DNA of 64,000 nucleotides from Minisyncoccota bacterium. Its GTDB lineage: Bacteria; Patescibacteriota; Minisyncoccia; Phycocordibacterales; UBA2100. The stretch is taken from positions 20,635-84,634 of the forward strand of contig DATDXU010000002.1 in the NCBI GenBank assembly GCA_036517195.1, given 5' to 3'. The notes under the pieces were generated by a model. The model was not told where the DNA came from. It worked only from the letters and a program-made list of their open reading frames with translations, and ran no database searches. Shown in pieces: positions 1 through 64,000 of the stretch. Made by a program: the position numbers and the translations under genes. The first letter of the stretch is position 1, and the number at the start of each line of letters is the position of its first letter.

Positions 1-31
1 TGATAGTTCTTATGCTGTTCGTGCGGGCTTT

Positions 32-130
32 TCCGCGGCTTGCCGCGGATTTTTAAACCTTTTTTCGCTCTCCCTGCCTGCCGCAGGTAGGCAGGGCTCA
101 GACATGAGAAAAGAATACTTTTCTCATGTC
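32..130. repeat. REP/BIME-like cluster of GC-rich palindromic hairpins (copy 1): tccgcgg-cttg-ccgcgga (32-49), ccctgcctgccgcaggtaggcaggg (72-96), gacatgagaaaag-aatac-ttttctcatgtc (101-130)
   Basis: Perfect or near-perfect inverted repeats are read directly from the sequence. The 72-96 palindrome and its left flank (tttcgctct...) recur, about 85% identical and in opposite orientation, at 10988-11040. The region is non-coding and lies downstream of the DUF58 gene. Confidence 0.5.
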
Positions 131-150
131 GTTTGCTCTGCGTCGGCGAT

Positions 151-185
151 AAAAAAAGACCCCTCGGATAAGTACCAAGGGGTTA
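151..185 (-). terminator. rho-independent terminator of the DUF58/MoxR unit
   Basis: On the minus strand, hairpin aaccccttggtacttatccgaggggtc is followed by tttttttat. It sits immediately 3' of the stop at 188. Confidence 0.6.
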
Positions 186-187
186 AC

Positions 188-1084
188 TCACATTTTTTCA
201 TCCATGTGCCGATTCCACTGCTTGTAAAAGCTTTGGAACGATTCTTTTTCAGCTAGAGGAACGGTTACAACGGAGAGATTACACGCTCCTCCATACTCGC
301 GCAACACGCGAATGCGTTCATGAAATGCCTGTACTTCGCGTTCAATTGCTCCACCGCGTCTCATATCACAGATTTTAACTTTGCCGTCTTTTGGATTTTG
401 CAATGCAATCGAATGTCGAGTTGGGATGAATTTGCTCCACTCGTCGAGCACCACCGCATACACCTCGACACTTCGTTCACTATCAATGCCGCGCAGTGAT
501 TCAAGCGGCATAGAGGAGAGTGATGCGAGATCGGTAAGGAATACAACTAACGTATTCTTGAGTTTGAGTTCGTCTATAAGTTCTGGCAATGTGTGCGCGG
601 AAGACCGAAGTTGCAGTCTGTAGTCTGCCTTGTCGGCAGAGTCAAGGAAGGCGTGGAGGTCGCTTTCTTGTGAAAGCCAACCCGAATGTATCATGTGCGG
701 GCCCCCGATGCCGATAACCGCGAGTATGTTTTGAGATGCGAATGTCACGCGTCCCAAAAGAGAAAGGATAGCCATAGCACACGCGGATTTCTTTTTTGGG
801 TACAACATTGTTTCATGCTCATCGGCGATAACAAGAACGTGGATTTGGTGCTCGGGTGCGAATTCCCTCACTACCAAATCCACGCTTTCCGGTTGTCTGG
901 CCGATGCCATCCAATCCACATCGCGGGCAGAATCACCCTCCTGAAATTCGCGAAGTCCAAGAAATTCAATTCCGCGACCTCGTGCCATACTTTGCTCAAA
1001 ACCGAGAGAGATTTCTTTCCTAACCGATTCGAGCGCAAGCGTGACATCTCTAGGCAGAGGTTTGCCACTTTGTATGTTCCACAT
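188..1084 (-). CDS. DUF58-family protein (MoxR-associated, vWA-like fold)
   Basis: Contains the ...GIEFLGLREFQEGDSARDVDWMASAR... signature of DUF58 (GxxFxxxReYxxGDDxRxIDW). Start is placed at the ATG at 1084 (MWNIQ...), which has an upstream GGTGAGG SD lying in the end of moxR. The ORF is open up to 1162, so a start at 1111 is also possible. Confidence 0.8.
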   Translation of the reverse strand: MWNIQSGKPLPRDVTLALESVRKEISLGFEQSMARGRGIEFLGLREFQEGDSARDVDWMASARQPESVDLVVREFAPEHQIHVLVIADEHETMLYPKKKSACAMAILSLLGRVTFASQNILAVIGIGGPHMIHSGWLSQESDLHAFLDSADKADYRLQLRSSAHTLPELIDELKLKNTLVVFLTDLASLSSMPLESLRGIDSERSVEVYAVVLDEWSKFIPTRHSIALQNPKDGKVKICDMRRGGAIEREVQAFHERIRVLREYGGACNLSVVTVPLAEKESFQSFYKQWNRHMDEKM

Positions 1085-1088
1085 GCCC

Positions 1089-2330
1089 TCACCTTTTTTC
1101 CGCATATACATGGTTCCATACAACGTCGATAATTTCTTGCAAGATGAACTCTGCCATGGCACTTCTGCCGGTACGACCGAATTTTTTCCTCAATTCTTCC
1201 CTCATGTTTTCATGGGTCGACAGGGCATGGGGTGTCAGGTCTGTTCTATGCCGTATAACTGGTCGCAGGATTTCTTGTACATCCGCGAACGTGACGTAAT
1301 TTCTGTATCGTAGTGCCGCAATTGCGCGAGCAGCACCCTCCAAATGTGTAATACTGCGCCCGCTTAGAATCATGGTTCCGGGCCGTATCACTGCCTCGTT
1401 TTGGGGGAGCTGTAGGCGTTGCCGCAGTTTCTGCAGGAGGCAACCTTGGTCAATGGTGTTTAACGTTACCGCAAGTCCAGCCATGAAGTCTTCCATCTCG
1501 TCAGATATATGCACTGTTTCATGGAAGAAGAGGCGCGCTTTCACAATATCTTCATACGATCCTATTTTCGCTAATCGCATTTTTTGAAAGGTTCGCGTTC
1601 TTTTCAGGATCGTGCGGTAGTCTTCGCGGGTGAATGGTTTTTCAATCGCTTCAAACATAAAGCGGTCCCGCAGCGCGTCGGGCAACTTTTGGACACCTGC
1701 TGACTCGTCTGGGTTGTCGGTTGCAATGACGAACGGGTTCGCGATATGTTTTACACCGCGTATATGAACTTTTCCTTCGGACATTGACTCCAAGATGCCA
1801 GAGAGAGAGCGCGGACTGACACGCCTCATCTCGTCGAACAGGAGGATCTGGCTAAAAATGGGCCCCGGAACAAACTCCCGCCTTCTTTCATCGGGACCGC
1901 CAAATAGCATTTCCTGTCCCGTAATGTCTGTGGGCAAAAGTTCATTCGTGCCCTGAATTCTTTTGAAATCAGCCCCGACAATTTTTCGCGGTGTCATCCC
2001 AAGGAGGGACTTACCGGTGCCGGGAGGTCCAACAATATGAACGTGACCAGGGCCGAGGTGGTCTGGGTCTCTGTCGCCAATGGCGAACATGCCGATTAGG
2101 GTAACCAGCGTGGGCGCTCGTTGTCCGACGATGACTCGCCTGTATTGCGTTAGAAGCGGGTACATGAGACCGAGTACATGTCTGAGGTGTTCCTCGCCGC
2201 ACGTGGCGCCATTTTCCGGATAATATGTATCCATCTCTATATCTAACCCAGAAGGCAAAAATCGCCTGGCCTCCTCTTTTGTTACCAGAGGATGCTTGGC
2301 TTCTGCAGGTCCGCTTCTTTCGAATGCCAT
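1089..2330 (-). CDS. MoxR-family AAA+ ATPase
   Basis: Walker A GPPGTGKS and Walker B LLFDEMRRVSP, with the MoxR-like architecture. A strong SD (aagaggag) sits 8 nt before the ATG at 2330. There is an N-terminal extension of about 55 aa relative to typical MoxR. Confidence 0.88.
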   Translation of the reverse strand: MAFERSGPAEAKHPLVTKEEARRFLPSGLDIEMDTYYPENGATCGEEHLRHVLGLMYPLLTQYRRVIVGQRAPTLVTLIGMFAIGDRDPDHLGPGHVHIVGPPGTGKSLLGMTPRKIVGADFKRIQGTNELLPTDITGQEMLFGGPDERRREFVPGPIFSQILLFDEMRRVSPRSLSGILESMSEGKVHIRGVKHIANPFVIATDNPDESAGVQKLPDALRDRFMFEAIEKPFTREDYRTILKRTRTFQKMRLAKIGSYEDIVKARLFFHETVHISDEMEDFMAGLAVTLNTIDQGCLLQKLRQRLQLPQNEAVIRPGTMILSGRSITHLEGAARAIAALRYRNYVTFADVQEILRPVIRHRTDLTPHALSTHENMREELRKKFGRTGRSAMAEFILQEIIDVVWNHVYAEKR

Positions 2331-2440
2331 CGCACGCTCCTCTTTTTGATGGGTATTGTGGTGTCAGAGACCACTCTCATTAGAGTGTAGTGAGATTACA
2401 ACACACTGTCTATATGAGTGAAAACTAGAACACATAATAT

Positions 2441-2477
2441 AAAAAAAGAAAGAGCAGCTGTGGAGTAGCCGCTCTTT
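2441..2477 (-). terminator. rho-independent terminator after the HtrA-like gene
   Basis: On the minus strand, hairpin aaagagcggctactccacagctgctcttt is followed by a T-run (ctttcttttttt). Confidence 0.6.
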
Positions 2478-2489
2478 GCTATGTTTCAC

Positions 2490-3593
2490 TCATTTACCTA
2501 AGACGTAGGGTTCCAATACCATTTCACGACCCAATTTTTGTGTCCCGCGTTCAGTTGAAACTCGTACGCGTGTTCCTGGGGCAAGCTTGAAAAATGTTAC
2601 TTCCGCGAGTTCTCCGGCATGTGTGAAGGGGATGGTAACCCAACGTTCTTCACTGCCGACTTCAAATTTGACAATGGTGTCGCCGGCTAACATTCCCGCG
2701 CGAGCGGCCGGAGAATCCGGAGCGATGCGTAACACCACGACTCCCGATTTTTCCGGCGGATACTGGCCTTTCAATTTCAATTCAAACCAGTATGGATTGA
2801 CGCGTTCCGTGTCTGCAATCTGCCATCCTATACGCGCGTGAGAAACGGTGCGTTCCGCTTCCAGTTTCGGGAGTAAGAGGTCAACGACACGCGCGTGGAG
2901 ACTATAGCCAATGTTGCCGATAGTCTTTGCGTTCTCACTTTTGGAGACAGCAACCGCCGTATTCATACCAACGAACTCAAGGGCAAGTGGATAGGCGGTG
3001 GTTAGTGCAGAGTATCGCACGAGTGCTCCGCCTGACGAGCCGGGGGCGATGGGTGCCTGATGGCTGAAAAATAAGTCAAATCCACTTGATTGGGCGAGGG
3101 CCGACGTCTCTGAAACCACAAGACCGTACGAAATGGTTCGTGCCCCAGACGGGTACCCGATTGCATATACGGGATCCCCAACGTGGGCAGGAAGCGCCGC
3201 AAGTGGAAGCGGTATCGCAAAGCGCGTGAGCGGGTTTGGTGTCGCAAGAAGCGCGATGTCTACAAGTGGGTCAACGCCGAGCACCTGTACCTTATGCGCG
3301 AACGGTTCGCCATCGAACTGCACATACACGTGAGTTGCCTGACCCACGACATGTGCGTTACTTATGATTCGTGCCGTGCCGTCTTGCGTACGCACCAACC
3401 ATCCGGATCCGCTGCTTAAAGCGGGTTCCGCATCTTCCTTGACTTCCGCGGCGTACACCTTTACGACAAAGCGATGCATGTTTTTGTCGATACGTTGCAT
3501 TACCTCTTGCGGTGATTCTGTCAACGCATTGCTTCGCTCAGCAAAGCAGACCACGAGAGCGATGATTGCAATCGCCTGGAATATTCTTTTCAT
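2490..3593 (-). CDS. HtrA/DegP-like trypsin-fold serine protease with C-terminal PDZ domain, secreted
   Basis: N-terminal signal peptide (MKRIFQAIAIIALVVCFAERSNA). Catalytic-serine motif APGSSGGALV (GDSGGP-like), with His and Asp regions upstream. The C-terminal PDZ-like segment is VVVLRIAPDSPAARAGMLAGDTIV. The ORF can also start at a TTG at 3599. Confidence 0.82.
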   Translation of the reverse strand: MKRIFQAIAIIALVVCFAERSNALTESPQEVMQRIDKNMHRFVVKVYAAEVKEDAEPALSSGSGWLVRTQDGTARIISNAHVVGQATHVYVQFDGEPFAHKVQVLGVDPLVDIALLATPNPLTRFAIPLPLAALPAHVGDPVYAIGYPSGARTISYGLVVSETSALAQSSGFDLFFSHQAPIAPGSSGGALVRYSALTTAYPLALEFVGMNTAVAVSKSENAKTIGNIGYSLHARVVDLLLPKLEAERTVSHARIGWQIADTERVNPYWFELKLKGQYPPEKSGVVVLRIAPDSPAARAGMLAGDTIVKFEVGSEERWVTIPFTHAGELAEVTFFKLAPGTRVRVSTERGTQKLGREMVLEPYVLGK

Positions 3594-3703
3594 GCCCAAG
3601 TTCCTCGCTGTTCCCTATGTATCTTCGTTCACGCTACCTTCTCTCCTCCTTTAACGCAAGTTCCGCCATGGGTGCGGGGCTATGGTCACCGGGTATAAGA
3701 CAA

Positions 3704-3740
3704 GTGCAAAAGAAAATCCCCTACGCGTCTGGCGTAGGGG
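3704..3740 (-). terminator. rho-independent terminator after the batA-like gene (overlaps its last codons)
   Basis: On the minus strand, cccctacgccagacgcgtagggg is followed by attttcttttg. Confidence 0.6.
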
Positions 3741-4917
3741 AATGATTGATGCGTCCTAAGAATCGCATGAATGTTTTAAAGGACGCGCGCACAGAAGAAA
3801 GTAGCTTTGTGACGTATCCAAACACGATACATGCCACGAGAAGCGCGGGAATCAAAAACCAGTGTCCAATGGGTGTGTTGTGTACACGGGTTTCTGTTCG
3901 TATTGTTTTCCTGTGTTCCAGAATTGCTTGTTTCAGGTGCCCAATGAGGTCATCTTTGTTCGTGTAGTGCACATACCGATCCTTTCCTGAGATTTCTGTG
4001 AGAACTTTTTCATCAAGTTCGGAGAATAGTGGTTTGCTTTTTGGATTGCTCGGATCTTCAAGAGCGTATCCGGCAAACGCACCGGTTTTGTCTCGCGCGA
4101 TGAGCGGAACTCTCACACTCTTTCTGACCTCTGTTCCATCTTCTGATTTCGTGATTTCAACTTTCCCAATGCCGACCGTGTAGACAATTGTGTGTGGCAC
4201 GCGTCGCAATAGTGATGTGATGTGCTGGAGATCTTTGTAATTTCCTTCCTCTTTTCCTCCATCTGAAACCAGAACGACAATGTCCACCGTATCTTGATCG
4301 GGCGACGGGTGGCTTTTCACCATTCGTTCATACTCTTTGAACGCCCCAAGAATGTAGGTTCCCGGGTCGTTTATGGTCGTCTCATCTATTGCATCGATTG
4401 CGTCGATGAATTCGTCATAACTGTTTGAGAACGGCATGTAAGGGATGGCTGAACCCGCGAACGGTATGATCGCGCGATAGTAGGTGCCGCGCAGTTCTGG
4501 ATCTTTTTCAGTCATAGTTGCGAAATCCGCAAGTACGGATTTCGCCGCCGTTAAACGGTCCGGGAACGGTAGAACGTCGTGTGCCCACTTCATGGAAGGG
4601 GAGACGTCTTTCAGGAATGCTATGCGCACTCCTCCATAGACGGGACTTTTGGCTCTCGTTTGCCACAGGGGTTCTGCCCATACGAAAACGAGGCACGCCA
4701 TCACAAGCGAATATCCTACGGTGCGCGTAGCATATGCGAGCACGCGCGGGTCCGCCTCTTCTTTGTGGAGGGCTAGGAAACTATTGTTCCGTAACACTCT
4801 TTTCGTTGCCACGAAGTGCCACATGAAGAGTGCAACAATCGCGGGAAGCAGAAGTGCGAGCGCGAGAATCTTTTCTGGATGAAGAAACGTGACAGGTAGC
4901 CAGAGTATTTCGGGCAT
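3721..4917 (-). CDS. BatA-like membrane-anchored von Willebrand factor A (vWA) domain protein
   Basis: Begins with TM helices; MIDAS motif DVSPSM (DxSxS) and vWA core DIVVLVSDGG. Start is chosen at the ATG at 4917 (MPEILWLP...), which has a GGAGG SD, rather than the longer ORF to 5124 that would overlap the upstream gene. Confidence 0.8.
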   Translation of the reverse strand: MPEILWLPVTFLHPEKILALALLLPAIVALFMWHFVATKRVLRNNSFLALHKEEADPRVLAYATRTVGYSLVMACLVFVWAEPLWQTRAKSPVYGGVRIAFLKDVSPSMKWAHDVLPFPDRLTAAKSVLADFATMTEKDPELRGTYYRAIIPFAGSAIPYMPFSNSYDEFIDAIDAIDETTINDPGTYILGAFKEYERMVKSHPSPDQDTVDIVVLVSDGGKEEGNYKDLQHITSLLRRVPHTIVYTVGIGKVEITKSEDGTEVRKSVRVPLIARDKTGAFAGYALEDPSNPKSKPLFSELDEKVLTEISGKDRYVHYTNKDDLIGHLKQAILEHRKTIRTETRVHNTPIGHWFLIPALLVACIVFGYVTKLLSSVRASFKTFMRFLGRINHSPTPDA

Positions 4918-4978
4918 GTGTTCCTCCTTGAAAAAATGCCCCGATAGAAGCACGTTGCTTCCATCGGGGCTGTGATGG

Positions 4979-5749
4979 TTAGTGCCGTCGCGGACGATTG
5001 CTGCCTCCGGAGCCTGGTCCATCAGGATTCGCTCGTGGGGGAAGAGCTCGGGGACGATCGGGCGCGCCATCTCGCGTGCCGCGCCGGTTCTCTTCTTCTT
5101 GCGCTCGTTTGTAGAGAAATTCAATTGCTTCCTCTATCCCGATGCGCTTTGGAGCGAGTGCGTTCGCGCTCTGCAGATTTTTCATAGCATCATCGAGAAT
5201 GTCGAGCGCTTTGTCGTGCTCTTCTTTCCGAATGAATGCCAGCGAGCGATATTTTTCGTACGCCTTTCGATACTGGAGCGCCACGTTCCACTCAAGTGAA
5301 TTTTCCTTGCGTTCCAGCTTTCCAAGAAGTGCGTTCGCGCGCTCATGGAGCGCGCGCGCTTTGTTCAGATTCTCTTCAATGCCTGGGTCCTTGGCGTTTG
5401 CCCCGTAGAGTTCACCCGCGTTTCTTAACAGGCGATCTCGCTCGCCCGTTACCGCCTCGAGCATTCCAATAGTTGCGCGGTCGCTAGACGATATTTTTTC
5501 GCTGGGAGGTAGGGTGTGTACGAATGCGAGCACACCTTCCCACTCCTCTACAGTACGAGCACTTTCGGCGAGCTGTTCTGCTTTGCCGATGGTTTCGTCA
5601 TGTTGTTTCCACATGGCGAGGACCTGTTTTACACGCGCCGTGTGTCGCTTCTCGTTTGTGTCGACGTTTGAAGAAACCCAGGACATTCCTGCCCCGATGA
5701 GTGTTCCAAACGCCACACACAGCACGAGCGTGCGGTTTTGTAGGGTCAT
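4979..5749 (-). CDS. TPR/helical-repeat protein (BatC-like position in the cluster), N-terminal TM/signal
   Basis: N-terminal hydrophobic segment; helical, repeat-like composition (ALEYKRAYEKYRSLAF...); proline-rich basic tail. Overlaps the upstream vWA gene stop by 4 nt (5746-5749). Confidence 0.6.
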   Translation of the reverse strand: MTLQNRTLVLCVAFGTLIGAGMSWVSSNVDTNEKRHTARVKQVLAMWKQHDETIGKAEQLAESARTVEEWEGVLAFVHTLPPSEKISSSDRATIGMLEAVTGERDRLLRNAGELYGANAKDPGIEENLNKARALHERANALLGKLERKENSLEWNVALQYRKAYEKYRSLAFIRKEEHDKALDILDDAMKNLQSANALAPKRIGIEEAIEFLYKRAQEEENRRGTRDGAPDRPRALPPRANPDGPGSGGSNRPRRH

Positions 5750-6963
5750 GTGCTAATCCCTCCTTTTCCAATGGTACGCCCGAAGGGCGAGAGTGTTGCC
5801 GCAAGCCCAAGTAAGAGACAGAGGAAAGAGATGCTCGCAAAGAGCGATGTATAACTTTCCCTCTCCCACCGTTTTGCTGTGGACACCACACGAAAACGCG
5901 CAGAGAGAATTTTTTCCACAATCGCATCCATATCCTCGAAGTTTTGTTCACCCTTCAGAAGATAGAATGCCCCTCGATTCGGCCCGCCCACGGGACCGGA
6001 TCCTGTTTTTTCTGCAAGCTTCCGCACAACTTCATGATCTCGATAGATAGAAATGATGTAGATGGGGAGTTCGATGAATTCTGCCAATTGCATCATTTTT
6101 ATGAGAGACACGGGGGATTTGTGTAGCCGACCTTCGAATTGGCCCTCGTGAGCATCGGTGATGATGATGAAGGCCGTGTCTTTGAGGTCGGCACGCAGTC
6201 CTTCCAATTTTGCTTTGAGCGCGCGGGGAACAGCGTAACGTGTGTTTCCTGACTCTGGATAGAGCGAGAGCGCGAGCGCTCTCCGGTCTCCGTCGTCAAG
6301 CGGGACGACTCCATCCGCGCGTCTGAAGTTTTTCTGAAGCGCAACTTGAAACATATCCCACAATGCCAGGTGGTACTCGGTATAGATTCCCGTCCGCGGG
6401 TCTCTCCAATTTATTTCACGCATGAGTGTGCGTGCCCGTTCATAATCTGTGGAGCCATATAGTTCCACAAACGAAAACAAACCGAATCGTAACAGTCCTA
6501 TTTTGTCCTGACTGCCATCGTTCTTTTTCTTCACATAGGCTTCCATCGCGTCAATGATTTTGAACATTGCGCGGCATGCGTTAAAGATGCGCGGATAGGC
6601 CCGCTTAAGACCTTTGTCGGTGCAGTGAATCGGTGGACCGCTGGCGTCGAAGCCATACATTGAACTCGAATTATCGAGCGTTGTGTATAGTCGGTTCGTC
6701 GCATACTGGTCTTGTGCGACAGTGTACCTGCGTGTTATGTCTGAGAGCGCAAGGACGATACACAAGGCGCAGAGAAAGAAAAAGAGCCGTGGGACGATGA
6801 TTCTGGGTTGAAGTTGAAGCGGCGATGTATGCCCGCTCCACCCCTTCACCACGGCTCCTACTTTTTGTACCCCGAGTGTCGCACCGAGAAGTAGCGGCAC
6901 AAGAAGAAAGAGTGCTGGATAGAATCCGATTTCAAGTCCGAATAGTGTTGCGGAGTACCCCAT
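5746..6963 (-). CDS. BatB/BatA-like membrane vWA-domain protein
   Basis: Two N-terminal TM helices, then the MIDAS motif LDNSSSM (DxSxS). The start overlaps the stop of the upstream BatD-like gene. Confidence 0.8.
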   Translation of the reverse strand: MGYSATLFGLEIGFYPALFLLVPLLLGATLGVQKVGAVVKGWSGHTSPLQLQPRIIVPRLFFFLCALCIVLALSDITRRYTVAQDQYATNRLYTTLDNSSSMYGFDASGPPIHCTDKGLKRAYPRIFNACRAMFKIIDAMEAYVKKKNDGSQDKIGLLRFGLFSFVELYGSTDYERARTLMREINWRDPRTGIYTEYHLALWDMFQVALQKNFRRADGVVPLDDGDRRALALSLYPESGNTRYAVPRALKAKLEGLRADLKDTAFIIITDAHEGQFEGRLHKSPVSLIKMMQLAEFIELPIYIISIYRDHEVVRKLAEKTGSGPVGGPNRGAFYLLKGEQNFEDMDAIVEKILSARFRVVSTAKRWERESYTSLFASISFLCLLLGLAATLSPFGRTIGKGGIST

Positions 6964-8642
6964 TAGGCACCTCGTTTTCCATCAAGTTGAAGGGCGAGTG
7001 TTTTGATCGTGTTGTATGTATCGTCGAAGATCGTGCGCAGTACGACTGAATCTTGTTTTGCAAATCCACGCGCGTTGCGTGATTCGATATGTTCGAATAG
7101 TTTTTCGAACCCGCCTTCTGGCGTGAAGATGAAATAAGCCTTCTTGTTTTCATGTGTTTCAAGAAGTTTTTTAACATCTTGATAGGTAACGTTATTTTCT
7201 GGAAACCTCGAATCATATGCGTGCAGTATGTGCGATAGAGCGTCATGCAAATACTGCATTGCCAGTACGGCGCCCTTCTCTTTCCTTGCCTTTTCATAGA
7301 GTTCCTCAAGACGGATTTTATAGGTATCCGGAGTGCCCGAGAACATACGTGGCGCTATACGGACACCGAGCTCGGTAAGTGCGAGCGCAATCAGGATACC
7401 TGATGCGGCGATGCTTACCCACAACACGCTCTTGAGTGCTTTTCGCCCGCCCAGCGGTTTTGCGATGACGTCAAACCAGGCGTGTTCGGGCGACGGTAAG
7501 GCGCGCGGGTTTTTTTGAGGTTTGATAGTCGGAAAAAGATATGCTTCCGGCATATCTTCGAGCTTGTAACGCTCATCTATGTGCGGGCGGACAAAAAATG
7601 TCGTCGCCCGCACGGATGCCACGCGAGGAATCCCCTTGTACTGATAGGGAATCTGAAAGCTCGGAATGCTCCACTCCGTCTCCGGCGCATAGAGCCCCAT
7701 GGTGTACCTGTGTTCAAGGTACCATTCGTTGGGCCCCACCTGGCGACGTTCACTTTTTTGAAGATCTGAAACTTCCCAAAATGATGTTTGTGGAAGTTTC
7801 CCAAGCGCTACCGGCGCAAAGGTTCCTTGCATGAGCTCTGGAATATCTGTCGTCTCGATCACGACGTCACCTTCCTTGCCGAATATACGCACCCCAAGTG
7901 TTACGGTTCGTTTTTCGCCGACCGTTCCGGACACGGGAGTGACAGAAACGGTTGCGATAACTGGCGCGTGCAGGAATGCGAATTTCGGATACGCGCGCTT
8001 CACCCACACGGCGTTTGATGTATTCGTGAGATTCGCGAGAGAGAGCGCGTGAAGGGGAATTTTTTTGTCGCCCAAGAAAAACATGTTTTTGAACGACACG
8101 TGCCACGTCCCGTTTTCGGGAGTGATTTCACGCAGAGCCATGTCCTCACCAAAAAGTTCTTCGAGGGCCGCCTTCACGGTGTTTCCCGCCATGGGGGTTG
8201 TGGTTTGAATGTACATTCCATCAACCACTGCCTCCATTCCGTCAACGATGAATACGGGAGCGCTGTCGAGTGTCGCGTCTGCCGCGATACGTTGAAGGAT
8301 ACGGACCATGTCGCTTGCGTCTTGACCAGGTATGAATTCGAGTGCGAATTCCGCTCCCGAGCTCGTACTTTGAATGTCTTTGATCGCAAGCGGAGCATAG
8401 CGCTCCAAATGCTTTATGGAGGTCACTGTCTTTTGGCCTCGAAACCGCACGACAACTGACGGCGCAAGCCGTAGTGGCATACGCAATCCATTCGCCGAAA
8501 AGTAATAGAACTCTTCGCGCGAAATAATGCGCTGTTTTACTGGTGTGGTGGCGACTCGTGTCTCTGGAGGCGTTGTTTGTGCCATGCCCGAACCCGAAGA
8601 GAGGGCGAGGGCTAAGGCACAGAAGGCCAAAATGTGCCTCAT
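6963..8642 (-). CDS. BatD-like protein (signal peptide, large extracytoplasmic domain, one C-proximal TM helix, cytoplasmic tail)
   Basis: Signal peptide MRHILAFCALALALSSGSGMAQ. TM helix near residue 410 (VLWVSIAASGILIALALTELGV), followed by a roughly 125-aa tail. The assignment rests on topology and position in a Bat-type cluster. SD is taggagtaa. Confidence 0.6.
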   Translation of the reverse strand: MRHILAFCALALALSSGSGMAQTTPPETRVATTPVKQRIISREEFYYFSANGLRMPLRLAPSVVVRFRGQKTVTSIKHLERYAPLAIKDIQSTSSGAEFALEFIPGQDASDMVRILQRIAADATLDSAPVFIVDGMEAVVDGMYIQTTTPMAGNTVKAALEELFGEDMALREITPENGTWHVSFKNMFFLGDKKIPLHALSLANLTNTSNAVWVKRAYPKFAFLHAPVIATVSVTPVSGTVGEKRTVTLGVRIFGKEGDVVIETTDIPELMQGTFAPVALGKLPQTSFWEVSDLQKSERRQVGPNEWYLEHRYTMGLYAPETEWSIPSFQIPYQYKGIPRVASVRATTFFVRPHIDERYKLEDMPEAYLFPTIKPQKNPRALPSPEHAWFDVIAKPLGGRKALKSVLWVSIAASGILIALALTELGVRIAPRMFSGTPDTYKIRLEELYEKARKEKGAVLAMQYLHDALSHILHAYDSRFPENNVTYQDVKKLLETHENKKAYFIFTPEGGFEKLFEHIESRNARGFAKQDSVVLRTIFDDTYNTIKTLALQLDGKRGA

Positions 8643-8749
8643 GTGTTTATTTACTCCTATACTGTAGAGTCAATGATCACTACTTCGGATACTATATTGT
8701 ATTTTGCCCTCTCGCAATCATGGGGGGCTTGCCATGGGTTTAATGCCTT

Positions 8750-10462
8750 TTATGTGGCGGGTTTTGAACGAATCATGAAACGTTCTATATCTTCATACGT
8801 TCCCCCGACTTTTTTGCCAGGATTGAAGACTCCGTGCGGGTCGCATATGTTTTTAACCTCGGCGAACAATTCCAACATGCGCGGAGAGAACATGAGTGAC
8901 AGATAAGGGGTGCGGATAATGCCGTCGCTGTGTTCTCCCGTGATAGAACCTTTGAAACGCGCGACGAGTTCATATACTTTCGGAGTAAGTTCACGTATCA
9001 CTGTTCTGTGTTCCGGGTTCGAGAGGTCTACCAGTGGAATGATATGGAAATTTGCGTCCCCGATGTGTCCCGCGATGGTGTAGATAATGTTGTATGTTGA
9101 AAGGAGTTTTGTTAACTCCGGCAAAAAACGCGGATAGTCATCTGGGTGCACGATGATGTCGTCTATAAAGGGGGACGCGCGGAGTCCTTTAAAGTTTTTG
9201 CGCAACAACGAGAAACTTTCCCGACGAATTTTCCAGTATTTTTTCGATTCCGTTTTTCCGAATGCTAGGCGCGCCTTGATATTGATATCGTTGAGCAAGT
9301 TTTTGGCGCTACGGGCAGCTTCCTGTGCATCCTCTAAAGAGTTTTCCGCAAATTCTGCAATGAGGACGAGTTTTGGCACGCCACCGGAGAGTGTCATCCA
9401 CACTTCTGGAAGAAATGCGAGCGCCAGCGCGAGCGCTTCTCGAAGCCTCAGGTGTTGCAAAAATTGCCATCCATAGCGCACCGCGAGTTTGAATGTGTGG
9501 TCGTCGTACGATTCGAATGCTTCAGGGTTGAATTTTAAAACACGATGTACTATGTCGGGCAGGGTAGTGAGGTCTTGTAGAAATATGACGAGCATTGCGC
9601 GCGCAGTTTTTGGTTCGACAAGGGCGAATTTCGCTTTCGTAATGAACGCGAGAGTGCCTTGCGAGCCGCAGATGAGTTTCGTGAGGTCAAATGTTTTTTG
9701 TTTCTTATCTATAACATCCCACAAGGCATAGCCGGCGGAATTTTTTGAAACACGCGGACGCGCGGATTCTATTACTTCTTTGTTCGTTTCCAGAAGGGTG
9801 TGCATTTTTCGGTATACCTCTCCTTCGAATGTGTGCAGGGATTTTTTTTGAGCGAGCTCGTGTTCGGTGAGCGGTTTTAATGTTGCAGATGAGCCATCTC
9901 CAAGAACGACATCAAGCTCTTGCACGTAGCGGTCTGTTTTTCCATAGCGGAGAGAAAGTTCACCTCCCGCGTTGTCTGCAATCATGCCCCCCATGGCGCA
10001 TATTTCACGCGACGCGGGGTACGAGGGAAGGATCATACCTGTTTTTTTGAGCACCTCACGCTCAAAGTCTCGGTAGTACATTCCCGGCTCAACAGTTGCC
10101 CCATTGTGACTGGCGTCGAGTAATGTATTCATGTGTTTTGTACAGACGGCGAGAATTGAACTGGTGAGCGGTCCCCCCGTCATATCCGTTCCTCCCGCGC
10201 GCGCTGTTAAAGAAACGGCATGCCCCCGCTCTTTTTCTTTCAGAATAAAACGTACGAGGGCGGCTACATCGGAAGCGTTTTTTGGGAATACCACAACCTC
10301 TGGGGTTTGTTCAAAAATGCTCGTGTCACGACTGTACTTTTTTCGTGTCTCTGTGTCATCGAGCACCTCACCTTCAATCTGTGAGGCAATGTGGTCGCGG
10401 AGGGAAGATGTCATAGTGATAAGTATATCCCCACACGAACCACATATTCGTTTTCTAAACAT
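8750..10462 (-). CDS. FAD-linked oxidase (FAD_binding_4/PCMH-type; glycolate oxidase GlcD / D-lactate dehydrogenase-like)
   Basis: FAD-binding motif ...SLTARAGGTDMTGGPL... and the full two-domain length. The true start may be the internal ATG at 10414 (MTSSLRDH...). Confidence 0.8.
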   Translation of the reverse strand: MFRKRICGSCGDILITMTSSLRDHIASQIEGEVLDDTETRKKYSRDTSIFEQTPEVVVFPKNASDVAALVRFILKEKERGHAVSLTARAGGTDMTGGPLTSSILAVCTKHMNTLLDASHNGATVEPGMYYRDFEREVLKKTGMILPSYPASREICAMGGMIADNAGGELSLRYGKTDRYVQELDVVLGDGSSATLKPLTEHELAQKKSLHTFEGEVYRKMHTLLETNKEVIESARPRVSKNSAGYALWDVIDKKQKTFDLTKLICGSQGTLAFITKAKFALVEPKTARAMLVIFLQDLTTLPDIVHRVLKFNPEAFESYDDHTFKLAVRYGWQFLQHLRLREALALALAFLPEVWMTLSGGVPKLVLIAEFAENSLEDAQEAARSAKNLLNDINIKARLAFGKTESKKYWKIRRESFSLLRKNFKGLRASPFIDDIIVHPDDYPRFLPELTKLLSTYNIIYTIAGHIGDANFHIIPLVDLSNPEHRTVIRELTPKVYELVARFKGSITGEHSDGIIRTPYLSLMFSPRMLELFAEVKNICDPHGVFNPGKKVGGTYEDIERFMIRSKPAT

Positions 10463-10509
10463 TCTTATACCACATCACAAAGGACGGTCTTTTTTGTATG
10501 CAAGTCTGA

Positions 10510-10534
10510 AATAACGACCCCGTAGGTCGTTATT
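10510..10534. repeat. small palindromic hairpin aataacgacc-ccgta-ggtcgttatt (member of the cgacc...ggtcg hairpin family)
   Basis: Inverted repeat read directly. It shares the core cgacc-N5-ggtcg with the hairpins at 11069-11097 and 23234-23262. Confidence 0.45.
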
Positions 10535-10628
10535 GTTGATGGATGGTATCAAGCCGTCGAACCATTACGAATCCTTGACAGATTGTATTATAATTTGCAT
10601 AATGTCTTTGGTGGTTCTAAGTTTTGTC

Positions 10629-10826
10629 ATGGAGGAGATGATGAAAGAGTCAACTCGCGGGAAAATTGTCGCAGTGAACGACAACGTCGTGTCCGTGAAA
10701 TTTGGGCGCGACATGTCGAATGAATCGCAGAGAACCGTATTCTATATTCCGCGAGAAGGGGTGGCAGAAATTCTACTAGATGTGTTTCCGGAAGGAATCA
10801 CACCGTCTCTCGCGAATAACAGGTAG
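10629..10826 (+). CDS. hypothetical small protein (65 aa)
   Basis: ORF starting MEEMMKESTRGKIVAVNDN..., with no recognisable motif. The coding call is weak. Confidence 0.3.
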   Translation: MEEMMKESTRGKIVAVNDNVVSVKFGRDMSNESQRTVFYIPREGVAEILLDVFPEGITPSLANNR

Positions 10827-10905
10827 AACCATATTGGACGCCCCTCTTCGGAGGGGTAATTTTTTTACTCGCGACGTAAGCAAAGCTTTCCGGCAGCGCT
10901 CATTC

Positions 10906-11097
10906 GGAAGCGGAAAAATTCATTTTTCCGCTTCACTCATTCTCTTGCCGGTAGAGTGAGCGATCCCGCAAGCTTGCGGGGATCCGAGCCCTGCCTGCGG
11001 CAGGCAGGCGAGGAGCGAGAAAGGTACAAGCCATGGGGCTTGCCCCCGCGTACCTTTACCAGTCATCAGGATGAGCGACCTCGTAGGTCGCTCATCC
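10906..11097. repeat. REP/BIME-like hairpin cluster (copy 2): five consecutive palindromes at 10906-10934, 10962-10984, 10988-11009, 11020-11057 and 11069-11097
   Basis: Sits between convergent genes. The palindrome gccctgcctgcggcaggcaggc, together with its flank, is a reverse-orientation copy of 61-96. The last hairpin carries the cgacctcgtaggtcg core. Confidence 0.55.
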
Positions 11098-11135
11098 TGC
11101 AAAAATCTTGAATGCTGATGGGGTAGGGCGTTTTT

Positions 11136-11897
11136 TTATTGAGAACACCGAGTGTTTAGTTTTTTAAGCACGATAATTGTTTCTTCGGGTCCGGAGACCT
11201 GTCGCGTTTGTATCCCCGTTGGAATAACAGCGGCGTCGTTGCCTCCTTCATACAGCGCGTCTCCGATAAACAACATGTCTTTTGTTTCGACACCGAGACG
11301 GTTTGCCAGATAGCGAATGCCGTATGCCTTATCAATGCCTTTTCGCGTCATTTCAACAGTTGTGGTGCCGCCTATATGCACCTCACAGTCGGGCAGCGCT
11401 ACTTGGAGTTTTTTGTGCAAAGGAATCCGTTTTTTCTGGTCTGGGTCCCACGCTTCTTTTTCGACAATCGGCGCGTCAATACCGAGACCCGCAAACGCAA
11501 TTGCGGCACCTCGGTCATCAATACGTGGCCCCCACGAAGGCAACCCTTCCACAATTTTTAAATCCTCAATAATTTTTTGGAGCACGGAGGTGATGTGGGT
11601 GCATTCGCCTCGCGTGAACGCGTGGTTGTATAAGGTTTCATCGGCTCCGCCATTCCACAGATGACACTCCGCGGCGGCATTTGGAAATACATAGAATGAC
11701 GCCGTGTCCGTTTTTGGGAGACGAGACAGGAAATTTTTGTGAAGAATTGGAAACGCGCTCCCAGACATAATTGCCGCTGTTGTTTTGCCCGCAAGTGCTA
11801 TGAACAATTCTGACACCGATGCCTCAATCGGTTGTCGGCTTTTTGAAAGGGTGCCGTCAAAGTCAAACACGACTGCTTTTGGACATGCGTTACCCAT
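11136..11897 (-). CDS. HAD-superfamily hydrolase (IIB/Cof- or phosphomannomutase-like)
   Basis: Motif I VVFDFDGTLS (DxDGT) near the N-terminus; C-terminal FIGDALYEGGNDAA (motif IV). Confidence 0.75.
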   Translation of the reverse strand: MGNACPKAVVFDFDGTLSKSRQPIEASVSELFIALAGKTTAAIMSGSAFPILHKNFLSRLPKTDTASFYVFPNAAAECHLWNGGADETLYNHAFTRGECTHITSVLQKIIEDLKIVEGLPSWGPRIDDRGAAIAFAGLGIDAPIVEKEAWDPDQKKRIPLHKKLQVALPDCEVHIGGTTTVEMTRKGIDKAYGIRYLANRLGVETKDMLFIGDALYEGGNDAAVIPTGIQTRQVSGPEETIIVLKKLNTRCSQ

Positions 11898-11981
11898 GCA
11901 TACAAATATAGCACCATGTATTCTTTAAAAATTTTGCCCCCGCGTAAGCGGGGGCATGCGTGACTTTTTATAGCGTCGTTT

Positions 11982-12416
11982 CTATTTCTGTGTCTTTCTG
12001 TTTATCCAGCGGTATATAATCACCGCGCCTCCAACGGGATAACCGATTACAGGCATGCTGACAAGAAAAAGAATTCCGAAGTGTTCTTTATCGCCGTATA
12101 TTTGCGCAACAGCCGCTGTAATTACAGAAAAGACAGCGCAGAATACAACGGCGAGTAACACGAACGCCATCTGCCCGTGTGTTGTGCTCATCGCGAACAA
12201 GAGTAGCGGCAGTCCAAGTGAGGGAAGTCCACAGGATGCGATGTATCCACCGTGGGTGTGTGCCAAAATCACTATGCACGCCACGGATACGAACGCCATT
12301 ACACTCGCCACACGTGTCCACACATGCGCGTCTGGCGTTACATAGTCGTACGCGATTCCTCCCGCGAGGTTTTGCAAGAGGAATATTACCAGTCCCACCA
12401 ATCCGATTGCGCCCAC
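11982..12416 (-). CDS. hypothetical 4-TM membrane protein
   Basis: Four hydrophobic helices. GTG start at 12416 preceded by an aggag SD. Confidence 0.55.
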   Translation of the reverse strand: MGAIGLVGLVIFLLQNLAGGIAYDYVTPDAHVWTRVASVMAFVSVACIVILAHTHGGYIASCGLPSLGLPLLLFAMSTTHGQMAFVLLAVVFCAVFSVITAAVAQIYGDKEHFGILFLVSMPVIGYPVGGAVIIYRWINRKTQK

Positions 12417-12533
12417 GTGTTACTCCTATTCAACCTGTGCCTGCGTGTCATCTTAACAGACGATCTCTTTTACCCCCAGCAAACGCGCACCCCAGAGGTC
12501 CGACCTCGGGGGTGTCGTCCTTTTTGGGGCGTG

Positions 12534-12562
12534 TTGACAGGGTTCCGCCACTGGTGTATGGT
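12534..12562 (+). promoter_or_regulatory. sigma70-type promoter TTGACA-17-TATGGT
   Basis: Consensus -35 at 12534-12539, a 17-nt spacer, and -10 at 12557-12562. It lies upstream of the ORF at 12615. Confidence 0.5.
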
Positions 12563-12614
12563 GATTTTGGAAATAAACCTATGGAAAAGTGCCAAGTGGC
12601 ACAAGGAGCATGAG

Positions 12615-12932
12615 ATGCCGTTGATGCCAGATCCTCCGATGCCGTCCCGCTGGAAAAGGAATGTACAGAAAGATCGCAGTTTGAATTGGAAATCCTGCGA
12701 GTGTGGCTGTCATGGGAGGTCCGCGAAAGTTGGCTCTCGGGAGTATTGGATGGACGAAAACGAAATGCTTAGTGGTCGTTACGTTCTGCACCTTGGCCAC
12801 GGCTGGCTCGCTCCGCGCATGGGAACATACACCTCTTTTGAGGTGGCGAATCAAGAAATCTTGAAAGATGCGAAACCAGAGCTCGAAGTCCTGCGCGCAC
12901 AACTAAGGGAGGCCGAACGAATTCTCGGCTAA
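12615..12932 (+). CDS. hypothetical protein (105 aa)
   Basis: ATG with an aaggag SD, an upstream promoter and a downstream terminator. No recognisable motif. The longer ORF from 12252 is antisense to the membrane gene and was rejected. Confidence 0.45.
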   Translation: MPLMPDPPMPSRWKRNVQKDRSLNWKSCECGCHGRSAKVGSREYWMDENEMLSGRYVLHLGHGWLAPRMGTYTSFEVANQEILKDAKPELEVLRAQLREAERILG

Positions 12933-12954
12933 CACACTCCAAGTCATTTCATTT

Positions 12955-12982
12955 CCCCGCCACACAAAGGCGGGGTGTTTTT
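12955..12982. terminator. bidirectional terminator hairpin ccccgcc-acacaaa-ggcgggg + T-run
   Basis: Lies between convergent genes 12615-12932 and dedA. Confidence 0.55.
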
Positions 12983-13604
12983 ATAGTAAAGGAGGTGGCG
13001 GGGGCGTTTGAGTTGCACGGTTATGTTTCCACCACTCATGTAGCAGGGGCATACAACTAACGACAACAATGAGGAGAACAATCAGTATGATGTAGCGCTC
13101 TATGCCCGGCACGACTTCTCCAAGGAAGTACCCCCCAAATGTGAACCCTCCGCCCCAGAGCACTGCTCCCGCAACGTTGTAGAGAAAGAATGTTCTGTAT
13201 TCCATTCCGCCGATACCTGCGAGAATGGGAGCGAATGTGCGCACAATCGGGACAAAGCGGGAAAAAAGAATTGTACGTGTTCCATATTTTTCATAAAAAT
13301 GTTTCGTTTTTTCCAGATATTGCTTTTTGAAAAAACGGGAATCTTCCCGAGCGAATAGTTTTGGCCCTACCCATGCGCCGAACCAATATCCTACAGCGTC
13401 TCCCGCGATTGCCGCAGTTATGATGAGCGGGAGCAGTATCCCTATATTAAAAAATCCTTGTGAGGCGAGAAGTCCTGCCGTAAAAAGGAGAGACGCTCCG
13501 GGCAAGATGGGTGCAAAAAATACTCCGGACTCCGCGAATACGACGGTGAAAATTCCCGTATATCCGATTGCTTGCGCGAGAAGAATAATGTCAATTCCAA
13601 ACAT
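12981..13604 (-). CDS. DedA/SNARE-associated family membrane protein
   Basis: Typical DedA motifs (FFAPILPGASLLFTAGLLAS ... FSRFVPIVRTFAP) with multiple TM helices. Confidence 0.85.
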   Translation of the reverse strand: MFGIDIILLAQAIGYTGIFTVVFAESGVFFAPILPGASLLFTAGLLASQGFFNIGILLPLIITAAIAGDAVGYWFGAWVGPKLFAREDSRFFKKQYLEKTKHFYEKYGTRTILFSRFVPIVRTFAPILAGIGGMEYRTFFLYNVAGAVLWGGGFTFGGYFLGEVVPGIERYIILIVLLIVVVSCMPLLHEWWKHNRATQTPPPPPLL

Positions 13605-13606
13605 AC

Positions 13607-14869
13607 TTATATAAAAGAGTTGGGGATAGGGAACGCTTTGCAGAGTGCCCTCACTTCTTCACGAATATCACCCAATTTTTTGCTGTCAGTGCGATTGTTG
13701 AGTGCCTCCACCATGAGTTCGGCAACACGGGCGCATTCTTTCTCACCGAATCCTCGTGTGGTGATGGCGGGAGTGCCGAATCGGATGCCGGACGGATCCA
13801 TTGGTTTTCTAGTGTCGTCCGCGATTGCGTTTTTGTTGAGCGTGATGCCCACGCGGTCGAGCACTTCCTCTGCCTCTTTGCCGCTGATACTAAGCGAGCT
13901 GAAAACATCCGCAAGTATCAAGTGGTTTGAAGTGCCACCCGTCAGCATGCGTATGTTGTGCTTGTGAAATACGGCTTCCATCGCCTTTGCATTTTTTAGA
14001 ATCTGCGAGGCGTATACCTTGAACGACGGATGGAGAGCTTCTCCAAAACACACAGCGCGCGCGGCGATTGCGTGCATTAAAGGTCCGCCTTGGAATCCGG
14101 GGAACACGGCTTTATCAATTTTCTTCGCTATGTCCTCGTTCTTATGCGTCAAAATCATGCCACCCCTGGGGCCGCGGAGTGTTTTGTGGGTGGTGGTAGT
14201 CATAACATCAAATCCATAGTCAAAAGGATTTTGTACCGCGTGTCCCGCAATAAGGCCCGCAATGTGTGCCACGTCCATAACAGCGTACGCGCCAACTTCG
14301 CGAGCGATTGCAACGAATTTTTTGTAGTCAAGTTCGCGCGGGTATGCGGAGTAGCCAGCGAGAATAATTTTTGGTTTGGTGCGTTTCGCAACAGCGCGCA
14401 TTTCTTCGTAATCAATTTCACCCGTGTCCGGATTTTTCATTTTGTATCGCACAAAAGTGAAAATTTTGGTGAGGTAAGTGACGGGGTGTCCATGAGTTAA
14501 GTGTCCGCCGTGCGAAAGGTCCATTCCCAACACCGTGTCGCCGGGGGAGAGAAGTGCAAAATACATAGCGATGTTTGCGTTGGCACCTGCGTGTGGTTGA
14601 ACATTGGCAAACGAGGCGCTAAAGAGTTTCTTGGCTCGTTCAATTGCAATTGTTTCTACGGCGTCCGTGTATTCTTGACCGCCATAATAGCGTTTGCCCG
14701 GATATCCTTCGGCGTATTTGTTGGTGAGAATTGAGGCAGTTGCTTCTCGGACGGCACGCGACACATAATTTTCAGAAGGAATGAGCTCCAGCCCATCGCG
14801 TTCACGCACCTCTTCTCCCTCAAGCGCTTCAAAAATTTCTCTGTCCTGTTTTTTAATGTGTTCGTACAT
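13607..14869 (-). CDS. glyA: serine hydroxymethyltransferase
   Basis: N-terminal MYEHIKKQDREIFEALEGE...LELIPSENYVS. The PLP-lysine region ...TTTTHKTLRGPRGG... is typical SHMT. Confidence 0.95.
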   Translation of the reverse strand: MYEHIKKQDREIFEALEGEEVRERDGLELIPSENYVSRAVREATASILTNKYAEGYPGKRYYGGQEYTDAVETIAIERAKKLFSASFANVQPHAGANANIAMYFALLSPGDTVLGMDLSHGGHLTHGHPVTYLTKIFTFVRYKMKNPDTGEIDYEEMRAVAKRTKPKIILAGYSAYPRELDYKKFVAIAREVGAYAVMDVAHIAGLIAGHAVQNPFDYGFDVMTTTTHKTLRGPRGGMILTHKNEDIAKKIDKAVFPGFQGGPLMHAIAARAVCFGEALHPSFKVYASQILKNAKAMEAVFHKHNIRMLTGGTSNHLILADVFSSLSISGKEAEEVLDRVGITLNKNAIADDTRKPMDPSGIRFGTPAITTRGFGEKECARVAELMVEALNNRTDSKKLGDIREEVRALCKAFPIPNSFI

Positions 14870-14872
14870 AGG

Positions 14873-15553
14873 TTATATTATTTTTCGTACTGCTCGGTAT
14901 ACCGCTTCGTGTATTGTGTCTCTCGACAGCACACCCCGCGTGTCAAAACAGGTTATTTTTTTCCATTGTGGGTTTTTGCGCAATAGACGCAGTGCGGCGT
15001 TTTGTGCCTCCGCAAGATGTTTTTGGTTTCGCTCCGCGAGGTCAAGAGTTTTTCGCGCGTTGGTGCGTTTTCTGTTGTTCAACAGAGATGTTGAAAGGCG
15101 GACGGGGAGGTGAAGGTAGAGGACGAGAGAGGGGCGAGGAATGCCAAGCGCTCCATGTTCCAGACGGTCGAGCCATGCAAAAAACCGTGCTCGCTCACGA
15201 GGATTTTTAATTTTTCCACCCTGATGCATTTGGTTGGCGCTCACATAGCGGTCCAAGACGACCGTGTATCCGGAAGAGAGCCACTGATCGAGCGGTTTCT
15301 TTGATTCAAAACGGTCCCCGGCGTAGAGAATGGATGCAAGATGGGGGTCGAGTGCGATAAAATTTCCAAACTCCCCAGCAAGGCATCGGCGCAATAGTCT
15401 GCCGAAAAAATTTTTTTCGTACTGCGGAAAGTCCATCGTTTTAACGCGAATCCCTTCTTTTTTGAGCCGTGTCACAAGAAGCTCTGTTTGTGTGCGTTTT
15501 CCGACTCCATCCGAGCCGTCCAAGACAATAAGTTTTCCCTTTTGTTGCACCAT
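14873..15553 (-). CDS. tmk: thymidylate kinase (dTMP kinase)
   Basis: P-loop LIVLDGSDGVGKRTQ. The gene is about 225 aa and adjacent to glyA and dedA, all on the minus strand. Confidence 0.85.
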   Translation of the reverse strand: MVQQKGKLIVLDGSDGVGKRTQTELLVTRLKKEGIRVKTMDFPQYEKNFFGRLLRRCLAGEFGNFIALDPHLASILYAGDRFESKKPLDQWLSSGYTVVLDRYVSANQMHQGGKIKNPRERARFFAWLDRLEHGALGIPRPSLVLYLHLPVRLSTSLLNNRKRTNARKTLDLAERNQKHLAEAQNAALRLLRKNPQWKKITCFDTRGVLSRDTIHEAVYRAVRKII

Positions 15554-15643
15554 ATAATTTTTCCAATTGTACTATGCCTTGCGAAAGTTACACACATCAC
15601 GCATTGTGTATCTCAGTTCAAACTGTGGAATTGGGTGGCGGGC

Positions 15644-16069
15644 ATGTCACTGGGCTCTGGTCTTACGCCGAAGGAGAGGGTAAAGAAAGCGTTGCGGTCC
15701 GTTTCTGCTTGTGCACCGAGGGCGGCGGCGGATTTGGATTCTAAACGCAAGAGAACCAAAGTGTTTAAACGCGGATGCGTTCAATACATTCAGTCTCTTG
15801 ACCGTGTTGGGAAAAAGATTGATCGCGAAATCGTGCGTGCCATACGGAAAGGGACATCCGACCTTTTCATTACGGTAGATTTTGAATTACGATTGCTTTT
15901 TGAATTACCGAGCTCGGTCAAATATACGATACCTCCAAGAGTCCAACCGACACTTCAGGAGCGAGTGTTGGGGCGCTGGATAAAGAAGCGTTACAAAGGT
16001 CTTGTGAAGTTTTATCGGAGGAATATTGATGGGGAACAGGTGACTCCAATGCGCATTTCTTGGCATTGA
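15644..16069 (+). CDS. hypothetical small basic protein, paralog A (141 aa)
   Basis: Aligns along its whole length with the next gene: LTPKERVKKALRSV vs LTPKQKLKAAASVV, KVFKRGCVQY vs KIFERVCEQY, and RVLGRWIKKRYKGLVKF vs RVLDPWVKSRYEGSVEF. Confidence 0.55.
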   Translation: MSLGSGLTPKERVKKALRSVSACAPRAAADLDSKRKRTKVFKRGCVQYIQSLDRVGKKIDREIVRAIRKGTSDLFITVDFELRLLFELPSSVKYTIPPRVQPTLQERVLGRWIKKRYKGLVKFYRRNIDGEQVTPMRISWH

Positions 16070-16088
16070 ACGCAACGTCCCCTATACT
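16060..16088 (+). promoter_or_regulatory. putative sigma70 promoter TTGGCA-17-TATACT for paralog B
   Basis: Overlaps the 3' end of paralog A, about 30 nt upstream of the ATG at 16120. Confidence 0.35.
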
Positions 16089-16119
16089 TAGTAGCAGTTG
16101 AATTTTTCGGAGGCGCATA

Positions 16120-16539
16120 ATGACTGACAAGCCACTTACGCCCAAACAGAAGTTAAAGGCAGCTGCCAGCGTCGTTAAGGAGCATCAAGAACAAGAAAGG
16201 CGTGCCAGAAAAAAAATTTTTGAACGGGTATGCGAACAGTACACGAAGCACTTGAATGACAACGCTGATGCAATTGACAACGAGCTTCAGGATTACATCA
16301 AGCGAGTGAGATTTCATATTCAGGTAGGGCGATCCGATATACTGCGGATTCCAGACGCCATTGAAAATCTTCTTGTGGGCACTGGAGTGAGGAAGGGGGA
16401 GGTATACAAAAGAGTTTTGGATCCATGGGTGAAGAGTCGTTATGAGGGGAGTGTCGAATTTCGCACACCCTCGCTTGACACACTCGGGGATATGCCAGAG
16501 CTTGTATTGAAAACGGACATCATGAATGGGGCGCGCTAA
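16120..16539 (+). CDS. hypothetical small basic protein, paralog B (139 aa)
   Basis: Good SD (ggaggcgcataATG). Paralogous to 15644-16069. Confidence 0.6.
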   Translation: MTDKPLTPKQKLKAAASVVKEHQEQERRARKKIFERVCEQYTKHLNDNADAIDNELQDYIKRVRFHIQVGRSDILRIPDAIENLLVGTGVRKGEVYKRVLDPWVKSRYEGSVEFRTPSLDTLGDMPELVLKTDIMNGAR

Positions 16540-16585
16540 CGGGTGCGCCTCTTTCTTTTTACTATCCACAGGAAGAGGCATCCGT

Positions 16586-17293
16586 ATGCTCTTTGCGCGG
16601 GAGGATAATGAGGATATGGCACTTTCGGATAGAAAAGTTCTTGCGAGCATGGACGATGGGTCTATCGTCATTGAACCGTTTGATAGGAGGAATCTTTCAA
16701 CATCAAGTTACGATGTAACGCTCGGCGAATATTATTTTACCGAGCAACACCCGAAACATTTTGAAAATTTATACAATATTTACGACAAATCACACGTGGA
16801 AAGGGTGTGGGGGACGGAGGCGCGCCGAGCGAAGAAGGCGGAGGAAGTATTGAAGAGATACACCATGAACTGGCGGGGCATTACGCCAGAGGAAAAGATA
16901 ATCTTGCTTGCTCCGGGGGAGACGATTTTGGCTCACACAAACGAATTTATCGGCGGGCGCGAGCACATAACGACGATGATGAAGGCGCGCTCATCTTTAG
17001 GGCGCAGTTTTATTTCTGTGTGCAAGTGCGCGGGGTGGGGGGACGTGGGGTACATCAACCGCTGGACCATGGAAATTAGTAATGTGTCCACACGCTACTA
17101 CATTCCGCTCGTTGTGGGGCGGCGTATTGCGCAAATTGTTTTTTTTGAAACTGGTCCAATTATGAATGCCGATTACGGAAAGAGTGGTAAATATCAATCT
17201 GAAGGAACGCTCGCGCAGGTGAAAAAAGAGTGGGTTCCCACCCTCATGCTTCCGCGCCTCTACCTTGACCGTGACATTAAGAAGAAAAAATAA
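16586..17293 (+). CDS. dCTP deaminase family protein (Dcd/dUTPase-fold) with an internal insertion
   Basis: N-terminal LSDRKVLASMDDGSIVIEPFD...SSYDVTLG matches Dcd (LSDRDI...IxPfd...ASYDLrLG). The catalytic region ARSSLGRS...WTMEISN is equivalent to Dcd Ser/Arg/Glu. The ATG at 16586 has an aggaag SD. Confidence 0.75.
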   Translation: MLFAREDNEDMALSDRKVLASMDDGSIVIEPFDRRNLSTSSYDVTLGEYYFTEQHPKHFENLYNIYDKSHVERVWGTEARRAKKAEEVLKRYTMNWRGITPEEKIILLAPGETILAHTNEFIGGREHITTMMKARSSLGRSFISVCKCAGWGDVGYINRWTMEISNVSTRYYIPLVVGRRIAQIVFFETGPIMNADYGKSGKYQSEGTLAQVKKEWVPTLMLPRLYLDRDIKKKK

Positions 17294-17314
17294 CACAGGG
17301 CTCAACTGCGTTGT

Positions 17315-18145
17315 ATGAATGTATATAACAATGTACTTCGGAAAATCATGGATGAGGGCATTGACCGAGAGGGGAGGAATGGTCAGACGCGGGCGATTTT
17401 TGCCCACCAAATACGTTTTAATCTTGATGATGGGTTTCCGGCCGTTACCACAAAAAAACTCGCCTTTTCTGTTGTAAAAGCGGAATTGCTCTGGTTTCTT
17501 GAAGGATCAAGCGACGATAATCGACTAAAAGAACTCTTGGGCGGTGCTAAGAAAACAATTTGGACGGATAATGCACACTCCTCATATTGGAAGCCAAAAG
17601 CCGCTTTTGAGGGCGATCTCGGGCGCATTTACGGCGTGCAGTGGCGCACGTGGAAAACAGCAGACGGGGAAGAGGTGGATCAACTGAGTTCTGTCATAGA
17701 AAAATTGAAACACAACCCGACCGACAGGCGACTTGTTGTGTCTGCGTGGAACCCGGGGGAGCTTGAGCAGATGGCGCTCCCGCCATGCCACATGCTGTTC
17801 CAGTTTTTTGTTGCGAATGGAAAACTCTCGATTCATATGATTCAGAGAAGTTGTGATCTTTTTTTGGGGGTTCCATTTAATATCGCTTCGTACGCCCTAC
17901 TTCTTTCTATGGTTGCTCATGTTACCAATCTCAAACCTCACGAGTGTATTTTGACCCTGAACGATGCACACATCTACCACGACCATTTTGAGCAAGTAAA
18001 AGAACAACTGGGGCGAACCCCACTTCCCCCGCCTCGCCTGTGGCTCAATCCGGATATACACGGTATAGATGATTTTGGTATGGACGATATACGACTGGAG
18101 AACTACCAAAGTCATCCTGCGATTCCGGCAAAAATGCTCGTGTAA
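17315..18145 (+). CDS. thyA: thymidylate synthase
   Basis: Near-identical spacing to E. coli ThyA: ...MALPPCHMLFQFFVANGKLSIHMIQRSCDLFLGVPFNIASYALL... Confidence 0.95.
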   Translation: MNVYNNVLRKIMDEGIDREGRNGQTRAIFAHQIRFNLDDGFPAVTTKKLAFSVVKAELLWFLEGSSDDNRLKELLGGAKKTIWTDNAHSSYWKPKAAFEGDLGRIYGVQWRTWKTADGEEVDQLSSVIEKLKHNPTDRRLVVSAWNPGELEQMALPPCHMLFQFFVANGKLSIHMIQRSCDLFLGVPFNIASYALLLSMVAHVTNLKPHECILTLNDAHIYHDHFEQVKEQLGRTPLPPPRLWLNPDIHGIDDFGMDDIRLENYQSHPAIPAKMLV

Positions 18146-18147
18146 GT

Positions 18148-18654
18148 ATGGCGCGAGTGAGTATTATTGCGGCGTGTGGAGCTTCGACGCGAGCGCTTGG
18201 AAAAAACAACACGCTTCTCTGGCACATACCAGAAGATTTGAAACGCTTTAAGCGTCTCACGCTCGGGCATCCCGTTATCATGGGACGCAAAACATTTGAA
18301 TCAATTGTGAGCTACCTCGGAAAACCTCTTCCTGGGCGCACCTCAATTGTTTTAACAAAGAATTCAAATAACGATTTACGAAATCGTTATGAGGTGGTAA
18401 TCGCGGGGTCACTGGAAGAGGGAATTAAGAAAGCGAAAGAATTGGATGACGAGGAAATTTTTATCGTGGGAGGCGCTTCCGTGTATGAACAGGCGCTTCC
18501 ACTCGCGGATCGCCTGTATCTCACGCTTGTTGAGGACGAGAAAGAAGGAGATACGTATTTTCCACCGTATGAGAATGTGTTTACAAAAATTGTGTCCGAA
18601 GAGGGTCACGTGTGGCAGGGAATTAGTGTTAGGTTTCTCGTGCTTGAGAGGTAG
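18148..18654 (+). CDS. folA: dihydrofolate reductase
   Basis: MARVSIIAACGASTRALGKNNTLLWHIPEDLKRFKRLTLGHPVIMGRKTFESI is typical DHFR. Confidence 0.92.
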   Translation: MARVSIIAACGASTRALGKNNTLLWHIPEDLKRFKRLTLGHPVIMGRKTFESIVSYLGKPLPGRTSIVLTKNSNNDLRNRYEVVIAGSLEEGIKKAKELDDEEIFIVGGASVYEQALPLADRLYLTLVEDEKEGDTYFPPYENVFTKIVSEEGHVWQGISVRFLVLER

Positions 18655-18660
18655 GGCCTG

Positions 18661-18683
18661 CCCCCACACCATTGGTGTGGGGG
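18661..18683 (+). terminator. terminator hairpin cccccacacc-attg-gtgtggggg after folA
   Basis: 10-bp GC stem read directly from the sequence. The T-run after it is weak. Confidence 0.5.
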
Positions 18684-18726
18684 GCTTCCGCATGGTATCA
18701 ATGACGCTGGACTAGAGAGATACATA

Positions 18727-19599
18727 GTGGAGATGAAAATGACACGTGCGCGCATAGTGCGTTCGTATACGAACACCGTAGAGGCAAGGATTATGGCGCT
18801 ACGCGCCAATCCACACACACACGTAGAACACATCGGGGACGTGGCAAACGGCGTTGTTGCCTATTCATGTTTTCGGGTAGTTGTTGGTTCTCAAAGTTCG
18901 GGGAAAAAGCCCTCCGTACTTCTTTCGGGGGGAGTTCACGGCAATGAACCGGCTGGCGTGTGGGCACTCTTGCGATTTCTTGAAATGGATGTACATCAGT
19001 ATCTTGATACGTGTACGTTTGTCGCATATCCGTGCATAAACCCGATTGGATACGAATACAACACCAGGGGTACTGTGCGAGGCTTTGACCTCAATCGAGA
19101 TTTCACACTGTATCCGAAGTCGTTTGAAAATCAGATTGTTCTTCGGTCTCTTCACAAAGATGAGAAGCATTTTCTTTTCGCAATGGATTTGCACGAATCA
19201 GATATGAGCGAAGTGACGGAGGACATGGTCAAGGAAGGTCTTACTGTAAAAGATAATCCGCGTGGATTTTATCTGTACGAATGTGCGAGGGAGGCAACAC
19301 CTCGAATGGGGCGTTCGATAATTAAAGCACTGCGGAGAGAGGGAATACAGATTGCTACACAGCCCGAAATTTTTAAAGATAAAAACTTCGGTGGCGTTAT
19401 TTCGTATCCAACGGAAAGCGGGAGTCCGATATACGCTGAAGGGGTATCATTTGACACGTATCTTTTTGACACATGCACAGACCACGCGTTTACCACCGAG
19501 ACCGTAACGAATTGGGATGCGTGGAAGCGCGTTATGGCGCATAGAGTTGCCATACAGACGGTGCTAGAGTTATACAGGCGTCATTTTTCAAGTGTGTAA
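18727..19599 (+). CDS. M14-family zinc carboxypeptidase-like protein (or succinylglutamate desuccinylase/aspartoacylase-like)
   Basis: Zn-ligand motifs GGVHGNEPAG (HxxE), DLNRDF and DLHES. Confidence 0.7.
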   Translation: MEMKMTRARIVRSYTNTVEARIMALRANPHTHVEHIGDVANGVVAYSCFRVVVGSQSSGKKPSVLLSGGVHGNEPAGVWALLRFLEMDVHQYLDTCTFVAYPCINPIGYEYNTRGTVRGFDLNRDFTLYPKSFENQIVLRSLHKDEKHFLFAMDLHESDMSEVTEDMVKEGLTVKDNPRGFYLYECAREATPRMGRSIIKALRREGIQIATQPEIFKDKNFGGVISYPTESGSPIYAEGVSFDTYLFDTCTDHAFTTETVTNWDAWKRVMAHRVAIQTVLELYRRHFSSV

Positions 19600-19688
19600 C
19601 AGGTAGAGTGGCTCGTTTCCAGACTGTAGGGAACGAGCTTTCTTTTTTGTTTTTGTTGAATTGCGGACATGTAGTATCCTTGTGCACT

Positions 19689-20141
19689 ATGGGGGTGACA
19701 AGGAAGAAAAAGAAGGTTGGTATTACCGCTGGCGCGCTTGATTTGTGCCATGCGGGGCACTTTTTGATGCTTGAGGAGGCAAGGAGGGTGTGTGATTACC
19801 TCATCGTGTGTCTTCAGGAAGACCCGTCGCGCGACAGGCCTGAAAAAAATAAACCCATTATGTCTATGGCAGAACGCATGACCATACTGCGCGGAATTCG
19901 CTGGGTTGATGAAGTGGTGCCGTATAAAACAGAGCGTGATTTATACAACATTTTACGTTCGCGTAAGCCGGACATTCGTATTATCGGGGCGGATTGGAAA
20001 GGCAAACTATACACCGGGCATGATTTGCCGATAACAATGTATTTTAATTCACGTTCGCATTCCTACTCATCGTCCAATATACGCGAACGCGTGTGGGCGG
20101 CGGAAGATGCAAAACGTCGCGCAAAAAAGAAGAAGCGCTGA
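19689..20141 (+). CDS. cytidylyl/adenylyltransferase-like nucleotidyltransferase (RfaE domain II / TagD-like)
   Basis: HIGH-type motif GITAGALDLCHAGH. Pattern ...IVCLQED...RPIMSMAERMTILRGIRWVDEVVPY resembles HldE C-domain/TagD. Start is taken at the internal ATG (MGVTRKKKK). Confidence 0.7.
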   Translation: MGVTRKKKKVGITAGALDLCHAGHFLMLEEARRVCDYLIVCLQEDPSRDRPEKNKPIMSMAERMTILRGIRWVDEVVPYKTERDLYNILRSRKPDIRIIGADWKGKLYTGHDLPITMYFNSRSHSYSSSNIRERVWAAEDAKRRAKKKKR

Positions 20142-20146
20142 TTTCG

Positions 20147-20911
20147 CTACACAACAAATAGCACGAATACAAGCACAAGCAGAATACGGTATATGCCGAA
20201 TAGTGTAAATGAGTGTGTTTGTACATAACGCATAAGCCACATCGCGGCGACTAGGGCGACCACGAACGAGGTCAAGAATCCTGCGCCAAGAAGTGCGGCA
20301 TTATCCCACGTAAAAATTTCAATATTTTTTGCTATGTCATATCCTGTCGCGGCAAGCATGGTGGGTATTGCGAGGAGGAAAGAAAACTCAACGATGACTG
20401 TGCGACGAAGCCCCAACAAAAGACCTCCGACAATTGTTGCGCCGGCGCGCGACACGCCGGGAATAATTGAAAGTGCTTGAAACAAACCGATGAATAGGGA
20501 TTGGCTGTAGGTAACATCATTCACCTCACCTTCTACCACTTCTTCTTTGTGCCACCATTCAAGAGCGATGAGTATCACGCCTCCAAGAAAGAGCGCCCAC
20601 AACACGACAGATGTGTTGCCGAGGAGGTATGTTTTTATGAATGGATACAACAGGAATCCGACGATTCCTGTTGGGACGAAAGCGACCGCTAATTTTTTTA
20701 TACGTTCCGTATGCAACAGTGAACGCCAACATAAAGCGACGATGGCAAGAATTGCTCCGCACTGAATCAGTATTTCAAAACTTTTGACAAATGTTGTTTG
20801 CTCTATACCTAAAAGAGAACTCGCAAGAATGAGATGTCCCGTGGATGAGATAGGCAGAAACTCCGTCGCACCCTCAAGGGCGCCGAGCAGGATACTTTCA
20901 AAAAGGGACAT
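20147..20911 (-). CDS. uppP: undecaprenyl-diphosphatase
   Basis: MSLFESILLGALEGATEFLPISSTGHLIL... is the hallmark BacA/UppP motif, with about 8 TM helices. Confidence 0.92.
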   Translation of the reverse strand: MSLFESILLGALEGATEFLPISSTGHLILASSLLGIEQTTFVKSFEILIQCGAILAIVALCWRSLLHTERIKKLAVAFVPTGIVGFLLYPFIKTYLLGNTSVVLWALFLGGVILIALEWWHKEEVVEGEVNDVTYSQSLFIGLFQALSIIPGVSRAGATIVGGLLLGLRRTVIVEFSFLLAIPTMLAATGYDIAKNIEIFTWDNAALLGAGFLTSFVVALVAAMWLMRYVQTHSFTLFGIYRILLVLVFVLFVV

Positions 20912-20943
20912 AGAGTAGAGTATACCCCCTAGCCAGTGCGGGA

Positions 20944-20983
20944 AAAATAAAAAACAACCCCCACTTCTGCCTCGAAATGGGGG
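20944..20983 (-). terminator. rho-independent terminator after the repeat-protein gene
   Basis: On the minus strand, hairpin cccccatttcgaggcagaagtggggg is followed by ttgttttttattttt. Confidence 0.65.
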
Positions 20984-20991
20984 TATGTGTT

Positions 20992-21570
20992 CTACTGTTT
21001 TTTTCCTCCCTCGTCTTCCTCTGTCTCAATGCAAGACCACACGGCGAAGGATCTTTTTTTGTCTCCTGCCTGTTGCCAGAATGCGACACAGATAACATTT
21101 TCAGCGTACTTCTTTGCATATTGCACAACAAAACCAATGCCATGTTGGGCTTTCATACCGGCATTCTGATATGCCAAGCCAATGACTTGTCCGGCGTACT
21201 CACCAGCATTCTGGTATGCCACACCAATGAACTGATAGGCCTCCTTACCAACATTTTGATATGTCAGACCAAGTCCTTGCCAGGCGTCCTGACCGGCATT
21301 CTGGCATCCGACATGTATAACAGCAAGCGCGTTTTTTTTGGCGTTTTGGTATACAGAGAACAGTGAGATAAGGTCTCCTTCTGAATACGCGTTACCGGCG
21401 ATCGTAAACACAGTGTTACCGGTTGTGACTGGTGCGCATAGCGCCGCAATCAGCAATGTGGTTGTAGCGGTGACGGAGAGCGTTTGGTCTCCCATTAACC
21501 ACCAAGCCACGAGAGAATACAAAATTGTGGATAGTAGCCACAAAAAAATGTTTTTTGCCGCGACACTCAT
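20992..21570 (-). CDS. membrane-anchored protein with about six tandem 15-residue repeats (consensus Y-Q-N-A-G-x-x-A-x-Q-x-I-G-[LV]-A)
   Basis: N-terminal TM segment(s) followed by repeats with QN[AV] at residues spaced exactly 15 apart. This corresponds to 45-nt DNA repeats at about 21100-21370. Start chosen at the ATG with a ggggag SD (MSVAAK...); the ORF is open to 21588. Confidence 0.55.
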   Translation of the reverse strand: MSVAAKNIFLWLLSTILYSLVAWWLMGDQTLSVTATTTLLIAALCAPVTTGNTVFTIAGNAYSEGDLISLFSVYQNAKKNALAVIHVGCQNAGQDAWQGLGLTYQNVGKEAYQFIGVAYQNAGEYAGQVIGLAYQNAGMKAQHGIGFVVQYAKKYAENVICVAFWQQAGDKKRSFAVWSCIETEEDEGGKKQ

Positions 21571-21669
21571 TTTCAAGCTCCCCTGCATCCATATTCATTT
21601 CCAAAAGCTTTGTATCATCAGATGTTTGAGTTGTCAAGAAAAAGATTCCATCGCCCAAGTTCGATGGAA

Positions 21670-22497
21670 TCATAGTTTCGTACGCAGTCGAGAGTGTATC
21701 TGAAGGTCAATTTTGATGTCCTCGTTCAGGACAGCAAGCATGCGTTGCCGTCTTTTTTCGTTCCGCTTGTGTGTACGAAGAGTTTCCCAATTTCCTGAAA
21801 ATACCTCATCTGCAAATCCGAATCGCACTGCCTCACGAGGACCAAGCCATACGTTGATTTTGTCCCTCAGCTTGTCTTCAAGGAGTCTTAGGATTTTTTG
21901 TTCGCCCCATTTTTTGTATGCCCCTTGTTCTTTGAGACGCGCTACATACAAAAGGAGCATACGTTCTGATGCCATGCGCCGCTCGCTGTCTTCGGCGTTC
22001 GCCTCTTGTTCAAGACCGTGGAACGAGAATTCACCGAAGTGGTACATAAACCGAGCCGTAGCGTCCAGAACAAACTTGTCTGCCGCGAGAGGGACAATAG
22101 ACGACATGGAACGTGCCCACCTGCGAGCGAGTACGGTAATTGGGTTCGGACATGCAAGAATTGAGGAAAATATTTGCATTCCCGATTCCCAGTCGCCTCC
22201 GCATGTGGACATGTCGACAAGAATGGGCCTTTCAGGATTAATGCCACTCAAGACGCTCAAGCTTCTTGCAAACTCGTTTGCCATGGTCGGATTGATGCCC
22301 GACTCACTCACGTGTTCGGCATCTTCAGGGTCAACATCCCGCGTGTGGAGGTATGCGATGAATTGCGCGCGATCTATTCTGTAGTCGTGAACGTCTCCTA
22401 AGGCAAAGTCTCCCAGAAGAGCTTTTGCCGGTGCCTCTTCGTGTGGTGTTCCAACGGTCGATCTTTTCTTACGCAGACGCTTTTTACGGGTTTCCAT
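21670..22497 (-). CDS. ClpP-fold (S14-like) serine protease-like protein, non-canonical
   Basis: ILVDMSTCGGDWESGMQIFSSI...ARRWARSMSSIVPLAAD...RFMYHFGEF aligns with ClpP INSPGG...GQAASMGA...RIMIHQP. Candidate catalytic Ser and His are present. The N-terminus is basic, and the length (275 aa) exceeds canonical ClpP. Confidence 0.55.
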   Translation of the reverse strand: METRKKRLRKKRSTVGTPHEEAPAKALLGDFALGDVHDYRIDRAQFIAYLHTRDVDPEDAEHVSESGINPTMANEFARSLSVLSGINPERPILVDMSTCGGDWESGMQIFSSILACPNPITVLARRWARSMSSIVPLAADKFVLDATARFMYHFGEFSFHGLEQEANAEDSERRMASERMLLLYVARLKEQGAYKKWGEQKILRLLEDKLRDKINVWLGPREAVRFGFADEVFSGNWETLRTHKRNEKRRQRMLAVLNEDIKIDLQIHSRLRTKL

Positions 22498-22554
22498 TGG
22501 TAACCCCCGTTTCTGTATGAACTACAGCAACTATAGTATGGCGTGCTCCCTAAA

Positions 22555-22597
22555 GCAAAAGCCCCACGAATGGGGCTTGTCCCGCCGTTGGCGGGGC
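22555..22597 (-). terminator. tandem-hairpin terminator after the C39-like peptidase gene
   Basis: Hairpins gcccca-cgaa-tggggc and cccgcc-gttg-gcgggg. On the minus strand a T-run (cttttgcttt) follows. Confidence 0.55.
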
Positions 22598-22599
22598 TT

Positions 22600-23133
22600 T
22601 TAAGTTTTGTGTTTGACTTTTTTGCGCTTTAGATACCACGCAATCGGATATCGTTTACCGGAAGTTGGATCTTTTCTTGTTCGCAAGTCATTACACAACA
22701 GGGAACGGGATATGGTATAGAGGGTTGTTTTGGTGAAAGGGTAATTTGCTATCCTAAACTTTTTTCCTGCGATTGGCATACCAATGATAAGCACAATATG
22801 GATGAGCCAATTTTTGTGTATGTTCCAATCTTCCTTTTTGCGCCACTGATAGCATAGAACAACGGCACCACCGTGCTCCACATGTTTTGCAATCTTTTCA
22901 ATACGCGGATGTTTATCTGTGCGTATAGTGAAATATGTTGCACCAAGAGCGTGTAAGGTTTTTGAAATATCTCTTGCCTTTGTTCCACCAAGTAATCTGG
23001 AGTAGTGGGTGTGTGCTCTTATCTTTTTTAAACTTCGATACGCCAAAGGTGCTCCTGCCCACTTCAGTGCATTTAATATGACGATAGGACCGCAATCAAA
23101 CCTACCTCGTTGACGAAAATAGCGGATTGTCAT
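22600..23133 (-). CDS. papain-fold C39-like cysteine peptidase domain protein
   Basis: Q...DCGP motif (FRQRGRFDCGPIVILNALKWAG) as in C39/C39-like peptidases. A downstream candidate catalytic His lies in HIVLIIG. Confidence 0.55.
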   Translation of the reverse strand: MTIRYFRQRGRFDCGPIVILNALKWAGAPLAYRSLKKIRAHTHYSRLLGGTKARDISKTLHALGATYFTIRTDKHPRIEKIAKHVEHGGAVVLCYQWRKKEDWNIHKNWLIHIVLIIGMPIAGKKFRIANYPFTKTTLYTISRSLLCNDLRTRKDPTSGKRYPIAWYLKRKKVKHKT

Positions 23134-23233
23134 CTCGACACCTCTTGCCCCTTGTTCAATATATTCTTTCTCTATTGTAAGACATCAAAACGGAAGATTT
23201 TTAACGTGCCGTGAATAACAACTTTTGCAGAAA

Positions 23234-23262
23234 CAATGACCGACCTACGAGGTCGGTCATTG
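23234..23262. repeat. palindromic hairpin caatgaccgacc-tacga-ggtcggtcattg (cgacc...ggtcg family)
   Basis: 12-bp perfect stem read from the sequence, immediately upstream of the -35 element. Confidence 0.45.
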
Positions 23263-23291
23263 TTGACATGCGAATGTAGTCCTAGTAGACT
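23263..23291 (+). promoter_or_regulatory. sigma70-type promoter TTGACA-17-TAGACT
   Basis: Consensus -35 at 23263-23268, a 17-nt spacer, and -10 at 23286-23291. It lies about 45 nt upstream of the ATG at 23338. Confidence 0.5.
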
Positions 23292-23337
23292 TGCGAAAGT
23301 TCTAGGTATCAACAATCGAATCGAGAGGAACCAGGCA

Positions 23338-23766
23338 ATGGAAATCGCACGTTCGCCGCAGTCCATTGAGGCGGGGAAATATGTTACCATCGCTGTTTTT
23401 GGATGTGTCGTCTTGACCGCCGCGTACATTTTGTTTCCATTGTATGAGCAGCGCGTGGCTTCCATGCTCGGTATGTCAGATGTCATGCTTGGAAGTCCGC
23501 TTTTGCAACTACTGCTGGGGGTCTGGGTTGGCGCATTTTTAACCGCTGCGTTTATGACCTCGAGCCCTAGGGGCGGAATGTACCTTGTTCCCGTGCTTTT
23601 GGGGGTGTTCGCAACATATCTGTTGGCAACCTTTATCGTGTCGGTCGGTGTGTCTTTCCCAATCACACCGCTTGATATTGGTGATTTGAATTCCATCATG
23701 ACTTTTGGTGGAGTTCTCGGCGCCACAGTGAGTCGGATGGTGCTCCATAGGCGCTATGCATCGTAA
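23338..23766 (+). CDS. hypothetical membrane protein (4 TM)
   Basis: Hydrophobic helices; start chosen downstream of the promoter. Followed by the terminator gcccaacggg...cgctgggcg + T7 (23775-23815). Confidence 0.5.
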   Translation: MEIARSPQSIEAGKYVTIAVFGCVVLTAAYILFPLYEQRVASMLGMSDVMLGSPLLQLLLGVWVGAFLTAAFMTSSPRGGMYLVPVLLGVFATYLLATFIVSVGVSFPITPLDIGDLNSIMTFGGVLGATVSRMVLHRRYAS

Positions 23767-24224
23767 GGAACATCGTTCGCCCAACGGGACATCCGCTGGG
23801 CGACCTCTTTTTTTCTAGCGTGCTGTGGATAAAATTCTGGCCGTATACGGTAGTGTCTAGACGAAGGTATTGTTCATTGAGTTTTTATGCGGGGCTTGAC
23901 CCCGTCAGTGAATGGTGGCAACCTTGGCGCCACAGTGCAGAGTGCAAAATGAAGAGGTGAATCGTAGTTTTTTATATCAAGAAAGCCATCGTTTGAACAT
24001 GCGCCAAGAAGTATGGGAACAAGCGTTTCCACACGCTGTTGCTAGAGCATGATAGTTTTTCAAATCGTTCTATATTGAGCATGTTCATTTGCCACCATCT
24101 ACTGCGGGGCTTGACGTTACCGTGTGATAGGCGTCTTTTGTGCTGGACGGCTGGCGTGAATACGAAGAATACTGATAGAATGACGGGGTACTATTTTAAC
24201 AATAACTAATCTACATATTATTGT

Positions 24225-24383
24225 ATGGCAGATGCAACAGTCGGATACTGTGTGAAGTGCAAGGCGAAGCAGGAAATGAGCAACACGAAAGAGGTTTCAA
24301 TGAAGGGGGGGCGTCGGGCAATGCAAGGATCATGCCCAAAGTGCAGCACGAAAATGTTTAGAATTTTAGGGAAGGCAAAATAG
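24225..24383 (+). CDS. small zinc-ribbon protein (52 aa; CxxC...CxxC)
   Basis: MADATVGYCVKCKAKQEMSNTKEVSMKGGRRAMQGSCPKCSTKMFRILGKAK has two CxxC pairs about 22 residues apart. No SD is evident. Confidence 0.45.
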   Translation: MADATVGYCVKCKAKQEMSNTKEVSMKGGRRAMQGSCPKCSTKMFRILGKAK

Positions 24384-24503
24384 AGAACGTGAAATGAGTC
24401 GAAAGAGGTCACGGCTTCGCCGTGACCTCTTTCATATTCTTGTTGCATCTTTTTGCCATCGGAGCACAATTGGTTTTGGCAATAGAGGACGAAGGAGGTG
24501 GCG

Positions 24504-25799
24504 ATGCGCGACAAAGAAGAATTGCGGCATGCGTGCGGGTCGGTGATTGATGAAGAGAGTTGGAGTGTTATCAGGGCAACGCAAAGACACAGCGCTCTCA
24601 ATTACAATCCATATCCGATTGTTGTGCGCAGACACAGTGGCGCGTATGGGGCGTACCTCTACACCGTTGAAGGACATCGGGTGCTCGATCTTTTGGCAGG
24701 GTACTCTGCGGTGTTCTCGCACCGGTGGGATGTTCCGATTCGGGCACTGACGGCGGAGTTGTCCAGTGGCACTGACTTAACGTCCCGCGGTGTGTACACG
24801 GAACGATTTGCAGAATTCTGTGAAAAGATAACTGCTCTTACGGGGTATGACAGGGTGCTTCCGGCGTCCGACGGGAGGTCAAGCACCGAGCCTGTGATTG
24901 ACGCGTTCTTTATGCATGCCGAAAGGCGCGGTATTAAGAAACCGAACATTATTCTGATGGATAAATATTTCCACGGACGTGCACGGACATTCACCACGAA
25001 CGCTCTCTTTGATTCTTCTCAACACGAAGGCAAGGGGCCGCGGGTTGCCGGCATCGATGTGGTCGCGGATGTTCTCGAGATGGAGAAAAAGATTAACGAG
25101 AATACCGCAGGCATCTTTATGGAAGTGCACAGGGGAGAAGGTGGCCCTCTCTTTGACAACGGCGCATATGTGAGAGCGTGGGAGGCCGCGCGAGAGCACA
25201 ACATACCAATCGCAGTTGACGAAGTGCAAACGGGATTCTATCGATGTGGGCATCTTTGGGCGTGGCAGGAGTCCGGTCTAAAATATCGTCCCGACGCGAT
25301 GGTGCTTGGAAAAGCGCTTGGTGGTGGGATTATGCCGGTCTCGGCTCTTGTCGGCACAGAAGAGTTTATGTCTGTCTTCACGCCCGGAAGCCACGGAAGC
25401 ACATTCGGTGGATTTGCTCCCGCGTGTGCGGTCGCGTGTTCTGTCATTGATTATGTGCGCGAACATCCGGAAATGGGAGCGCGCGCGAATGAAATCGGAG
25501 CGCGTTTTGCAAAAAATCTTGCAGGCATCCCGAATGTGTCCGTTCGCAACCGAGGTGCACTGATTGCACTTCAGATTGAGGGCATTTCGACCACAGAACC
25601 ACTCTGTCTTGAAATGCTTCTCGGTGAACATGATCCGCGCGTCTTTATGAAGCATGGGCATGTGTATGGAAACACCGCGTACGTGCGCATCGCGCCACCC
25701 ATCCTTGCGATTGAAAACTCCATGATTGACGAAGCGTGTCACAATACGATTGCTCCCGTCTTGCGGCGTGCTCGTGAGATTGTTGGAAGCGGTTGTTAA
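24504..25799 (+). CDS. class-III PLP-dependent aminotransferase (ornithine/acetylornithine aminotransferase family)
   Basis: DEVQTGFYRCGHLWAW (DEVQTGFGRTG-like). The PLP-lysine motif is MVLGKALGGG. A perfect SD (gaaggaggtggcgATG) sits at 24491-24503. The ORF also opens at a GTG at 24498. Confidence 0.85.
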   Translation: MRDKEELRHACGSVIDEESWSVIRATQRHSALNYNPYPIVVRRHSGAYGAYLYTVEGHRVLDLLAGYSAVFSHRWDVPIRALTAELSSGTDLTSRGVYTERFAEFCEKITALTGYDRVLPASDGRSSTEPVIDAFFMHAERRGIKKPNIILMDKYFHGRARTFTTNALFDSSQHEGKGPRVAGIDVVADVLEMEKKINENTAGIFMEVHRGEGGPLFDNGAYVRAWEAAREHNIPIAVDEVQTGFYRCGHLWAWQESGLKYRPDAMVLGKALGGGIMPVSALVGTEEFMSVFTPGSHGSTFGGFAPACAVACSVIDYVREHPEMGARANEIGARFAKNLAGIPNVSVRNRGALIALQIEGISTTEPLCLEMLLGEHDPRVFMKHGHVYGNTAYVRIAPPILAIENSMIDEACHNTIAPVLRRAREIVGSGC

Positions 25800-25823
25800 G
25801 TGGTACGTATAGAAAAAATTTGA

Positions 25824-25858
25824 CCCCCATCTCGCAACTACGTGTTGCGGAATGGGGG
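25824..25858. terminator. bidirectional terminator hairpin cccccatctcgcaac-tacg-tgttgcggaatggggg
   Basis: Lies between convergent genes 24504-25799 (+) and 25875-26429 (-). Runs of A/T flank both sides. Confidence 0.6.
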
Positions 25859-25874
25859 TCTTCTTGTCGGGAGC

Positions 25875-26429
25875 TCAGTCGGCCTTCTTGGCCTTGACGA
25901 CCTTGCTCCTGCTGCGACGCGTGGGCGGGCGGTTGTTCCGCATCCGCTTCACCACCTTGCGGTGTTTTGCCTTGAGGTCGGTCACGACCGCCTTCGGCGA
26001 CGGCTTTGCCGGTGGCGCCTCTTCGGGCAGGTCGGTCGGTCCCACGGTGGCGAGATACGCGGCTGTTTGCCGCGCGTCGATCCCGCGGTAGATGTGCGCG
26101 TGGAGCGCCGTTTTGCGCCGAAGCTGGATCTTTTCCCGCATGTGCGGCGGGATGCGTTTTCCTTCCGCTTCCTCCGCCCGTTGCATTTCCTTTTCCGTCG
26201 GCGGCTTTTTCTTGTTTGCCGGCGGAATCGGGCGTGCCGCACCACGCCCATTGTGCGTGATTTCGGCTTGGATGCCGTTGTACATCATGTGCTCGAACTT
26301 GAGCCCGATGTACGGATCGGTCGCATGGCTTCTTCCGCCCCTGTTCTTGTATTTCCGTCGTCCTTCGACTTCGGTGGTGGCTGCCGGCACGTCGGTCTGC
26401 ACGCCTGTGGCGTGCGTCTCGGTGGTCAT
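25875..26429 (-). CDS. hypothetical highly basic, Pro/Lys/Arg-rich protein encoded on a GC-rich island (184 aa)
   Basis: ATG at 26429 with an aaggga SD and a consensus promoter 30-60 nt upstream. The sequence is MTTETHATGVQ...KKKPPTEKEMQRAEE...RRSRSKVVKAKKAD. Local GC is about 62% versus about 50% background, so all three frames are open; the other two were rejected. Confidence 0.5.
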   Translation of the reverse strand: MTTETHATGVQTDVPAATTEVEGRRKYKNRGGRSHATDPYIGLKFEHMMYNGIQAEITHNGRGAARPIPPANKKKPPTEKEMQRAEEAEGKRIPPHMREKIQLRRKTALHAHIYRGIDARQTAAYLATVGPTDLPEEAPPAKPSPKAVVTDLKAKHRKVVKRMRNNRPPTRRSRSKVVKAKKAD

Positions 26430-26485
26430 TGTCTCGTCTCCCTTGTTGGCGCACGTTCGGATGAACGCACGCTTTACCGTTTTGA

Positions 26486-26514
26486 ATGATAGCACAGCCA
26501 AATCAACTTGTCAA
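26486..26514 (-). promoter_or_regulatory. consensus sigma70 promoter TTGACA-17-TATCAT (minus strand)
   Basis: Reading the minus strand: TTGACA (26514-26509), a 17-nt spacer, then TATCAT (26491-26486). It drives the basic-protein gene. Confidence 0.6.
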
Positions 26515-26606
26515 CTTTTTTTGAGAGTCCCAAAAACGGCTTACCGCTTGCGTATATTTGAAGAGTCGTCTACTCTAGTAACGGAATAATAAAGAAGGAA
26601 CATCTA

Positions 26607-27758
26607 ATGGCACTCCTATGGTATTCTCCCTTTGTTGATCTTATAGCTTTGATTGGAGGTCCGTGCGGAGGGAAATCCACGGCTCTTGTGAAAGCGCGCT
26701 CATATCTTGAGAAGTATGGTATTCCAGTCTTTACACTCACAGAAACCCCAACTGAACTTATTGACGCAGGATTTTCTCCGCGAGCGGAAGATTGGTATTA
26801 TCAGACAGATTTTCAAAAGCACGTACTGCGGTACACGCTTGCGCGAGAGAATAGGTACATAGAAATGATTAAGGACCTGCATCTCAACCGTAAGGCAGTG
26901 CTTTTGTGCGATCGGCCTGTGTTTGGCGGAAGAGTTGCCTATATGTCGAAAGAGGAACACGATGCGCTTTTGACACGCGAAGGACTTTCTCTTGATGTAC
27001 TACTACATCGTTATCGTGCCGTTTTGCATCTTGTAACAGCTGCCGAGGGTGCTGAAAAGTATTATACGCTCGCGAACAACATGGCTCGAAAGGAAACAGC
27101 AGAAGAGGCGCGTGCGCTGGACAAGAGAACCATTGAATCGTGGAGTGGGCACCCCCGCGCCCACATCATTGATAACAGTACCGACTTTTCTGGTAAGATG
27201 CGTCGTTTTCAACAACTATTAGCAAGGAGTTTGGACATGCCAGAACCACTTGAGAAAGAGCGTTGGTTCGTCGTGTTGAATTTTCGTCCTGATTTTATTC
27301 CGGCAGGCACACCGCGAATGTACATTGTTCAGGATTACCTTAAGAGCTCCCCTAAGGTTGAGAGGCGAGTGCGCAGTCGTACTCTTTTTGGGGCGACACG
27401 TTTTTTCTACACGGAAAAAAGGCCGACCCTTGCTGTGGGCGAGCGCATCGAGGTGGAGCGGGAGATATCGGAGGCGGAGTATCGTGCACTTCTCACAGAT
27501 ACCACTGCATCCGTGACAAAAACTCGCTGGGGTATTCCATACGAAGGACATCATATGGAATTGGATGAATTTTACCAACCGATTTCAGGTCTTCATAAGC
27601 TCGAGATAGAGGTAGCTGACATGAAAGACCCAGTCACAATTCCTCCAGAGTGGAATGTGGTTGAAGTAACGGGAAATGCTCGTTTTGGTAGTCGCGGTAT
27701 TGCAACGGGTTCGCTTGGGTGCGGATTTTTCGTGCCCAGAAAATACGGACTTCTATAA
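26607..27758 (+). CDS. P-loop NTPase/kinase (AAA_28-like) fused to a C-terminal CYTH (triphosphate tunnel metalloenzyme) domain
   Basis: Walker A LIGGPCGGKST at the N-terminus. The C-terminal half begins EKERWFVVLNF, the CYTH ExExK signature, with conserved acidic/basic tunnel residues downstream. SD is aaagaagg. Confidence 0.65.
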   Translation: MALLWYSPFVDLIALIGGPCGGKSTALVKARSYLEKYGIPVFTLTETPTELIDAGFSPRAEDWYYQTDFQKHVLRYTLARENRYIEMIKDLHLNRKAVLLCDRPVFGGRVAYMSKEEHDALLTREGLSLDVLLHRYRAVLHLVTAAEGAEKYYTLANNMARKETAEEARALDKRTIESWSGHPRAHIIDNSTDFSGKMRRFQQLLARSLDMPEPLEKERWFVVLNFRPDFIPAGTPRMYIVQDYLKSSPKVERRVRSRTLFGATRFFYTEKRPTLAVGERIEVEREISEAEYRALLTDTTASVTKTRWGIPYEGHHMELDEFYQPISGLHKLEIEVADMKDPVTIPPEWNVVEVTGNARFGSRGIATGSLGCGFFVPRKYGLL

Positions 27759-27765
27759 GGGATAT

Positions 27766-27800
27766 AAACGGCCTCGCCATGACGGGGCCGTTTTTCTTTA
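27766..27800 (+). terminator. rho-independent terminator aaacggcc-tcgccatgacgg-ggccgttt + T-run
   Basis: 8-bp perfect stem followed by ttctttagg. Confidence 0.65.
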
Positions 27801-27886
27801 GGTGCGTGTGGATAACCCAAGGGGGGCTACAAGACAGGCATACAATGAAGTGTATATATCAATGTTAATAATTTTATAAACGCACT

Positions 27887-30800
27887 ATGATTCGACATCG
27901 AGAAGGGTCTCTCGCTTTTTTTGTTAAGTTCTGTATTTTCAGTATTTGTTTTCTCGCGGTATTTGCATTCTATACAACGTTCGTTCAGGCTGGCGTTTTT
28001 CAATTTGCAGACGGAGACCCGAAGCATCTGCGCGCGCTCTCGCTCGCTGCGGTAGAGGGAGCGGAAGCGGAGATCGATGTTGCGGAGAAAATCAATCTCG
28101 ACGAGAACTACACGCCGGAAGATTTCGGTATCGATAATCTCGGATTTCTTCCGAACAACCCGCTCTATGTGTTCAAAAGTTTGCGTCGTAGTGTAACATC
28201 TGCATTCACGTTTGACCCTGTTTCTCAAGCAGAATTGAAATTACAATTTGCGGCGGAAAAACTTTTGGAAGCGAAAGAATTGGCTGGGAGAGAGGGGGTA
28301 AGTGAAGGAACTATTACGCGTGCGCTCCAAAATTACGAAGACGAACTTGCGGGGATTGATAGGGAGGTGAGAGACGTGGGGAGTGCTGATCCAGAGCAAT
28401 CACTGGAGCTGGCGAGTACCGTCATGGATTCCATGACGAAGTATCAAAAAATGCTCGGCTCTTTTGACAAATCACTTTCTTCGGAATCGTTTGACACAGT
28501 GCAGGACATAAAAGACGCAACCGCGGAAACGTTTGGGGCTGTCTTTACCTTGGGAGAAGCTGGAGCAATTTCGGAAGAACTTGTCTCCGTTCTTGACACG
28601 CAATCAGGTTCCGAATTCAAGCATTTCAAAAACGCGGAAATATTGAAAGAACTAAGCGATAAAGCGCCTGTTGACGCTCACGAAGCACTGCAAGACGTAG
28701 AAGATAATGTGCTCAATAAACTGCAGGTGCAACTGGAGCAGTCTGACGCCGCGCAAAAAGCTATATTCAGCGATTTCGTGCAGGAAATAGGTGGCAGTGA
28801 AGTTCGTCACATTGAGGTCATTAATGAGCTTGAGGTACGACCTATTTCTGATGATGTTCGAGACGCTATTTCGGGTGTGAAAGAGGGGGTGTTGGCAAAA
28901 ACAGAAGATCGTCTTGAGGCATTTACGCCCGAGCAAAAAGAAAAATTTCTCGGGCACCTCGTCGGAGGCACTCTTGAGAACATCCGCGTCATTAAAGAGA
29001 TTGAAAACAGTGTTGCCGCGGGTGTGTTTGCTGGAATTGAAAAAGTAAAAACTCAAGCAACGGAGCAGTTCAAACAAAATATTGAGGAAGCGGGCACGAA
29101 CGATGAGCGCAAACAGGAGTTTACCAACTCAATCGAACGTTTTCACGATGCGAAGTCCATCTCGGTTCTTGAAGAAATAGGCGCGCTGATTCCGGACGAT
29201 AAGAAAGAGTTTTTTAACACACTCAAGCAGAAGGCTGCGCAAGAAATCAGGCGGGATATTGATGGCGCACGAAATGCCACGCAACGACAAGTTATTTACA
29301 AATCGCTTTCTGGAGACCACCCGGAAGATGTTGCCGCGCTAGAAAGCTTTGAAGGAGATATCGGGATATCAAGCTCTATGCGGGGAGTTTTGGACGCGCT
29401 TCGCGCTACGCAATATGGCCGCGTACAGAATCGTGCCGCGAATATTACGGACGCGAGCCGTTTGGAGAAATTTGAACAAGAATATCAAAAATACGAAACA
29501 TCGTTTGACGAGGCGCCGACTGGAACACGTCTCGAATCAACATTCAGAGACAGGAAAAATGTTTTCGATTCTCCGGATCGCGCGTACGACAAAATCGCGG
29601 AAGCGCGCGCCGCGCTCACAAAGCTTGAAAGTGTTGTAGATACCCTTCCGTTTGACGTCGGGTTTGAAGACGGACATTTTGACCCCGCGATTCAAGAAAT
29701 TGAGCGTATGCGCGCGGCGGCAGAAAAGAAACTGGGAGTTGCCGAAACATCGCTTGAATACAACGACGTGGGGCGGGCATTCGGAGAAGCGCAAGCCGCT
29801 CTTCAAATGGCGAAAAACGGCCTCTCCATGGCAACAGGATACAAGCAGGGAAGAAAGCAAGAAAAACAAGTGCTCGATTTCCTTCCAAAAGATTTCTATC
29901 AAAACGATACGGCTGTTCGTCCGAGTGTTACGGAAGGATTCAATTTGTACAATGCGTATGAGTTCAGTCAGTTCTGCGCGTTCACGGGCGGTTTCTTGAA
30001 AGGAAAGACACGCTGTGATTTTGCTGACGGACGATCTCTCGAAGTTCCGGGTGGCGCGTTTCCGTTCAGAATTCCACCCGAATTTGTTCCACAAAATGTA
30101 GTTCAAAAAGAAACAGATGGAAAACCGATTCCAGTCGGATGTCCTTCTGTGCCACCAACGTTTGGGAATTTCTGCGCGGGTGGAAAAATTGTGGATCAGT
30201 TTGACAGGAGGGGGTGTCAAATCGCGCCTCGTTGTGAATACAAAAATGTTGAAGATATGCCAATTCGTCCTGGGCTCGATCCAATCGATATGGAACGCAA
30301 ACTGCACCCAACTGATCCGACGCTCTGTGGTAGCTTCCAGGGGTATCAATGTCGCGAGGGGTACTACTGTGAGTATCCGAAAGACACCCGCTCTACCGAT
30401 GCGTTTGGAAAATGTGTAAAAGGAAACGAACAGGTAACCTGTCAGGCGTACTTCACCGGTTGGGTTTACGAAGCGAGCGCGAAAGGAGGAAGCCAGTGCG
30501 TGCAAAAGAGTGTTACCGGATGTACCAACCCATTCGTTTATATTTCGAAAGAGCAATGTGAACGCGGGCAAAACACAGACCCAAATACATATGAGGGAGA
30601 CGCGAATTCGTGCCCTGGATTTGCCTATAGTGCGTGGGATAAGAAGGGGGTACGTTATTGTCAACTCAATACGGAATACAGGTGTGATTACAATTATCCA
30701 AGTTACTTAACGAATGGAGCAAACTACAAGGCGGAAAATTGTCCGGCAGATTTGGTGACGGTGTATTGCGATTCCTACACCACAGAAAGTTCCTGCAAGA

Positions 30801-33043
30801 CGATAGCAACCTGTCAGTGGGGGATTCCATCGGGCGAAAGTGCAAAAAGATGTTATGTGTCTGGCAAGACGGGGATGTGTCCTTCAATGCCGACGGTGTC
30901 CAGTTGTCCGGCAGGGCAGAAAAGGGTAGTTTCATGGAGCTCACCTGAATGCGGTGAATACCATACGTGTATGAACGATACGCCGACCACGGACCAAACG
31001 TGGACACAAACCACATGGAAGTTCACTGACGGCGAACAAACGTCTATGATTCTCGACCGCTTAGACGCCGAGTATCAAAATTACTTGGCGCCTATTCGCG
31101 CGCAGTGTCTCACGATTTCCAAAGCGAAGTTTACATGGAGACAGGGCGCGGGAGATGATAGCGCAACAAACTGGAGAAACTTTGGTATTCCAGATTGTTC
31201 CGGTACGGCGACCACTAATTACCAATGTGGCAACAACATGTGTGAGATGAATGAAACGGCCCAATCGTGCCCGACTGATTGTGGTAGCACGGGAGGCGGA
31301 TGTGGCTGGTACATGAACGAAACGGCGTGTAAAACGGTGAACGGTTGTTCGTGGACCGCGATGTCCAGCAATTCGAATGGCGGATACTGCGCGCCGACAA
31401 GTACCAACTGGACACCACAGTGTTCCGACGGTAAAGACAATGACAGCGATGGAAAAATTGATTATCCAAACGATGCTGGTTGCTACGGCAAGACGGACGA
31501 CATGGAATCGGACAGCTTTGGGGGCGAGAGCGGTATGCGTCGCTGTTTTTACCCAAACACAACGAAAGGCGGCACGCACGTCGGGTGGACTATTTGGTGC
31601 GAGTCAGATTATGTGAATTGTCACTATGGAGACCCAGCTGGGAAAGTGTTTGATACTGCCGGTGCCTCTCTTGGTGCTCCATCAAGTTGCGAAAGCGGTC
31701 TTGGTGGAGGGTCAGGTGGCGGATGCGGCATATATATGACAGACGCAACATGTAAGGCCATGTCTGCATGCCGCTGGGCGACGGGTACTTCCGGTGGAGG
31801 ATACTGTGAACCGATACCCACGACATCAGGCGCGATGCAGTGTTCCGACGGCAAAGACAACGACAGTGATGGGCAAATTGATTATCCGGCTGACACCGGC
31901 TGTTACAGCAAAGAAGACCCAGACGAAGCGTATGCGGGGACTGGGACGACCTATGTGGGAGACGCAAATTCTTGCCCGAGCTTTGCCTACAGCAGATGGG
32001 ATACAAAAGGTGTCAGGTACTGTCAGCTTAATGCAGAGCGAAAGTGTGATTATAACTATCCAAGCTACATAACGAATGGCGCGAATTATAAAGCGGAAAG
32101 CTGTCCGGTAACTGATTCCACGATCACCACTACTGCTACGATGAGTTGCATGGGTACCTATACAACACAGACATCGTGTCAGAGCGCGGGATGCACGTGG
32201 TTTGCCAGTCACTATGACGGTACGCACTGTGATAACGCGGCGCATGGAAGTTCAGGCACTGGCACCAACTCTTCACAGTATGGCTCGTGCGCGAATTACA
32301 CCTCGCAATCATCATGCACAAGTGTCACAAACTGCAAGTGGTTTACCGGTTCAGGGTCTGGGAATACGTCGTACTGCTATTACGAGAGCGGAACATCAGG
32401 TTCCTCGTGTTCTTCTGGACAGTATTGGAACGGTAGCGCATGCGTTACCTCTACAACAACCGGAACTACATGCCAAACGGGTCAATACTGGAACGGGAGT
32501 AGTTGTGTCACGTCTTCAACGACGCAGTATTCTTCGGATCCAGCGACCGCGTGCGCGCAGGGGGGCGGCTCATGGAACAGTTCGACAAGTTATTGCACAA
32601 TGTCGAATTCATCCGCATGTACATCAGGTCAATATTGGAACGGTAGCGCGTGTGTTACTTCTTCAACAACGGGGTCTTCATGCCCATCGGGCCAGTGGTG
32701 GAATGGTTCAAGTTGTGTGAATACATCCACGACAGATTGTCCGTCGGGGCAATACTGGAGTGGCTCAAGCTGTGTCACCAGCTCTTCCTCAACCACAGAT
32801 TATTCCAGCATGCAGTCGTCGTGCGCGTCTGCCGGTGGCACGTGGGATTCTACAAGCAACTATTGCCAGATGCCATCAACCTCAAGTTCGTCTTCTTCAA
32901 CATCGTGTCCGTCTGACCAATATTGGAACGGTAGCTCGTGCGTAACAACATCTTCGTCTGATACCACCTCTTCGTACACTCCACCCCCTTCAACAGACAC
33001 AACAACTACGTACACACCACCCCCTACAACAACGACCCCCTAA
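27887..33043 (+). CDS. giant (1718 aa) secreted/cell-surface cysteine-rich modular protein
   Basis: Single 5.1-kb ORF.
- N-terminal signal-anchor (FFVKFCIFSICFLAVFAFY).
- About 700 aa of acidic helical region.
- A duplicated Cys-rich module (GGGCGxYM..T.CK....C.W......GGYC.P......QCSDGKDNDSDGxIDYPxDxGCY...D.DE, then Y[EV]GDANSCP[GS]FAYS.WD.KGVRYCQLN.E.KCDYNYPSY[LI]TNGANYKAE[NS]CP).
- Six tandem copies of C-x-SGQYWNGS-x-CV-(S/T)n.
- An S/T/P-rich tail. Confidence 0.85.
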   Translation: MIRHREGSLAFFVKFCIFSICFLAVFAFYTTFVQAGVFQFADGDPKHLRALSLAAVEGAEAEIDVAEKINLDENYTPEDFGIDNLGFLPNNPLYVFKSLRRSVTSAFTFDPVSQAELKLQFAAEKLLEAKELAGREGVSEGTITRALQNYEDELAGIDREVRDVGSADPEQSLELASTVMDSMTKYQKMLGSFDKSLSSESFDTVQDIKDATAETFGAVFTLGEAGAISEELVSVLDTQSGSEFKHFKNAEILKELSDKAPVDAHEALQDVEDNVLNKLQVQLEQSDAAQKAIFSDFVQEIGGSEVRHIEVINELEVRPISDDVRDAISGVKEGVLAKTEDRLEAFTPEQKEKFLGHLVGGTLENIRVIKEIENSVAAGVFAGIEKVKTQATEQFKQNIEEAGTNDERKQEFTNSIERFHDAKSISVLEEIGALIPDDKKEFFNTLKQKAAQEIRRDIDGARNATQRQVIYKSLSGDHPEDVAALESFEGDIGISSSMRGVLDALRATQYGRVQNRAANITDASRLEKFEQEYQKYETSFDEAPTGTRLESTFRDRKNVFDSPDRAYDKIAEARAALTKLESVVDTLPFDVGFEDGHFDPAIQEIERMRAAAEKKLGVAETSLEYNDVGRAFGEAQAALQMAKNGLSMATGYKQGRKQEKQVLDFLPKDFYQNDTAVRPSVTEGFNLYNAYEFSQFCAFTGGFLKGKTRCDFADGRSLEVPGGAFPFRIPPEFVPQNVVQKETDGKPIPVGCPSVPPTFGNFCAGGKIVDQFDRRGCQIAPRCEYKNVEDMPIRPGLDPIDMERKLHPTDPTLCGSFQGYQCREGYYCEYPKDTRSTDAFGKCVKGNEQVTCQAYFTGWVYEASAKGGSQCVQKSVTGCTNPFVYISKEQCERGQNTDPNTYEGDANSCPGFAYSAWDKKGVRYCQLNTEYRCDYNYPSYLTNGANYKAENCPADLVTVYCDSYTTESSCKTIATCQWGIPSGESAKRCYVSGKTGMCPSMPTVSSCPAGQKRVVSWSSPECGEYHTCMNDTPTTDQTWTQTTWKFTDGEQTSMILDRLDAEYQNYLAPIRAQCLTISKAKFTWRQGAGDDSATNWRNFGIPDCSGTATTNYQCGNNMCEMNETAQSCPTDCGSTGGGCGWYMNETACKTVNGCSWTAMSSNSNGGYCAPTSTNWTPQCSDGKDNDSDGKIDYPNDAGCYGKTDDMESDSFGGESGMRRCFYPNTTKGGTHVGWTIWCESDYVNCHYGDPAGKVFDTAGASLGAPSSCESGLGGGSGGGCGIYMTDATCKAMSACRWATGTSGGGYCEPIPTTSGAMQCSDGKDNDSDGQIDYPADTGCYSKEDPDEAYAGTGTTYVGDANSCPSFAYSRWDTKGVRYCQLNAERKCDYNYPSYITNGANYKAESCPVTDSTITTTATMSCMGTYTTQTSCQSAGCTWFASHYDGTHCDNAAHGSSGTGTNSSQYGSCANYTSQSSCTSVTNCKWFTGSGSGNTSYCYYESGTSGSSCSSGQYWNGSACVTSTTTGTTCQTGQYWNGSSCVTSSTTQYSSDPATACAQGGGSWNSSTSYCTMSNSSACTSGQYWNGSACVTSSTTGSSCPSGQWWNGSSCVNTSTTDCPSGQYWSGSSCVTSSSSTTDYSSMQSSCASAGGTWDSTSNYCQMPSTSSSSSSTSCPSDQYWNGSSCVTTSSSDTTSSYTPPPSTDTTTTYTPPPTTTTP

Positions 33044-33049
33044 TTCCGC

Positions 33050-33085
33050 AAAAAAGAACCCCCCGATTTCGTGAGGGGGGGGTGA
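33050..33085. terminator. bidirectional terminator cccccc-gatttcgtga-ggggggg flanked by A6/T-rich
   Basis: Lies between the giant gene (+) and the convergent 33093-33596 (-) gene. Confidence 0.6.
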
Positions 33086-33092
33086 AAGGGTG

Positions 33093-33596
33093 TTATTGGA
33101 GTGCGGGACACGGATAGGTGGCGCACAGCAATTTCCATGCCATGCGCGATTTTTCCATTGCCTCTTTCCACAGGGGAGAGTGTTGGTTGATTCTTTTTGT
33201 CGGCGGCTCACGTTCATTCTGGAGACCGGTCATCCTTTTCTTGATGGTGACGATGCGGTCGTTTTCCCAAAACTCCCACGACGTAATGTGTATGCCATAC
33301 GTATTTTTTCGTGCAACCCGTTCCTCAACCATCCAACGTCCACCGTCACCGAAAGAGTAAAAGTGAACGGCAAACACTTTCTCATCTCCGGATTCGCCCC
33401 GTAAGGGTGTCAGTACACTTAAGCTCACGGTTGGCGGATGGGTTTCAATTATTTTTCCGAATTCTCTCATATTTTTTTCCATCGCGCGTATCACGTCCCC
33501 ACTTGGATATGGCTCAAACGCGAATGTGGGCGAAGAAAATCCGACACTTGCGGCAATGGTGAGAGCCACAACTTGGGCGATCATGGATGTGTTCAT
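33093..33596 (-). CDS. hypothetical secreted protein (signal peptide, 167 aa)
   Basis: N-terminal MNTSMIAQVVALTIAASVGFSSPTFA, then a hydrophilic domain. Confidence 0.5.
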   Translation of the reverse strand: MNTSMIAQVVALTIAASVGFSSPTFAFEPYPSGDVIRAMEKNMREFGKIIETHPPTVSLSVLTPLRGESGDEKVFAVHFYSFGDGGRWMVEERVARKNTYGIHITSWEFWENDRIVTIKKRMTGLQNEREPPTKRINQHSPLWKEAMEKSRMAWKLLCATYPCPALQ

Positions 33597-33821
33597 CGCA
33601 CATATCCTTTCTACGTTTGTATGCTATGTTGCTTATACCACTCTGCACTTTAAAAGTCAAATTCGTCAGAGGTGCGCGAGACATATTCTCTGGCGGGATT
33701 AAGTTTTTAGATGGTCACGATATCACAACGCACAATACACACACGCAAGAGTTGCAACGGGTTGACGTGTGGTAGTGTGAGTTAAGAACATGATCGCACA
33801 ACACAGGAAAGAGAGGTTTAC

Positions 33822-35960
33822 ATGTCCGAAGGCGCACGCACATCAAAAATACTTACTTTAGAGGAACTCAAAAGCGACATATACAAAAGTGAGTTTTGGA
33901 AAGAAATGCCCTTTGGGGAATACTTGAATCTTGCACATACGTTTCCATCGGTTTCAAATTCCGCGTATCAGCGAATGTACAAAACGATTGTAGGTCAGGG
34001 CATGCATCCTTACAAATTTGCGGGCCGTGACTACATTCATTACACTGCTTTCGATGATCCGTGGGAAGATGGAAAAGACGCAGTGTTTGGTCTTGATCGG
34101 ACACTCATGCGTCTCGTTGATGTGCTTCGTGCGGGAGCCGCTCGTCTCGGACAAGAACGTCGCATTATCCTGATGCATGGTCCGGTTGGTTCTTGTAAGA
34201 CCACAATCGCGCGCCTTCTTCGGAAAGGGATTCAGGCAAACACCAAGACAGACGCCGGTCAGTTATATACATATTCGTGGCTTGCGAAAACTGACGAAGA
34301 TCGCCTCATTCTCGGACTTTCGTCGTCAAGCGATGCTCAACGAATACATAACAAGGTTTCCTGTCCTGTTCACGAAGATCCGCTGATGTTGCTACCTCCA
34401 GATGCGCGCGGACAAGTGGTTGCAAAAATGAATTGCGTTTCCACTAAGGGGACTGAGCGCGGTCGCGAAGAACTCATTGAGTTCGAGGGCGAACTATGTC
34501 CTGTGTGTCGTCTGATGTATCAAGGATTTCTGCGTAAGTATAAGGGAGACTGGAAGAAAGTAATTTCGGAACACATAGAAGTGCGTCGGCTCATCTTCTC
34601 CGAAGTTGACCGTATCGGCATTGGTTCGTTTCGTCCGAAGGACGAGAAGAATCAGGACTCCACTGAATTAACCGGTGACATGAACTATCGCAAGATTGCG
34701 GAGTATGGTTCGGAGTCTGATCCTCGCGCGTTTAATTTTGACGGTGAGTTTCAGGTTTCCCATCGTGGCTTCTTCTATGTAGAAGAGGCGCTCAAACTTG
34801 ACAAAGCGTTTTTGTACGACTTTCTCGGCGCAAGCCAAGAGCATGTCGTAAAACCGAAGCGTTTCGCGGAGATGTTTATCGACGAGGTTCTTATGGCTGG
34901 TACGAATAATCCAGAATATGAGAAGCTTCGAGAAGACGATAGCATGGAAGCGTTTCGCGATCGAACGACGCGTGTTGATGTCCCGTATGTCCTTCGTCTT
35001 GACGATGAGAAACGCATCTATAACAAGGTGTATGCTACTATCTCTGGAGGAAAACACATCGCTCCACACACACGAGAAATGGCATCACTGTGGGCGATTT
35101 TCACGCGCCTCAAAAATTCTGAAAGAGAAGTGACGCGTGGGCTCAAACTTAGAGACAAGGCGCGCCTGTATAACGGGAAGGTTGTACATGGATATACTGA
35201 CGAACATGTGCAGGACCTTCTGGGTGAGCATCCCGAGGAAGGAATGAGTGGTATTTCTCCTCGATATGTGAACGACATGATAGGTGCTGCTATTGTGAAG
35301 GATCTTCAGGCGCCGTGCACATCGTGGTTCGCCGTTAAGCGTGAACTCGAAGACGGTCTCAAAACCCACTCTCTCATCAAGGGAAGTAAGGGTTCTGGTA
35401 AACGCGAGGACTATCTAAAATATCTTTCCTATGTTATGGAAGAGTTCGATAATATAGTCAAAGAAGAAGTGCAAGAGGCGGTTGCTGGAGATGAAAATGA
35501 TCTCAAGCAGTTGTTTGAGAAATATGTTAATCATCTGGTCGCATATATCAACGGCGAAAAAGTTCTCGATCATCGAGGAGAGCGCGTTGTTCCAGACGAA
35601 CGCCTCATGCGTGAAGTCGAAGAAAAGATTGAAGTTAGTCCGCAACACAAAGATGAATTTCGTCGTCGAGTCGTGCAAACTATGGGTACACGGGCAAGAC
35701 GCAAGGAAGAGTTTAATTACAAAACGGATGAACGTTTGTATCGCGCCTTGCGTTTAAAGTTGTTTGAAGACCGCAAGGACACCATTAACCTCTCAACTCT
35801 GCATACAGGGGTTATTGATCCTGGAGAGCAGGAGAAGATTGAGGTGGTGAAGAAGCGTCTCAAGCAAAACGCGGGGTACTGTGATCATTGTGCAACGCTG
35901 GTTTTGAACCACGTCGCGTCCATTTTTGCACGCGGAACAAGCACGAAAAACAAGGCCTAA
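33822..35960 (+). CDS. prkA: PrkA-family AAA+ protein (putative serine protein kinase PrkA/YeaG)
   Basis: N-terminus resembles YeaG/PrkA (SAYQRMYKTIVGQG vs SAYANAAERLLMAI). Walker A ILMHGPVGSCKTTIARLL. Length is 712 aa. SD is aggaaagagagg. Confidence 0.8.
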   Translation: MSEGARTSKILTLEELKSDIYKSEFWKEMPFGEYLNLAHTFPSVSNSAYQRMYKTIVGQGMHPYKFAGRDYIHYTAFDDPWEDGKDAVFGLDRTLMRLVDVLRAGAARLGQERRIILMHGPVGSCKTTIARLLRKGIQANTKTDAGQLYTYSWLAKTDEDRLILGLSSSSDAQRIHNKVSCPVHEDPLMLLPPDARGQVVAKMNCVSTKGTERGREELIEFEGELCPVCRLMYQGFLRKYKGDWKKVISEHIEVRRLIFSEVDRIGIGSFRPKDEKNQDSTELTGDMNYRKIAEYGSESDPRAFNFDGEFQVSHRGFFYVEEALKLDKAFLYDFLGASQEHVVKPKRFAEMFIDEVLMAGTNNPEYEKLREDDSMEAFRDRTTRVDVPYVLRLDDEKRIYNKVYATISGGKHIAPHTREMASLWAIFTRLKNSEREVTRGLKLRDKARLYNGKVVHGYTDEHVQDLLGEHPEEGMSGISPRYVNDMIGAAIVKDLQAPCTSWFAVKRELEDGLKTHSLIKGSKGSGKREDYLKYLSYVMEEFDNIVKEEVQEAVAGDENDLKQLFEKYVNHLVAYINGEKVLDHRGERVVPDERLMREVEEKIEVSPQHKDEFRRRVVQTMGTRARRKEEFNYKTDERLYRALRLKLFEDRKDTINLSTLHTGVIDPGEQEKIEVVKKRLKQNAGYCDHCATLVLNHVASIFARGTSTKNKA

Positions 35961-35975
35961 CTATGGGCATGTGGG

Positions 35976-36012
35976 GGGACGGAAGGTGTAACCTTCCGTC
36001 CCTTTCTTTTTT
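35976..36012 (+). terminator. rho-independent terminator ggacggaagg-tgtaa-ccttccgtcc + ctttctttttt
   Basis: 10-bp perfect stem plus a T-run, directly after prkA. Confidence 0.7.
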
Positions 36013-36069
36013 AAATACCCATGAGAGTATGTACATAGAATAGATAGGTACAAAGAAAGGTAGGGTGCG

Positions 36070-37308
36070 ATGACAAGACGTATTACGCAAGATGAACAAG
36101 AATTTCTCGACATCCTTCGTGGAAAGTGGCGTACGGGTGAGCTATTGAAATATTTGCAACGTGGCCAGATAACCATTCTTGGTCCCGGCAAAGGTTTCAG
36201 CATCCCCATGGAAGAAATCATTATTCCTCGGGCACACCTTGCCCCCATACCACCTGACGCAGAGTTGCAAGAAACGGGTGATGGGAAAGAGGGTGACGCA
36301 AATGTTGGTCCGGATATTGGCATAGGGCAAGGTCCAGGAAAACCCGGAACTGACCTCGGTCCAGTTGAGGGTGATGACGGAGAGGGAAGTGAGGGAGGAG
36401 AACGCTCGGCCGGAAGTGGTCGCGGGGGCGACGTCGAGCGTGTTGAGGTTCCTGCTGATGAGGCGTATGAGCTTTTTGCAGAAATGCTCGAACTTCCCCG
36501 TATTCAACCGAAGGGTGACAAGTCGATTACAAAAGAAGAGTGGAAATATACAGATATTCGGAAAACTGGACCCGATTCACTTGTACACAGACGCCGTACG
36601 CTCAAAGAAGCCTTGAAACGCAATATCGCAGAGGGAACGTATGTGCCGGAGCGTCCACGAATTATTGTTGAACGTCCCGACAAACGGTACCGTATTCCGG
36701 AAGTTATCAAAAAGCCAAAAAACAACGCAGTCATCTTCTTCATGATGGATGTGTCTGGTTCCATGACCTCCGAGGATAGAAAAATGGTGCGTTATTTTTG
36801 CGCACTGTTTGAATTTTGGCTCGTTGGAAATTTTGATGGTATAGAGATTGTGTGGATTATTCACGACGGAGAGGCCGATCGTGTTGATCGCGATACATTC
36901 TTCAATACCTTTCGCGCAGGAGGAACGGTGGTTTCAACGGCGCATGCGCTTATGCTCAAGATTATTGACGAAGAGTTCCCGCCAGCGAATTGGAATATTT
37001 ATCCAGTGTATCTTTCAGACGGGTTCAATTTCGGTGATGACGATGACCTGTGTCTGGAACTTATACGAGAAAATACTCTTCCAGTTGTAAATCAATATAC
37101 GTACTGTGAAGTTTCTGCTGAACGCGAGTGGTGGGGAGCCACACTTGCAGAGGGCGGAGATCCGAATAGTCGCTTCTCTCCCTCGGGAAGTTTTGGAAAA
37201 ATGCTCCAAGACAATTTTTCCAATGACACTCGGGTTGCATGTACGAACCTGAAGAAGATACAAGACATTCCTGGGGCACTGAAAGCAGTATTCGGAAAAG
37301 GAAACTAA
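36070..37308 (+). CDS. YeaH/YhbH-like protein (DUF444, vWA-like)
   Basis: MIDAS-like MMDVSGSMTSEDRKM. Gly/Asp/Glu-rich low-complexity N-region as in YeaH. Positioned between prkA and spoVR. Confidence 0.75.
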   Translation: MTRRITQDEQEFLDILRGKWRTGELLKYLQRGQITILGPGKGFSIPMEEIIIPRAHLAPIPPDAELQETGDGKEGDANVGPDIGIGQGPGKPGTDLGPVEGDDGEGSEGGERSAGSGRGGDVERVEVPADEAYELFAEMLELPRIQPKGDKSITKEEWKYTDIRKTGPDSLVHRRRTLKEALKRNIAEGTYVPERPRIIVERPDKRYRIPEVIKKPKNNAVIFFMMDVSGSMTSEDRKMVRYFCALFEFWLVGNFDGIEIVWIIHDGEADRVDRDTFFNTFRAGGTVVSTAHALMLKIIDEEFPPANWNIYPVYLSDGFNFGDDDDLCLELIRENTLPVVNQYTYCEVSAEREWWGATLAEGGDPNSRFSPSGSFGKMLQDNFSNDTRVACTNLKKIQDIPGALKAVFGKGN

Positions 37309-37319
37309 GGAGGAATATC

Positions 37320-39539
37320 ATGACTGCAACTCTTCGCGTACGACCACAATTTCCGACGCACTTGAAACATTGGAAGTATGAAATCGAGCGGATTGCCAAA
37401 AGACTCGGTCTTGAATTATATCCGACCGATTTTCAAATGGTGGACCATGAAGAAATATCCGAACTTGCCGCATACCAGGGGTTTCCTGTTCGGGGACACC
37501 ACTGGTCCTACGGACAAGAAAGTTTGCGTATGAAAAAATCGTATCGATGGGGTCTCCACATTATCTATGAGATGGTTATTCCTACGAATCGACCGTGCTA
37601 TGCATATCTTCTTGATGTAAATCCCGATAGCATTCAAAAACAGGTGATGGCGCACGTCTATGGCCATAACGACTTTTTCGGAAGAAACATTTGGTTTCGA
37701 GATGTGCCGGGGAATCTCCATGATCGTTTCGGCGATAATGCAATGCGCCTTGAGGAGATGCGTCTTGAACACGGCAAAGAGAAGGTGGATAGGTTTCTTG
37801 AGGCCTGTATGTCTCTCGATAATCTCTTCAATCCTCTTGACCCTCTTGAGTTACAAATTTCGCCTCCCCAGTCTCTTGCGGGATCTTTACCAGGTCCCAT
37901 GAAAGAGAAGCGTCATCCGAAACGTCTTATTTCGAACGAGGCGTTGCCGGGATACATGGATGAATACATTAATCCTCCAGAGTGGCTTGATGAAGAGAGG
38001 CGGCGTCTGGCAGAAGAAGAAAAAGTAAAATCTGATATTGCGCGCGGTGTGCGTGTTCCTGAAAAGCCGATTCGTGACATCCTCGGCTTTGCTCTTGTGC
38101 ACGCCCCTCTAGAGCCATGGCAACAAGAAGCCGTACGTATGGTACGTGAAGAAAGTCAACCTCTATGGAAAGGTGCCCAAACAAAATTTATGAATGAGGG
38201 GTGGGCGGCTCTTTGGGAAGCGGAAATTATGGCTGGTCAGGGCGTTGCACTTGATTCAGAGGTGTGTTCTTTCGCGCAGGCGTATGCCGGTGTACAGGGA
38301 GGTGAAGGTTCCATCAACCCGTATCGTCTCGGTAAACAATTGTGGGACGATATCAGAATGCGATGGGATACCGGTCGGCATGGGCGAATCTGGAACGAGT
38401 GTGTTGACGGCACAATTAAGAAACGATGGGAGGAATTCATTGTATTCAAGTCCCTCTATGATGAGCATGGAGGTGCGACCAGTGAATTTTCCAAAGAGTG
38501 GGATGAGTTTGTTACCCTTGTTCACGAAACCCGCGAGGGCCGTGGGTGCGTACGGAATGCCTTTTTTCTTCCAGAAAACGTTGTCACAGAGTGGTTATAC
38601 TATAAGAAATCCGTAGAAAAACTTAAGGAACTTCAAATAGCCATGAGGGATGTGCTCGAGCTGGAGGCAAAGGCACGCACATCTACCAAAAACGGCGATG
38701 AGGAAAAAACCGCGTGGTTTAAACGTCGGTGGGATGCGATCAAGATCTCCAACTCTCCCCATCGCTTCTGGTCTTCCAAAGAACTACAAGTTGAAATTGA
38801 TCGTTGTACGTTCTACATACAGTTTAAGGAACGTATTTCAAAGGGGGATGTGGCTGTGTTGCAGACCCCAATTCCACACGAGTGGGTGTATTGGGCGAAA
38901 CGTCACGAACTCCTTGGTGGTCTCGGCAAAGGGCTCGAAAAAATGTTTGAGGTGTGTGCGACGCACAATGACGCAAGCTTTGTTGACGACTTTTTTACTT
39001 CCGATTTTTGTGCTAGACATGGGTACTACACAATCGGCATGGGAAAATCGTCTCAACAGCCGTTCGCGAGCGAGGACCGATATGTTATCAGTTCTCGTAA
39101 TCACTTGCGTGTGAAGCGCCTCCTCCTCAACATGCTTCTCGGAAAGCCGAAGATATTGTTGGTTGATGCGAACTTCAACAATAATAACGAGTGGCGTCTC
39201 ATTCATCTTCACGACGGTCGCGATATTTGTTACGCGGGTTGTCACATCTGCAACGGCAAGAGCAGTATGAAAGATGTGATGGAGAGGATATACATCGTAT
39301 GGAATAGAAAGAAGGCGGTGCACCTTGAAACAATTAAAACAGAATGGCCAAAACGGAAACCACCCTGGTACTACTGGTATCCGCCCGGTTGGTCAGGGCC
39401 GGAAATCGAAAGACCTAAACATCGATGGGTTCGATACTCGTGCATAGATGATGTGCACGCGACCAATGTTTTACCGTTCGAGAGTGTGGATGAAGATATA
39501 AGAAAACTTCTCCCCCACATTCCAGATACTCTTGAGTAA
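37320..39539 (+). CDS. spoVR: SpoVR/YcgB-family protein
   Basis: ELAAYQGFPVRGHHWSYGQE...WGLHIIYEMVI...AHVYGHNDFF matches the SpoVR N-terminal core. Start at ATG 37320 with an aaggagga SD; the track ORF extends 27 codons further upstream into yeaH. Confidence 0.8.
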   Translation: MTATLRVRPQFPTHLKHWKYEIERIAKRLGLELYPTDFQMVDHEEISELAAYQGFPVRGHHWSYGQESLRMKKSYRWGLHIIYEMVIPTNRPCYAYLLDVNPDSIQKQVMAHVYGHNDFFGRNIWFRDVPGNLHDRFGDNAMRLEEMRLEHGKEKVDRFLEACMSLDNLFNPLDPLELQISPPQSLAGSLPGPMKEKRHPKRLISNEALPGYMDEYINPPEWLDEERRRLAEEEKVKSDIARGVRVPEKPIRDILGFALVHAPLEPWQQEAVRMVREESQPLWKGAQTKFMNEGWAALWEAEIMAGQGVALDSEVCSFAQAYAGVQGGEGSINPYRLGKQLWDDIRMRWDTGRHGRIWNECVDGTIKKRWEEFIVFKSLYDEHGGATSEFSKEWDEFVTLVHETREGRGCVRNAFFLPENVVTEWLYYKKSVEKLKELQIAMRDVLELEAKARTSTKNGDEEKTAWFKRRWDAIKISNSPHRFWSSKELQVEIDRCTFYIQFKERISKGDVAVLQTPIPHEWVYWAKRHELLGGLGKGLEKMFEVCATHNDASFVDDFFTSDFCARHGYYTIGMGKSSQQPFASEDRYVISSRNHLRVKRLLLNMLLGKPKILLVDANFNNNNEWRLIHLHDGRDICYAGCHICNGKSSMKDVMERIYIVWNRKKAVHLETIKTEWPKRKPPWYYWYPPGWSGPEIERPKHRWVRYSCIDDVHATNVLPFESVDEDIRKLLPHIPDTLE

Positions 39540-39547
39540 GAAAGTGT

Positions 39548-39580
39548 GCCCCGCGGATGATTCCGCGGGGTATTTTTTTG
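39548..39580 (+). terminator. rho-independent terminator gccccgcgg-atgat-tccgcggggt + T8
   Basis: Perfect stem plus tatttttttg, directly after spoVR. Confidence 0.7.
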
Positions 39581-39596
39581 TCGCACGCATGACTCG

Positions 39597-39624
39597 TTGA
39601 CGCCCACACCCTCGGTGTTATCGT
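39597..39624 (+). promoter_or_regulatory. putative sigma70 promoter TTGACG-16-TATCGT for the E1 operon
   Basis: About 55 nt upstream of the ATG at 39680, which has an aaaggagg SD. Confidence 0.4.
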
Positions 39625-39679
39625 TGGGAGAGGTATTGTTGCTCCTTTACACACAGAAAGAGTAGAAAGGAGGAAACTA

Positions 39680-40795
39680 ATGAAAAAAGAAGTCGCCCGA
39701 TTTGCAATTACTCACACGCAATTCGTGGACGAAAACGGGAATATGAATGAAGATTTTCCGCAAGACGTGCCGTCTTCGGACATTCTTACTCAATGGTATA
39801 AGACGATGGTTCTCACACGCGTATTTGACGGGAAGGCAATCAATCTTCAGCGCACTGGCAAGATGGGCACCTACGCTTCATCCGAAGGGCAAGAGGCGGT
39901 GGGAGTTGGACTTGCGAGCGCTATGCAGGAAGGGGATGTGCTTGTGCCCACCTATCGTGAACATGTGGCACAAATGATGCGCGCCGATTCTCCAGAAAGT
40001 GCCATGACAAAAATTCTGCTTTTTTGGGGAGGGGACGAGCGTGGAAATATGCGAGAGGGAATAGGAAAAGACGATTTTCCTGCATGTGTTCCGATCGGCA
40101 CACAGACATGCCATGCTGTGGGTGTCGCGTCCGCGTTCAAAATACGGAAAGAAAAGCGTGCCGTTGTGTGCACGGTGGGAGACGGGGGCACGTCAAAGGG
40201 TGATTTTTATGAATCGCTCAATTGTGCCGGCGCCTGGCAACTGCCCGTTGTATTTGTGATTGTGAACAATGGTTTTGCCATCTCACTGTCTCGGGACAAA
40301 CAAACGAACTCGCTGACACTTGCCCAAAAAGGAATAGCCGCTGGCATTCATTTTTGCCAACAGGTGGACGGCAATGATGTGGTTGCGGTATATGAGGCGG
40401 TTCGTGTGGCATTGCAAAGAGCAAGGGCGGGTCAGGGCCCCAGTGTTATTGAAGCCCTGACGTATCGTTTGTCTGACCACACGACTGCGGACGACGCGAA
40501 ACGGTATCGGAGTTCAGAAGAAGTGAAGGTGGCGCGAAAGAAAGATCCGCTACTCCGCTCTCGGGCGCTTCTTGAACGTCTGGGGCACTGGGATGCTTCT
40601 CTTGAAGAAGAGCTCCAAAAACAGTCCCACGCTTCTGTGGAGTCCGCTGTCAAAAGTTATTTTGATATCATTGAAAATCACCCGCAGACAGCGTCAGATA
40701 TGTTCGTATTTTTGCACGAACATATTCCAGAATCTCTCGTACAGCAACAGGGGAGAGCGCTTTCGGAAAAGAAAGGAGGTATAGGTGGTCATTAA
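39680..40795 (+). CDS. 2-oxoacid (pyruvate/acetoin/branched-chain) dehydrogenase E1 component alpha subunit, TPP-dependent
   Basis: E1-alpha TPP-binding pattern ...GDGGTSKGDFYESLNCAGAWQLPVVFVIVNNGFAIS... with a length of about 370 aa. Confidence 0.85.
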   Translation: MKKEVARFAITHTQFVDENGNMNEDFPQDVPSSDILTQWYKTMVLTRVFDGKAINLQRTGKMGTYASSEGQEAVGVGLASAMQEGDVLVPTYREHVAQMMRADSPESAMTKILLFWGGDERGNMREGIGKDDFPACVPIGTQTCHAVGVASAFKIRKEKRAVVCTVGDGGTSKGDFYESLNCAGAWQLPVVFVIVNNGFAISLSRDKQTNSLTLAQKGIAAGIHFCQQVDGNDVVAVYEAVRVALQRARAGQGPSVIEALTYRLSDHTTADDAKRYRSSEEVKVARKKDPLLRSRALLERLGHWDASLEEELQKQSHASVESAVKSYFDIIENHPQTASDMFVFLHEHIPESLVQQQGRALSEKKGGIGGH

Positions 40796-41801
40796 CGTAA
40801 AGGAGAACGCACCTGATTCTGGGCTCGGGCACACGATGGTGGATGCCTTGAATATGGCACTCGCGTATGAAATGCGCGTCAACAAACATGTTGTCGTGTT
40901 AGGAGAAGACATTGGAGTCAATGGTGGAGTATTCCGTGTAACCGACGGACTCTTAAAGAAATTCGGCAGAGAGAGGGTACTGGATACGCCCCTGTCTGAA
41001 ACGCTTATTGTCGGCATGTCAATTGGCATGGCGTCGCAGGGATTACGCCCCGTTGCGGAAATTCAATTCAGCGGGTTCGTGTATCCCGGGTTTGATCAAA
41101 TTGTGAACCACGCTTCACGTCTGCGGAATCGCACGCGTGGGGTCTTAACGTGCCCCATGGTCGTGCGTATGCCATCTGGCGGTGGAATCCACGCCCCAGA
41201 GCATCATTCGGAAAGCGTTGAAGCGTTCTTTACGCACGTTCCGGGGTTGCGCGTTGTTATTCCGTCTTCTCCGAAACGCGCGTACGGACTTTTGCTCGCA
41301 TCCATTCGCGACCCTGATCCCGTTATATTTCTTGAGCCAACACGGCTCTACCGTCTCGGGAAAGAGGTTGTGGAAGACACAGGAGAAGCATTGCCGCTTG
41401 ACCGCTGTTTCGTGCTTCGTGAGGGAAAAGACGTAACGTTGGTGAGTTGGGGCGCGTCAATCCACGAAACCTTGCTTGCGACGGACGCACTTCTCAAAGA
41501 AGGTGTGAGTGCGGAAGTGATTGACGTTGCAACCTTGAAGTATCTTGATGAGGCAACTATCTTGCAATCAGTCAAGAAGACGGGCCGTCTCGTCGTTATA
41601 CACGAGGCGCCCGAGATGAGCGGTTTTGGTGCCGAAATTATGGCGCGCGTGCTCGAAAGGGGGTTGTATTTCCTTCTTTCTCCTCCGCGTCGCATAGCAG
41701 GGTTCAATTGCGTAATGCCGCTGTATCGGCTTGAGGAACACTACATTCCAAGCGTTGAGCGCATTGTTGCGGAAGTTCGTGAGTTGTTGGCGGCATCATG
41801 A
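40785..41801 (+). CDS. 2-oxoacid dehydrogenase E1 component beta subunit
   Basis: Transketolase-like pyrimidine-binding and C-terminal domains (LGEDIGVNGGVFRVTDGL...FSGFVYPGFDQIVNHASR...). GTG start with an aggagg SD; overlaps the alpha stop. Confidence 0.85.
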   Translation: MVINVKENAPDSGLGHTMVDALNMALAYEMRVNKHVVVLGEDIGVNGGVFRVTDGLLKKFGRERVLDTPLSETLIVGMSIGMASQGLRPVAEIQFSGFVYPGFDQIVNHASRLRNRTRGVLTCPMVVRMPSGGGIHAPEHHSESVEAFFTHVPGLRVVIPSSPKRAYGLLLASIRDPDPVIFLEPTRLYRLGKEVVEDTGEALPLDRCFVLREGKDVTLVSWGASIHETLLATDALLKEGVSAEVIDVATLKYLDEATILQSVKKTGRLVVIHEAPEMSGFGAEIMARVLERGLYFLLSPPRRIAGFNCVMPLYRLEEHYIPSVERIVAEVRELLAAS

Positions 41802-42334
41802 CCGCGCATGCTTTTAAACCACCACCCCGAAGTCAGGAGCGGTGGTTTCTTTTATGCATCGCTTTGCGCAGTGGTATACTGGTATATATGATTTGGGATT
41901 CGATGTTCGATTCGAGGTTTAGCTGGCAAAAAATCCCGCACTATTATGGGGATGTGGTGCGCGTTCTGTTTGTCGTGGTTGCCGTGTTGCTCCTTATCTC
42001 CATACCGATGTTTGGAACCGTACTTCCATTCGGTGTTCCCGCACAAATCGTAGGAGCAATTATTTTGGTGTTATGCGCGGCGTTTACTAATCCGCACAGC
42101 AAGTGGATTGTAGTGGCGAATGCAATTATCGCGGGATGTGCAGTTATGTTGTTCGAAGCAGCGGCTATTTCTCTGTACACGAAAGATGCCATTCCCTTGT
42201 TTTTCGTACGGGAAGCGGGAGCGCTGTTGATGCTCTTTGCCCTGTATTTCAGCGTGAAAACTGCGCGATCGTTTATTATGCACACGATAGGCCACACCAG
42301 TAACTCATTCGGTGAATTCCCGGATAAAGAATAG
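41798..42334 (+). CDS. hypothetical membrane protein (5 TM)
   Basis: ATGA overlap with the E1-beta stop; hydrophobic helices. Confidence 0.5.
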   Translation: MTAHAFKPPPRSQERWFLLCIALRSGILVYMIWDSMFDSRFSWQKIPHYYGDVVRVLFVVVAVLLLISIPMFGTVLPFGVPAQIVGAIILVLCAAFTNPHSKWIVVANAIIAGCAVMLFEAAAISLYTKDAIPLFFVREAGALLMLFALYFSVKTARSFIMHTIGHTSNSFGEFPDKE

Positions 42335-42366
42335 TTTTTTCGGCATAAAAAAGAAAACGACCCCGT

Positions 42367-42750
42367 TTATGGAGTCGCTTTGAAGGTGCTCTGGGAGGCG
42401 GCGGGCATGTAGAGATGTATCTTTTCGAATCGAACACCAATGTGAAGTGGATGTAATCGTTTTTGCAAATCTTCACAGTGAGTATACAGGATGTCTTTTT
42501 CTCCGCGAACGTAGAGAAACGGTCCGTAATTGTATTGCAACTCGTCTTCCGTGGTGTGCATCTGCACGATTCCCACGTCACGTTCATACGAAGCGCCCCC
42601 GAGGGCTTTTCTGACGCCGTGTTCCATCACTACCTCAGGGTCGAGAATGGATTCACTGTCGACGACATAGAGGCCATGAATCTCAATTCGTATCAACGGC
42701 TCGCTCTTCTCTTCAGTGTATGCCTCAATGTCTGTCTGAATCATTCGCAC
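42367..42750 (-). CDS. hypothetical protein (127 aa)
   Basis: Strong SD (aaaggagag) and a -10-like TATACT upstream. No recognisable motif. Confidence 0.45.
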   Translation of the reverse strand: MRMIQTDIEAYTEEKSEPLIRIEIHGLYVVDSESILDPEVVMEHGVRKALGGASYERDVGIVQMHTTEDELQYNYGPFLYVRGEKDILYTHCEDLQKRLHPLHIGVRFEKIHLYMPAASQSTFKATP

Positions 42751-42795
42751 TCTCCTTTATCCGTGTACTGTATATAAGTATAGGAGTAGGTACTA

Positions 42796-42832
42796 TAAAA
42801 GAAAAGCTCCGCGCGGGCGCGGAGCGTTGTGT
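42796..42832. terminator. terminator hairpin gctccgcgc-ggg-cgcggagc with A-run before and T-rich after
   Basis: Follows the stop of 42843-43220 (-). Confidence 0.55.
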
Positions 42833-42842
42833 TCGTCGAGAT

Positions 42843-43220
42843 CTATTGCATTTGAGAGGCGCATCGTTTGATGAACGCTTCGGTTACGAAATATTCACCA
42901 TTTTCACCAATCGCGATGTACACATCGAGGGGCGCGCGCCAGCACATGCTAGAATTATCGTTAAACCATGCTCCCAGAAGTCCCCAGAGTATCGTGTCCG
43001 GATTCCAGTTTTGCTGTTCATAAAATCGTCTTAGTTCTTGTGTTGTAAAACTGGACCAATATCCGCGTTCTTGAAAAAAACGAAGTAGTTTCTGAGCGGA
43101 TTCTTCTACTTCGCGTTTTCCAAACGTGCCGATTAACCTTGTGGAAATCTGGTGCGGACGAAGGGGGTAGTGCTGGTTGCCCGCAGTTTCCTCAACGGGA
43201 ACGATGTTGCGTTCGGCCAT
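42843..43220 (-). CDS. hypothetical protein (125 aa)
   Basis: aaggaga SD before the ATG at 43220. No recognisable motif. Confidence 0.45.
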   Translation of the reverse strand: MAERNIVPVEETAGNQHYPLRPHQISTRLIGTFGKREVEESAQKLLRFFQERGYWSSFTTQELRRFYEQQNWNPDTILWGLLGAWFNDNSSMCWRAPLDVYIAIGENGEYFVTEAFIKRCASQMQ

Positions 43221-43332
43221 GTGCGTCTCCTTCTGTGCGCGCGCTATGTATCCACCCCTACAATAGCATACTTATTTTTAAAAAATAATCCCCACGTTCA
43301 CATATTTCCTAAAATGATATATCGTTGGTTCC

Positions 43333-44397
43333 ATGAAAAGTCAAGATGTTGTATACGTTGGTCTTTCGGGTGGAGTGGATTCCGCCGTTTCGGCGGCGCT
43401 GTTACAGAAACAGGGGTATGACGTCGTTGGTGTTTTTATAAAAATATGGCAACCGGAATTTTTGGAATGCACGTGGGAGAGAGACCGGCTTGACGCTATG
43501 CGAGTCGCGGCGCATCTTTCCATACCATTTCGAGAGATTGATTTGTCGCAAGAATATAAAAAATATGTTGTTGAGGAAATGGTCGCCGGATACAAGCGCG
43601 GCGAAACTCCAAACCCAGATACGGCCTGCAATCAGTACATAAAATTTGGCACTTTTTTTGACTGGGCGCGAAATGAAGGTGCGTCATATGTTGCGACGGG
43701 TCACTACGCGCGTATAGGCACACGAGAAAAAAAATATACACTCTTACGCGGGAGCGACACGATGAAAGATCAGTCGTATTTTCTCTATACACTTACACAA
43801 GAACATCTCGCTCACGCCCTGTTTCCGATAGGGGATATGAAAAAAAGTGACGTGCGTATTTTGGCGGGAAAAATGAGCATACCGACGGCGCGCAAGCCCG
43901 ACAGTCAGGGGTTGTGCTTTGTGGGAGATGTATCTATGGGCGAATTTCTTTCTCGGTACATTCCGCAAAAAACTGGAGTTGTAGAAAATATGAAGGGTCG
44001 TGCGATTGGTACACACGGGGGGGCCGCGCTGTACACCACGGGGCAAAGGCACGGCTTTTTCGTATTTAAAGAAGAGAACATTCCACACTTCGTTGTTTCA
44101 ACGGACACGAAACGCAATGTCATAATAGTGTCTTCCCGCAAAGAACAGTGGGCGACGAAAAACGTTGCGCTTAGAGATGTGCACTGGATTTCAGGGGCGC
44201 CGAGTGCGTCTGAAAGAATAGTGGTGGAAGTGCGGTATCGCGGTCGTGCAACTCCGTGCACGGTTACAGATAGGGTGGGCAGGGCAGTGGTGGCCCTTGA
44301 TGAGGCATGTGTTGTTGCTTTAGGGCAAGTGGCCGTGTTCTATCGAGAAGATGAGTGCCTCGGTGGTGGCACCGTGTCGGGTACATATCTTGGGTGA
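43333..44397 (+). CDS. mnmA: tRNA-specific 2-thiouridylase
   Basis: PP-loop VYVGLSGGVDSAVSAALL, a Cys at about position 100, and a C-terminal barrel region typical of MnmA. Confidence 0.9.
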   Translation: MKSQDVVYVGLSGGVDSAVSAALLQKQGYDVVGVFIKIWQPEFLECTWERDRLDAMRVAAHLSIPFREIDLSQEYKKYVVEEMVAGYKRGETPNPDTACNQYIKFGTFFDWARNEGASYVATGHYARIGTREKKYTLLRGSDTMKDQSYFLYTLTQEHLAHALFPIGDMKKSDVRILAGKMSIPTARKPDSQGLCFVGDVSMGEFLSRYIPQKTGVVENMKGRAIGTHGGAALYTTGQRHGFFVFKEENIPHFVVSTDTKRNVIIVSSRKEQWATKNVALRDVHWISGAPSASERIVVEVRYRGRATPCTVTDRVGRAVVALDEACVVALGQVAVFYREDECLGGGTVSGTYLG

Positions 44398-44465
44398 TTG
44401 ATATTCCACAGAGAATGACATGAGTGCACGTTTGGCGCACGGGGGTCAGGGTACAATGAAAGCAC

Positions 44466-44879
44466 ATGATGATGACGTATGGTGTTCTTCGACGGCTCGC
44501 GTGGATTGCAATTGTTGCGAGTTTTGTTGCATACAGTACCTATTTTGTGCTCGGGGGTGCAATTGAAGCAGATGCGTCTTCGGCCTTAAAGCGCGTTGTT
44601 GCTCGTGACATTATTCAAAATGGGGCACATCATTTGAGTGGTATGGTATTCGTGCCGAGCGGATGTCATGAACTATCTACCAGTGTTCAGGCTCTGGATT
44701 CTGTAACGAATGTAATTACATTTGAAACGTGGGAAGCGCCCTATGTAGAATGTGTCCGGGAACCCGTCCCGAGAGCATTTCGTGTTATAGCATTTGCACC
44801 GTCTCCCGATACGCGATTTTTTGCCACCCTTGACGAAGAGGTCATACCTTTTGTAGTTATCGTTGTCGACACGCCATAA
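44466..44879 (+). CDS. hypothetical membrane-anchored protein (137 aa)
   Basis: One N-terminal TM helix. Ends 2 nt before the next gene, so it is operonic. Confidence 0.45.
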   Translation: MMMTYGVLRRLAWIAIVASFVAYSTYFVLGGAIEADASSALKRVVARDIIQNGAHHLSGMVFVPSGCHELSTSVQALDSVTNVITFETWEAPYVECVREPVPRAFRVIAFAPSPDTRFFATLDEEVIPFVVIVVDTP

Positions 44880-44881
44880 CT

Positions 44882-45706
44882 ATGGAACACATTCTAATTA
44901 CCAAGGCAGATGGGGAGGAGGAGATATTTAATCCAAACAAGCTCGCGCGCTCGCTCGAACATGCCGGGGCTTCGCGTGAAGCGCAAAAAAAAGTGCTTGC
45001 GCGCGTTATGGGGGCACTGCGTCCACTCATGAAAACAGAAGAAATTTATCGGACTGCGTTTGAGGAGTTGCGGCGCGTGGAAGAAAAACCAATTGCGGCG
45101 CGCTATTCAATAAAACGCGCCGTGCTTGATTTGGGGCCATCGGGATTTCCTTTCGAACAATTTCTTGCCGAAGTATTGCGGGCGCATGGGTATGTGTGCC
45201 GTGTCGGGGTGGCACTGACGGGACGGTGTGCTCCGCATGAGGTAGATGTGCTCGCCGAAAAGGGGGAGAGGCGCATTGGCATTGAGGCAAAGTTTCATAA
45301 TGACGCGAGTGGGAAAACAGATATCAAAGATGCGCTCTATGTCCGTGCGCGATACGACGATTTGGCGCATGCCCCGGAAGCGTCTTCGCGTGTGAATGAG
45401 TGGTGGCTTGTTACGAATACGCGCTTTACATACAACGCAATTCAATATGCGCAGTGTTCAAACCTCACACTCGTTGGCTGGGATTATCCGCGGACGAAAA
45501 GTTTAGTGGCGCTCATCGAAGAGGCGCGCGTGCACCCACTGACGTGCCTCACAACATTGTCTGAAGGTGAAAAACGCCGATTTTTAGAAGAGAGAATTGT
45601 GTTATGCAAAAATGTGCAGACACCTCACTTGCTCAGGGAGTATGGGGTGGAACCGAATCGCATTCCGGACGTTCTCGATGAGGCGAAGCGCTTGTGCGGA
45701 ACATAG
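44882..45706 (+). CDS. ATP-cone domain fused to a Mrr/restriction-endonuclease-like PD-(D/E)xK nuclease domain
   Basis: N-terminal HILITKADGEEEIFNPNKLARSLEHAG...ARYSIKRAV fits the ATP-cone (V.KRDG..E.F...KI ... Y..Y). Then EVDVLAEKGERRIGIEAKFH (D...ExK) and WWLVTNTRFTYNAIQYAQ...TLVGWD resemble the Mrr catalytic core. Confidence 0.6.
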   Translation: MEHILITKADGEEEIFNPNKLARSLEHAGASREAQKKVLARVMGALRPLMKTEEIYRTAFEELRRVEEKPIAARYSIKRAVLDLGPSGFPFEQFLAEVLRAHGYVCRVGVALTGRCAPHEVDVLAEKGERRIGIEAKFHNDASGKTDIKDALYVRARYDDLAHAPEASSRVNEWWLVTNTRFTYNAIQYAQCSNLTLVGWDYPRTKSLVALIEEARVHPLTCLTTLSEGEKRRFLEERIVLCKNVQTPHLLREYGVEPNRIPDVLDEAKRLCGT

Positions 45707-45728
45707 GGGTGCTGTAGCATGTATACAT

Positions 45729-46232
45729 ATGATCGGACCGGAACTTCTCCTTGTTGACCCGACGCTCACCACAGTTGGCAAATTATTGTTCGCGGCACTT
45801 CTCGGTGCCATTATGGGAACGGAGCGCGGAGTTTTGGCGCGCCAGGCGGCAGGGACCAGAACATTCGCACTCGTTGCTCTTGGATCATGCCTCCTTGTCG
45901 CCACGTCCATGCAGGTGGATTTGGCATACCTTGGATATTCTAATTTTGATCCCATGCGTGTCGCCGCCGCAATCGTGCAGGGTATAGGATTCATAGGAGC
46001 GGGCATCATCATCTTTCGCGGAACGACAGTGCACGGCACGACGACTGCCGCGGGGCTCTGGATGGCGGCGGCTGTCGGTATTGCAGTCGGGTATGGATTT
46101 TACACACTTGCCATGGTTTCAACACTCATAACACTTATCGTGTTAGTTGTGATGTGGTACATTGAAAATCGTTTCAAACAATGGTTTGCGGAAAAGGCGT
46201 CTCAAGGAGACGAGGGAATGCGTTCCAGCTAA
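45729..46232 (+). CDS. MgtC/SapB-family membrane protein (membrane domain only)
   Basis: LLFAALLGAIMGTERGVLARQAAGTRTFALVALGSCLL is the MgtC family signature. Confidence 0.8.
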   Translation: MIGPELLLVDPTLTTVGKLLFAALLGAIMGTERGVLARQAAGTRTFALVALGSCLLVATSMQVDLAYLGYSNFDPMRVAAAIVQGIGFIGAGIIIFRGTTVHGTTTAAGLWMAAAVGIAVGYGFYTLAMVSTLITLIVLVVMWYIENRFKQWFAEKASQGDEGMRSS

Positions 46233-46274
46233 TTTTTCTCACGTTTTGAAATATAGTGCGGTATACTATTTTCC

Positions 46275-47081
46275 ATGCCCCGCGGATATCAAAAGCGCAC
46301 GCGCGGATTATTTGATCCGAACTCAAAGGAACCATTCCGTATTAGTCGTTCAAAAATAGATTTATTTATTGACTGTCCGCGCTGTTTTTATTTGGATCAA
46401 CGACTCGGTGTGAAGCGCACCGATTTCCCGGCGTTTACACTCAACAATGCCGTCGATGAATTATTGAAGCGCGAGTTCGATATACACCGCGCGAAAGGAG
46501 AACCACATCCTCTTATGAGACAGTACAAGATTGATGCGACCCCGTTGAACGATCTGCGCATGGAAGAGTGGAGAGACGCTCTTCGCCGCGGGGTGCAATA
46601 CCACCACGCAAAAACAAATTTAATTGTGCGCGGCGGGGTGGATGATATATGGGTAACGCAGGGTGGGGAATTTATCGTTGTTGATTACAAGGCAACATCT
46701 AAAAAAGACGAAGTGTCCCTTGATGGGTACTGGCAACAGGCGTACAAGCGACAAGTGGAAGTGTACCAATGGATTTTGCGCGGAATGGGGGAGCGTGTTT
46801 CCAATGTGGCATATTTTGTATATGTGAACGGAAATAGTGATGCTGCATCATTTGACGGTAAGTTGGAGTTTAGTGTTACTGTTCTTCCGCACAAAGGGGA
46901 TACATCGTGGATTGAACCAACGATTATTGAAATTGCGCAGGTGTTGAGGGGAGACGCGGTGCCGGAGCCAAAAGAAACATGCGAATACTGCGGATACAGG
47001 GAAGCGGCAGGGAGAGAGCTTCAGGCGCGTGTTGGACCAAAAAGCAAAGCGCGCAAAAGTTCTCCGACACTCGGTATCTAA
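46275..47081 (+). CDS. Cas4/RecB-like PD-(D/E)xK nuclease with four-Cys cluster (standalone, no CRISPR locus)
   Basis: N-terminal CPRC and C-terminal CEYC form the Cas4-type Fe-S ligands. Motif II GGVDDIWV, motif III IVVDYKAT (DxK) and the QxxxY-like QVEVYQWIL. Confidence 0.65.
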   Translation: MPRGYQKRTRGLFDPNSKEPFRISRSKIDLFIDCPRCFYLDQRLGVKRTDFPAFTLNNAVDELLKREFDIHRAKGEPHPLMRQYKIDATPLNDLRMEEWRDALRRGVQYHHAKTNLIVRGGVDDIWVTQGGEFIVVDYKATSKKDEVSLDGYWQQAYKRQVEVYQWILRGMGERVSNVAYFVYVNGNSDAASFDGKLEFSVTVLPHKGDTSWIEPTIIEIAQVLRGDAVPEPKETCEYCGYREAAGRELQARVGPKSKARKSSPTLGI

Positions 47082-47097
47082 GTTTTTGGCCAGTCAA

Positions 47098-47130
47098 TAT
47101 CAAGGGCGGTCTTTGATATTTTTCGTTTTC
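47098..47130 (+). terminator. terminator atatcaa-gggcggtct-ttgatat + T-run
   Basis: 7-bp stem followed by ttttcgtttt. Confidence 0.5.
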
Positions 47131-47219
47131 TGGACAACGAGCGCACTGTGTTGTATGATTCATTTCAGTATGATGCTGTTTTCGGCATCAAGAGTGGAAC
47201 ATAAGAACGGGAGCAGGAC

Positions 47220-48212
47220 ATGAATACGAAGGGGATTAGCATAAACTTTGACCGTCTGGGTATGGTTGCGAAGCATCTTGCTGGCAGACCATACTCTGCG
47301 CCGTTCAATTTTTACTCCATCACGAACGCGTCTGGTGAGTCGCCCTTGCTCACGCAGTTCCCATCGCCCATTCAGGGGGAGCATGCTGTTCTCGAATTCT
47401 TTTTTGCCGAAACTTTGCAAGAGCATGGTTTTTGGCAAGAAAAATACGGGCGGTGGCAATCATCCATTCGGGGAACTATTAATGGGAAGAAATTGAAAGG
47501 TTCAGACCTCATGTGCCATCTACTGATGTTGGAGTTGAGGAAAAGTGAGACACAGTTTAAGCCTTCGACACTCGCCACCATGCAGTTCAGTCGTTTTATG
47601 GAAATCATGCATGACGATCTCGGTGCTATCGATTTTCCTGATATGCCGAAACGGTATATGTTGTGGCGTCTGTATGCCGAGTGGATGGTTTCTCGGAGTG
47701 AATCGCCCCACGGCATCATTGAGAAGGCGCGTGAATCAAAAACGCCGGCACAAACATTCCTCGGACTTCTGAAGGAGATACCGGGATTCAACGAAGACCC
47801 ATTCCAAAAGAAATCAAACCTTCTTCTCATGTATGTGATGAATCGTCCCGAACGATTCATCGTTCCAGAGCTCGGGTTCTCTCTGCCTGCGATGATTGAT
47901 TACCACGTGATGCGTCTTCTTCTGCGCTTCGGCGTCGTGTGTCTTTCCGCAGAGTTGCGCATTGAAAATCAGGCGCGGAGTGTCATATTGGAAGAAAGGG
48001 AAGCGACTATTCGCCATGTGTGCGAAATAGCGATGAACGAACTTGTTTCTCGCTCTAGGCTTCCGATGTCGGAAGTTGATGCACTTTTGTGGAATGGACG
48101 GGAGTTTTGTCTCGAGGCGACCGAACCTGATTGTGGACGATGTTCTCTTCGGGCTGTGTGTGCTCAAGAAACAAAACTCTTTCAGCCGGTGTACCGAACC
48201 ACGCACTACTAG
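47220..48212 (+). CDS. divergent HhH-GPD-superfamily (EndoIII/MutY-like) glycosylase-like protein with C-terminal Cx7Cx2Cx5C motif
   Basis: MIDYHVMRLLLRFGVV parallels EndoIII vDTHvfRv.nRlg. C-terminal CLEATEPDCGRCSLRAVC parallels the EndoIII [4Fe-4S] loop Cx6Cx2Cx5C. The overall sequence is very divergent. A queuosine-salvage (DUF2419)-like identity could not be excluded. Confidence 0.45.
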   Translation: MNTKGISINFDRLGMVAKHLAGRPYSAPFNFYSITNASGESPLLTQFPSPIQGEHAVLEFFFAETLQEHGFWQEKYGRWQSSIRGTINGKKLKGSDLMCHLLMLELRKSETQFKPSTLATMQFSRFMEIMHDDLGAIDFPDMPKRYMLWRLYAEWMVSRSESPHGIIEKARESKTPAQTFLGLLKEIPGFNEDPFQKKSNLLLMYVMNRPERFIVPELGFSLPAMIDYHVMRLLLRFGVVCLSAELRIENQARSVILEEREATIRHVCEIAMNELVSRSRLPMSEVDALLWNGREFCLEATEPDCGRCSLRAVCAQETKLFQPVYRTTHY

Positions 48213-48268
48213 AAAAAACTGTACGGCCCCGCGCACGCGAGGCCGTTTTGTTTTGCTATACTCGGAGT

Positions 48269-48523
48269 ATGCAAACATTTAGAGACAAAGTGCGATGTAT
48301 TGTTTCAAAAATCAAACGAGGTGAAACGCTGACCTATGGAGAAGTTGCTCGGATGGCGGGAAATTCGCGTGCGGCACGTGCCGTTGGCGCAATCATGCGC
48401 GCAAATCGAAGCAAGAGTGTTCCGTGTCACCGAGTCATTTTCTCCGACGGAGGGCTTGGTGGATATAATCGAGGGGGAACGAACATAAAGAGGTATATTT
48501 TGAAACAAGAAGGCGCTCTATGA
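48269..48523 (+). CDS. MGMT-family (methylated-DNA-protein-cysteine methyltransferase) DNA-binding/active-site domain protein, stand-alone
   Basis: YGEVARMAGNSRAARAVGAIMRANRSKSVPCHRVI has the PCHRV active-site motif. Only about 85 aa, corresponding to the C-terminal domain alone. ggag SD. Confidence 0.75.
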   Translation: MQTFRDKVRCIVSKIKRGETLTYGEVARMAGNSRAARAVGAIMRANRSKSVPCHRVIFSDGGLGGYNRGGTNIKRYILKQEGAL

Positions 48524-49119
48524 TGAAGGCGGATATACACGAAGCAATGAAGCGTGTTCGAGACGACGTTATTGCTCTTGGGGGCGAACTTTCTACATAT
48601 AGAAAACAAAATAATTATTTTCCCGTGCTCGGAGAGGGGAGCCACACGGCAAAAATCATGTTCATTGGGGAGGCGCCGGGCAGGAATGAAGCAAAAACGG
48701 GGCGTCCATTTTGTGGAGCGGCGGGGCGTATTTTGGATGACCTTTTAGCGTCTATTGGTATGCCACGCGAAGATGTGTATATCACAAACATCGTGAAAGA
48801 CAGACCGCCGGAAAATAGAGACCCGTTGCCTGTGGAAATTGAATTGTACGCACCGTTTTTAGACAGACAAATTGAAATTATTCAACCGAACGTTCTTGCG
48901 ACACTCGGCAGGTTTTCCATGGAGTACATCATGCGAAAGTTCGGACTCTCGTTTGAATTGGAGTCCATCAGTAACGCACACGGAAAAGTGTATGATGCGT
49001 CAGCTTCGTACGGTCCCATAAAAATTGTGCCCCTCTATCACCCCGCGGCGGCTATATACAATCAATCGCTCAAAGGCACCCTCAAAAAAGATTTTCAGGC
49101 GCTCAAAAAATTGCGGTAG
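48520..49119 (+). CDS. uracil-DNA glycosylase, family 4/5 type
   Basis: GEAPGRNEAKTGRPFCGAAGRILDDLL is the UDG4 motif. A second motif region is ...PLYHPAAA. ATGA overlap with the preceding gene. Confidence 0.85.
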   Translation: MMKADIHEAMKRVRDDVIALGGELSTYRKQNNYFPVLGEGSHTAKIMFIGEAPGRNEAKTGRPFCGAAGRILDDLLASIGMPREDVYITNIVKDRPPENRDPLPVEIELYAPFLDRQIEIIQPNVLATLGRFSMEYIMRKFGLSFELESISNAHGKVYDASASYGPIKIVPLYHPAAAIYNQSLKGTLKKDFQALKKLR

Positions 49120-49140
49120 TCTCTTTTGTAATAACTCCTT

Positions 49141-49851
49141 CTACCAAGGTCTTACCTTGGTAGAAACCTTGTCGTCTTCCGAATGTGCGTATATTTTTGC
49201 CTCTTCAATTAATTGTGACACAGATTGAGGTGTCTCCAAGATCTCAAGGACGGCGTCTTTGTTGATGAGGGAACTTTCTGGGCGGATTTCATCTGAACAG
49301 TAATCAGGGAAACTCGAATAACGATATTTTGATAAAAAAGATCTCAATCTCCTTTCATTTCTGACTACGCCTTTTTTCCAAGCAGACTCGATCAATTCGG
49401 CTGGGTTTGCGTGGATATAGCTTACGACTCTGTTGAAATTTTGGTCGGACACGATTCGTTTTGATTTAAAAGCACCCTGAAACAAAGACCCACTACGTTC
49501 GTACTTAATATTGAAGTACATTGCATACCCCGTTCCCACTCGACGCATAAAAGATGTTATGCCTCCAGGGTCGTGTTCACGTAGAAGTAAGTGATAATGA
49601 TTTGACATGAGACAGTATGCGCCAATGTCTACTAGTGTTTCTTTTCTCTCAACTGTCGCCATAACATCTACTAAGGTCTTACCTTGGTAGATGTTGCTGA
49701 CATGAATTGAATCGTGACTGTTGCACGCATAGAGGAGCATCAAGAAGCGCTCATGGTCTTTTGGATTCTCAAAGATGGTGCGCTTTTCAACGCCACGGTT
49801 GAAGCAGTGATACCACTCATTTGGTGCGAAGGGTGATGCGCGTTCGGCCAT
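49141..49851 (-). CDS. IS200-like / REP-associated tyrosine (Y1, HUH) transposase
   Basis: HUH motif CLMSNHYHLLL and catalytic-Tyr motif VVSYIHANP. Length 236 aa. The stop codon lies inside the left palindrome. Confidence 0.75.
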   Translation of the reverse strand: MAERASPFAPNEWYHCFNRGVEKRTIFENPKDHERFLMLLYACNSHDSIHVSNIYQGKTLVDVMATVERKETLVDIGAYCLMSNHYHLLLREHDPGGITSFMRRVGTGYAMYFNIKYERSGSLFQGAFKSKRIVSDQNFNRVVSYIHANPAELIESAWKKGVVRNERRLRSFLSKYRYSSFPDYCSDEIRPESSLINKDAVLEILETPQSVSQLIEEAKIYAHSEDDKVSTKVRPW

Positions 49852-49901
49852 ATGCTTATGATTATCATAGCATATTTTCTACCAAGGTGACACCTTGGTA
49901 G
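49141..49901. mobile_element. IS200/IS605-like RAYT element: HUH Y1 transposase gene flanked by GTAG-terminated palindromes ctaccaagg-N6-ccttggtag (49141-49163 and 49879-49901)
   Basis: Identical 9-bp stems on both flanks. A third, near-identical copy (ctactaaggtcttaccttggtag) lies inside the CDS at 49668-49690. Confidence 0.65.
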
Positions 49902-49981
49902 AAGGGGATTGTTGACTTATAAATCCAATCGTGGTACATAGATTCTAGTCATCAATCTTACAAAAGAAGGAACACGCGGCA

Positions 49982-50680
49982 ATGTGGAAACGTTTCGCAC
50001 TGTTTGCAATGCTGGTTTTTTCTCTTATGTCTGTGTCGCTGACGTTTGCTTTTGCAGACACGAATAAGGCGCCGAGCTACGAGCTTGCCAGGAGCATCCT
50101 CGGCAAGGACTTCATTTCCCCAGAGGAAGTCACCACCGCACGCGGCGTCACCTATACCGACGAGCAGCTCGCCACGTTCCGCGATACGCTCCCGGCGCAG
50201 GAGGTGCTCGAGTGGTGCCGCAACAATGGCATGATGCTTATCGCTGGTCCGCCGAAAAACATGTCGCTTCTCGACGTTCGCGCGCTCAAGACCGACTACT
50301 TCTACACGAAGAAAAACAACTGGTACTCGAGCAAGAGCGAGAGGTTCGCCAAAAACGACAAGGCCGAGCCGGTCTGGATCGCGCTTCGCAAGAAGCCGGT
50401 TGAGCGTTCGTTCAACAAGGATTGGAACGAGCAGAAGGAGCTCGTCGCCCCGCCGAATGTGGTCCCCAATGTCGCTGAGTTAGTGTGGGCGCTGACAACC
50501 TACAAGGCGGTGCGGGGTGTCTACCTGCTCCCGAACGTCTACGTGAGGACTTCCAGCGTCGACTCGGACGGCGACCGCGTGGACGTCGGCCCTTTCGCTG
50601 CCGGTGGCCTCCTCGTCGGCCACTCTTGGGACGACGACCGGCTCTCCCGCTTGGGCGTTTCGGCGTCTCGGAAGTTCTGA
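49982..50680 (+). CDS. hypothetical secreted protein on a GC-rich (~60%) segment
   Basis: Signal peptide MWKRFALFAMLVFSLMSVSLTFAFA. GC rises sharply after about 50040. Alternative-frame ORFs in this region are composition artefacts. Confidence 0.55.
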   Translation: MWKRFALFAMLVFSLMSVSLTFAFADTNKAPSYELARSILGKDFISPEEVTTARGVTYTDEQLATFRDTLPAQEVLEWCRNNGMMLIAGPPKNMSLLDVRALKTDYFYTKKNNWYSSKSERFAKNDKAEPVWIALRKKPVERSFNKDWNEQKELVAPPNVVPNVAELVWALTTYKAVRGVYLLPNVYVRTSSVDSDGDRVDVGPFAAGGLLVGHSWDDDRLSRLGVSASRKF

Positions 50681-50725
50681 CCCTCGAATTCTTGAGGACC
50701 TTGATCCTCTTGAAACCCTTGAGAG

Positions 50726-50759
50726 CCCTTGCGCGCCAGCGCGGGGGTTTTTTCTTTTT
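50726..50759 (+). terminator. terminator cccttgcgcg-cca-gcgcggggg + T-run
   Basis: GC stem followed by ttttttcttttt. Confidence 0.55.
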
Positions 50760-50790
50760 GTATTTTTTTGAGTAAGGTATGATTAAAACA

Positions 50791-52695
50791 ATGACACTGA
50801 ACGACATCCGCTCTAAGTATTTGGAATTTTTTAAGGCGCGTGGGCATACGATTGTTCCTTCGGCGTCCCTTGTGCCAGAAGGGGACTCCACAACGCTTTT
50901 TACGGGAAGCGGTATGCAACCGATGGTCCCGTACCTTCTTGGTAAAAGTCATCCAGCAGGAACGAGAATAGCAGATTCACAAAAATCACTTCGCGCGGAA
51001 GACATAGAAGAGGTGGGGGATAATCGCCATACGACATTTTTTGAGATGCTCGGCAATTGGTCGTTTGGAGATTATTTTAAAAAAGAACAACTTGCGTGGT
51101 GCTTTGAATTTTTGACGGATGTCGTGAAGCTTGATTCGTCGCGTCTCTATGTTTCTGTTTTTATTGGAGACGAACAAAATGCTCTCCCGCAAGACACGGA
51201 ATCAGCCGCTCTTTGGAAAACATTGTTTGCAAAGAAGGGGATTGACGCGCATGAGGTGATGCTTGGTTCTGCCGAAGATGGAAGTCGTCTTGGTATGCAG
51301 GGAGGCCTCTCTACCGGTAGGCAGGGGCGTATTTTTTACTACGATGCAAAGAAAAATTGGTGGTCAAGGGCTGGGGCACCCCCATCCATGCCCGACGGCG
51401 AGATAGGGGGACCGGATTCGGAGGTGTTTTATGATTTTGGAACTCCACACGATTCAAAATATGGCGCGGAGTGTCATCCGAATTGTGATTGTGGGCGATT
51501 TCTTGAAATTTGTAATTCCGTTTTTATGCAATATGTAAAAAAGAACGGAATGTTTATTCCTTTGCCGAATCAAAACGTTGACTTTGGCGGAGGACTTGAG
51601 CGTCTTGCGGCCGCTTCGAATAACGACGCGGACATATTTAGAACAGATGTATTTGCAGAATCTGTTCAGCTTTTGGAATATGTGTCGGGAAAATCTTACA
51701 ATGACTCTCGGTATACGCGCTCGTTTCGCATCGTTGCAGATCATGTTCGCGCTGCCGTTTTTATGCTTGGAGACGGGGTGCGACCGTCTAACACTGAGCG
51801 TGGGTATATCGTACGTCGTCTTATTCGTCGCGCAGCGCTCCACGCGCTGAAGCTTGATGCCGCTGACAAAGATAAAGAAGACGGCGCTGTCGTACGGGTA
51901 GCAAAACTTTTCATTGAAAAATACAGGGGCGCGTACGGGGAGCTTGGGGGGGATGAAGCACACACGCGCATTACAGGTGCCCTGTGGGATGAAGAAAAAT
52001 TATTCGCGCGGACACTGTCGCGCGGTATGCGGGAATTTGAAAAAATCGTCACACTGAAGCATGTGTCCGGCGAAGACGCGTTTACGCTAACCACGACATA
52101 TGGATTTCCATTTGAAATGATAGTGGAAATTGCCAATGAACGTGGAATGTCTGTTGACGAAACTGATTTTAAAAAACGGATGGAGATGCACCAGGCGCTA
52201 TCGCGCGCGGGCGCCGAACAGAAATTCAAAGGCGGTCTTGCCGATACATCAGAAAAAACAACACGCCTCCATACCGCACATCATTTGTTGTTGCGGGCAC
52301 TCCAGATTGTGCTTGGAAGTCACGTAAAACAACGCGGGAGCAACATTACCCAAGAGCGATTGCGCATTGATTTTTCCCATGGAATGAAAATGACCACAGA
52401 ACAAATACGGGAAGTGGAGCGCATTGTGAATGAAAAAATTAAAGAAAAAATACCAGTCGTGCGCACCGAGATGGCTCGTGAGGATGCCGAGCGTCTTGGA
52501 GCCGAACAAGAATTCGGCGTGAAATACGCCGAGCGAGTATCTGTGTATTCTGTAGGGCCCATCGAGAGCGCGTTTTCTCTTGAATTTTGCGGTGGGCCGC
52601 ATGTTACAAATACGAAAGAGCTTGGAATATTCAAAATAAAAAAAGAAGAAGCTGTCGCCGCGGGCGTCAGGCGCATTAAGGGTGTTTTGGAATAG
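50791..52695 (+). CDS. alaS: alanine--tRNA ligase (short form lacking the C-terminal C-Ala domain)
   Basis: N-terminal TLNDIRSKYLEFFKARGHTIVPSASLVPEGDSTTLFTGSGMQPM aligns to E. coli AlaS. The editing-domain HxxxH region is HTAHHLL. The ORF also opens at the ATG at 50779. A TATGAT -10 element lies just upstream. Confidence 0.9.
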   Translation: MTLNDIRSKYLEFFKARGHTIVPSASLVPEGDSTTLFTGSGMQPMVPYLLGKSHPAGTRIADSQKSLRAEDIEEVGDNRHTTFFEMLGNWSFGDYFKKEQLAWCFEFLTDVVKLDSSRLYVSVFIGDEQNALPQDTESAALWKTLFAKKGIDAHEVMLGSAEDGSRLGMQGGLSTGRQGRIFYYDAKKNWWSRAGAPPSMPDGEIGGPDSEVFYDFGTPHDSKYGAECHPNCDCGRFLEICNSVFMQYVKKNGMFIPLPNQNVDFGGGLERLAAASNNDADIFRTDVFAESVQLLEYVSGKSYNDSRYTRSFRIVADHVRAAVFMLGDGVRPSNTERGYIVRRLIRRAALHALKLDAADKDKEDGAVVRVAKLFIEKYRGAYGELGGDEAHTRITGALWDEEKLFARTLSRGMREFEKIVTLKHVSGEDAFTLTTTYGFPFEMIVEIANERGMSVDETDFKKRMEMHQALSRAGAEQKFKGGLADTSEKTTRLHTAHHLLLRALQIVLGSHVKQRGSNITQERLRIDFSHGMKMTTEQIREVERIVNEKIKEKIPVVRTEMAREDAERLGAEQEFGVKYAERVSVYSVGPIESAFSLEFCGGPHVTNTKELGIFKIKKEEAVAAGVRRIKGVLE

Positions 52696-52768
52696 TGATT
52701 GTGAACAATACACATGCGCGCGCGCCATGTTCGAGAAAGGCGGCCGCAGAGCGGTATACTGATTAGTA

Positions 52769-53920
52769 ATGTTTCCTATTCCTTCCTTGCATGGGCGCGA
52801 GAGGATTGTCGCTGTTGCTGATATCGGAAGCGCGAGTGTTGGTGTTGCCATCGGTCGCACCAAACAGGATCATGTAAACGTTTTTGCTTCTGCGACAGCG
52901 ACGGCCCCAGTTATGGATCGTTCACGCGAGCACACCATCGCAACAGTTTCATCTTTATTTTCTGATGCACTAGAAAAGGTGCGGTTGTACCCGGACGCTT
53001 CGAATATCACACACACCCTTCCTGAACAGGGAATTCTTGTCATGCAATCTCCATGGTCTCGCACGGTAACAAAAATGGCGGAAAGAACATTTGATGCAGA
53101 AGAGCACATCACGAAAGGCATCATAGGAGAACTTGCCCGTGAGGCACTTGCCTCTGGGGACACCCCAGAGCATGCGTTTGAAACGACTGTCATTCGTGTC
53201 GCGCTCAATGGGTACCCAACGGCACAACCCGTGGGGAAGTACGCGACCCACATTGCGGTTTTTGTTTTAGTGTCAGACGGGGAGGCGGCCATTGTGTCTG
53301 CGGTAAGCAACATTTTTAAAGAACACTACGGCATCGAAAAGCCCATATATCGCTCTGGAGCCCGAGCGCTACTTTCTGTCATACATCAGGAGGTTGGCGT
53401 TGCCGCCGATTACATGGCGGTACATATTACTGATGGCTCCATGTATTTCTTGGTGATTCGCGAAGGTATTCCGACTGCAACCTCGATTCTTCCTCTAGGA
53501 CTCCATGAGATTCTGAAAAAAATTGCCGGCAAAAATACACCGGAAGAAATGCTGAGCATGTTCTCTCTCGTGGAGAGAAACATGTGTAGCAAAGATGCGT
53601 GTGTTCAGTTTAAAAATTCACTCGCAACATTTGAACCGGAGTGGGTGCGTGCTACGGGAGACACCATGGCGGAACTTTCATTGGAGCGCAAATTGCCGCA
53701 AGACATCTGGCTTAGTGTGGACTCTCGTGTTGGCACATGGTTTGTGTCTCTTTTTTCACGCTTCGATTTCGAACAATTCACCGTAACCGCAAAGCCGTTT
53801 CGCGTTCGAGAGATCACAATGCATAAGGGAAATGTAGAATATCAAGAAGGGGTACATCCGGATTCCTCTCTGAAAATTGCCCTAGAACTTGTCAACATAG
53901 AGCGCGCACAATTGCTATAA
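52769..53920 (+). CDS. ASKHA-fold (actin-like) ATPase, PilM/FtsA/Ppx-like
   Basis: N-terminal phosphate-1 motif IVAVADIGSASVGVAIG. Length 383 aa. The subfamily is unresolved. Confidence 0.45.
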   Translation: MFPIPSLHGRERIVAVADIGSASVGVAIGRTKQDHVNVFASATATAPVMDRSREHTIATVSSLFSDALEKVRLYPDASNITHTLPEQGILVMQSPWSRTVTKMAERTFDAEEHITKGIIGELAREALASGDTPEHAFETTVIRVALNGYPTAQPVGKYATHIAVFVLVSDGEAAIVSAVSNIFKEHYGIEKPIYRSGARALLSVIHQEVGVAADYMAVHITDGSMYFLVIREGIPTATSILPLGLHEILKKIAGKNTPEEMLSMFSLVERNMCSKDACVQFKNSLATFEPEWVRATGDTMAELSLERKLPQDIWLSVDSRVGTWFVSLFSRFDFEQFTVTAKPFRVREITMHKGNVEYQEGVHPDSSLKIALELVNIERAQLL

Positions 53921-53939
53921 AGGTGCTATAGTGTAGGTA

Positions 53940-55289
53940 ATGCCTAAGGATTATTTTGAAGATATCCCTGCCTCAAGTTCATCTGCCGAACAAACAAAAT
54001 CACCAGAATCGCGAGCGGTTCCGATACGGGAAGTGTCAAGCGATCGTTCTATCAGAAATATACCGTCGCCGCGCGCTCGCTCACGTGTACCTGTAGCAAC
54101 AATAGAATCAAAAACACCATGGAAAGCCCCCGATGTTTCTGGGATAACAGCTCGCTATTCCAGGTGGTGGATTTGGGTGGTAGCCGGCGCGACACTTCTT
54201 GTGTTGGGTGGTGTTCTTGTATTTGCGTTTCGACCAACGACGATAACGGTGGTTCCTCGTTCTCACGCGATTGTTTTTGATGCATCAAAGCGATTTACCG
54301 CATATCCGAGCGCGTCAGCACCTTTTGGAGCTCTCGCCTATACGGTAGAAACGCGTGAATTTGAAGATTCTGCCGCAGTTCCTTCTGACGGAGTGGAGCA
54401 GGTTTCTGATAAAGCTCATGGCATGCTCACAGTAGTGAATGAATACTCCGCTTCCCCCGTTCGCCTTATAAAAAATACCAGATTCCAAACTCCGCAAGGG
54501 CTCGTGTTTCGTGTACCAAATACGATAACTGTGCCTGGCAAGAAGGGATCTGTGGGAGGAACAATCGCGGTTGAGGTGTATGCCGATCAGCCGGGGAGTG
54601 ACTATAACGTGGGCCCCGTGTCGCGCTTTTCTCTGCCGGGTCTCAAGTCTTCGGCAGATATGTATGGCAAAGTGTATGCGCGTTCTGACACTGCATTTTC
54701 CGGTGGGTTTGTGGGAGAGCGCCCGAAAGTTGACCCAAAAACACTCGCGAGCGCGCGAGCCGAAGTGAGATCACGTCTCACAGAGCGGGCATCAAATACA
54801 CTGTCCGCATACGAAGGGGGACTTGTCCTTCCGGGACTTTTGAATCTCGCATTTTCTTCACTTCCAGAAACGGCAGAGGCCGAAGCGGGGGTGCGTATTC
54901 ATGAAAAGATAGTTGCGACATTTCCGGTATTTTCTTCAGAATCTTTTGCGGAAGATATTGCCGGGGATGCCATCGGGGATATACGGGGAGCGACACTGCG
55001 TTTTGCAGCGCGCGAAACATTTTCCGCGACGGCTGACACGCAATCTCTACAGGGGTTGGGTAAAAATCCATTGCTATTTACACTGCAGGGAGAGGGGATG
55101 ATCGTGTTCGATGTTGATGGCGAGGGATTGGCATCTGCGCTTGCTGGCCGCGAGACAGCTTCATTCGAAACGATCGTATCTGAGTTTGCTGGCATAGAAA
55201 CTGCGCGCGCTAAAGTGGGGCCGTTTTGGTCCAGTACATTTCCAGACGATCCTGTTGATATCCGCGTTACGATTGAAAGCAATGAATAG
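53940..55289 (+). CDS. hypothetical single-pass membrane protein (449 aa)
   Basis: A Ser/Arg-rich cytoplasmic N-terminal region of about 75 aa, one TM helix (WWIWVVAGATLLVLGGVLVFAF), and a large extracytoplasmic domain. Confidence 0.5.
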   Translation: MPKDYFEDIPASSSSAEQTKSPESRAVPIREVSSDRSIRNIPSPRARSRVPVATIESKTPWKAPDVSGITARYSRWWIWVVAGATLLVLGGVLVFAFRPTTITVVPRSHAIVFDASKRFTAYPSASAPFGALAYTVETREFEDSAAVPSDGVEQVSDKAHGMLTVVNEYSASPVRLIKNTRFQTPQGLVFRVPNTITVPGKKGSVGGTIAVEVYADQPGSDYNVGPVSRFSLPGLKSSADMYGKVYARSDTAFSGGFVGERPKVDPKTLASARAEVRSRLTERASNTLSAYEGGLVLPGLLNLAFSSLPETAEAEAGVRIHEKIVATFPVFSSESFAEDIAGDAIGDIRGATLRFAARETFSATADTQSLQGLGKNPLLFTLQGEGMIVFDVDGEGLASALAGRETASFETIVSEFAGIETARAKVGPFWSSTFPDDPVDIRVTIESNE

Positions 55290-55325
55290 ACAGCGCATGT
55301 GGTCCCTGCTATCATTGAGTTCCGA

Positions 55326-55532
55326 ATGACGGAATCCACGTTCACAGAAGGGCAGATTGAAGAGGCGTTGCCGAATACACTTTTTCGCGTAAAAATTGCA
55401 ACGGGGGAGTTACTTCTTGCGTATCTTGCCGGCAAAATGCGCCTTCATAAGATTAAAGTGCTTTTAGGTGATCGTGTACAGCTTCAAATAGACCCCTATG
55501 GAGGAAAGGCCAGAATTGTTAAACGCCTCTAA
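55326..55532 (+). CDS. infA: translation initiation factor IF-1
   Basis: EALPNTLFRVKIATGELLLAYLAGKMRLHKIKVLLGDRVQLQIDPYGGKARIVKR aligns to the E. coli IF1 S1 domain. Confidence 0.9.
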   Translation: MTESTFTEGQIEEALPNTLFRVKIATGELLLAYLAGKMRLHKIKVLLGDRVQLQIDPYGGKARIVKRL

Positions 55533-55584
55533 ACAATACAGAGTCATTTTGCGAAAATAGCGTGTGCATGGTACTGTGGTACCC

Positions 55585-55698
55585 ATGAAAGTTAAATCAT
55601 CCGTAAAGAAAATTTGCATGCATTGCCGGCACGTACGCAGGCGCGGTCGTGTGTGGGTTATTTGCAAAAATCCGAGGCACAAACAGCGACAGGGGTGA
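55585..55698 (+). CDS. rpmJ: 50S ribosomal protein L36
   Basis: [37 protein letters not shown], compared with the consensus [37 protein letters not shown]. Not in the ORF track, which omits ORFs under 60 aa. Confidence 0.93.
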
Positions 55699-55777
55699 TT
55701 TCTTCATGATGACCTTGCTTCTTTGGTGATTGTGCGGTATATTTTGTCGTTCGACTTTTTTATTTATTTCGTACACC

Positions 55778-56161
55778 ATGCTACGCATATCTGGAGTTAC
55801 CATACCTGAAAGCAAGCGCCTCGATATGGGGCTCACTGCTATTTATGGGGTTGGGAGACCGCGCGCCAAAACTACACTCTTAGCGCTCGGCATAGACCCA
55901 AGTTCAAAGCCAAAAGACCTGACTCCAAAAAACGAACAGGCGCTACGAGACATGATAGAGCAGTATAAAGTTGAAGGTGAGTTGCGTCGCGCAATTTCTG
56001 CTAATATTCGGCGACTCAAAGATATAAAAGCGTATCGAGGTATACGGCACGTGAAGCACTTGCCATCTCGCGGACAAAGAACGAAGACCAATTGTCGGAC
56101 AGTGCGAGGGAATGTTCGCAAAACAATGTTGTCTGGGAGACGCAAACTTGAAAAAACATAA
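55778..56161 (+). CDS. rpsM: 30S ribosomal protein S13
   Basis: MLRISGVTIPESKRLDMGLTAIYGVGRPRA...GQRTKTNCRTVRG. Confidence 0.95.
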   Translation: MLRISGVTIPESKRLDMGLTAIYGVGRPRAKTTLLALGIDPSSKPKDLTPKNEQALRDMIEQYKVEGELRRAISANIRRLKDIKAYRGIRHVKHLPSRGQRTKTNCRTVRGNVRKTMLSGRRKLEKT

Positions 56162-56173
56162 ACACTATAATAC

Positions 56174-56608
56174 ATGGGAAAGAAACGAATCATACGCAAA
56201 TCGGGTGGCTCAGTCGACCAAGGTCTCAAGTCGAGATCTTTGGCGCGTGTCGCGAAGAAAAATATCACTGCGGGAACATTACACGTTCATGCCACATACA
56301 ATAATACGCAAGTACTTTTATCTGACCGCGCCGGGAACACAATCGCGTGGTCTTCTGCGGGGGCGCTCGGGTTTTCAGGCGCAAAAAAAGGAACTCCATT
56401 TGCTGCCGCAAAAGTGGGAGAGCTTATTGGCGAAAAGGCGAATATAATCGGAATCAAGGAGGTTGATGTTGTTATTCGTGGCGTGGGTGCCGGACGTGAA
56501 TCCACACTTCGCGCCTTTGCCTCAAAAGGTATTGATGTGGTGCGCATTTCAGATGACACACCGGTGCCTCACAATGGCCCGCGCCCACCGAAGCCGAGAA
56601 GAATTTAA
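56174..56608 (+). CDS. rpsK: 30S ribosomal protein S11
   Basis: ...GTLHVHATYNNTQVLLSDRAGNTIAWSSAG...KKGTPFAAAKVGE... Confidence 0.95.
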   Translation: MGKKRIIRKSGGSVDQGLKSRSLARVAKKNITAGTLHVHATYNNTQVLLSDRAGNTIAWSSAGALGFSGAKKGTPFAAAKVGELIGEKANIIGIKEVDVVIRGVGAGRESTLRAFASKGIDVVRISDDTPVPHNGPRPPKPRRI

Positions 56609-56625
56609 GTACCCATAACATCTTT

Positions 56626-57237
56626 ATGCTCCAGATAAAATCAAAATATAAAATCGCAAAACGTCTTGGGGGACACCTGTTTGAACAAACACAGACACAA
56701 AAGTTTTCTCTTTCTGACGCACGCTTCAAAAAACAAAAAAAACAGCGACGTGGGGGGTCAGACTTCAATCGTCAATTACTTGAAAAGCAAAAAGTCCGCT
56801 ATTCATACGGACTTTCAGAAAGGCAGCTTGGAACATATGCCGCGCGCGCGTTCGAAACAGAAAACCCACAGCGGACACTCCACGAAATGCTCGAATCGCG
56901 CCTTGACAATGTCGTCTATCGTGCTCAATTTTTAAGCACAAGACGAGCGGCGCGCCAAGCCGTTTCTCATGGGCACATTACGGTTAATGGTAGAAAAGTG
57001 ACAAGACCTTCATTTTCCGTTTCTCCCAAAGATGTGATTGGAATTCGAGAAGGAAGCAGAACCAGCGTCTTATTTTCCGCGCTTCAAAACGAAAAAGAGG
57101 GGGAGGTACGTCAGATACCGAAATGGTTATCACCTGATTATAATCTTCTTACGGCTCGCATTTCTTCAAAACCAGAATATGTTCCGGCAGAACATGCTCT
57201 CGATTACCAGACGGTGTTTGAATTTTATAGCAGATAG
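56626..57237 (+). CDS. rpsD: 30S ribosomal protein S4
   Basis: ...NRQLLEKQKVRYSYGLSERQL... with the S4 RNA-binding domain. Confidence 0.93.
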   Translation: MLQIKSKYKIAKRLGGHLFEQTQTQKFSLSDARFKKQKKQRRGGSDFNRQLLEKQKVRYSYGLSERQLGTYAARAFETENPQRTLHEMLESRLDNVVYRAQFLSTRRAARQAVSHGHITVNGRKVTRPSFSVSPKDVIGIREGSRTSVLFSALQNEKEGEVRQIPKWLSPDYNLLTARISSKPEYVPAEHALDYQTVFEFYSR

Positions 57238-57313
57238 GGTATAATGGTGCCCACGTGTAGCCACAAGTCATTATTATCACACAGTTAGTGTCTCAATCTA
57301 TCGAAATTATCAT

Positions 57314-58282
57314 ATGAGCGATTATCACATTGCCTTGCCAAGTAAGCCACGTATTGTTTCCGAAACGGAAACAAGTGGTTCCTATGAGATAGATGGATTG
57401 TATCCGGGATACGGATATACACTGGGTAACTCATTGCGCCGAATCATTCTTTCGTCTCTGCCGGGTGCCGCTATCACCCATGTAAAAATTCCCGGTGTCC
57501 CACATGAATTTTCAACCATAGAAGGTGTCCGAGAAGATGTCGTTACCCTTCTTCTCAATGTGCGAAAGATTCGTTTACGATTATCGACTGACGAAGCGCA
57601 GGTGCTAACACTTGGAGTGAAGGGACCAAAAGACATTGTGGCATCCGATCTCACAACCCCGGGTCAAATTGAGATACTCAACCCAGAACAACACATCATG
57701 ACGGTTACCGGAAAAGTTTCTTTTGAAATGGAGCTGCATGCGGAGAGGGGATTGGGATATGTGCCGAAAGAAGTTCATCAAAAGGAACGAGTGGATATTG
57801 GCGCGATCGCGCTTGATGCTATTTTTTCTCCAATCCGCCGTGTAAATTACGAGGTTGAAAATATGCGTGTCGGGGACAGAACAGATTTTAATCGTCTTCG
57901 CATTTTTGTAGAAACAGACGGAACAGTAACCCCTCGTGATGCTCTCGAACGTTCTATCGAAACCATGATTCATCAGTTGAAAGCTATCGTTGGATTCAAG
58001 GAAGAAGAAGTTCCCGTTGAAGTAAAAGCTGAACAGGAAGAGACGCTTTTGCCTCGGGAAGATAGGCCGCTTGCTGACGCGGAATTATTGAAAACTCGCA
58101 TCACAGAATTAAAACTTCCTGCTCGAGTGGAAATGGCACTTGATGACGCGTCCATTCGTACTGTTGGTGGGTTGGTGCGCAAACGAGAAGACGATCTATT
58201 GTCAATTGAGGGTCTTGGGCAAAAAGGACTACAAGACATAAAGCGCGCACTTTCAAACCTTGGATTGACCTTGCGACAATAG
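57314..58282 (+). CDS. rpoA: DNA-directed RNA polymerase subunit alpha
   Basis: ...GYGYTLGNSLRRIILSSLPGAAITHVKIPGVPHEFSTIEGVREDV..., with the C-terminal alpha-CTD HhH. Confidence 0.96.
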   Translation: MSDYHIALPSKPRIVSETETSGSYEIDGLYPGYGYTLGNSLRRIILSSLPGAAITHVKIPGVPHEFSTIEGVREDVVTLLLNVRKIRLRLSTDEAQVLTLGVKGPKDIVASDLTTPGQIEILNPEQHIMTVTGKVSFEMELHAERGLGYVPKEVHQKERVDIGAIALDAIFSPIRRVNYEVENMRVGDRTDFNRLRIFVETDGTVTPRDALERSIETMIHQLKAIVGFKEEEVPVEVKAEQEETLLPREDRPLADAELLKTRITELKLPARVEMALDDASIRTVGGLVRKREDDLLSIEGLGQKGLQDIKRALSNLGLTLRQ

Positions 58283-58301
58283 TGGGAGCATCTTTTGGAA
58301 T

Positions 58302-58658
58302 ATGCGACATCACAAACGTAGTCGAAAGCTGAACCGCGTGAAGCGTCAAAGGGTGGCACTTCTTCGTTCGCTCGCGCGCTCCCTCGTGCTTCATGGGGGC
58401 ATAACGACAACGGTCGCAAAGGCGAAAGAATTGCGACCATTTGTGGAGAGTTTGGTTACGGAGAGCAAGAAAGGAACTCTCGCATCCGGTCGCATGGTCA
58501 CAATCGACCTGTGCGGTTCAAAAGAGGCTGGGAAAAAATTAAAAGAAACAACCGTTGCACGTTTTATAAACCGTCATGGCGGATATACGCGTATTGTAAA
58601 ACTTGGACGAATAGGAAAGAGGGTCGGAGAAATGGCGCGAATTGAGTTTGTGCAATAG
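58302..58658 (+). CDS. rplQ: 50S ribosomal protein L17
   Basis: MRHHKRSRKLNRVKRQRVALLRSLARSLVLHGGITTTVAKAKELRPFVE. Confidence 0.95.
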   Translation: MRHHKRSRKLNRVKRQRVALLRSLARSLVLHGGITTTVAKAKELRPFVESLVTESKKGTLASGRMVTIDLCGSKEAGKKLKETTVARFINRHGGYTRIVKLGRIGKRVGEMARIEFVQ

Positions 58659-58667
58659 ATACACAGT

Positions 58668-59030
58668 ATGAAACAAAAGACAACAACACATGAATATACC
58701 ATTAACGCATCGGGGAGGTCTCTTGGTCGCGTGGCCTCCGAGGTGGCAAAGGCACTTATGGGAAAAATGAATTCATCGTACACACCGCATCACGCTCCGA
58801 GTACCAAGGTGCTTGTTCAGCACACCGCGAAGCTTCACATATCAGAAAAAAAACGCAGTATAGAGCACACAAGATACACGGGATATCCTGGAGGATTGAG
58901 GCAAGAGACACTCGGTTCATACATGGCTCGTCGGGGGAAATCAGAAACATTGCGTCGCACAGTGCGGGGGATGTTGCCTCGCAATCAGCAATTGACCGAA
59001 AGAATGAAAAATTTGAAAATTGAAGAATAA
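58668..59030 (+). CDS. rplM: 50S ribosomal protein L13
   Basis: ...INASGRSLGRVASEVAKALMGK... Confidence 0.92.
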   Translation: MKQKTTTHEYTINASGRSLGRVASEVAKALMGKMNSSYTPHHAPSTKVLVQHTAKLHISEKKRSIEHTRYTGYPGGLRQETLGSYMARRGKSETLRRTVRGMLPRNQQLTERMKNLKIEE

Positions 59031-59035
59031 TCCAT

Positions 59036-59434
59036 ATGAATGCACACCACATACAATATACGGAAGCGGTTGGGCGCAGAAAAACGGCGAGCGCCAGAGT
59101 TCGTATACATGCAGCAAAAAATTCATCTATCACAGTGAATGGGAAAAATGCAGATGAATATTTTCCACTCACTGGCATGGTAAAAACAGCACACGCGCCA
59201 CTTGTAGCACTTCAGGCATCATATGCGGTGAGTGTGAAAGTTTCTGGCGGTGGTCTGAAAGCGCAGGCAGAGGCAGTACGTCACGGTCTTTCGCGCGCAA
59301 TTGCTGGGCTTGTACCAGAACAAAGGAAAGAGCTCAAACTGCGGGGTTTTCTGAAGCGTGACCCGCGCGCCAAAGAGCGTAAAAAATTCGGTCTTAAGGC
59401 GGCACGTAGGGCTCCCCAATGGAGTAAACGATAG
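59036..59434 (+). CDS. rpsI: 30S ribosomal protein S9
   Basis: ...GGGLKAQAEAVRHGLSRAI...DPRAKERKKFGLKAARRAPQWSKR. Confidence 0.95.
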   Translation: MNAHHIQYTEAVGRRKTASARVRIHAAKNSSITVNGKNADEYFPLTGMVKTAHAPLVALQASYAVSVKVSGGGLKAQAEAVRHGLSRAIAGLVPEQRKELKLRGFLKRDPRAKERKKFGLKAARRAPQWSKR

Positions 59435-59463
59435 ATCTGGGCTCAGCCCGGGGTGGGGTGTCC

Positions 59464-59491
59464 TTGATTTTTTGCTCGCACACGGTATAAT
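59464..59491 (+). promoter_or_regulatory. sigma70 promoter TTGATT-16-TATAAT giving a leaderless or near-leaderless grpE-dnaK-dnaJ transcript
   Basis: -10 TATAAT ends 8 nt before the grpE ATG (59500). No CIRCE inverted repeat is present. Confidence 0.55.
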
Positions 59492-59499
59492 TCTTCCAA

Positions 59500-60105
59500 A
59501 TGGCCGAACACGATACAGATAGCCCGCGCAGAGATGGCTCGCGCGAGTCAAAAGACACGAACCTTGAATCAACCAAAGATGAATCCGAGGTTGATTTTGA
59601 ACCTGAAGATGAGGTTGGGGGCATGGTTGCATTACGCGCAAAGGTACAAAAAATAAAGTTAGAACTTGAGCACTGCAAGAAAGAGAATAAAGAATACTTG
59701 AATGGATGGCAGAGGTGTAAGGCAGATGCGATTAATGCAAAGCGCGAAACGCTTCAGGCATTGGAGCGCGGTGCGGGAGGTATACAGGAGGCGTTGCTTC
59801 TCGAGATTATTCCTGTTTTAGATAGTTTCGATGCCGCCTCCGGTGGCACCGCGTGGGAGGCACTGGACGCAACGTGGCGACGCGGGATGGAGCATATACA
59901 CAACCAACTGTTGGATGTGTGCAGACGGCATGGGGTTGAGCGTTATGGGAAAGTTGGGGATATGGCAGATCACACACTTCACGACGTTGTAGAGGAGCGG
60001 GACGATGTTCCTGGGCTCTCTGGAGAAATCGCACGTATAGTACGGCATGGGTACAGAGTCGGGGAGAGGGTTGTGCGGTCGGCACAAGTCATTGTCAAAA
60101 AATAA
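59500..60105 (+). CDS. grpE: nucleotide exchange factor GrpE
   Basis: Coiled-coil region followed by ...LLLEIIPVLDSFDAA..., the GrpE signature. Confidence 0.9.
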   Translation: MAEHDTDSPRRDGSRESKDTNLESTKDESEVDFEPEDEVGGMVALRAKVQKIKLELEHCKKENKEYLNGWQRCKADAINAKRETLQALERGAGGIQEALLLEIIPVLDSFDAASGGTAWEALDATWRRGMEHIHNQLLDVCRRHGVERYGKVGDMADHTLHDVVEERDDVPGLSGEIARIVRHGYRVGERVVRSAQVIVKK

Positions 60106-60153
60106 CATAGTATAGTTGCGGGTAATCAAAAAATACATTATTTTATACACTAT

Positions 60154-61992
60154 ATGTCTAAAATTTTAGGAATAGATTTGGGAACCACAAATTGCGCTGT
60201 TGCCGTGGTGAAATCCGGTGAACCGGAAATCATTGAGAACGCAGAGGGCGCGCGCACGACGCCTTCCATCATTGCTGTTTCCAAGACCGGCGAACGGCTT
60301 GTTGGTTTGTTGGCAAAACGCCAAGCGGTGACGAATCCAAAAAATACTGTGTACCAAATTAAGCGCTTTATTGGGCACTCATTTGACGAGCCGGCAGTTG
60401 CGAAAGATAGGGATGCGGTTCCTTTTGAAACGAGAAAGTCCAGCAATGGGGGCATTGAAGTCAAAATGGGGGACTCATGGTATCGACCCGAAGAGTGCTC
60501 CGCAATGATTCTCCAAAAATTGAAACGTGATGCTGAGGCGCGACTCGGAGAGACAATTACGGAGGCGGTCATCACTGTTCCCGCGTACTTCAACGATTCG
60601 CAAAGACAGGCGACGAAAGATGCCGGAAAAATCGCGGGCCTTGATGTAAAGCGTATTATCAACGAACCAACGGCCGCGGCGTTAGCGTATGGTTTTAATA
60701 AAAAGAAGGACGAAAAAATCGTCGTATTTGATTTTGGGGGAGGGACATTTGATATATCCGTTCTTGAAGTGGGGAGCGACGTGATTGAGGTGCGTTCAAC
60801 GGATGGCGACGCACACCTTGGGGGTAAAGACCTTGACCAGAAAATAATGCACTGGCTTGCGGGTGAGTTTAAAAAAGAATCGGGTATTGATGTTCGAAAT
60901 GACCCACTTGGACGCCAACGACTGGATGAGGCGGCGGAAAAAGCGAAAATAGAACTTTCTACAGCTCTTGAAACAGAGATAAACATTCCTTTCATTACTT
61001 CGGACTCATCTGGGCCACGACACCTTTTGATTACATTCACACGCGCAAAGCTCGAAGAACTCGCGGAGGAGTTTATAGAACGCGCTGTTGTAATCACGAA
61101 ACGCGCGATGGAAGCGTCTCCGTTCAAAGTGGGGGACATTCAGGAAGTTGTTCTTGTCGGTGGGCAAACCAGAATGCCGGCTATTCAAAAAGCCGTTGAA
61201 GACATTTTCAAAAAGAAACCACACATGGGAGTGAACCCAGATGAGGTGGTTGCAATTGGCGCGGCAATTCAGGGCGGTATCTTACAGGGGGATGTGAAAG
61301 ACGTTTTGTTGCTGGATGTTATACCGCTTTCTCTCGGGATCGAGACATTGGGAGGGGTTGCGACAAAATTGATAGAACGAAATACGACAATCCCAACATC
61401 ACGCTCTCAGGTGTTTTCTACGGCATCAGACAATCAGCCGTCGGTTGAAATTCATGTGGTGCAGGGGGAGAGGCCTATGGCATCTGCGAATAAATCACTC
61501 GGGCGGTTTAATTTGGATGGTATTGCGCCATCCCCTCGCGGGACTCCGCAAGTTGAAGTTAGTTTTGATATTGACGTGAACGGAATTTTAAGCGTGAAGG
61601 CGAAAGACAAGGCGACGAGTAAGGAGCAATCTATTCGTATTGAAGCATCGTCGGGTCTGTCAAAGGAAGATATTGAAAAGATGAAACAGGACGCGGAGGT
61701 ACATGCCGACGAAGATAAAAAGAAAAAAGAGCTTATTGAATCACAAAACGCCGCAGATCAGCTCGTATATATGGCTGAAAAATCTCTCAAAGAACATGGA
61801 GAAAAAGTTGGTGAAGATATCAAAAAGAACGTTCAAGAAAAAATCGACGCTCTCAAGGTTGTTCGAAATGGCACTGACGGTAGTGCTATACAAACAGCAA
61901 CCGAAGCCCTGTCGGGCGCCCTTAGCGCCATTGGAGCTGCTATGAATCAAAAGCCACCACAGGCAGACGAGGCGCCCCCAAAGAGCGCATGA
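60154..61992 (+). CDS. dnaK: molecular chaperone DnaK (Hsp70)
   Basis: [18 protein letters not shown]...[13 protein letters not shown]...; 612 aa. Confidence 0.98.
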
Positions 61993-63050
61993 AAAACTAC
62001 TACGACATTCTTGGGATTGATAAAACCGCAAGCGCGGACGATGTCAAAACGGCATTTCGCACACTGGCGCACAAGTACCATCCCGATAAAAAAGGCGGAG
62101 ATGAGAGCAAATTTAAAGAGGTGTCTGAGGCGTATGCGATTTTGTCTGATAAGAAACGGCGCGCGGAGTATGATACGTACGGCCGCACATTTCAGTCGGA
62201 CGGCGGAGGGTTCTCCGGCTTTGATTTTTCTCAATTTTCACGAGATTTTGATGGACAAGGTTTTGAATTCGATTTAGGAGATGTATTTTCTGAGTTTTTC
62301 GCCGGGAATAGGGGAGGTGGAGGAGGGCGGCGTGGCAGGGATATCTCCATAGATATAGAACTGTCTTTTAAGGAGAGTGTTTTTGGTGTTGAGCGACGCG
62401 TGCTTCTTTCAAAAATAAGCCCCTGTGTTGCGTGCGGGGGGTTTGGCGCGTCTCCTAACTCTAAAAAACACACATGCACTTCATGTAATGGGAAAGGGGA
62501 AATTAAAGAAACTCGCTCAACGTTTTTTGGACGTTTTACTTCGAATAAGACATGTGCGGAGTGTCGCGGACAGGGATCGGTGCCAGATTCTCCGTGTGCG
62601 GAATGTCGGGGCAATGGGGTTTTGAAACGCGAAGAAGAGATCCGCGTGACAGTACCCGCGGGAGTTTCTGCCGGAGAAATGATTCGTATGCCACGTATGG
62701 GAGAGGCCGTTCCTTTCGGTACACCCGGGGATTTATACGTTAAATTACACGTCGCGCCGGATAACGTGTTTATGCGCGAGGGTACGCATATAACTATGAC
62801 ACTTTCGATAAAACTGACGGACGCTCTTTTGGGGGCGGAATACAAAATAAAAACACTGGATGGTGAAGAAACCGTACGCATACCCGCAGGTGTCACTCAT
62901 GGAGAACTTATACGCATAAAGGGACGCGGTGTGCCGACCAATCGAGGGAATCGCGGAGATTTATTAATACGCGTTGCGATCGGGTTACCAAAAAAACTTT
63001 CTCCAGAAGCGCAGAAACTTATAGAGCGTCTCAAAAAAGAGGGCATGTAG
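61989..63050 (+). CDS. dnaJ: molecular chaperone DnaJ
   Basis: J-domain [32 protein letters not shown], a Gly-rich region, and four CxxCxGxG zinc-finger repeats. Confidence 0.96.
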
Positions 63051-63070
63051 TAACGGGGTATACTGTGTAG

Positions 63071-63535
63071 ATGGGTTGGTTTTTGTCCATACCTTTCGAT
63101 TGGATGCTTGTCGCGGGTTGCGTGGCGCTTTTGGCCGTGAGTACGCTCCACGGTGGTTCCGGGAGAGCACTCGCGCTTGCGCTCGCGTTTCCAATCGCAA
63201 GTTTTTTGTTCCCACTTGCCACCAATGCGTGGCTCATCGGGACACTGCTGCCCTCTTTGGGGAATGCGAGTGAAACGGTTATTTTTGCTGGCTTGGTCTT
63301 TGTCGTGTATTTCGCATGTGTTCGATTCACCGAAACCTATGACAGTGGTGGCATCATGCATACGGCCCTTGTATCTGTCGCGGCGACGAGTGTTATTCTT
63401 GTTGTTTGGACCAATACTCCGGTTGTGTGGAACGTGTGGCAATTCCAAGAATCTGTATCCGTGATGTTTGCCGACCCGTATCGTTTTTGGTGGCTCATCG
63501 GCGCATTCGGGGCACTGGCAATTTTACGCAGATAG
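63071..63535 (+). CDS. hypothetical 4-TM membrane protein (CvpA-like, tentative)
   Basis: Four hydrophobic helices. The family call is weak. Confidence 0.4.
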   Translation: MGWFLSIPFDWMLVAGCVALLAVSTLHGGSGRALALALAFPIASFLFPLATNAWLIGTLLPSLGNASETVIFAGLVFVVYFACVRFTETYDSGGIMHTALVSVAATSVILVVWTNTPVVWNVWQFQESVSVMFADPYRFWWLIGAFGALAILRR

Positions 63536-63602
63536 TTGACACACCGATTACAGTGCGATGGGGTGTTTTTGGAACATACAGGTACATGCGGAGGAGAAAG
63601 AC

Positions 63603-63845
63603 ATGTCCACACGAAATAAGAGCACAGTCGTGCGAATTTATGGTGCTGTTGGTGCCTTTGTTGGCGCGGGGCTTGTGTGTATGGTGTTCTCAATACTTGG
63701 AGTAAGTGGGTTTGAGAAAACGCACGAGAAATATGGTCTGTTTACTTGGGCGCGTTATGTATTGCCGTGGTTCGCGGTGTTACTTGGGGCGATCGCTGGT
63801 TTTCTTTTCGCGATGGCTATTCTATCCATCTCACTTCTGGAATAG
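63603..63845 (+). CDS. hypothetical small membrane protein (2 TM)
   Basis: ATG with a GGAGGAG SD (63590-63596) and two hydrophobic helices. Confidence 0.45.
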   Translation: MSTRNKSTVVRIYGAVGAFVGAGLVCMVFSILGVSGFEKTHEKYGLFTWARYVLPWFAVLLGAIAGFLFAMAILSISLLE

Positions 63846-63867
63846 GGGTGAGATGTTTCTTTTTTGT

Positions 63868-63896
63868 TTGACACCGCGCAAACTTTGTAGTATAAG
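63868..63896 (+). promoter_or_regulatory. consensus sigma70 promoter TTGACA-17-TATAAG
   Basis: Read directly from the sequence. Precedes an ORF that runs off the window end. Confidence 0.55.
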
Positions 63897-63907
63897 AACG
63901 TTGGTAC

Positions 63908-64000
63908 ATGGGGGAGAAAAAAGATGTGGGTATCCTTGCTTCTCTTGCGATTCTTTACGAATCTCGTATGTTTTTGCGCGAATCCTTGGTGTCGGAGAAG
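63908..64000 (+). CDS. partial CDS (5' end only; runs past the window)
   Basis: ATG at 63908, or at 63924 with a gggggag SD. Both frames stay open to the window edge; the 63924 frame gives a hydrophobic MWVSLLLLRFF... signal-like start. Confidence 0.3.
   Translation, partial: MGEKKDVGILASLAILYESRMFLRESLVSEK

Follow-up and report, generated by a model that had tools for sequence, protein, structure and literature searches.

The spacer at positions 10868-11135 of the 64,000-nt stretch of DNA that we analysed (the window), together with a solitary hairpin at 10510, is best explained as a mosaic of mostly perfect palindromes that belong to several dispersed families; we give this reading a probability of roughly 60%, and class the array as a REP/BIME-like mosaic. 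The host is an uncultured groundwater bacterium, Kaiserbacteria-like, from the candidate phyla radiation (CPR), a lineage with very small, streamlined genomes. At least three dispersed repeat families contribute the short palindromes with which the spacer of about 270 bases is packed; the units are 19-33 nt long with stems of 9-15 bp. REP elements are the ‘selfish hairpin’ DNA known in E. coli, and BIMEs are clusters in which units of a single REP family alternate, with defined linkers between them.

A preliminary description of this locus had placed the hairpins between convergent genes. Convergence exists only between a small plus-strand ORF and the gene for a HAD hydrolase (11136-11897); this gene and the other large flanking gene, coding for a FAD oxidase (8750-10462), both lie on the minus strand. 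It had also counted essentially every base as part of a stem-loop, which proved to be an overstatement: positions 10535-10870, 57% of the span, contain a sigma-70-like promoter (TTGACA-17-CATAAT, 10575-10603, plus strand, 11 of 12 matches), the small orphan ORF (10602-10826, plus strand, 74 codons, alternative ATG at 10629), which is not a hairpin, and its canonical intrinsic terminator on the same strand (GCCCCTCTTCGGAGGGGT followed by T7, 10840-10867). The ORF is annotated as a 74-aa gene in public assemblies. It has no Pfam match, and a search among 5.8 billion protein clusters returned only the ORF itself; at the corresponding site, a syntenic relative (L253) carries a small, non-homologous ORF.

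All six hairpins that had been described were found, at 10510, 10907, 10962, 10990, 11020 and 11067. The first, W1 (AATAACGACC-CCGTA-GGTCGTTATT, 10510-10534, 10-bp stem and 5-nt loop), lies in the divergent region between the FAD oxidase start (10462) and the promoter of the small ORF. Within the array, hp1 (10907-10934) is a perfect 13-bp hairpin with a 2-nt loop (GAAGCGGAAAAAT-TC-ATTTTTCCGCTTC), bracketed by the 7-nt direct repeat CTCATTC (10899-10905 and 10936-10942, as read from the sequence). It is followed by hp2 (GATCCCGCAAGCTTGCGGGGATC, 10962-10984), whose arms GATCCCGCAAGC/GCTTGCGGGGATC contain one bulged G and which shows single-base changes in strain variants. Then come a hairpin with a 9-bp stem and 1-nt loop (CCTGCCTGC-G-GCAGGCAGG, 10990-11008), a two-tier hairpin, hp4 (AAAGGTAC..GTACCTTT, 11020-11057), and finally W2 (CAGGATGAGCGACCT-CGT-AGGTCGCTCATCCTG, 11067-11099, 15-bp stem and 3-nt loop), situated 36 nt downstream of the HAD stop codon with no T-run on either side.

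All six hairpins are real and stand far above chance. Perfect hairpins with stems of at least 8 bp number 41 in 73 kb against 8.8 ± 3.4 in shuffled sequence, and the motif CGACC-N5-GGTCG does occur three times, as had been claimed, where 0.06 occurrences are expected. RNA folding of 10870-11135, a check proposed with the preliminary description, gave z = -5.5 for the plus strand and -6.3 for the minus strand, with a predicted fold of about -118 kcal/mol for 266 nt. Four of the six hairpins belong to families that recur elsewhere in the genome or the lineage. The other two, hp1 and hp2, had no relatives in any locus sampled, and may thus have arisen in situ. In the fetched loci hp4 and the tail were likewise without relatives; hp4 was later assigned to a repeat through a right-hand extension.

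This repeat, element C, unites the hairpins at 10990 and 11020, which had been regarded as separate and are parts of one unit of about 80 nt. In the array (copy r2) its core occupies 10983-11060 on the plus strand, with the two hairpins, the first of them in an extended form, joined by the linker CGAGGAGCGAGA. A 5′ segment on the same strand (TTTTTTTACTCGCGACGTAAGCAAAGCTTTC, 10861-10890) is common to the other copies, r1 and r3, a weak similarity that nhmmer alone misses. The three copies were identified in 82 kb of this genome. Copy r3 (L341, 20096-20185, equivalent to about window position 72,100, 8 kb past the window) is ~90% identical to r2 over ~80 nt and has the same two-hairpin layout, one A-U pair of r2 (in plus-strand reading) being G-U in r3. 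It is devoid of a 92-nt stretch of r2 that contains hp1 and hp2; the comparison shows that this stretch has been added to the r2 copy of the element.

Copy r1 (57-150, minus strand) is truncated, divergent and inverted with respect to r2, to which it is partly alike. The inverted hairpin copy reported near 61-96 is real and spans 63-102 (40 nt at 75%, alignment score 96 against 35 ± 6 in shuffles), with r1 matching the element C profile at E = 7e-6. Of the range of 28-185 given for the family, the first hairpin (32-49) lies inside the 3′ end of the DsbB gene (stop at 54-56). Situated between the convergent genes for DsbB and DUF58 (stop at 188), r1 contains a hairpin at 72-96 and, where r2 has hp2, a different hairpin with a 13-bp stem (101-130). 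The strand implied by the wobble in r1 is not the one implied by that in r3. Each of the three copies can be read as lying behind the stop codon of an upstream gene, always in one relative orientation, an agreement expected by chance at ~0.25, with two of the copies located between convergent genes.

A search with CCTGCCTGC-N3-GCAGGCAGG gave no match; the actual loops are 1 and 7 nt long. The pattern GCCCTGCCT-N0-4-GCGGCAGGCAGG had at least 119 matches in the genome collection, in many phyla and with unrelated flanks, this genome not being evident among the matches listed; they show the GCCCTGCCT/GCGGCAGGCAGG hairpin by itself as an apparently cosmopolitan ‘word’. The 15-mer CGACCTCGTAGGTCG had single, chance-like matches in IMG/VR among the matches listed.

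The hairpins at both ends of the described span, W1 and W2, belong to family A, which comprises perfect palindromes of 21-33 bp centred on T-ACG-A with the consensus TAWCGACyT-ACG-ArGTCGWTA. Four copies are present in 82 kb of this genome. Hairpin and pattern searches located W3 (AACAATGACCGACCT-ACG-AGGTCGGTCATTGTT, 23232-23264), in agreement with the recurrence noted earlier at 23234-23262, and W2 matches 23236-23260 at 92%. The fourth copy, W4 (ATAACGATTT-ACG-AAATCGTTAT, 18368-18390), sits in frame in the DHFR gene and encodes NNDLRNRY. By our own reading of the sequence, the arm and flank changes between W1 and W3 are mirrored on both arms; the arms of W1 and W2 differ strongly. A promoter-like site, TTGACA-17-TAGACT, directly abuts W3.

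Beyond this genome, T-ACG-A/T-CGT-A is the commonest centre, accounting for 19 of 234 perfect hairpins in relatives, and palindromes with this centre and stems of at least 6 bp number 33 against 1.5 expected. With stems of at least 8 bp, 19 family-A palindromes were counted in 724 kb of Kaiserbacteria-like relatives versus none in 830 kb from mixed other phyla. These counts show a lineage-wide palindrome family. Genomes whose DHFRs are just 50-65% identical share its conserved core, CGAC(y)T-ACG-A(r)GTCG. The arms vary around it, and complementarity runs for 10-15 bp, through non-conserved arm sequence; both-side changes were seen in 12 of 14 pairs, a count that is partly circular in that members were picked for perfect stems. 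By a crude ORF map, 19 of 22 family-A copies lie in ORF-covered sequence, a proportion biased by the sampling of relatives around DHFR only. Copies occur in frame inside DHFR, BacA, PurL and PurQ. A perfect palindrome of family A, family B (described below) or other sequence is found in one surface loop of 15 of 51 distinct DHFR orthologues, and this protein loop is longer in orthologues that carry one. At identical codon positions, the palindrome loop reads ACG or, inverted, CGT, depending on the orthologue. That family-A copies share orthologous positions in DHFR suggests that they have persisted by vertical descent for a long time rather than moved recently. A reading of family A as DNA-uptake sequences was dropped, since half-sites are not enriched outside the palindromes.

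An association with a RAYT gene at 49141 had been put forward for checking. The ORF in question (49141-49851, minus strand) scores 29.8 bits with Pfam Y1_Tnp (cut-off 23), has an NHYH motif in its translation, is present in a single copy and fits the definition of RAYT (TnpA-REP) genes. Its NCBIfam REP_Tyr_transpos score, 41.7, is below the cut-off of 80, and we therefore consider it a distant member. Its homologues form at least 640 clusters, some of which carry the JGI label RayT; a sequence search of solved structures with the protein returned nothing significant. The gene is flanked on both sides by palindromes of another family, B (TTCTACCAAGGT..ACCTTGGTAGAA, 49139-49165 and 49877-49903), with stems of 12-13 bp and the 1-nt loops of this family, and a further family-B palindrome lies in frame within the ORF (49667-49691). 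Eight homologues in relatives have family B on both sides as well, and none has family A or element C there. The RAYT association put forward is thus unsupported: neither family A nor element C has a transposase linked to it, and every RAYT-like gene sampled has family B alone at its flanks.

Comparison with other genomes shows that the array is lineage-specific and differs between strains. At the orthologous spacer of six relatives the array is absent and almost no spacer exists. In one strain variant (L007) 37 nt of the array (~10999-11035) are missing, and SNPs separate the strains. Several short contigs of other assemblies end at 10872 or 11028, inside the segment. Searches for structured RNA gave no match to Rfam 15 at the gathering score in the whole window, chance-level miRNA-type matches only (E >= 0.27) in a permissive search of 10400-11200 and r3, and nothing in a tRNA/tmRNA scan.

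We consider it unlikely that the array evolved in place as a termination or 3′-end protection device, its hairpins being selected as RNA and their likeness to repeats being secondary. Such an origin would agree with the position of the array directly downstream of the HAD stop codon, the HAD gene having no canonical terminator, with a fold that is extremely stable on both strands, and with element C following an upstream stop codon in the same orientation in three of three copies; REPs also serve elsewhere as terminators and mRNA stabilisers (PMC3733652). The orientation argument is weak, given the chance level and the two copies between convergent genes stated above. U-tracts are missing from all five array hairpins, and no T- or A-run was seen beside any of them, although the organism does use hairpin plus T-run terminators, both at other genes in the window and at 10840-10867, the sole match of a consensus terminator scan of 10300-11300. 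Furthermore, relatives have nearly no spacer at the same gene end, one strain does without 37 nt of the array, and family A is also found upstream of promoters and in coding regions. The alternative that the hairpins are simply terminators, raised in the preliminary description itself, is at odds with the missing U-tracts.

That 10510-11099 forms a hairpin-bounded mobile cassette, a palindrome-associated element of IS200/IS605 type carrying the orphan ORF, is quite improbable. W1 and W2, with loops CCGTA and TCGTA in the same orientation, do enclose the ORF, its promoter and terminator, and the array; the orphan status of the ORF and the non-homologous ORF of L253 at this place would fit, as would the contigs of other assemblies that end in this region. 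These contig breaks, however, fall inside the segment and not at W1 or W2, whose arms are strongly different. Neither a second cassette nor another copy of the ORF was found in 5.8 billion protein clusters, and family A occurs mostly as single palindromes, also inside genes.

Still less probable is a role of family A as operators of a dimeric regulator, comparable to CIRCE/HrcA, by which W1 and W3 would control adjacent promoters. The conservation of the family-A core across genomes with DHFR identities of 50-65% would fit, as would the positions of W3, abutting a -35 box, and of W1, 40 nt upstream of one. But many copies are located at unrelated coding positions (DHFR, BacA, PurL, PurQ), W2 lies behind a gene end, half-sites alone are not enriched, and an operator does not need 10-15 bp of complementarity running through non-conserved arms.

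The least probable explanation is that 10870-11135 is a structured ncRNA with a specific function, as an sRNA or as a cis-regulatory element in a 3′ UTR: the z-scores of the fold and the two-hairpin layout kept between r2 and r3, with an A-U pair replaced by G-U, speak for it, whereas the segment has no Rfam match even under permissive settings, has no promoter or terminator of its own and starts right behind the terminator of another unit, is polymorphic between strains, forms equally good hairpins on both strands as DNA palindromes do, and has wobbles in r1 and r3 that imply opposite strands. A conserved ncRNA at the orthologous spacer was dropped altogether, as the array is absent there in relatives.

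Under the preferred reading, a mosaic of dispersed palindromes, the units would be non-autonomous palindromes whose spread and persistence take place in the DNA itself, in the form of single-strand hairpins. Hairpins of such kind are substrates of single-strand-specific Y1 transposases. The likeliest mobilisers would be HUH/Y1 (RAYT-like) enzymes acting in trans, because the lineage has such genes and these are flanked by family B, which occupies gene loops that family A occupies too. Templated correction from arm to arm would keep each copy perfectly symmetrical, which would account for the loop inversion between orthologues and for base changes mirrored on both arms. New units probably insert preferentially into or beside existing hairpins, so that permissive spacers would grow into arrays. 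In the HAD transcript the array would fold as a very stable 3′ structure, which could protect the mRNA 3′ end or impede read-through into the convergent unit; we regard such RNA effects as a by-product or secondary use, not as the reason for its existence. The broader proposition, to which we give somewhat less than even odds, is that families A, B and others make up an undescribed population of perfect palindromes in Kaiserbacteria-like CPR, which would occupy both spacers and, in frame, the surface loops of enzymes, and would persist for long periods by arm-to-arm correction with loop inversion.

The array resembles the REP/BIME systems of Enterobacteria and Pseudomonas, and REPIN-RAYT systems, in its dispersed palindromes of 25-35 nt and in their assembly into mosaics in 3′ intergenic spacers; the host here, in contrast, belongs to the CPR. 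Another point in common with REPIN-RAYT is the REPtron-like arrangement of a single-copy RAYT-like Y1 gene with palindromes on both sides, but the palindromes of the array are not those that flank the gene. The short palindromic unit of 20-40 nt is that of classical REPs, from which the perfect stems and loops of 1-3 nt differ. The extragenic location typical of REPs applies to the array's own copies and not to family A overall. Classical REPs carry an unpaired GTAG or CGTC tetranucleotide at the hairpin foot (PMC3733652, PMC6006769); in W1-W3 GTAG is part of the loop and 3′ arm, where GTAA stands in most relatives. As hp1, hp2, element C and the family-A unit are unrelated and partly nested, the likeness to BIMEs is limited to the mosaic of palindromic units. 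The REP/BIME behaviour claimed for the locus is therefore sustained as regards interspersed repeats clustered in a mosaic, and not as regards the foot tag, an exclusively extragenic location or BIME architecture.

Further parallels are offered by CGTC-tagged REPs such as RPE and dRS3/NIME, which are also palindromic families without an identified dedicated transposase. The Rickettsia RPEs have in-gene copies with the frame intact, and the Neisseria NIMEs, treated as clusters of CGTC-1 units, share the clustering into intergenic mosaics (PMC3733652). The palindromes described here have neither a CGTC tag nor a CCA tail, occur in another host phylum and, in the case of family A, measure 21-33 bp versus 100-150 bp for RPEs (PMC3733652). 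A likeness to PATEs derived from IS200/IS605 lies in the two like-oriented hairpins, W1 and W2, that bracket the orphan ORF; here there is no TnpA or TnpB in or near the segment and no second copy, and the perfect palindromes at its ends contrast with IS200/IS605 elements, whose left and right ends are distinct and imperfect. GC-rich stem-loops just past stop codons are a feature shared with intrinsic terminators, which do not come as five hairpins in a row devoid of U-tracts; the terminator at 10840-10867 belongs to the small ORF. Integron attC sites were rejected by inspection: W1 reads AAATAAC ... GTTATTG, W2 has nothing alike, and neither fits RYYYAAC ... GTTRRRY. Such elements had been called little documented outside Proteobacteria, which is overstated, as tagged REPs are reported in >80 species of eight phyla (PMC3733652) and RAYT-like genes in many phyla, in genomes that are on average larger than those without RAYT (PMC6006769). 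In the library that we searched, no paper was found that links REPs to CPR/Patescibacteria, and a search with the hairpin sequences returned nothing relevant.

Several palindrome families, a 270-nt spacer filled with them and copies in essential genes would be evidence that strong genome reduction does not eliminate selfish or semi-domesticated hairpin DNA. The proposed palindrome population of Kaiserbacteria-like CPR would, if true, be the CPR equivalent of the Rickettsia palindromic elements and provide a natural system in which to study how hairpins in genes arise, are maintained and are tolerated. The copies in DHFR orthologues, with their mirrored arms and inverted loops, make a clean comparative set for studying how palindromes are maintained at the DNA level. 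Such palindromic repeats also spawn spurious small ORFs and can mislead terminator and ncRNA predictors, and the contigs ending inside the array suggest that such repeats may fragment CPR metagenome assemblies.

The hairpin array in the spacer 10868-11135 is a mosaic. It combines units of dispersed palindromic repeat families, with additions nested among them, and is both specific to the lineage and polymorphic. All six hairpins reported in the preliminary description were recovered where it had placed them: 10510-10534 (10-bp stem, 5-nt loop), hp1 at 10907-10934 (13-bp stem, 2-nt loop), hp2 at 10962-10984 (with a single bulged G), 10990-11008 (9-bp stem, 1-nt loop), 11020-11057 (two-tier) and 11067-11099 (15-bp stem, 3-nt loop). 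They stand well above chance expectation: 73 kb contain 41 perfect hairpins with stems of at least 8 bp, where shuffled sequence gives 8.8 +/- 3.4; folding of 10870-11135 gave z-scores of -5.5 (+ strand) and -6.3 (- strand), and the core CGACC-N5-GGTCG does occur three times, with 0.06 expected. It is not the case that essentially every base lies in a stem-loop, as 10535-10870 holds, in place of array hairpins, a near-consensus promoter (10575-10603), a small ORF of 74 codons (10602-10826, +) and, at 10840-10867, a textbook terminator. The setting between convergent genes applies only to this small ORF and the HAD hydrolase gene (11136-11897), the large flanking genes (HAD hydrolase and FAD oxidase, 8750-10462) both being on the - strand; of the hairpins noted at the window start, 32-49 falls within the 3' end of the DsbB gene.

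Simple terminators had been offered as the alternative, but the hairpins are not canonical ones: no array hairpin adjoins a T-run, whereas hairpins with a T-run mark other gene ends in the window. Elsewhere in the window, 35976-36002 (GGGACGGAAGGT-GTA-.., 12-bp perfect stem, 3-nt loop, T-run 3') is terminator-like, and 24401-24433 (GAAAGAGGTCACGGC-TTC-..) has a 15-bp perfect stem and a 3-nt loop. The array is not fixed in the population: one assembly is without 37 nt (~10999-11035), hp2 carries point changes in other assemblies, and several short contigs of other assemblies stop within the array. Nor is it a conserved feature of the locus. The same spacer in the syntenic relative L253/L257 holds a different small ORF, broken up, by reading of the sequence, by hairpins of another family; at L267, L268, L275, L276 and L296 other genes follow the end of the HAD gene, and the spacer is small in some. 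A known RNA family was rejected for want of any Rfam match. The small ORF in the HAD-FAD oxidase spacer of L253 (9640-9770, equivalent to L257 1040-1170) is helix-turn-helix-like and, again by reading, is split by a composite palindrome that includes a pair of hairpins. One member of the pair, CAGACCCACAGGGTT(T)AACGCCCTGTGGTGTCTG, is found again at L253 243-275; ..TTTAC stands on either side of the insertion.

According to the preliminary description, the CCTGCCTGC hairpin and part of its flank recur at 61-96. This second copy exists (r1, 57-150), not as a separate hairpin but as part of a longer element, element C, and a third copy (r3) lies at about window position 72,100, in sequence extended 9 kb rightward of the window. 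Alignment of the array copy (r2, 10983-11060) to r3 (~90% identical) defines a unit of ~80 nt, in the order TCCGAGC, CCTGCCTGC hairpin, CGAGGAGCGAGA and a two-tier hairpin ending in ...GTACCTTTAC, and a profile of r2 and r3 recovered r1 with E = 7e-6. The hairpins at 10990 and 11020 are therefore one element, which 82 kb of sequence contains three times. All three copies also share, with weaker similarity, a preceding 5' segment (a T-run, then ACTCGCGAC..GCAAAGC), separated from the core by 10 nt in r3, by a different 13-bp hairpin (101-130) in r1, and in r2 by 92 nt that hold hp1 and hp2 and allow overlapping alternative pairings. As read from the sequence, hp1 is flanked by a 7-nt direct repeat, CTCATTC (10899-10905 and 10936-10942); no relatives of hp1 or hp2 were found in any sequence sampled. 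The arrangement looks like palindromes successively added into a pre-existing one. Copy r1 lies at the DsbB-side junction of an 8.5-kb cluster (188-8642) between FAD oxidase and DsbB, which encodes MoxR (AAA_3), DUF58, VWA and Trypsin_2/PDZ protease proteins and three genes without Pfam match; in L253 (11637-12056) DsbB directly follows FAD oxidase.

Part of element C is cosmopolitan. The core GCCCTGCCT(N0-4)GCGGCAGGCAGG has at least 119 matches in the genome collection, across many phyla and in unrelated flanks, and CCTGCCTGC-G-GCAGGCAGG occurs in at least 119 species representatives (loci L134-L252); among the matches listed, the hairpin is often nested in other palindromes or lies beside extra CCTG/CAGG units. 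In the viral contigs of IMG/VR the 19-mer hairpin had 6 matches (L335-L340), while two control palindromes matched for composition had none; this excess is expected in part, because one arm fixes the other and the information amounts to only ~10-12 nt. In the source genome the unit is the longer element C. Tandem or periodic repeats elsewhere in the window are a 51-136-nt family (32398-32946) in a 1718-aa ORF (27887-33043) and a 45-nt periodic repeat within an ORF (21133-21303).

The second family of the array, family A, has the core CGACC-(Y)CGTA-GGTCG in its copies at 10510, 11067 and 23232; a fourth, ATAACGATTT-ACG-AAATCGTTAT (18368-18390), lies in frame within the DHFR gene (18148-18654, +). 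We sampled relatives at 80 DHFR-anchored loci (683 kb in total), where T-ACG-A/T-CGT-A was the commonest centre among perfect hairpins (19/234), with 33 palindromes of at least 6-bp stem at such centres against 1.5 expected. With stems of at least 8 bp, 19 family-A palindromes (consensus TAWCGACyT-ACG-ArGTCGWTA) were found in 724 kb from relatives, whereas 830 kb of loci of other phyla gave none. Every copy is exactly self-complementary despite arm variation between copies, and 12 of 14 pairs are changed on both sides, a count that is partly circular, members having been picked for perfect stems. Half-sites show no enrichment on their own; the unit is therefore the palindrome itself. In-frame copies occur in DHFR, BacA, PurL and PurQ. 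One relative (L308) has two tandem in-frame palindromes of another family, B (..TYQGPTLVNYQGRTLVY..), and one family-A copy in PurL, and another family-A copy in PurQ (7066-7110, 7742-7766 and 8672-8698). On a crude ORF map of the window, further, unclassified palindromes with 9-11-bp perfect stems fall in ORF-covered sequence at 4520-4545, 20648-20673 (within the BacA ORF), 28420-28438, 40698-40725 and 47837-47861.

The palindrome at 18368-18390 sits in a surface loop of DHFR, and in 15 of 51 distinct orthologues (L253 581-609 and L255-L334 among relatives) this loop holds a perfect palindrome of at least 8 bp; some are family A, some family B and some have other, unrelated sequences, with stems of 8-18 bp. 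The loop has 15 residues without a palindrome, bar a few longer exceptions, and 18 on average with one (Mann-Whitney p = 0.0009). At identical codons the family-A loop triplet is either ACG or CGT, depending on the orthologue, an inversion that turns ..NDLRSRY.. into ..NDFVSRY.., and differences in one arm have their mirror image in the other. This suggests that the palindromes are kept at the DNA level, possibly via recombination or template switching between arms.

An association with the RAYT at 49141 had also been proposed. The ORF 49141-49851 (-) scores above the Pfam threshold for Y1_Tnp, reaches 41.7 bits with NCBIfam REP_Tyr_transpos (cut-off 80) and has at least 640 homologue clusters, some JGI-named RayT; it encodes a distant RAYT-like Y1 protein. 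Its flanking palindromes are family B, not the array families: 12-13-bp TTCTACCAAGGT..ACCTTGGTAGAA on both sides (49139-49903), with a third copy in frame within the gene (49667-49691, encoding ..YQGKTLV..). Insertion of a REP into the tnpA-REP gene itself is reported to be a typical trait of RAYT subclass 2.4 (PMC6006769). In relatives, eight homologues have their own variants of these 1-nt-loop palindromes on both sides, and neither family A nor element C stands beside any RAYT-like gene sampled. Thus the lineage carries genuine REP-RAYT arrangements, and the array hairpins are not their REPs. There is one indirect link: the DHFR loop is occupied by family A in some species and by family B in others, and in their outer arms (GATGAG.., CAATGA..) the 11067 and 23232 copies are similar to family-B arms of relatives, by resemblance only.

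We propose that the units are non-autonomous DNA elements processed as single-strand hairpins, probably by HUH/Y1 proteins of the kind the lineage encodes, and that arm-to-arm correction would hold the palindromes perfect. Existing hairpins may draw further insertions, so that permissive spacers would grow into arrays. In transcripts running on from the HAD gene, which has no canonical terminator, the array would fold into a very stable structure at the 3' end; this may shield mRNA or curb read-through, an effect that we regard as secondary. As had been suggested, the array behaves in a REP/BIME-like way, but it departs from classical REPs, REPINs and BIMEs in tag, cognate RAYT, extragenic-only location and mosaic architecture. 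REPs outside Proteobacteria, described earlier as little documented, are on record, as are REPs within genes (PMC3733652), while the literature searched held no link between REPs and the candidate phyla radiation (CPR).

As for the source, Rifle aquifer groundwater metagenome contigs (longest 180 kb and 273 kb) encode an identical HAD-hydrolase protein, the nearest FAD oxidase homologues (<=70% identity) are in Candidatus Kaiserbacteria and Patescibacteria MAGs, and the small-ORF record is labelled Candidatus Paceibacterota by NCBI, which makes the organism a Kaiserbacteria-like member of the CPR; none of the relatives compared fell between 70% and ~100% identity. To the left of the window, about 3 kb from its start, the source genome carries no more than a 23S_rRNA_IVP/Avd-like gene (L131/L132 15143-15499); at the corresponding place, near HisRS, L253 (13240-14612) has a reverse transcriptase (RVT_1) beside a bAvd gene, a pair that looks like a diversity-generating retroelement.

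Follow-up and report, generated by a model that had tools for sequence, protein, structure and literature searches.

The small GC-rich gene on the minus strand at positions 25875-26429 of the window, by which we mean the whole 64-kb stretch of DNA that was analysed, is in our judgement quite probably a native, conserved and fast-evolving coding gene whose unusual composition is maintained. The comparison with related loci speaks against a recent foreign insert, and a horizontal-transfer reading is not supported. Taken as a whole, the explanation towards which we lean on balance is that of a vertically inherited gene, restricted to one clade, which encodes a basic protein and whose GC excess is its own.

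Family members and synteny

P0001, the 184-aa product of the gene, exactly matches the NCBI hypothetical protein VJH33_00335 of a Candidatus Paceibacterota metagenome-assembled genome, encoded on a 273-kb scaffold of the Rifle aquifer series. An exhaustive phmmer search of 1.84 billion cluster representatives returned one relative of P0001, namely P0002 (203 aa, 41% identity, E 4.5e-9), and word-seeded searches of 5.8 billion clusters with P0001, P0002 and their profile yielded no further members. Neither scanning JGI metagenome contigs and IMG/VR with degenerate patterns nor running tblastn against phage genomes and plasmids revealed any relatives, and no paralogues of the gene were found within the window. 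The possibility that the gene is the target of a diversity-generating retroelement was also considered and rejected, as nothing in the window or in L001 duplicates even a part of it, and hence there is no template repeat. Our literature searches brought up neither this protein nor any Patescibacteria-specific basic nucleoid protein.

P0002 is encoded on a 3.5-kb contig (L005) from a close relative, divergently from a DUF5667 homologue; over 802 aa, the product of this homologue has 84% identity to the 1718-aa protein of the window. Other loci were retrieved by anchoring on this DUF5667 neighbour protein. One of them, L006, belongs to Candidatus Kaiserbacteria RIFCSPLOWO2_01_FULL_50_24, its DUF5667 protein has 67% identity to that of the window, and it presents the order aminotransferase, a 330-nt minus-strand GC-rich ORF (with a patch of up to 74% GC) and DUF5667. 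The 108-aa product of this ORF is similar to P0001 at the level of motifs only (GAAR, LRRR and H..AAxLAT); the E values are.005 in blastp and.0023 in hhalign, and a six-frame comparison favours no frame. Judging from its location, the L006 ORF is a probable positional orthologue of the small gene, of marginal similarity. The AAA_28 gene that lies between the small gene and DUF5667 in the window is absent from both L005 and L006. In a more distant locus (L008, 41% identity), a tRNA lies upstream and the small gene is missing; among the other loci retrieved in this way, L007 comes from the same organism as L006 and L009 is too short. The 90% clusters of the neighbouring proteins led to the same strain only, with an identical small gene in L010 and L011, which differ from the window only at the contig ends. 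As far as these sequences go, this is a new tiny family with two clearly homologous members, restricted to Kaiserbacteria-like Patescibacteria (Paceibacterota).

Transcription unit

The gene is preceded by a sigma-70-type promoter on the minus strand (26486-26514), with the -35 box TTGACA at 26514-26509, a 17-nt spacer and a TG-extended -10 box TATCAT at 26491-26486. The TTGACA-17-TATCAT element that the original prediction had placed upstream of the ORF is in fact there, and it matches the consensus at 11 of 12 positions, hence near-consensus. Sites with at most one mismatch from TTGACA-N17-TATAAT occur three times in the 64 kb, against 0.24 expected by chance. The 5' UTR of about 56 nt (26430-26485, minus strand) contains a 10-bp stem-loop at 26449-26472 and the Shine-Dalgarno sequence AAGGGAGA at 26437-26444, located 7 nt ahead of the ATG at 26429, which agrees with the ribosome-binding site and start codon that had been proposed. 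We take this ATG as the start because the upstream in-frame TTG at 26501 falls within the promoter. The predicted folding energy of the 5' UTR is -15.3 kcal/mol, with a z of only -1.5.

Downstream of the ORF lies an intrinsic terminator on the minus strand (25812-25860), which consists of a two-tier hairpin (25822-25860) followed by the minus-strand T-run AAATTTTTTC. This hairpin faces the convergent plus-strand aminotransferase gene, which ends at 25799. It had been described as a shared bidirectional terminator; the hairpin is real, and its bidirectionality is plausible but asymmetric, since in the direction of the aminotransferase gene it is followed only by a weak CTTCTTGT. The promoter, the Shine-Dalgarno sequence with its ATG and the hairpin terminator make this a stand-alone single-gene transcription unit with strong expression signals, as originally predicted.

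The corresponding promoter reads TTGACA-17-TATAAT about 50 nt upstream of the small-gene start in L005, and TTGACA-17-TAAGAT about 50 nt upstream of the ORF start in L006, where GAGGAG-ATG and a strong terminator are also found. The core of the 5' hairpin, GUGCGUUC/GAACGU, is kept in L005; between this locus and the window, one pair has undergone a compensatory replacement (C-G to U-A) and another has changed from U.G to U-A. The terminators of these two loci are 73% identical and share an inner hairpin of 18 identical nt, together with one compensatory pair change (U-A to C-G), and they align at the DNA level along with the last codons of the gene. In the two alignable sequences, covariation amounts to a single compensatory pair for each of these two elements, the 5' hairpin and the terminator. 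Both elements and the promoter are collinear in the window and L005 and, at the DNA level, have changed less than the coding body has.

Base composition and codon usage

The ORF has a GC content of 63.1%, against 49.0% for the window, and the highest value of any 555-bp segment across the 64 kb (mean.490, sd.030) is the.634 found at 25871-26425, about 4.8 sd over the mean. This sliding comparison, with 63% against 49% and the top 555-bp value in the window, bears out the GC jump that had been noticed in the sequence. In a profile of 200-bp steps, GC rises from.51 to.60-.68 across 25800-26500 and is.47 by 26400-26600, with the edges of the island at about 25800 (up) and about 26450 (down).

Most of the excess lies in synonymous positions. 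The gene reaches a GC3 of.78 in a genome that averages.50 (sd.07), and when the protein was re-coded with the average codon usage of the window, a GC of 53.1% and a GC3 of.49 were expected, compared to the observed 63.1% and.78. Amino-acid composition (Ala, Arg, Pro and Gly) accounts for about 4 of the 14 extra GC points, and about 10 reflect a preference for synonymous codons that end in G or C, with T being avoided. The codons GCT, CCT, ACT, GTT and TCT do not occur at all, AAG makes up 15 of the 20 Lys codons (31% genome-wide), and T is found at 4.9% of third positions and in 8.6% of the mRNA-sense strand. This bias is unlike that of the ribosomal-protein genes of the window, whose GC3 is.37-.46, and therefore it is not the ordinary high-expression codon bias, or translational selection, of this genome.

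A second GC-rich island is present in the same window at 50131-50685 (GC.618). Its gene, with a GC3 of.79, avoids T in its codons just as the small gene does, and it adjoins an IS200/RAYT-like (transposase-like) gene with REP-like palindromes.

Origin of the gene

The original prediction took the gene for a horizontally acquired one, derived for example from a phage or plasmid, and this part of it is not supported. The same site is occupied in L005 (and, positionally, in L006), the dS of the gene matches that of its flank, and there are neither signs of mobility nor a donor: the neighbours are the aminotransferase and the AAA_28 ATPase, with no mobility genes by the small gene, no tRNA in the window and no direct repeats flanking the gene. 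A recent horizontal-transfer islet is disfavoured on this account, the deviating composition being the only one of five examined traits of such islets that the gene displays. The examination of related genomes gave a divided answer, since the ORF is syntenic in the relatives, which argues against an insert, but its composition there is not normal (GC3.75-.79). The individual GC3 values of the small gene are.78,.75 and.79 in the window, L005 and L006, compared to.42-.60 in the flanking genes.

When the window is compared with L005, the small gene has a dS of 1.64 and DUF5667 one of 1.38, so that both genes should be of the same age. The dN values are.605 and.089, respectively (about sevenfold), in line with an amino-acid identity of 41% for the small protein and 84% for DUF5667. 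According to a two-state decay model applied to the observed dS, which is approximate as dS is near saturation, GC3 would be at most.67 today even if it had been 1.0 at the time of the split; because of this ceiling, a passive carry-over of donor GC cannot explain the present GC3. For the older split from L006, the model predicts that a passive GC3 excess would be wholly gone. The high GC3 of the three loci, considered together with the decay model, therefore suggests that the composition is actively maintained, by selection or by a biased process, and is not a leftover from a donor.

It could still be argued that a foreign gene from a GC-rich mobile pool entered a variable hot spot flanked by the aminotransferase and DUF5667 genes, in a single ancestral event or several times over with a different allele in each lineage, an origin that we regard as rather unlikely. 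It would account for the deviating composition and codon usage at all three loci, for the variable content of the site (with the AAA_28 gene in the window only) and for an L006 product that is barely similar to P0001 and P0002, and the second window gene of GC3.79, with the same codon signature and next to an IS200/RAYT-like gene and REP-like palindromes, makes such a pool conceivable. However, the small gene has the dS of the flanking gene, the signals at its two ends (promoter, 5' hairpin and terminator) are conserved and collinear, and no integrase, tRNA or flanking direct repeats accompany it; moreover, searches of phage genomes, plasmids and IMG/VR contigs turned up no relatives, that of the 1.84 billion protein representatives turned up none but P0002, and after a single ancient transfer most of the GC3 excess should have been shed by now. 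The native gene with a maintained composition remains our preferred reading.

Coding evidence and RNA structure

The proposed CDS (25875-26429, minus strand) runs for 184 aa from the ATG at 26429 to the stop TGA at 25875-25877. In this frame, GC1, GC2 and GC3 are.62,.49 and.78 (chi2 p=8e-8), and the order GC3 > GC1 > GC2 is typical of GC-rich genes. A period-3 GC signal is present in the Shine-Dalgarno/ATG frame of all three loci (p = 8e-8, 8e-10 and 1e-3). In a six-frame Smith-Waterman comparison with P0002/L005 the sense frame scored 173 and any other at most 133, and in a nucleotide-only alignment of the conserved core of the window and L005, first, second and third codon positions differ 5, 11 and 16 times, respectively. 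The Nei-Gojobori dN/dS between these two loci is 0.37 overall and 0.22 over aa 60-112, within the core. From these sequence data we conclude that the annotated minus-strand ORF is the protein-coding gene.

A GC-rich unit that extends from promoter to terminator in a 49% GC genome has the usual look of an RNA gene, and a structured RNA, non-coding or dual-function, with an incidental or secondary ORF, could be the functional product; we consider this very unlikely. It is favoured by non-coding ends that are better conserved than the ORF body and by the folding of the whole transcripts, whose z values against dinucleotide shuffles are -8.5, -5.8 and -5.9 at the three loci, although a large share of these values is due to the terminator and the 5' hairpin. 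When the CDSs alone were compared with synonymous-codon permutations, z was -3.5, -4.7 and -2.5. In a control with 24 ordinary genes of the window, the mean CDS z was -1.14 (sd 1.35) and the minimum -4.45, which weakened this lead, since the three small-gene CDSs are in the lower tail of the ordinary genes and inside their normal range. Several perfect hairpins, one of them with 16-nt arms, are found inside the L006 ORF. The internal hairpins are not conserved in position, and the conserved ATCCCGCCGC pairs with a different partner in each locus, which lies upstream of it in L005 but downstream of it in the window. No Rfam 15 family matched at the gathering threshold in the window, or even at E <= 1 at the locus, and matches in L006 were at chance level only. 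The differing hairpin partners and the absence of an Rfam match, together with the period-3 signal, the sense frame as the best aligned one and the third positions as the most variable, argue against an RNA gene. As for the coding gene itself, the data on selected RNA structure inside its CDS are suggestive only; its hairpin-capped ends and U-poor body are conserved, which would fit selection for a long-lived messenger.

The statement that all frames are open across the island stands in part: within the 555 nt, three of the six have no internal stop, one has a single stop and two have 4. That the real gene is in another of them, be it the 215-aa plus-strand ORF at 25842-26489 or the 269-aa minus-strand ORF at 25645-26454, is scarcely credible, since such stop-free frames in GC-rich DNA and the similarity of the antisense core translations of the window and L005 (Smith-Waterman 133) are outweighed by a GC3 > GC1 > GC2 order in the annotated frame only (GC1.78 and GC3.62 in the direct antisense), by a Shine-Dalgarno sequence and ATG below the promoter in that frame only at all three loci, by a direct antisense frame that in L005 is open across only about 340 nt of the gene, by the course of the 269-aa ORF, which crosses the terminator into the aminotransferase gene, and by the fact that open antisense frames are expected once A-ending codons such as TTA, CTA and TCA are avoided.

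Properties and predicted structure of the protein

P0001 contains 20 Lys, 20 Arg, 17 Pro and 22 Ala among its 184 residues and is dominated by K, R, A, P and T, with a pI of 10.5, a net charge of +21 and a GRAVY of -1.07. The pI of the small basic proteins ranges from 10.5 to 11.2, the latter being that of the L006 product. Pfam, NCBIfam, PHROGs and PADLOC gave no match for P0001, P0002 or the L006 ORF, in the case of Pfam and NCBIfam not even at E <= 1, and a sequence profile search of the PDB gave one chance match only (E.38). The original description of a very basic product with no recognisable motif is thus confirmed, with pI 10.5, net charge +21 and no match to a family or fold.

The alignments of P0001 and P0002 delimit a conserved core at aa 60-130 (26040-26252, minus strand), with the signatures GAAR, KKKPPT, GK-IPPHM-KI-LRR-AL-H and TA-LAT. 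Over the whole length, the two proteins share GRxKYxN, GAAR, KKKPPT, GKxIPPHMxxKIxLRRxxAL, TAxxLAT and a Lys/Arg tail ending in KAKKA. In P0001, this C-terminal Lys/Arg-rich tail spans aa 146-184 (25878-25994, minus strand), is predicted to be helical and ends in KAKKAD, and the last two full 20-residue windows of the protein (aa 141-180) have a net charge of +14. P0002 has a similar tail ending in KAKKA, and the 108-aa L006 ORF has no such tail.

AlphaFold2 models based on the two-sequence alignment were of low confidence, with a pLDDT of 58 and a pTM of.20 for full-length P0001 and a pLDDT of 61 for the core alone (pTM.20-.31 across both models). They predict helices at residues 39-50, 79-89, 95-115, 119-128, 148-166 and 171-183, with low-confidence linkers between them, and the three core helices (79-89, 95-115 and 119-128) have a pLDDT of 60-79. 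Foldseek searches of the PDB with both models gave no match below E = 1, with TM-scores of at most.33, and the top non-significant matches were extended eukaryotic ribosomal proteins.

Because the protein is strongly basic, combines predicted helices with disorder and is expressed from a near-consensus promoter, binding to nucleic acid by charge, in the nucleoid, on RNA or at the ribosome, appears to be its most plausible activity, a proposal that we make tentatively. Accordingly, the original idea of a strongly expressed small basic protein is a reasonable one, in view of the near-consensus expression signals and the net charge of +21, with nucleic-acid binding being only the most reasonable guess.

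Discussion

We propose that the small gene has been inherited vertically within a narrow Kaiserbacteria-like (Paceibacterota) clade. It would work as a stand-alone unit formed by a near-consensus promoter, a 5' stem-loop, a strong Shine-Dalgarno sequence, a 184-aa ORF and a hairpin terminator, and its product would be a small and very basic protein, predicted to be largely helical or disordered, in which a short core is conserved and the tail is rich in Lys and Arg. The GC excess would belong to the gene and not to a donor, having been kept in three lineages while the synonymous sites were largely replaced. The protein may be abundant and bind DNA or RNA mainly through its charge, like a nucleoid- or ribosome-associated protein, and its GC-rich, U-poor and hairpin-capped mRNA may have been selected for stability or high output. 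As the reason for the maintained composition, mRNA stability or output is a possibility that we still find doubtful. Less likely still, selection would act on the messenger itself, either as a dual-function RNA or as a long-lived mRNA for an abundant and so far undescribed CPR-specific nucleoid- or ribosome-associated protein.

The gene resembles orphan genes (ORFans) in that it is short, has no homologue beyond a narrow clade and encodes a product predicted to be disordered and basic. It also evolves fast but under purifying selection, as has been described for species-specific orphans (PMC11293555). However, orphan genes normally match or undershoot the GC and GC3 of their genome (PMC11293555), the ORFans of E. 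coli are AT-richer (PMC3514957) and rapid divergence should enrich a gene in A and T (PMC11293555, PMC3514957), whereas the small gene is 14 GC points richer, has held a GC3 of around.78 in three lineages and has near-consensus expression signals. With horizontally acquired islets it shares a sharp one-gene discontinuity in GC and codon usage and the possession of its own promoter and terminator, but it differs from them in the orthologous site found in relatives, the flank-like dS, the lack of mobility signatures and the lack of a detectable donor.

As regards the product, chlamydial Hc1, AlgP and the H1-like tails of mycobacterial HupB/MDP1 are Lys/Ala/Pro-rich basic nucleoid proteins. P0001 would be comparable to them in its very high net charge, its low-complexity basic segments, its terminal KAKKA and a presumably high expression. 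Unlike them, it contains no tandem AKKA/PAKK (Lys/Ala/Pro) repeat array, with a single terminal KAKKA and scattered K/R instead; it has no profile match, and its core (GAAR, KKKPPT, IPPHM..LRR) has no counterpart in those proteins. It also recalls extended basic ribosomal proteins in its long basic helices and disordered linkers, both predicted, but the Foldseek E values are above 1 and the TM-scores at most.33, and in contrast to ribosomal proteins, which evolve slowly and are widespread, P0001 is fast-evolving and clade-restricted.

The gene runs counter to the rule by which a GC island that has a promoter of its own is taken for a product of horizontal transfer, as the anomaly appears here to be both inherited and maintained. 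Furthermore, its combination of fast protein evolution and stable high GC3 makes it a small test case for selection on the composition of mRNAs, for selection on their stability and for GC-biased gene conversion. Should P0001 prove to be abundant and to bind nucleic acid, it would represent a lineage-specific component of the chromatin or the ribosome in the very reduced Patescibacteria; otherwise, it would be one more hypothetical protein of a metagenome-assembled genome.

Genes next to the small GC-rich gene

In the genome of the window, and only there, the small GC-rich orphan gene is separated from the DUF5667 gene by a gene for an AAA_28 ATPase of 383 aa (26607-27758, + strand), the C-terminal half of which is weakly Tubby_C-like. 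This gene is missing at the corresponding site of L005 (a 3.5-kb contig of a close relative) or of L006 (Candidatus Kaiserbacteria RIFCSPLOWO2_01_FULL_50_24) and, because of its absence from both, it is a one-gene insertion or deletion, with normal GC content. The DUF5667 gene that follows (27887-33043, + strand) encodes 1718 aa with a signal or TM segment at the N-terminus, and its product is probably a giant surface protein. Over the N-terminal half, the sequence identity amounts to 84% in L005 and 67% in L006, the two relatives; the first 800 aa are conserved and helical, and the protein also contains Cys-rich and Ser/Thr-rich repeats (CPSGQYWNGSSCV). Downstream lie a PrkA-type AAA kinase and a DUF444 gene (a yeaG-yeaH pair, 33822-37200), for which the Pfam labels were taken from precomputed annotations.

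Similar units elsewhere in the window

A second GC-rich single-gene island is located at 49982-50680 (+ strand; 59% GC, GC3.79) and shares the T-avoiding codon usage of the target gene. Its 232-aa product carries a signal or TM segment at the N-terminus and gave no match in a Pfam search. The gene has a terminator of its own (50721-50752), and no excess mRNA structure was found for it (z +0.6 and +0.8).

Regarding the other near-consensus promoters, TTGACA-17-CATAAT at 10575-10603 (+ strand) drives a stand-alone ORF of ~60 aa (MKESTRGKIVAVNDN...), which is closed by a terminator near 10840-10866, the whole unit spanning 10575-10870. It is followed by ~200 non-coding nt packed with GC-rich palindromes (10900-11110), a stretch in which there was no Rfam match. 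The third, TTGACA-17-TATAAG, is found near the window end (63868-63896, + strand), and its downstream target falls beyond the window.

Palindromic elements

The window also encodes a 236-aa IS200/Y1-transposase-like protein (49141-49851, - strand; PF01797, E 7e-7), and its gene is flanked by the 25-nt palindrome TCTACCAAGGT-NNN-ACCTTGGTAGA in three copies (49140-49164, 49667-49691, and 49878-49902) vs 0 expected. Together they resemble a REP-associated tyrosine transposase and the REP elements that belong to it. The same palindrome is present in L005 at 2599-2632, in the stretch separating the small gene from that for DUF5667. In L006, REP-like palindromes (AATCCAAGAGGCGTCGCCTCTTGGATT and one variant) lie on either side of the small gene, at 9040-9070 and 9660-9690.

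Within the small ORF of L006 there is a perfect inverted repeat with arms of 16 nt (9327-9360), which codes for AEAKRVDALRLRR and presents complementary codons in its two arms (GAG/CTC, GCG/CGC, and AAG/CTT). This repeat, together with several further hairpins of 8-14 nt in the 330-nt gene, raises the possibility that the L006 small gene has been shaped by quasi-palindrome or template-switch mutation.

Follow-up and report, generated by a model that had tools for sequence, protein, structure and literature searches.

A giant DUF5667 protein of Kaiserbacteria-like Patescibacteria that joins an all-alpha domain to a Kunitz-like module and a variable cysteine-rich array

Introduction

Much of bacterial diversity belongs to the CPR/Patescibacteria. 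Many of these bacteria are believed to live attached to other cells, yet, to our knowledge, almost none of the molecules at this interface are known. What, then, might a single 1718-residue, cysteine-rich protein do for such an organism? The gene lies in a window of 64,000 nucleotides, the whole stretch of DNA analysed here, and a sequence-only reading had presented its product as an adhesin candidate. Large (>1500 aa), repeat-rich proteins of Parcubacteria/OD1 have been proposed as adhesins (Nelson and Stegen, 2015; PMC4508563). The present protein resembles these in phylum-level group, size class, internal repeats and inferred surface role, but that paper treats beta-sheet repeat proteins in general and says nothing of this family, of the alpha domain or of the inhibitor-type core.

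Results

Gene, export and overall architecture

The terminator-like hairpin that follows the upstream AAA_28 gene implies that the gene forms its own transcription unit, and a second such hairpin separates the convergent genes downstream (Table 1). A protein identical over all 1718 residues is encoded on eight public contigs (the two sources shown are a JGI sample and an ENA sample); in NCBI it is listed under a Candidatus Paceibacterota MAG with the name "DUF5667 domain-containing protein". The Paceibacterota label, along with a Kaiserbacteria MAG as the closest genome in the homologue search, supports a CPR/Patescibacteria bacterium as the organism that encodes it. DUF5667 is present in all 23 full-length homologues, the best of which have an E-value of 0. 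A module HMM search found no paralogues or extra modules elsewhere in the window, and neither a conserved gene neighbourhood nor a protease partner gene was found among the compared homologue loci. DsbA/thioredoxin genes occur upstream of one homologue, an arrangement that is not general.

From N- to C-terminus the architecture comprises a signal peptide, an acidic all-alpha domain of ~625 residues and then ~25 small modules, giving a mature protein computed at ~182 kDa with a pI of 4.6. We place the probable cleavage site, read by eye, between VQA and GVFQF; homologues keep an AxA-type site with an FQF motif after it. Because these sites are conserved across homologues, the signal anchor assumed previously is improbable and the N-terminus is probably a cleavable signal peptide. 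The S/T/P tail does lack a sortase anchor, as had been claimed, with no LPXTG motif and the one hydrophobic segment at the N-terminus. More generally, neither an LPxT[GAS] or NPxTG motif nor a C-terminal hydrophobic segment or basic tail is present in the protein, and SLH and other wall-binding domains are absent from the whole-protein Pfam search. Cleavage of the signal peptide would thus leave no recognised element (LPXTG, SLH or C-terminal motif) that keeps the protein on the cell. The signal peptide accounts for two of the 78 cysteines. The other 76, which would be extracellular, follow residue 697 and fall without exception in modules with an even cysteine count. The earlier picture of an exported, disulfide-rich protein of modular build is supported.

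Table 1. Features of the locus, with residue numbers in the protein and nucleotide positions in the window
Feature	Residues	Positions	Strand	Remarks
Terminator-like hairpin of upstream AAA_28 gene		27766..27793	+	11-bp stem, 7 GC pairs, T-rich tail
Complete CDS	1-1718	27887..33043	+	1718 aa; ORF call; identical protein in public databases
Signal peptide (probable)	1-35	27887..27991	+	Sole hydrophobic segment; AxA-type sites in homologues
Acidic all-alpha domain (predicted)	36-660	27992..29866	+	pI 4.6; no Cys; element common to whole family
Pfam DUF5667 (PF18915)	87-162	28145..28372	+	39.1 bits (gathering cut-off 27), E = 1.1e-9
Four tandem helical repeats	236-468	28592..29290	+	~58 aa each
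Module a	688-736	29948..30094	+	2 Cys; small alpha/beta unit after alpha domain; family-conserved
Module b	752-784	30140..30238	+	4 Cys; family-conserved
Module c	807-846	30305..30424	+	4 Cys; CGxxxGxxCxxGYxCExP...DAxGKC
Kunitz/BPTI-like domain	850-895	30434..30571	+	4 Cys, two disulfides
GDANSCP module, copy 1	900-955	30584..30751	+	4 Cys; aromatic-rich; 76% identical to copy 2
CGxY-type module, copy 1	961-990	30767..30856	+	4 Cys; module HMM i-E = 1.7e-6
Module e	998-1028	30878..30970	+	4 Cys; CPxMPTVxxCPxGQKxVxSxSSxECGxYxxC; family-conserved
"W" domain	1038-1106	30998..31204	+	2 Cys
CGNNxCExxETxxSCPxDC motif	1114-1132	31226..31282	+	4 Cys
CGxY-type module, copy 2	1139-1168	31301..31390	+	Within repeat pair A; i-E = 1.9e-9
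Acidic repeat (NF033662), copy 1	1179-1212	31421..31522	+	CSDGKDNDSDGKIDYPNDAGC...D.E; NCBIfam match; HMM i-E = 6e-16
CFYPN module	1217-1270	31535..31696	+	4 Cys; 14 instances in 13 proteins
CGxY-type module, copy 3	1280-1307	31724..31807	+	i-E = 6e-12
Acidic repeat (NF033662), copy 2	1319-1352	31841..31942	+	NCBIfam match, module HMM
GDANSCP module, copy 2	1355-1410	31949..32116	+	Repeat alignment, module HMM
CGxY-type module, copy 4	1421-1448	32147..32230	+	HYDGTHC variant; i-E = 2.4e-7
CGxY-type module, copy 5	1468-1497	32288..32377	+	i-E = 1.8e-9
Eight single-disulfide mini-loops	1508-1685	32408..32941	+	S/T-rich linkers
S/T/P-rich tail	1686-1718	32942..33040	+	No recognisable anchor
Terminator-like hairpin between convergent genes		33059..33078	-	

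The all-alpha domain

The region after the signal peptide had been described as an acidic helical stretch of about 700 residues. It is acidic and predicted to be helical; instead of a loose helix, however, structure prediction returns one folded all-alpha domain of ~625 residues (pLDDT 87, pTM 0.87), of which the Pfam DUF5667 model spans only ~75. No specific PDB match was found for this domain, and the DUF5667 region now has a confident structure model without a solved relative. The domain occurs in at least 97 species-representative genomes, and all of those with informative names belong to Patescibacteria lineages. We know of no function assigned to the DUF5667 family and found no mention of it among 7.7 million full-text papers.

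A Kunitz/BPTI-like module in the conserved core

Four independent lines suggest, though at the profile level not decisively, that residues 850-895 form a Kunitz/BPTI-like domain. The cysteines C852, C871, C879 and C891 align to C14, C30, C38 and C51 of BPTI, so that the module shares with BPTI and TFPI Kunitz-2 (PF00014, MEROPS I2) the register of the C14-C38 and C30-C51 disulfides. It also shares their topology, since the predicted structure follows the Kunitz fold in having a beta-hairpin and then a C-terminal helix. A core profile searched against PDB finds TFPI Kunitz-2 at E = 0.026 with matching cysteine register, and hhalign against Kunitz gives 64.9% probability (E = 6e-5). Three relatives retrieved with the profile score above the Pfam Kunitz_BPTI cut-off of 21 bits (P0177 at 80.6, P0139 at 25.6 and P0113 at 22.5), and one Kunitz_BPTI-positive relative has adjoining cystatin domains. 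The protein itself gives no direct Kunitz_BPTI match even at E <= 10, either over its whole length or over residues 791-900, and Foldseek with the core model against PDB returns nothing below E = 1.

The likeness extends to an aromatic core (W-V-Y here, Y-F-Y in Kunitz/BPTI) and to the alanine at P1' that is also found in BPTI. The module departs from Kunitz/BPTI in its clade-conserved glutamine at P1, in its host, a 1718-residue bacterial protein, and in its disulfides: the six-cysteine Kunitz pattern is incomplete, as the C5-C55 pair is absent and C55 has no equivalent. C843, whose spacing varies between homologues, is assigned to the preceding module. The putative reactive loop T-C-Q-A-Y-F (P1 = Gln853, P1' = Ala854) is highly conserved in the giant clade, and a loop of this kind, with its unusual P1 residue, is less typical of a hypervariable inhibitor than of a module with a structural role or a fixed partner. 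We found no literature on Kunitz domains in Patescibacteria.

A single Kazal or Kunitz-like domain beside the alpha domain

For comparison across the family we kept 80 loci with the alpha domain, each on a different contig. Fourteen of the 80 encode giant proteins with one Kunitz-like module and 34 encode shorter proteins with one Kazal motif; both together are found in none (0/80). The Kazal domain of the short relatives has two disulfides and sits at the position corresponding to the Kunitz-like module. A 488-aa Nealsonbacteria protein is one example of these short Kazal-type members. All seven Kazal fragments tested exceed the Pfam Kazal_1 and Kazal_2 cut-offs. Across the 34 Kazal sequences the loop varies most at the predicted P1, where nine residue types occur. 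Even members of 370-500 aa with nothing else recognisable combine the alpha domain with exactly one Kazal or Kunitz-like domain. The typical succession of DUF5667 and then a Kazal or Kunitz-like domain points to protease binding at least as strongly as to adhesion.

Other core modules

Several further modules are conserved around the Kunitz-like domain. Module a is modelled at pLDDT ~90 in the core structure model. Module b, with the pattern CPxxxxPxxxFCxxGxIVxxxDxxGCxxxPxCE, is found alone and in tandem in other proteins and precedes the Kazal domain in short members. Module c, which adjoins the Kunitz-like domain, is possibly Lustrin_cystein-like: its relatives retrieved by means of the core profile, P0180 and P0186, score ~30 bits against the Pfam Lustrin_cystein (PF14625) cut-off of 27, and this protein gives no direct match to that model. 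Module e also occurs independently in other proteins. The "W" domain is the most invariant part of the cysteine-rich region (W..W.F.DG...R.D.EY...C...F.W..G....NW.NFGIPDCSG), and homologues have as many as 11 copies of the CGNNxCExxETxxSCPxDC motif.

Distal modules and acidic repeats

The distal modules (acidic repeats, GDANSCP, CFYPN and CGxY modules, hairpins and S/T linkers) are shuffled between homologues, and the C-terminal architecture varies strongly even among close relatives. GDANSCP occurs twice here, as had been noted (residues 904 and 1358), and 22 times in 19 retrieved proteins. Neither it nor the CFYPN module matches Pfam, and PDB profile searches gave only chance-level hits, to a C-type lectin (E = 0.56) and to streptavidin (E = 0.14), respectively. 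The HYDGTHC variant of the CGxY-type module recurs among homologues.

The Asp-rich loop CSDGKDNDSDG(K/Q)ID is likewise present twice (residues 1179 and 1319). It belongs to NF033662, the "acidic double-disulfide repeat-containing protein" model, for which we know of no assigned function. Two stretches match, the better of which (residues 1316-1340) aligns to positions 4-27 of the 32-position model; with two copies the whole protein scores 34.8 bits, under the curated cut-off of 41, and homologues with at least four acidic repeats (P0002, P0004 and P0018) exceed it at 67-86 bits. The units share with NF033662 the pattern QC(S)DGxDNDxDGxIDYPxDxGC...DxDE and differ from it in that each has one cysteine pair. 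The consensus of 145 aligned sequences has the invariant core D-N-D-x-D-G-x-I-D. This core and its flanking disulfide-forming cysteines resemble thrombospondin type-3, dockerin and EF-hand loops at the motif level only, and the Pfam TSP_3, Dockerin and EF-hand profiles find nothing in these segments even at E <= 10. The earlier comparison to Ca-binding thrombospondin type-3 repeats therefore stands for the DxDxDG-type signature, by which the repeats probably bind Ca2+, and fails at the profile level.

The mini-loop array contains six units of the type C-x2-(G/D)Q(Y/W)W(N/S)GS-x-C and two of the type C-A-x-x-GG(S/T)W(N/D)S-x3-YC, in line with the earlier count of six GQYWNGSxC units (residues 1508, 1529, 1578, 1599, 1618 and 1674) and two GG(S/T)W(N/D)S...YC units (matches starting at 1560 and 1650). 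In Pfam the array finds only weak, sub-threshold matches to DUF5874 and to CBM_14, the latter at E = 0.033. N-glycosylation of the NGS in GQYWNGS was considered and set aside because some units and homologues have Ser or Asp in place of the asparagine.

The sequence-only reading had recognised no known family in this protein. DUF5667, NF033662 and the Kunitz-like domain can now be assigned, and about eight other module types remain unmatched. No curated family matches the GDANSCP, "W", CFYPN or CGxY modules or the GQYWNGSxC hairpins, and Pfam searches of ten separate segments at E <= 10 gave nothing beyond DUF5667 and sub-threshold noise, the Trefoil, CBM_14, DUF5874 and VSG C-terminal domain hits among the segments being chance matches. 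Thus a well-characterised domain was found for one module only, the Kunitz/BPTI-like one, and its function there is putative. Most modules seem restricted to Patescibacteria. We found no literature on the acidic repeat, on CPR S-layer proteins or on CPR Cys-rich proteins.

Age of the internal duplications

Two repeat pairs had each been put at about 75% nucleotide identity. For pair B (30587-30746 and 31949-32108) this holds, with 75% DNA identity over 160 nt, 76% protein identity and an alignment score of 120 against 17 +/- 2 for shuffled sequence. For pair A (~31283-31522 and 31706-31942) it was overstated, as DNA identity is 58.5% and protein identity 54% over 78 codons, with 90% reached only in a 50-nt core. 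The differences in pair B fall at 6/54 first, 6/53 second and 28/53 third codon positions. Among the six hairpin units, mean DNA identity is 66%, with differences at 62% of third codon positions. Tandem Repeats Finder reports no repeats, and this result together with the concentration of pair B and hairpin differences at third positions indicates old duplications that purifying selection has maintained, in agreement with the earlier proposal.

Discussion

The reading that we tentatively favour, while putting it a little short of an even chance, is that this giant DUF5667 member of a Kaiserbacteria-like patescibacterium is a Sec-exported, disulfide-stabilised, probably Ca2+-binding mosaic that serves as a scaffold for protease control and attachment. 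After export and signal-peptide cleavage, the alpha domain would hold or organise the protein at the cell envelope. The Kunitz-like core would bind a serine protease as a substrate does, and probably block it. The variable outer array would owe its stiffness to Ca2+ and disulfides and may bind ligands on a partner cell or matrix. We infer such ligand binding by the distal modules purely from their sequence, and we likewise infer any role as an adhesin or in host interaction. On this evidence the protein probably acts at the cell surface in both binding and protease control, more than as a simple adhesin.

An alternative that we consider somewhat unlikely is that the protein serves only in adhesion or host attachment, its Cys-rich modules, the Kunitz-like one included, being non-inhibitory binding or spacer units. 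Kunitz folds are often found in non-inhibitory roles, and the conserved putative loop with Gln at P1 is consistent with such a role here. The shuffling of distal modules between homologues and the presence of FN3-like units in homologues also favour this alternative, as do the aromatic-rich mini-hairpins joined by S/T linkers, which suggest glycan binding. Adhesion is further the role earlier given to large Parcubacteria repeat proteins (PMC4508563). However, adhesion alone leaves unexplained why the alpha domain common to the family comes with a Kazal or Kunitz-like domain in just one copy, down to the 370-500 aa members; moreover, no known adhesin, lectin or CBM family gives an above-threshold match and no anchor is evident.

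Improbable, in our view, is an S-layer-like or wall-associated scaffold, with an alpha domain that assembles with itself or attaches to the wall and a Cys-rich part that serves as a protective coat. The protein is indeed a large secreted one of acidic pI (4.6) whose S/T-rich tail is possibly glycosylated, and its alpha domain is both predicted as one rigid unit (pTM 0.87) and widespread in Patescibacteria (80 kept loci, each on a different contig). S-layer proteins are typically Cys-poor, though, whereas this protein has 76 extracellular cysteines. It also lacks SLH or other wall-binding domains, and a coat is difficult to reconcile with a C-terminal architecture that varies so strongly even in close relatives.

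Returning to the favoured reading of combined protease control and attachment, the make-up of the protein can be compared with that of eukaryotic mosaics. Lustrin A, papilin, agrin and WFIKKN are extracellular mosaics with inhibitor-type, Cys-rich and S/T-rich modules, and the present protein resembles them in its possibly Lustrin_cystein-like module next to a Kunitz-like one, its many small disulfide modules and its mucin-like linkers. Unlike them it is bacterial, and common descent is unsupported beyond single domains.

The locus defines an architecture found across the family, in which one Kazal or Kunitz-like domain comes after the alpha domain. It also allows a fold class to be assigned to one conserved module and delimits about eight small disulfide modules that lie outside all curated libraries. 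A broader proposal, which we regard as rather doubtful, is that these proteins form a Patescibacteria-wide, previously undescribed secreted class in which the DUF5667 alpha domain presents a minimal two-disulfide canonical protease inhibitor of the Kazal or Kunitz-like type. In Kaiserbacteria/Sungbacteria-type lineages the class would have grown into giant, matrix-like mosaics of at least eight module families, seemingly confined to CPR bacteria, that would capture or neutralise serine proteases of the host or the environment and also serve attachment at the episymbiotic interface. If true, such a class would offer a way to test, at the molecular level, how ultra-small symbionts persist on their hosts and keep hold of them. 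Should the inhibitor reading fail, the protein would still be a well-delimited large CPR surface mosaic, though not an exceptional one.

Finally, the idea that the ORF is due to chance, low complexity or a chimeric assembly, to which the biased composition of the C-terminal 300 residues (37-50% S+T per 100-aa window) might lend some colour, is already refuted by the 23 full-length homologues, the best at E = 0, the purifying-selection pattern in the duplicated modules, the identical 1718-residue protein on eight contigs, for which the two sources shown differ, and the confident structure prediction.

A secreted, cysteine-rich mosaic

The ORF singled out by the sequence-only reading is real: public databases contain a protein identical to its product, and the protein is found on eight contigs, two of which (the two shown, from JGI and ENA samples) carry the same neighbour genes. 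This occurrence in more than one source excludes an assembly artefact. The gene looks monocistronic, since hairpins lie on both of its flanks. The mature protein would be ~182 kDa with a pI of 4.6, has a single, N-terminal hydrophobic segment and lacks an LPXTG-type signal. All except two of its 78 cysteines lie C-terminal of aa 697, and the extracellular cysteines (76/76) sit in modules with an even cysteine number, which fits a predicted extracellular protein that is fully disulfide-bonded.

The guess of a CPR source is right. Homologues of full length, 23 in number and 1100-1800 aa long, make up the family alignment; each carries DUF5667 and comes from a Parcubacteria-type CPR lineage. Conservation extends over aa 36-900 and 1000-1135, and the C-terminal part is variable. 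A motif census indicates that module types and copy numbers vary widely among these homologues, a pattern of classic module shuffling.

Features of the window protein and its gene, with example loci of the Kazal-bearing relatives (aa, protein residues; nt, window positions)
Feature	Position	Remarks
ORF	nt 27887-33043 (+)	1718 aa
Terminator hairpin	nt 27766-27793	strong; closes the gene upstream
Second hairpin	nt 33059-33078	just 3' of the ORF
Signal peptide (predicted)	aa 1-35	
All-alpha domain	aa 36-660	
DUF5667 (Pfam match)	aa 87-162	within the alpha domain
Tandem helical repeats	aa 236-468	four, ~58 aa each, within the alpha domain
Module a	aa 688-736	after the alpha domain
Module b	aa 752-784	4 Cys
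Module c	aa 807-846	4 Cys
Kunitz-like module	aa 850-895	4 Cys
Module e	aa 998-1028	CPxMPTV..., 4 Cys
W domain	aa 1038-1106	70 aa; most invariant residues of the Cys-rich region
Acidic repeat	aa 1179-1212, 1319-1352	two copies
GDANSCP module		two copies
CGxY-type 4-Cys module		five copies
CGNNxCExxET..C..DC motif		
CFYPN module		
Single-disulfide mini-loops		eight, within S/T-rich linkers
S/T/P tail		C-terminal
Kazal-type loci, examples	L049 2773-4239; L055; L047	

We further note two terminal motifs. A (Q/G)(V/I)FQF motif (window 27992-28006) is conserved family-wide directly after the predicted signal-peptide cleavage site. A short amphipathic, aromatic-rich motif ends many secreted Patescibacteria proteins and is absent from the window protein. 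Among the retrieved proteins, P0013/14/17/19 end in …GASIWQAFGSWLKGE, P0018/20/21 in …GASLFTPFLKLFGF and P0025/26 in …ITLPARAFGL; the motif is also present in P0009, P0031, P0048, P0054 and P0124. No NCBIfam model reported it in P0018. Sorting or anchoring specific to the lineage is a conceivable role for it.

The helical domain is the common base of the family

AlphaFold2, supplied with a 26-sequence alignment, folds aa 36-660 into one all-helical domain of ~32 helices (pLDDT 87.2, pTM 0.87). The defined fold in this confident model leads us to reject a floppy acidic stalk for the region. Relatives of the domain, sought in one genome per GTDB species, are encoded at 97 loci or more, of which 80 on 80 separate contigs were kept. 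Record titles, where informative, point to Kaiser-, Sung-, Taylor-, Nealson-, Portnoy-, Azam-, Niyogi- and Gribaldobacteria and Paceibacter; some other records are labelled just 'bacterium', and several co-assembly bins 'uncultured Saccharibacteria' or 'uncultured Gammaproteobacteria', labels given here as recorded, of which the gammaproteobacterial ones look doubtful. The closest locus (68% identity) belongs to Candidatus Kaiserbacteria RIFCSPLOWO2_01_FULL_50_24.

Kunitz-like and Kazal domains alternate across the family

Four agreeing lines of evidence, including a tissue factor pathway inhibitor (TFPI) match, Pfam-recognised relatives and profile alignment, indicate that the aa 850-895 module is Kunitz-like. 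The best PDB sequence match of A1, the profile of the conserved core, is TFPI Kunitz-2 (E 0.026), with the cysteines in register. Exhaustive searching of 1.84 billion cluster representatives by HMMER with A1 retrieved 457 proteins, 131 of them at E <= 1e-10. Within the full set, each module also stands alone in many architectures. Pfam Kunitz_BPTI recognises proteins from this search whose match is confined to the Kunitz-like region: P0177 reaches 80.6 bits; P0139 also exceeds the cut-off, as does P0113, which carries cystatin domains too. With hhalign, the family's module aligns to ten canonical Kunitz sequences (65% probability, E = 6e-5), pairing C852, C871, C879 and C891 with BPTI C14, C30, C38 and C51. 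The module lacks the C5-C55 disulfide of BPTI and has no direct Kunitz_BPTI match, so we use the term Kunitz-like and do not count it as an established member. The neighbouring module c is a possible Lustrin_cystein-like unit, as its relatives exceed that Pfam cut-off.

ORFs from the 80 kept loci were scanned with our own module HMMs. One Kunitz-like module each is found at 14 loci, all encoding giants (the long DUF5667 proteins), and one Kazal signature each, C-x5-P-V-C-G-x-D-G-x-T-Y-S-N-x-C...C, at 34 loci encoding shorter proteins of ~370-1170 aa. The two co-occur at none of the 80. Thus, at least 48 of these 80 proteins have exactly one canonical-inhibitor-type domain. Seven of seven tested Kazal fragments pass both the Kazal_1 and Kazal_2 cut-offs of Pfam. 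A complete Nealsonbacteria genome encodes an example with a signal peptide, alpha domain, module b, Kazal domain and small Cys-rich tail, a layout shared by P0167 with the addition of module c. Both the Kazal domains and the Kunitz-like module are minimal two-disulfide forms. No other loop residue of the Kazal domains varies as much as their predicted P1 (9 residue types in 34 sequences); a variable P1 position is typical of canonical inhibitors. A literature search found nothing on inhibitor-type domains in alpha-domain (DUF5667) proteins.

As a separate observation, four-Cys units of the form CQAYW.G.E(F/Y)D...SGC.NPF, also Kunitz-like, are present in small secreted two-domain proteins (P0136/P0139/P0144/P0169, ~125 aa) and adjoin the cystatin domains of P0113 (528 aa). 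They look like a wider minimal-Kunitz subfamily that Pfam detects only marginally.

Old repeats and module families outside curated libraries

Every motif listed by the sequence-only reading is found in the protein: CSDGKDNDSDGxID and GDANSCP twice each, six C-x2-(G/D)Q(Y/W)W(N/S)GS-x-C hairpin units, two GGxWxS..YC units and the S/T/P tail. Its figure of ~75% DNA identity for both duplicated pairs is right for 30587-30746 versus 31949-32108 (75% DNA, 76% protein; alignment score far above shuffled controls) but too high for the weaker second pair, which shares 58.5% DNA and 54% protein identity over 78 codons and reaches 90% only in a 50-nt core. Differences in the first pair fall mainly at third codon positions (28/53, against 6/54 and 6/53 at the first two); among the six hairpin units, DNA identity is 66% on average, and 62% of third positions differ. 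Tandem Repeats Finder reported no repeat. The repeats are thus old and under purifying selection, as had been proposed.

Pfam reports only DUF5667, both for the full-length protein and for ten segments searched individually at E <= 10. The earlier view that no known family is present is only partly right: it does not hold for DUF5667 and the Asp-rich unit, nor, probably, for the Kunitz-like module, but stands for GDANSCP, CFYPN, CGxY, a, b, e, W and the GQYWNGSxC hairpins, for which Pfam, NCBIfam, PDB-sequence and fold comparisons gave no match. These unmatched modules reappear in further secreted Patescibacteria proteins, some with PG_binding_1. NCBIfam identifies the Asp-rich unit as NF033662, 'acidic double-disulfide repeat'. 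The window protein scores 34.8 bits (cut-off 41) and homologues with at least four copies reach 67-86 bits, so the shortfall reflects copy number rather than a different repeat. NF033662 also forms tandem arrays in various shorter metagenomic proteins without DUF5667. Its consensus over 145 aligned sequences, Q-C-S-D-G-x-D-N-D-x-D-G-x-I-D-Y-P-x-D-x-G-C...D-x-D-E, includes a loop that we take to be of the DxDxDG-type Ca2+ motif class. 'Ca-binding-like' is thus reasonable as motif resemblance but not as family membership, since Pfam TSP_3, dockerin and EF-hand do not match.

Proposed function

The evidence best supports reading the protein as a secreted mosaic divided into three functional zones. 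The alpha domain, as common base, would attach to or organise the envelope. The inhibitor-type core, formed by the possible Lustrin_cystein-like unit and the Kunitz-like domain, may bind a serine protease, as suggested by fold class and by the alternation of Kazal and Kunitz-like domains. External ligands would be bound by the shuffled outer array, presumably stiffened by Ca2+ and disulfides, judging from module shuffling and the aromatic hairpins. The chief alternative is a pure adhesin, with the Kunitz-like unit in a solely structural role; it is favoured by the conserved Gln-Ala-Tyr-Phe loop of the giant clade, and the alternation of inhibitor types speaks for the three-zone reading. We regard a structural coat or an S-layer-like function as less probable, because the protein is so rich in Cys and its architecture varies.

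Large repeat-rich OD1 proteins have been described as putative adhesins (Nelson & Stegen, PMC4508563), so the general kind to which this protein belongs, large CPR surface mosaics, is known. Newly delimited here are a confidently predicted ~625-aa helical domain without a solved relative, the family-wide Kunitz-like/Kazal alternation and several module families outside curated libraries.

Gene neighbourhood

The neighbourhoods of the gene and its homologues give no functional clue. The upstream gene (26607-27758, +) encodes AAA_28 (aa 13-194) followed by ~190 residues without Pfam match; it adjoins the big gene on both other contigs shown, but not in more distant homologues. A convergent 167-aa ORF (33093-33596, -), which Pfam does not match and whose N-terminus is hydrophobic and signal-like, adjoins the big gene on other contigs too. 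At L002, the locus of Sungbacteria homologue P0006, DsbA/thioredoxin-type genes (4391-5888) lie directly upstream, which may point to a local system for disulfide formation; neither the window nor locus L001 shows this arrangement. Immediately downstream in the window (33822-39539, +) is a PrkA / DUF444 (YeaH-like) / SpoVR trio with a 766-aa SpoVR-like ORF, a stress-associated module, here in a reduced CPR genome. Further on, one ORF (44882-45706, +) combines ATP-cone and Mrr_cat restriction-endonuclease domains, a pairing that seemed unusual.
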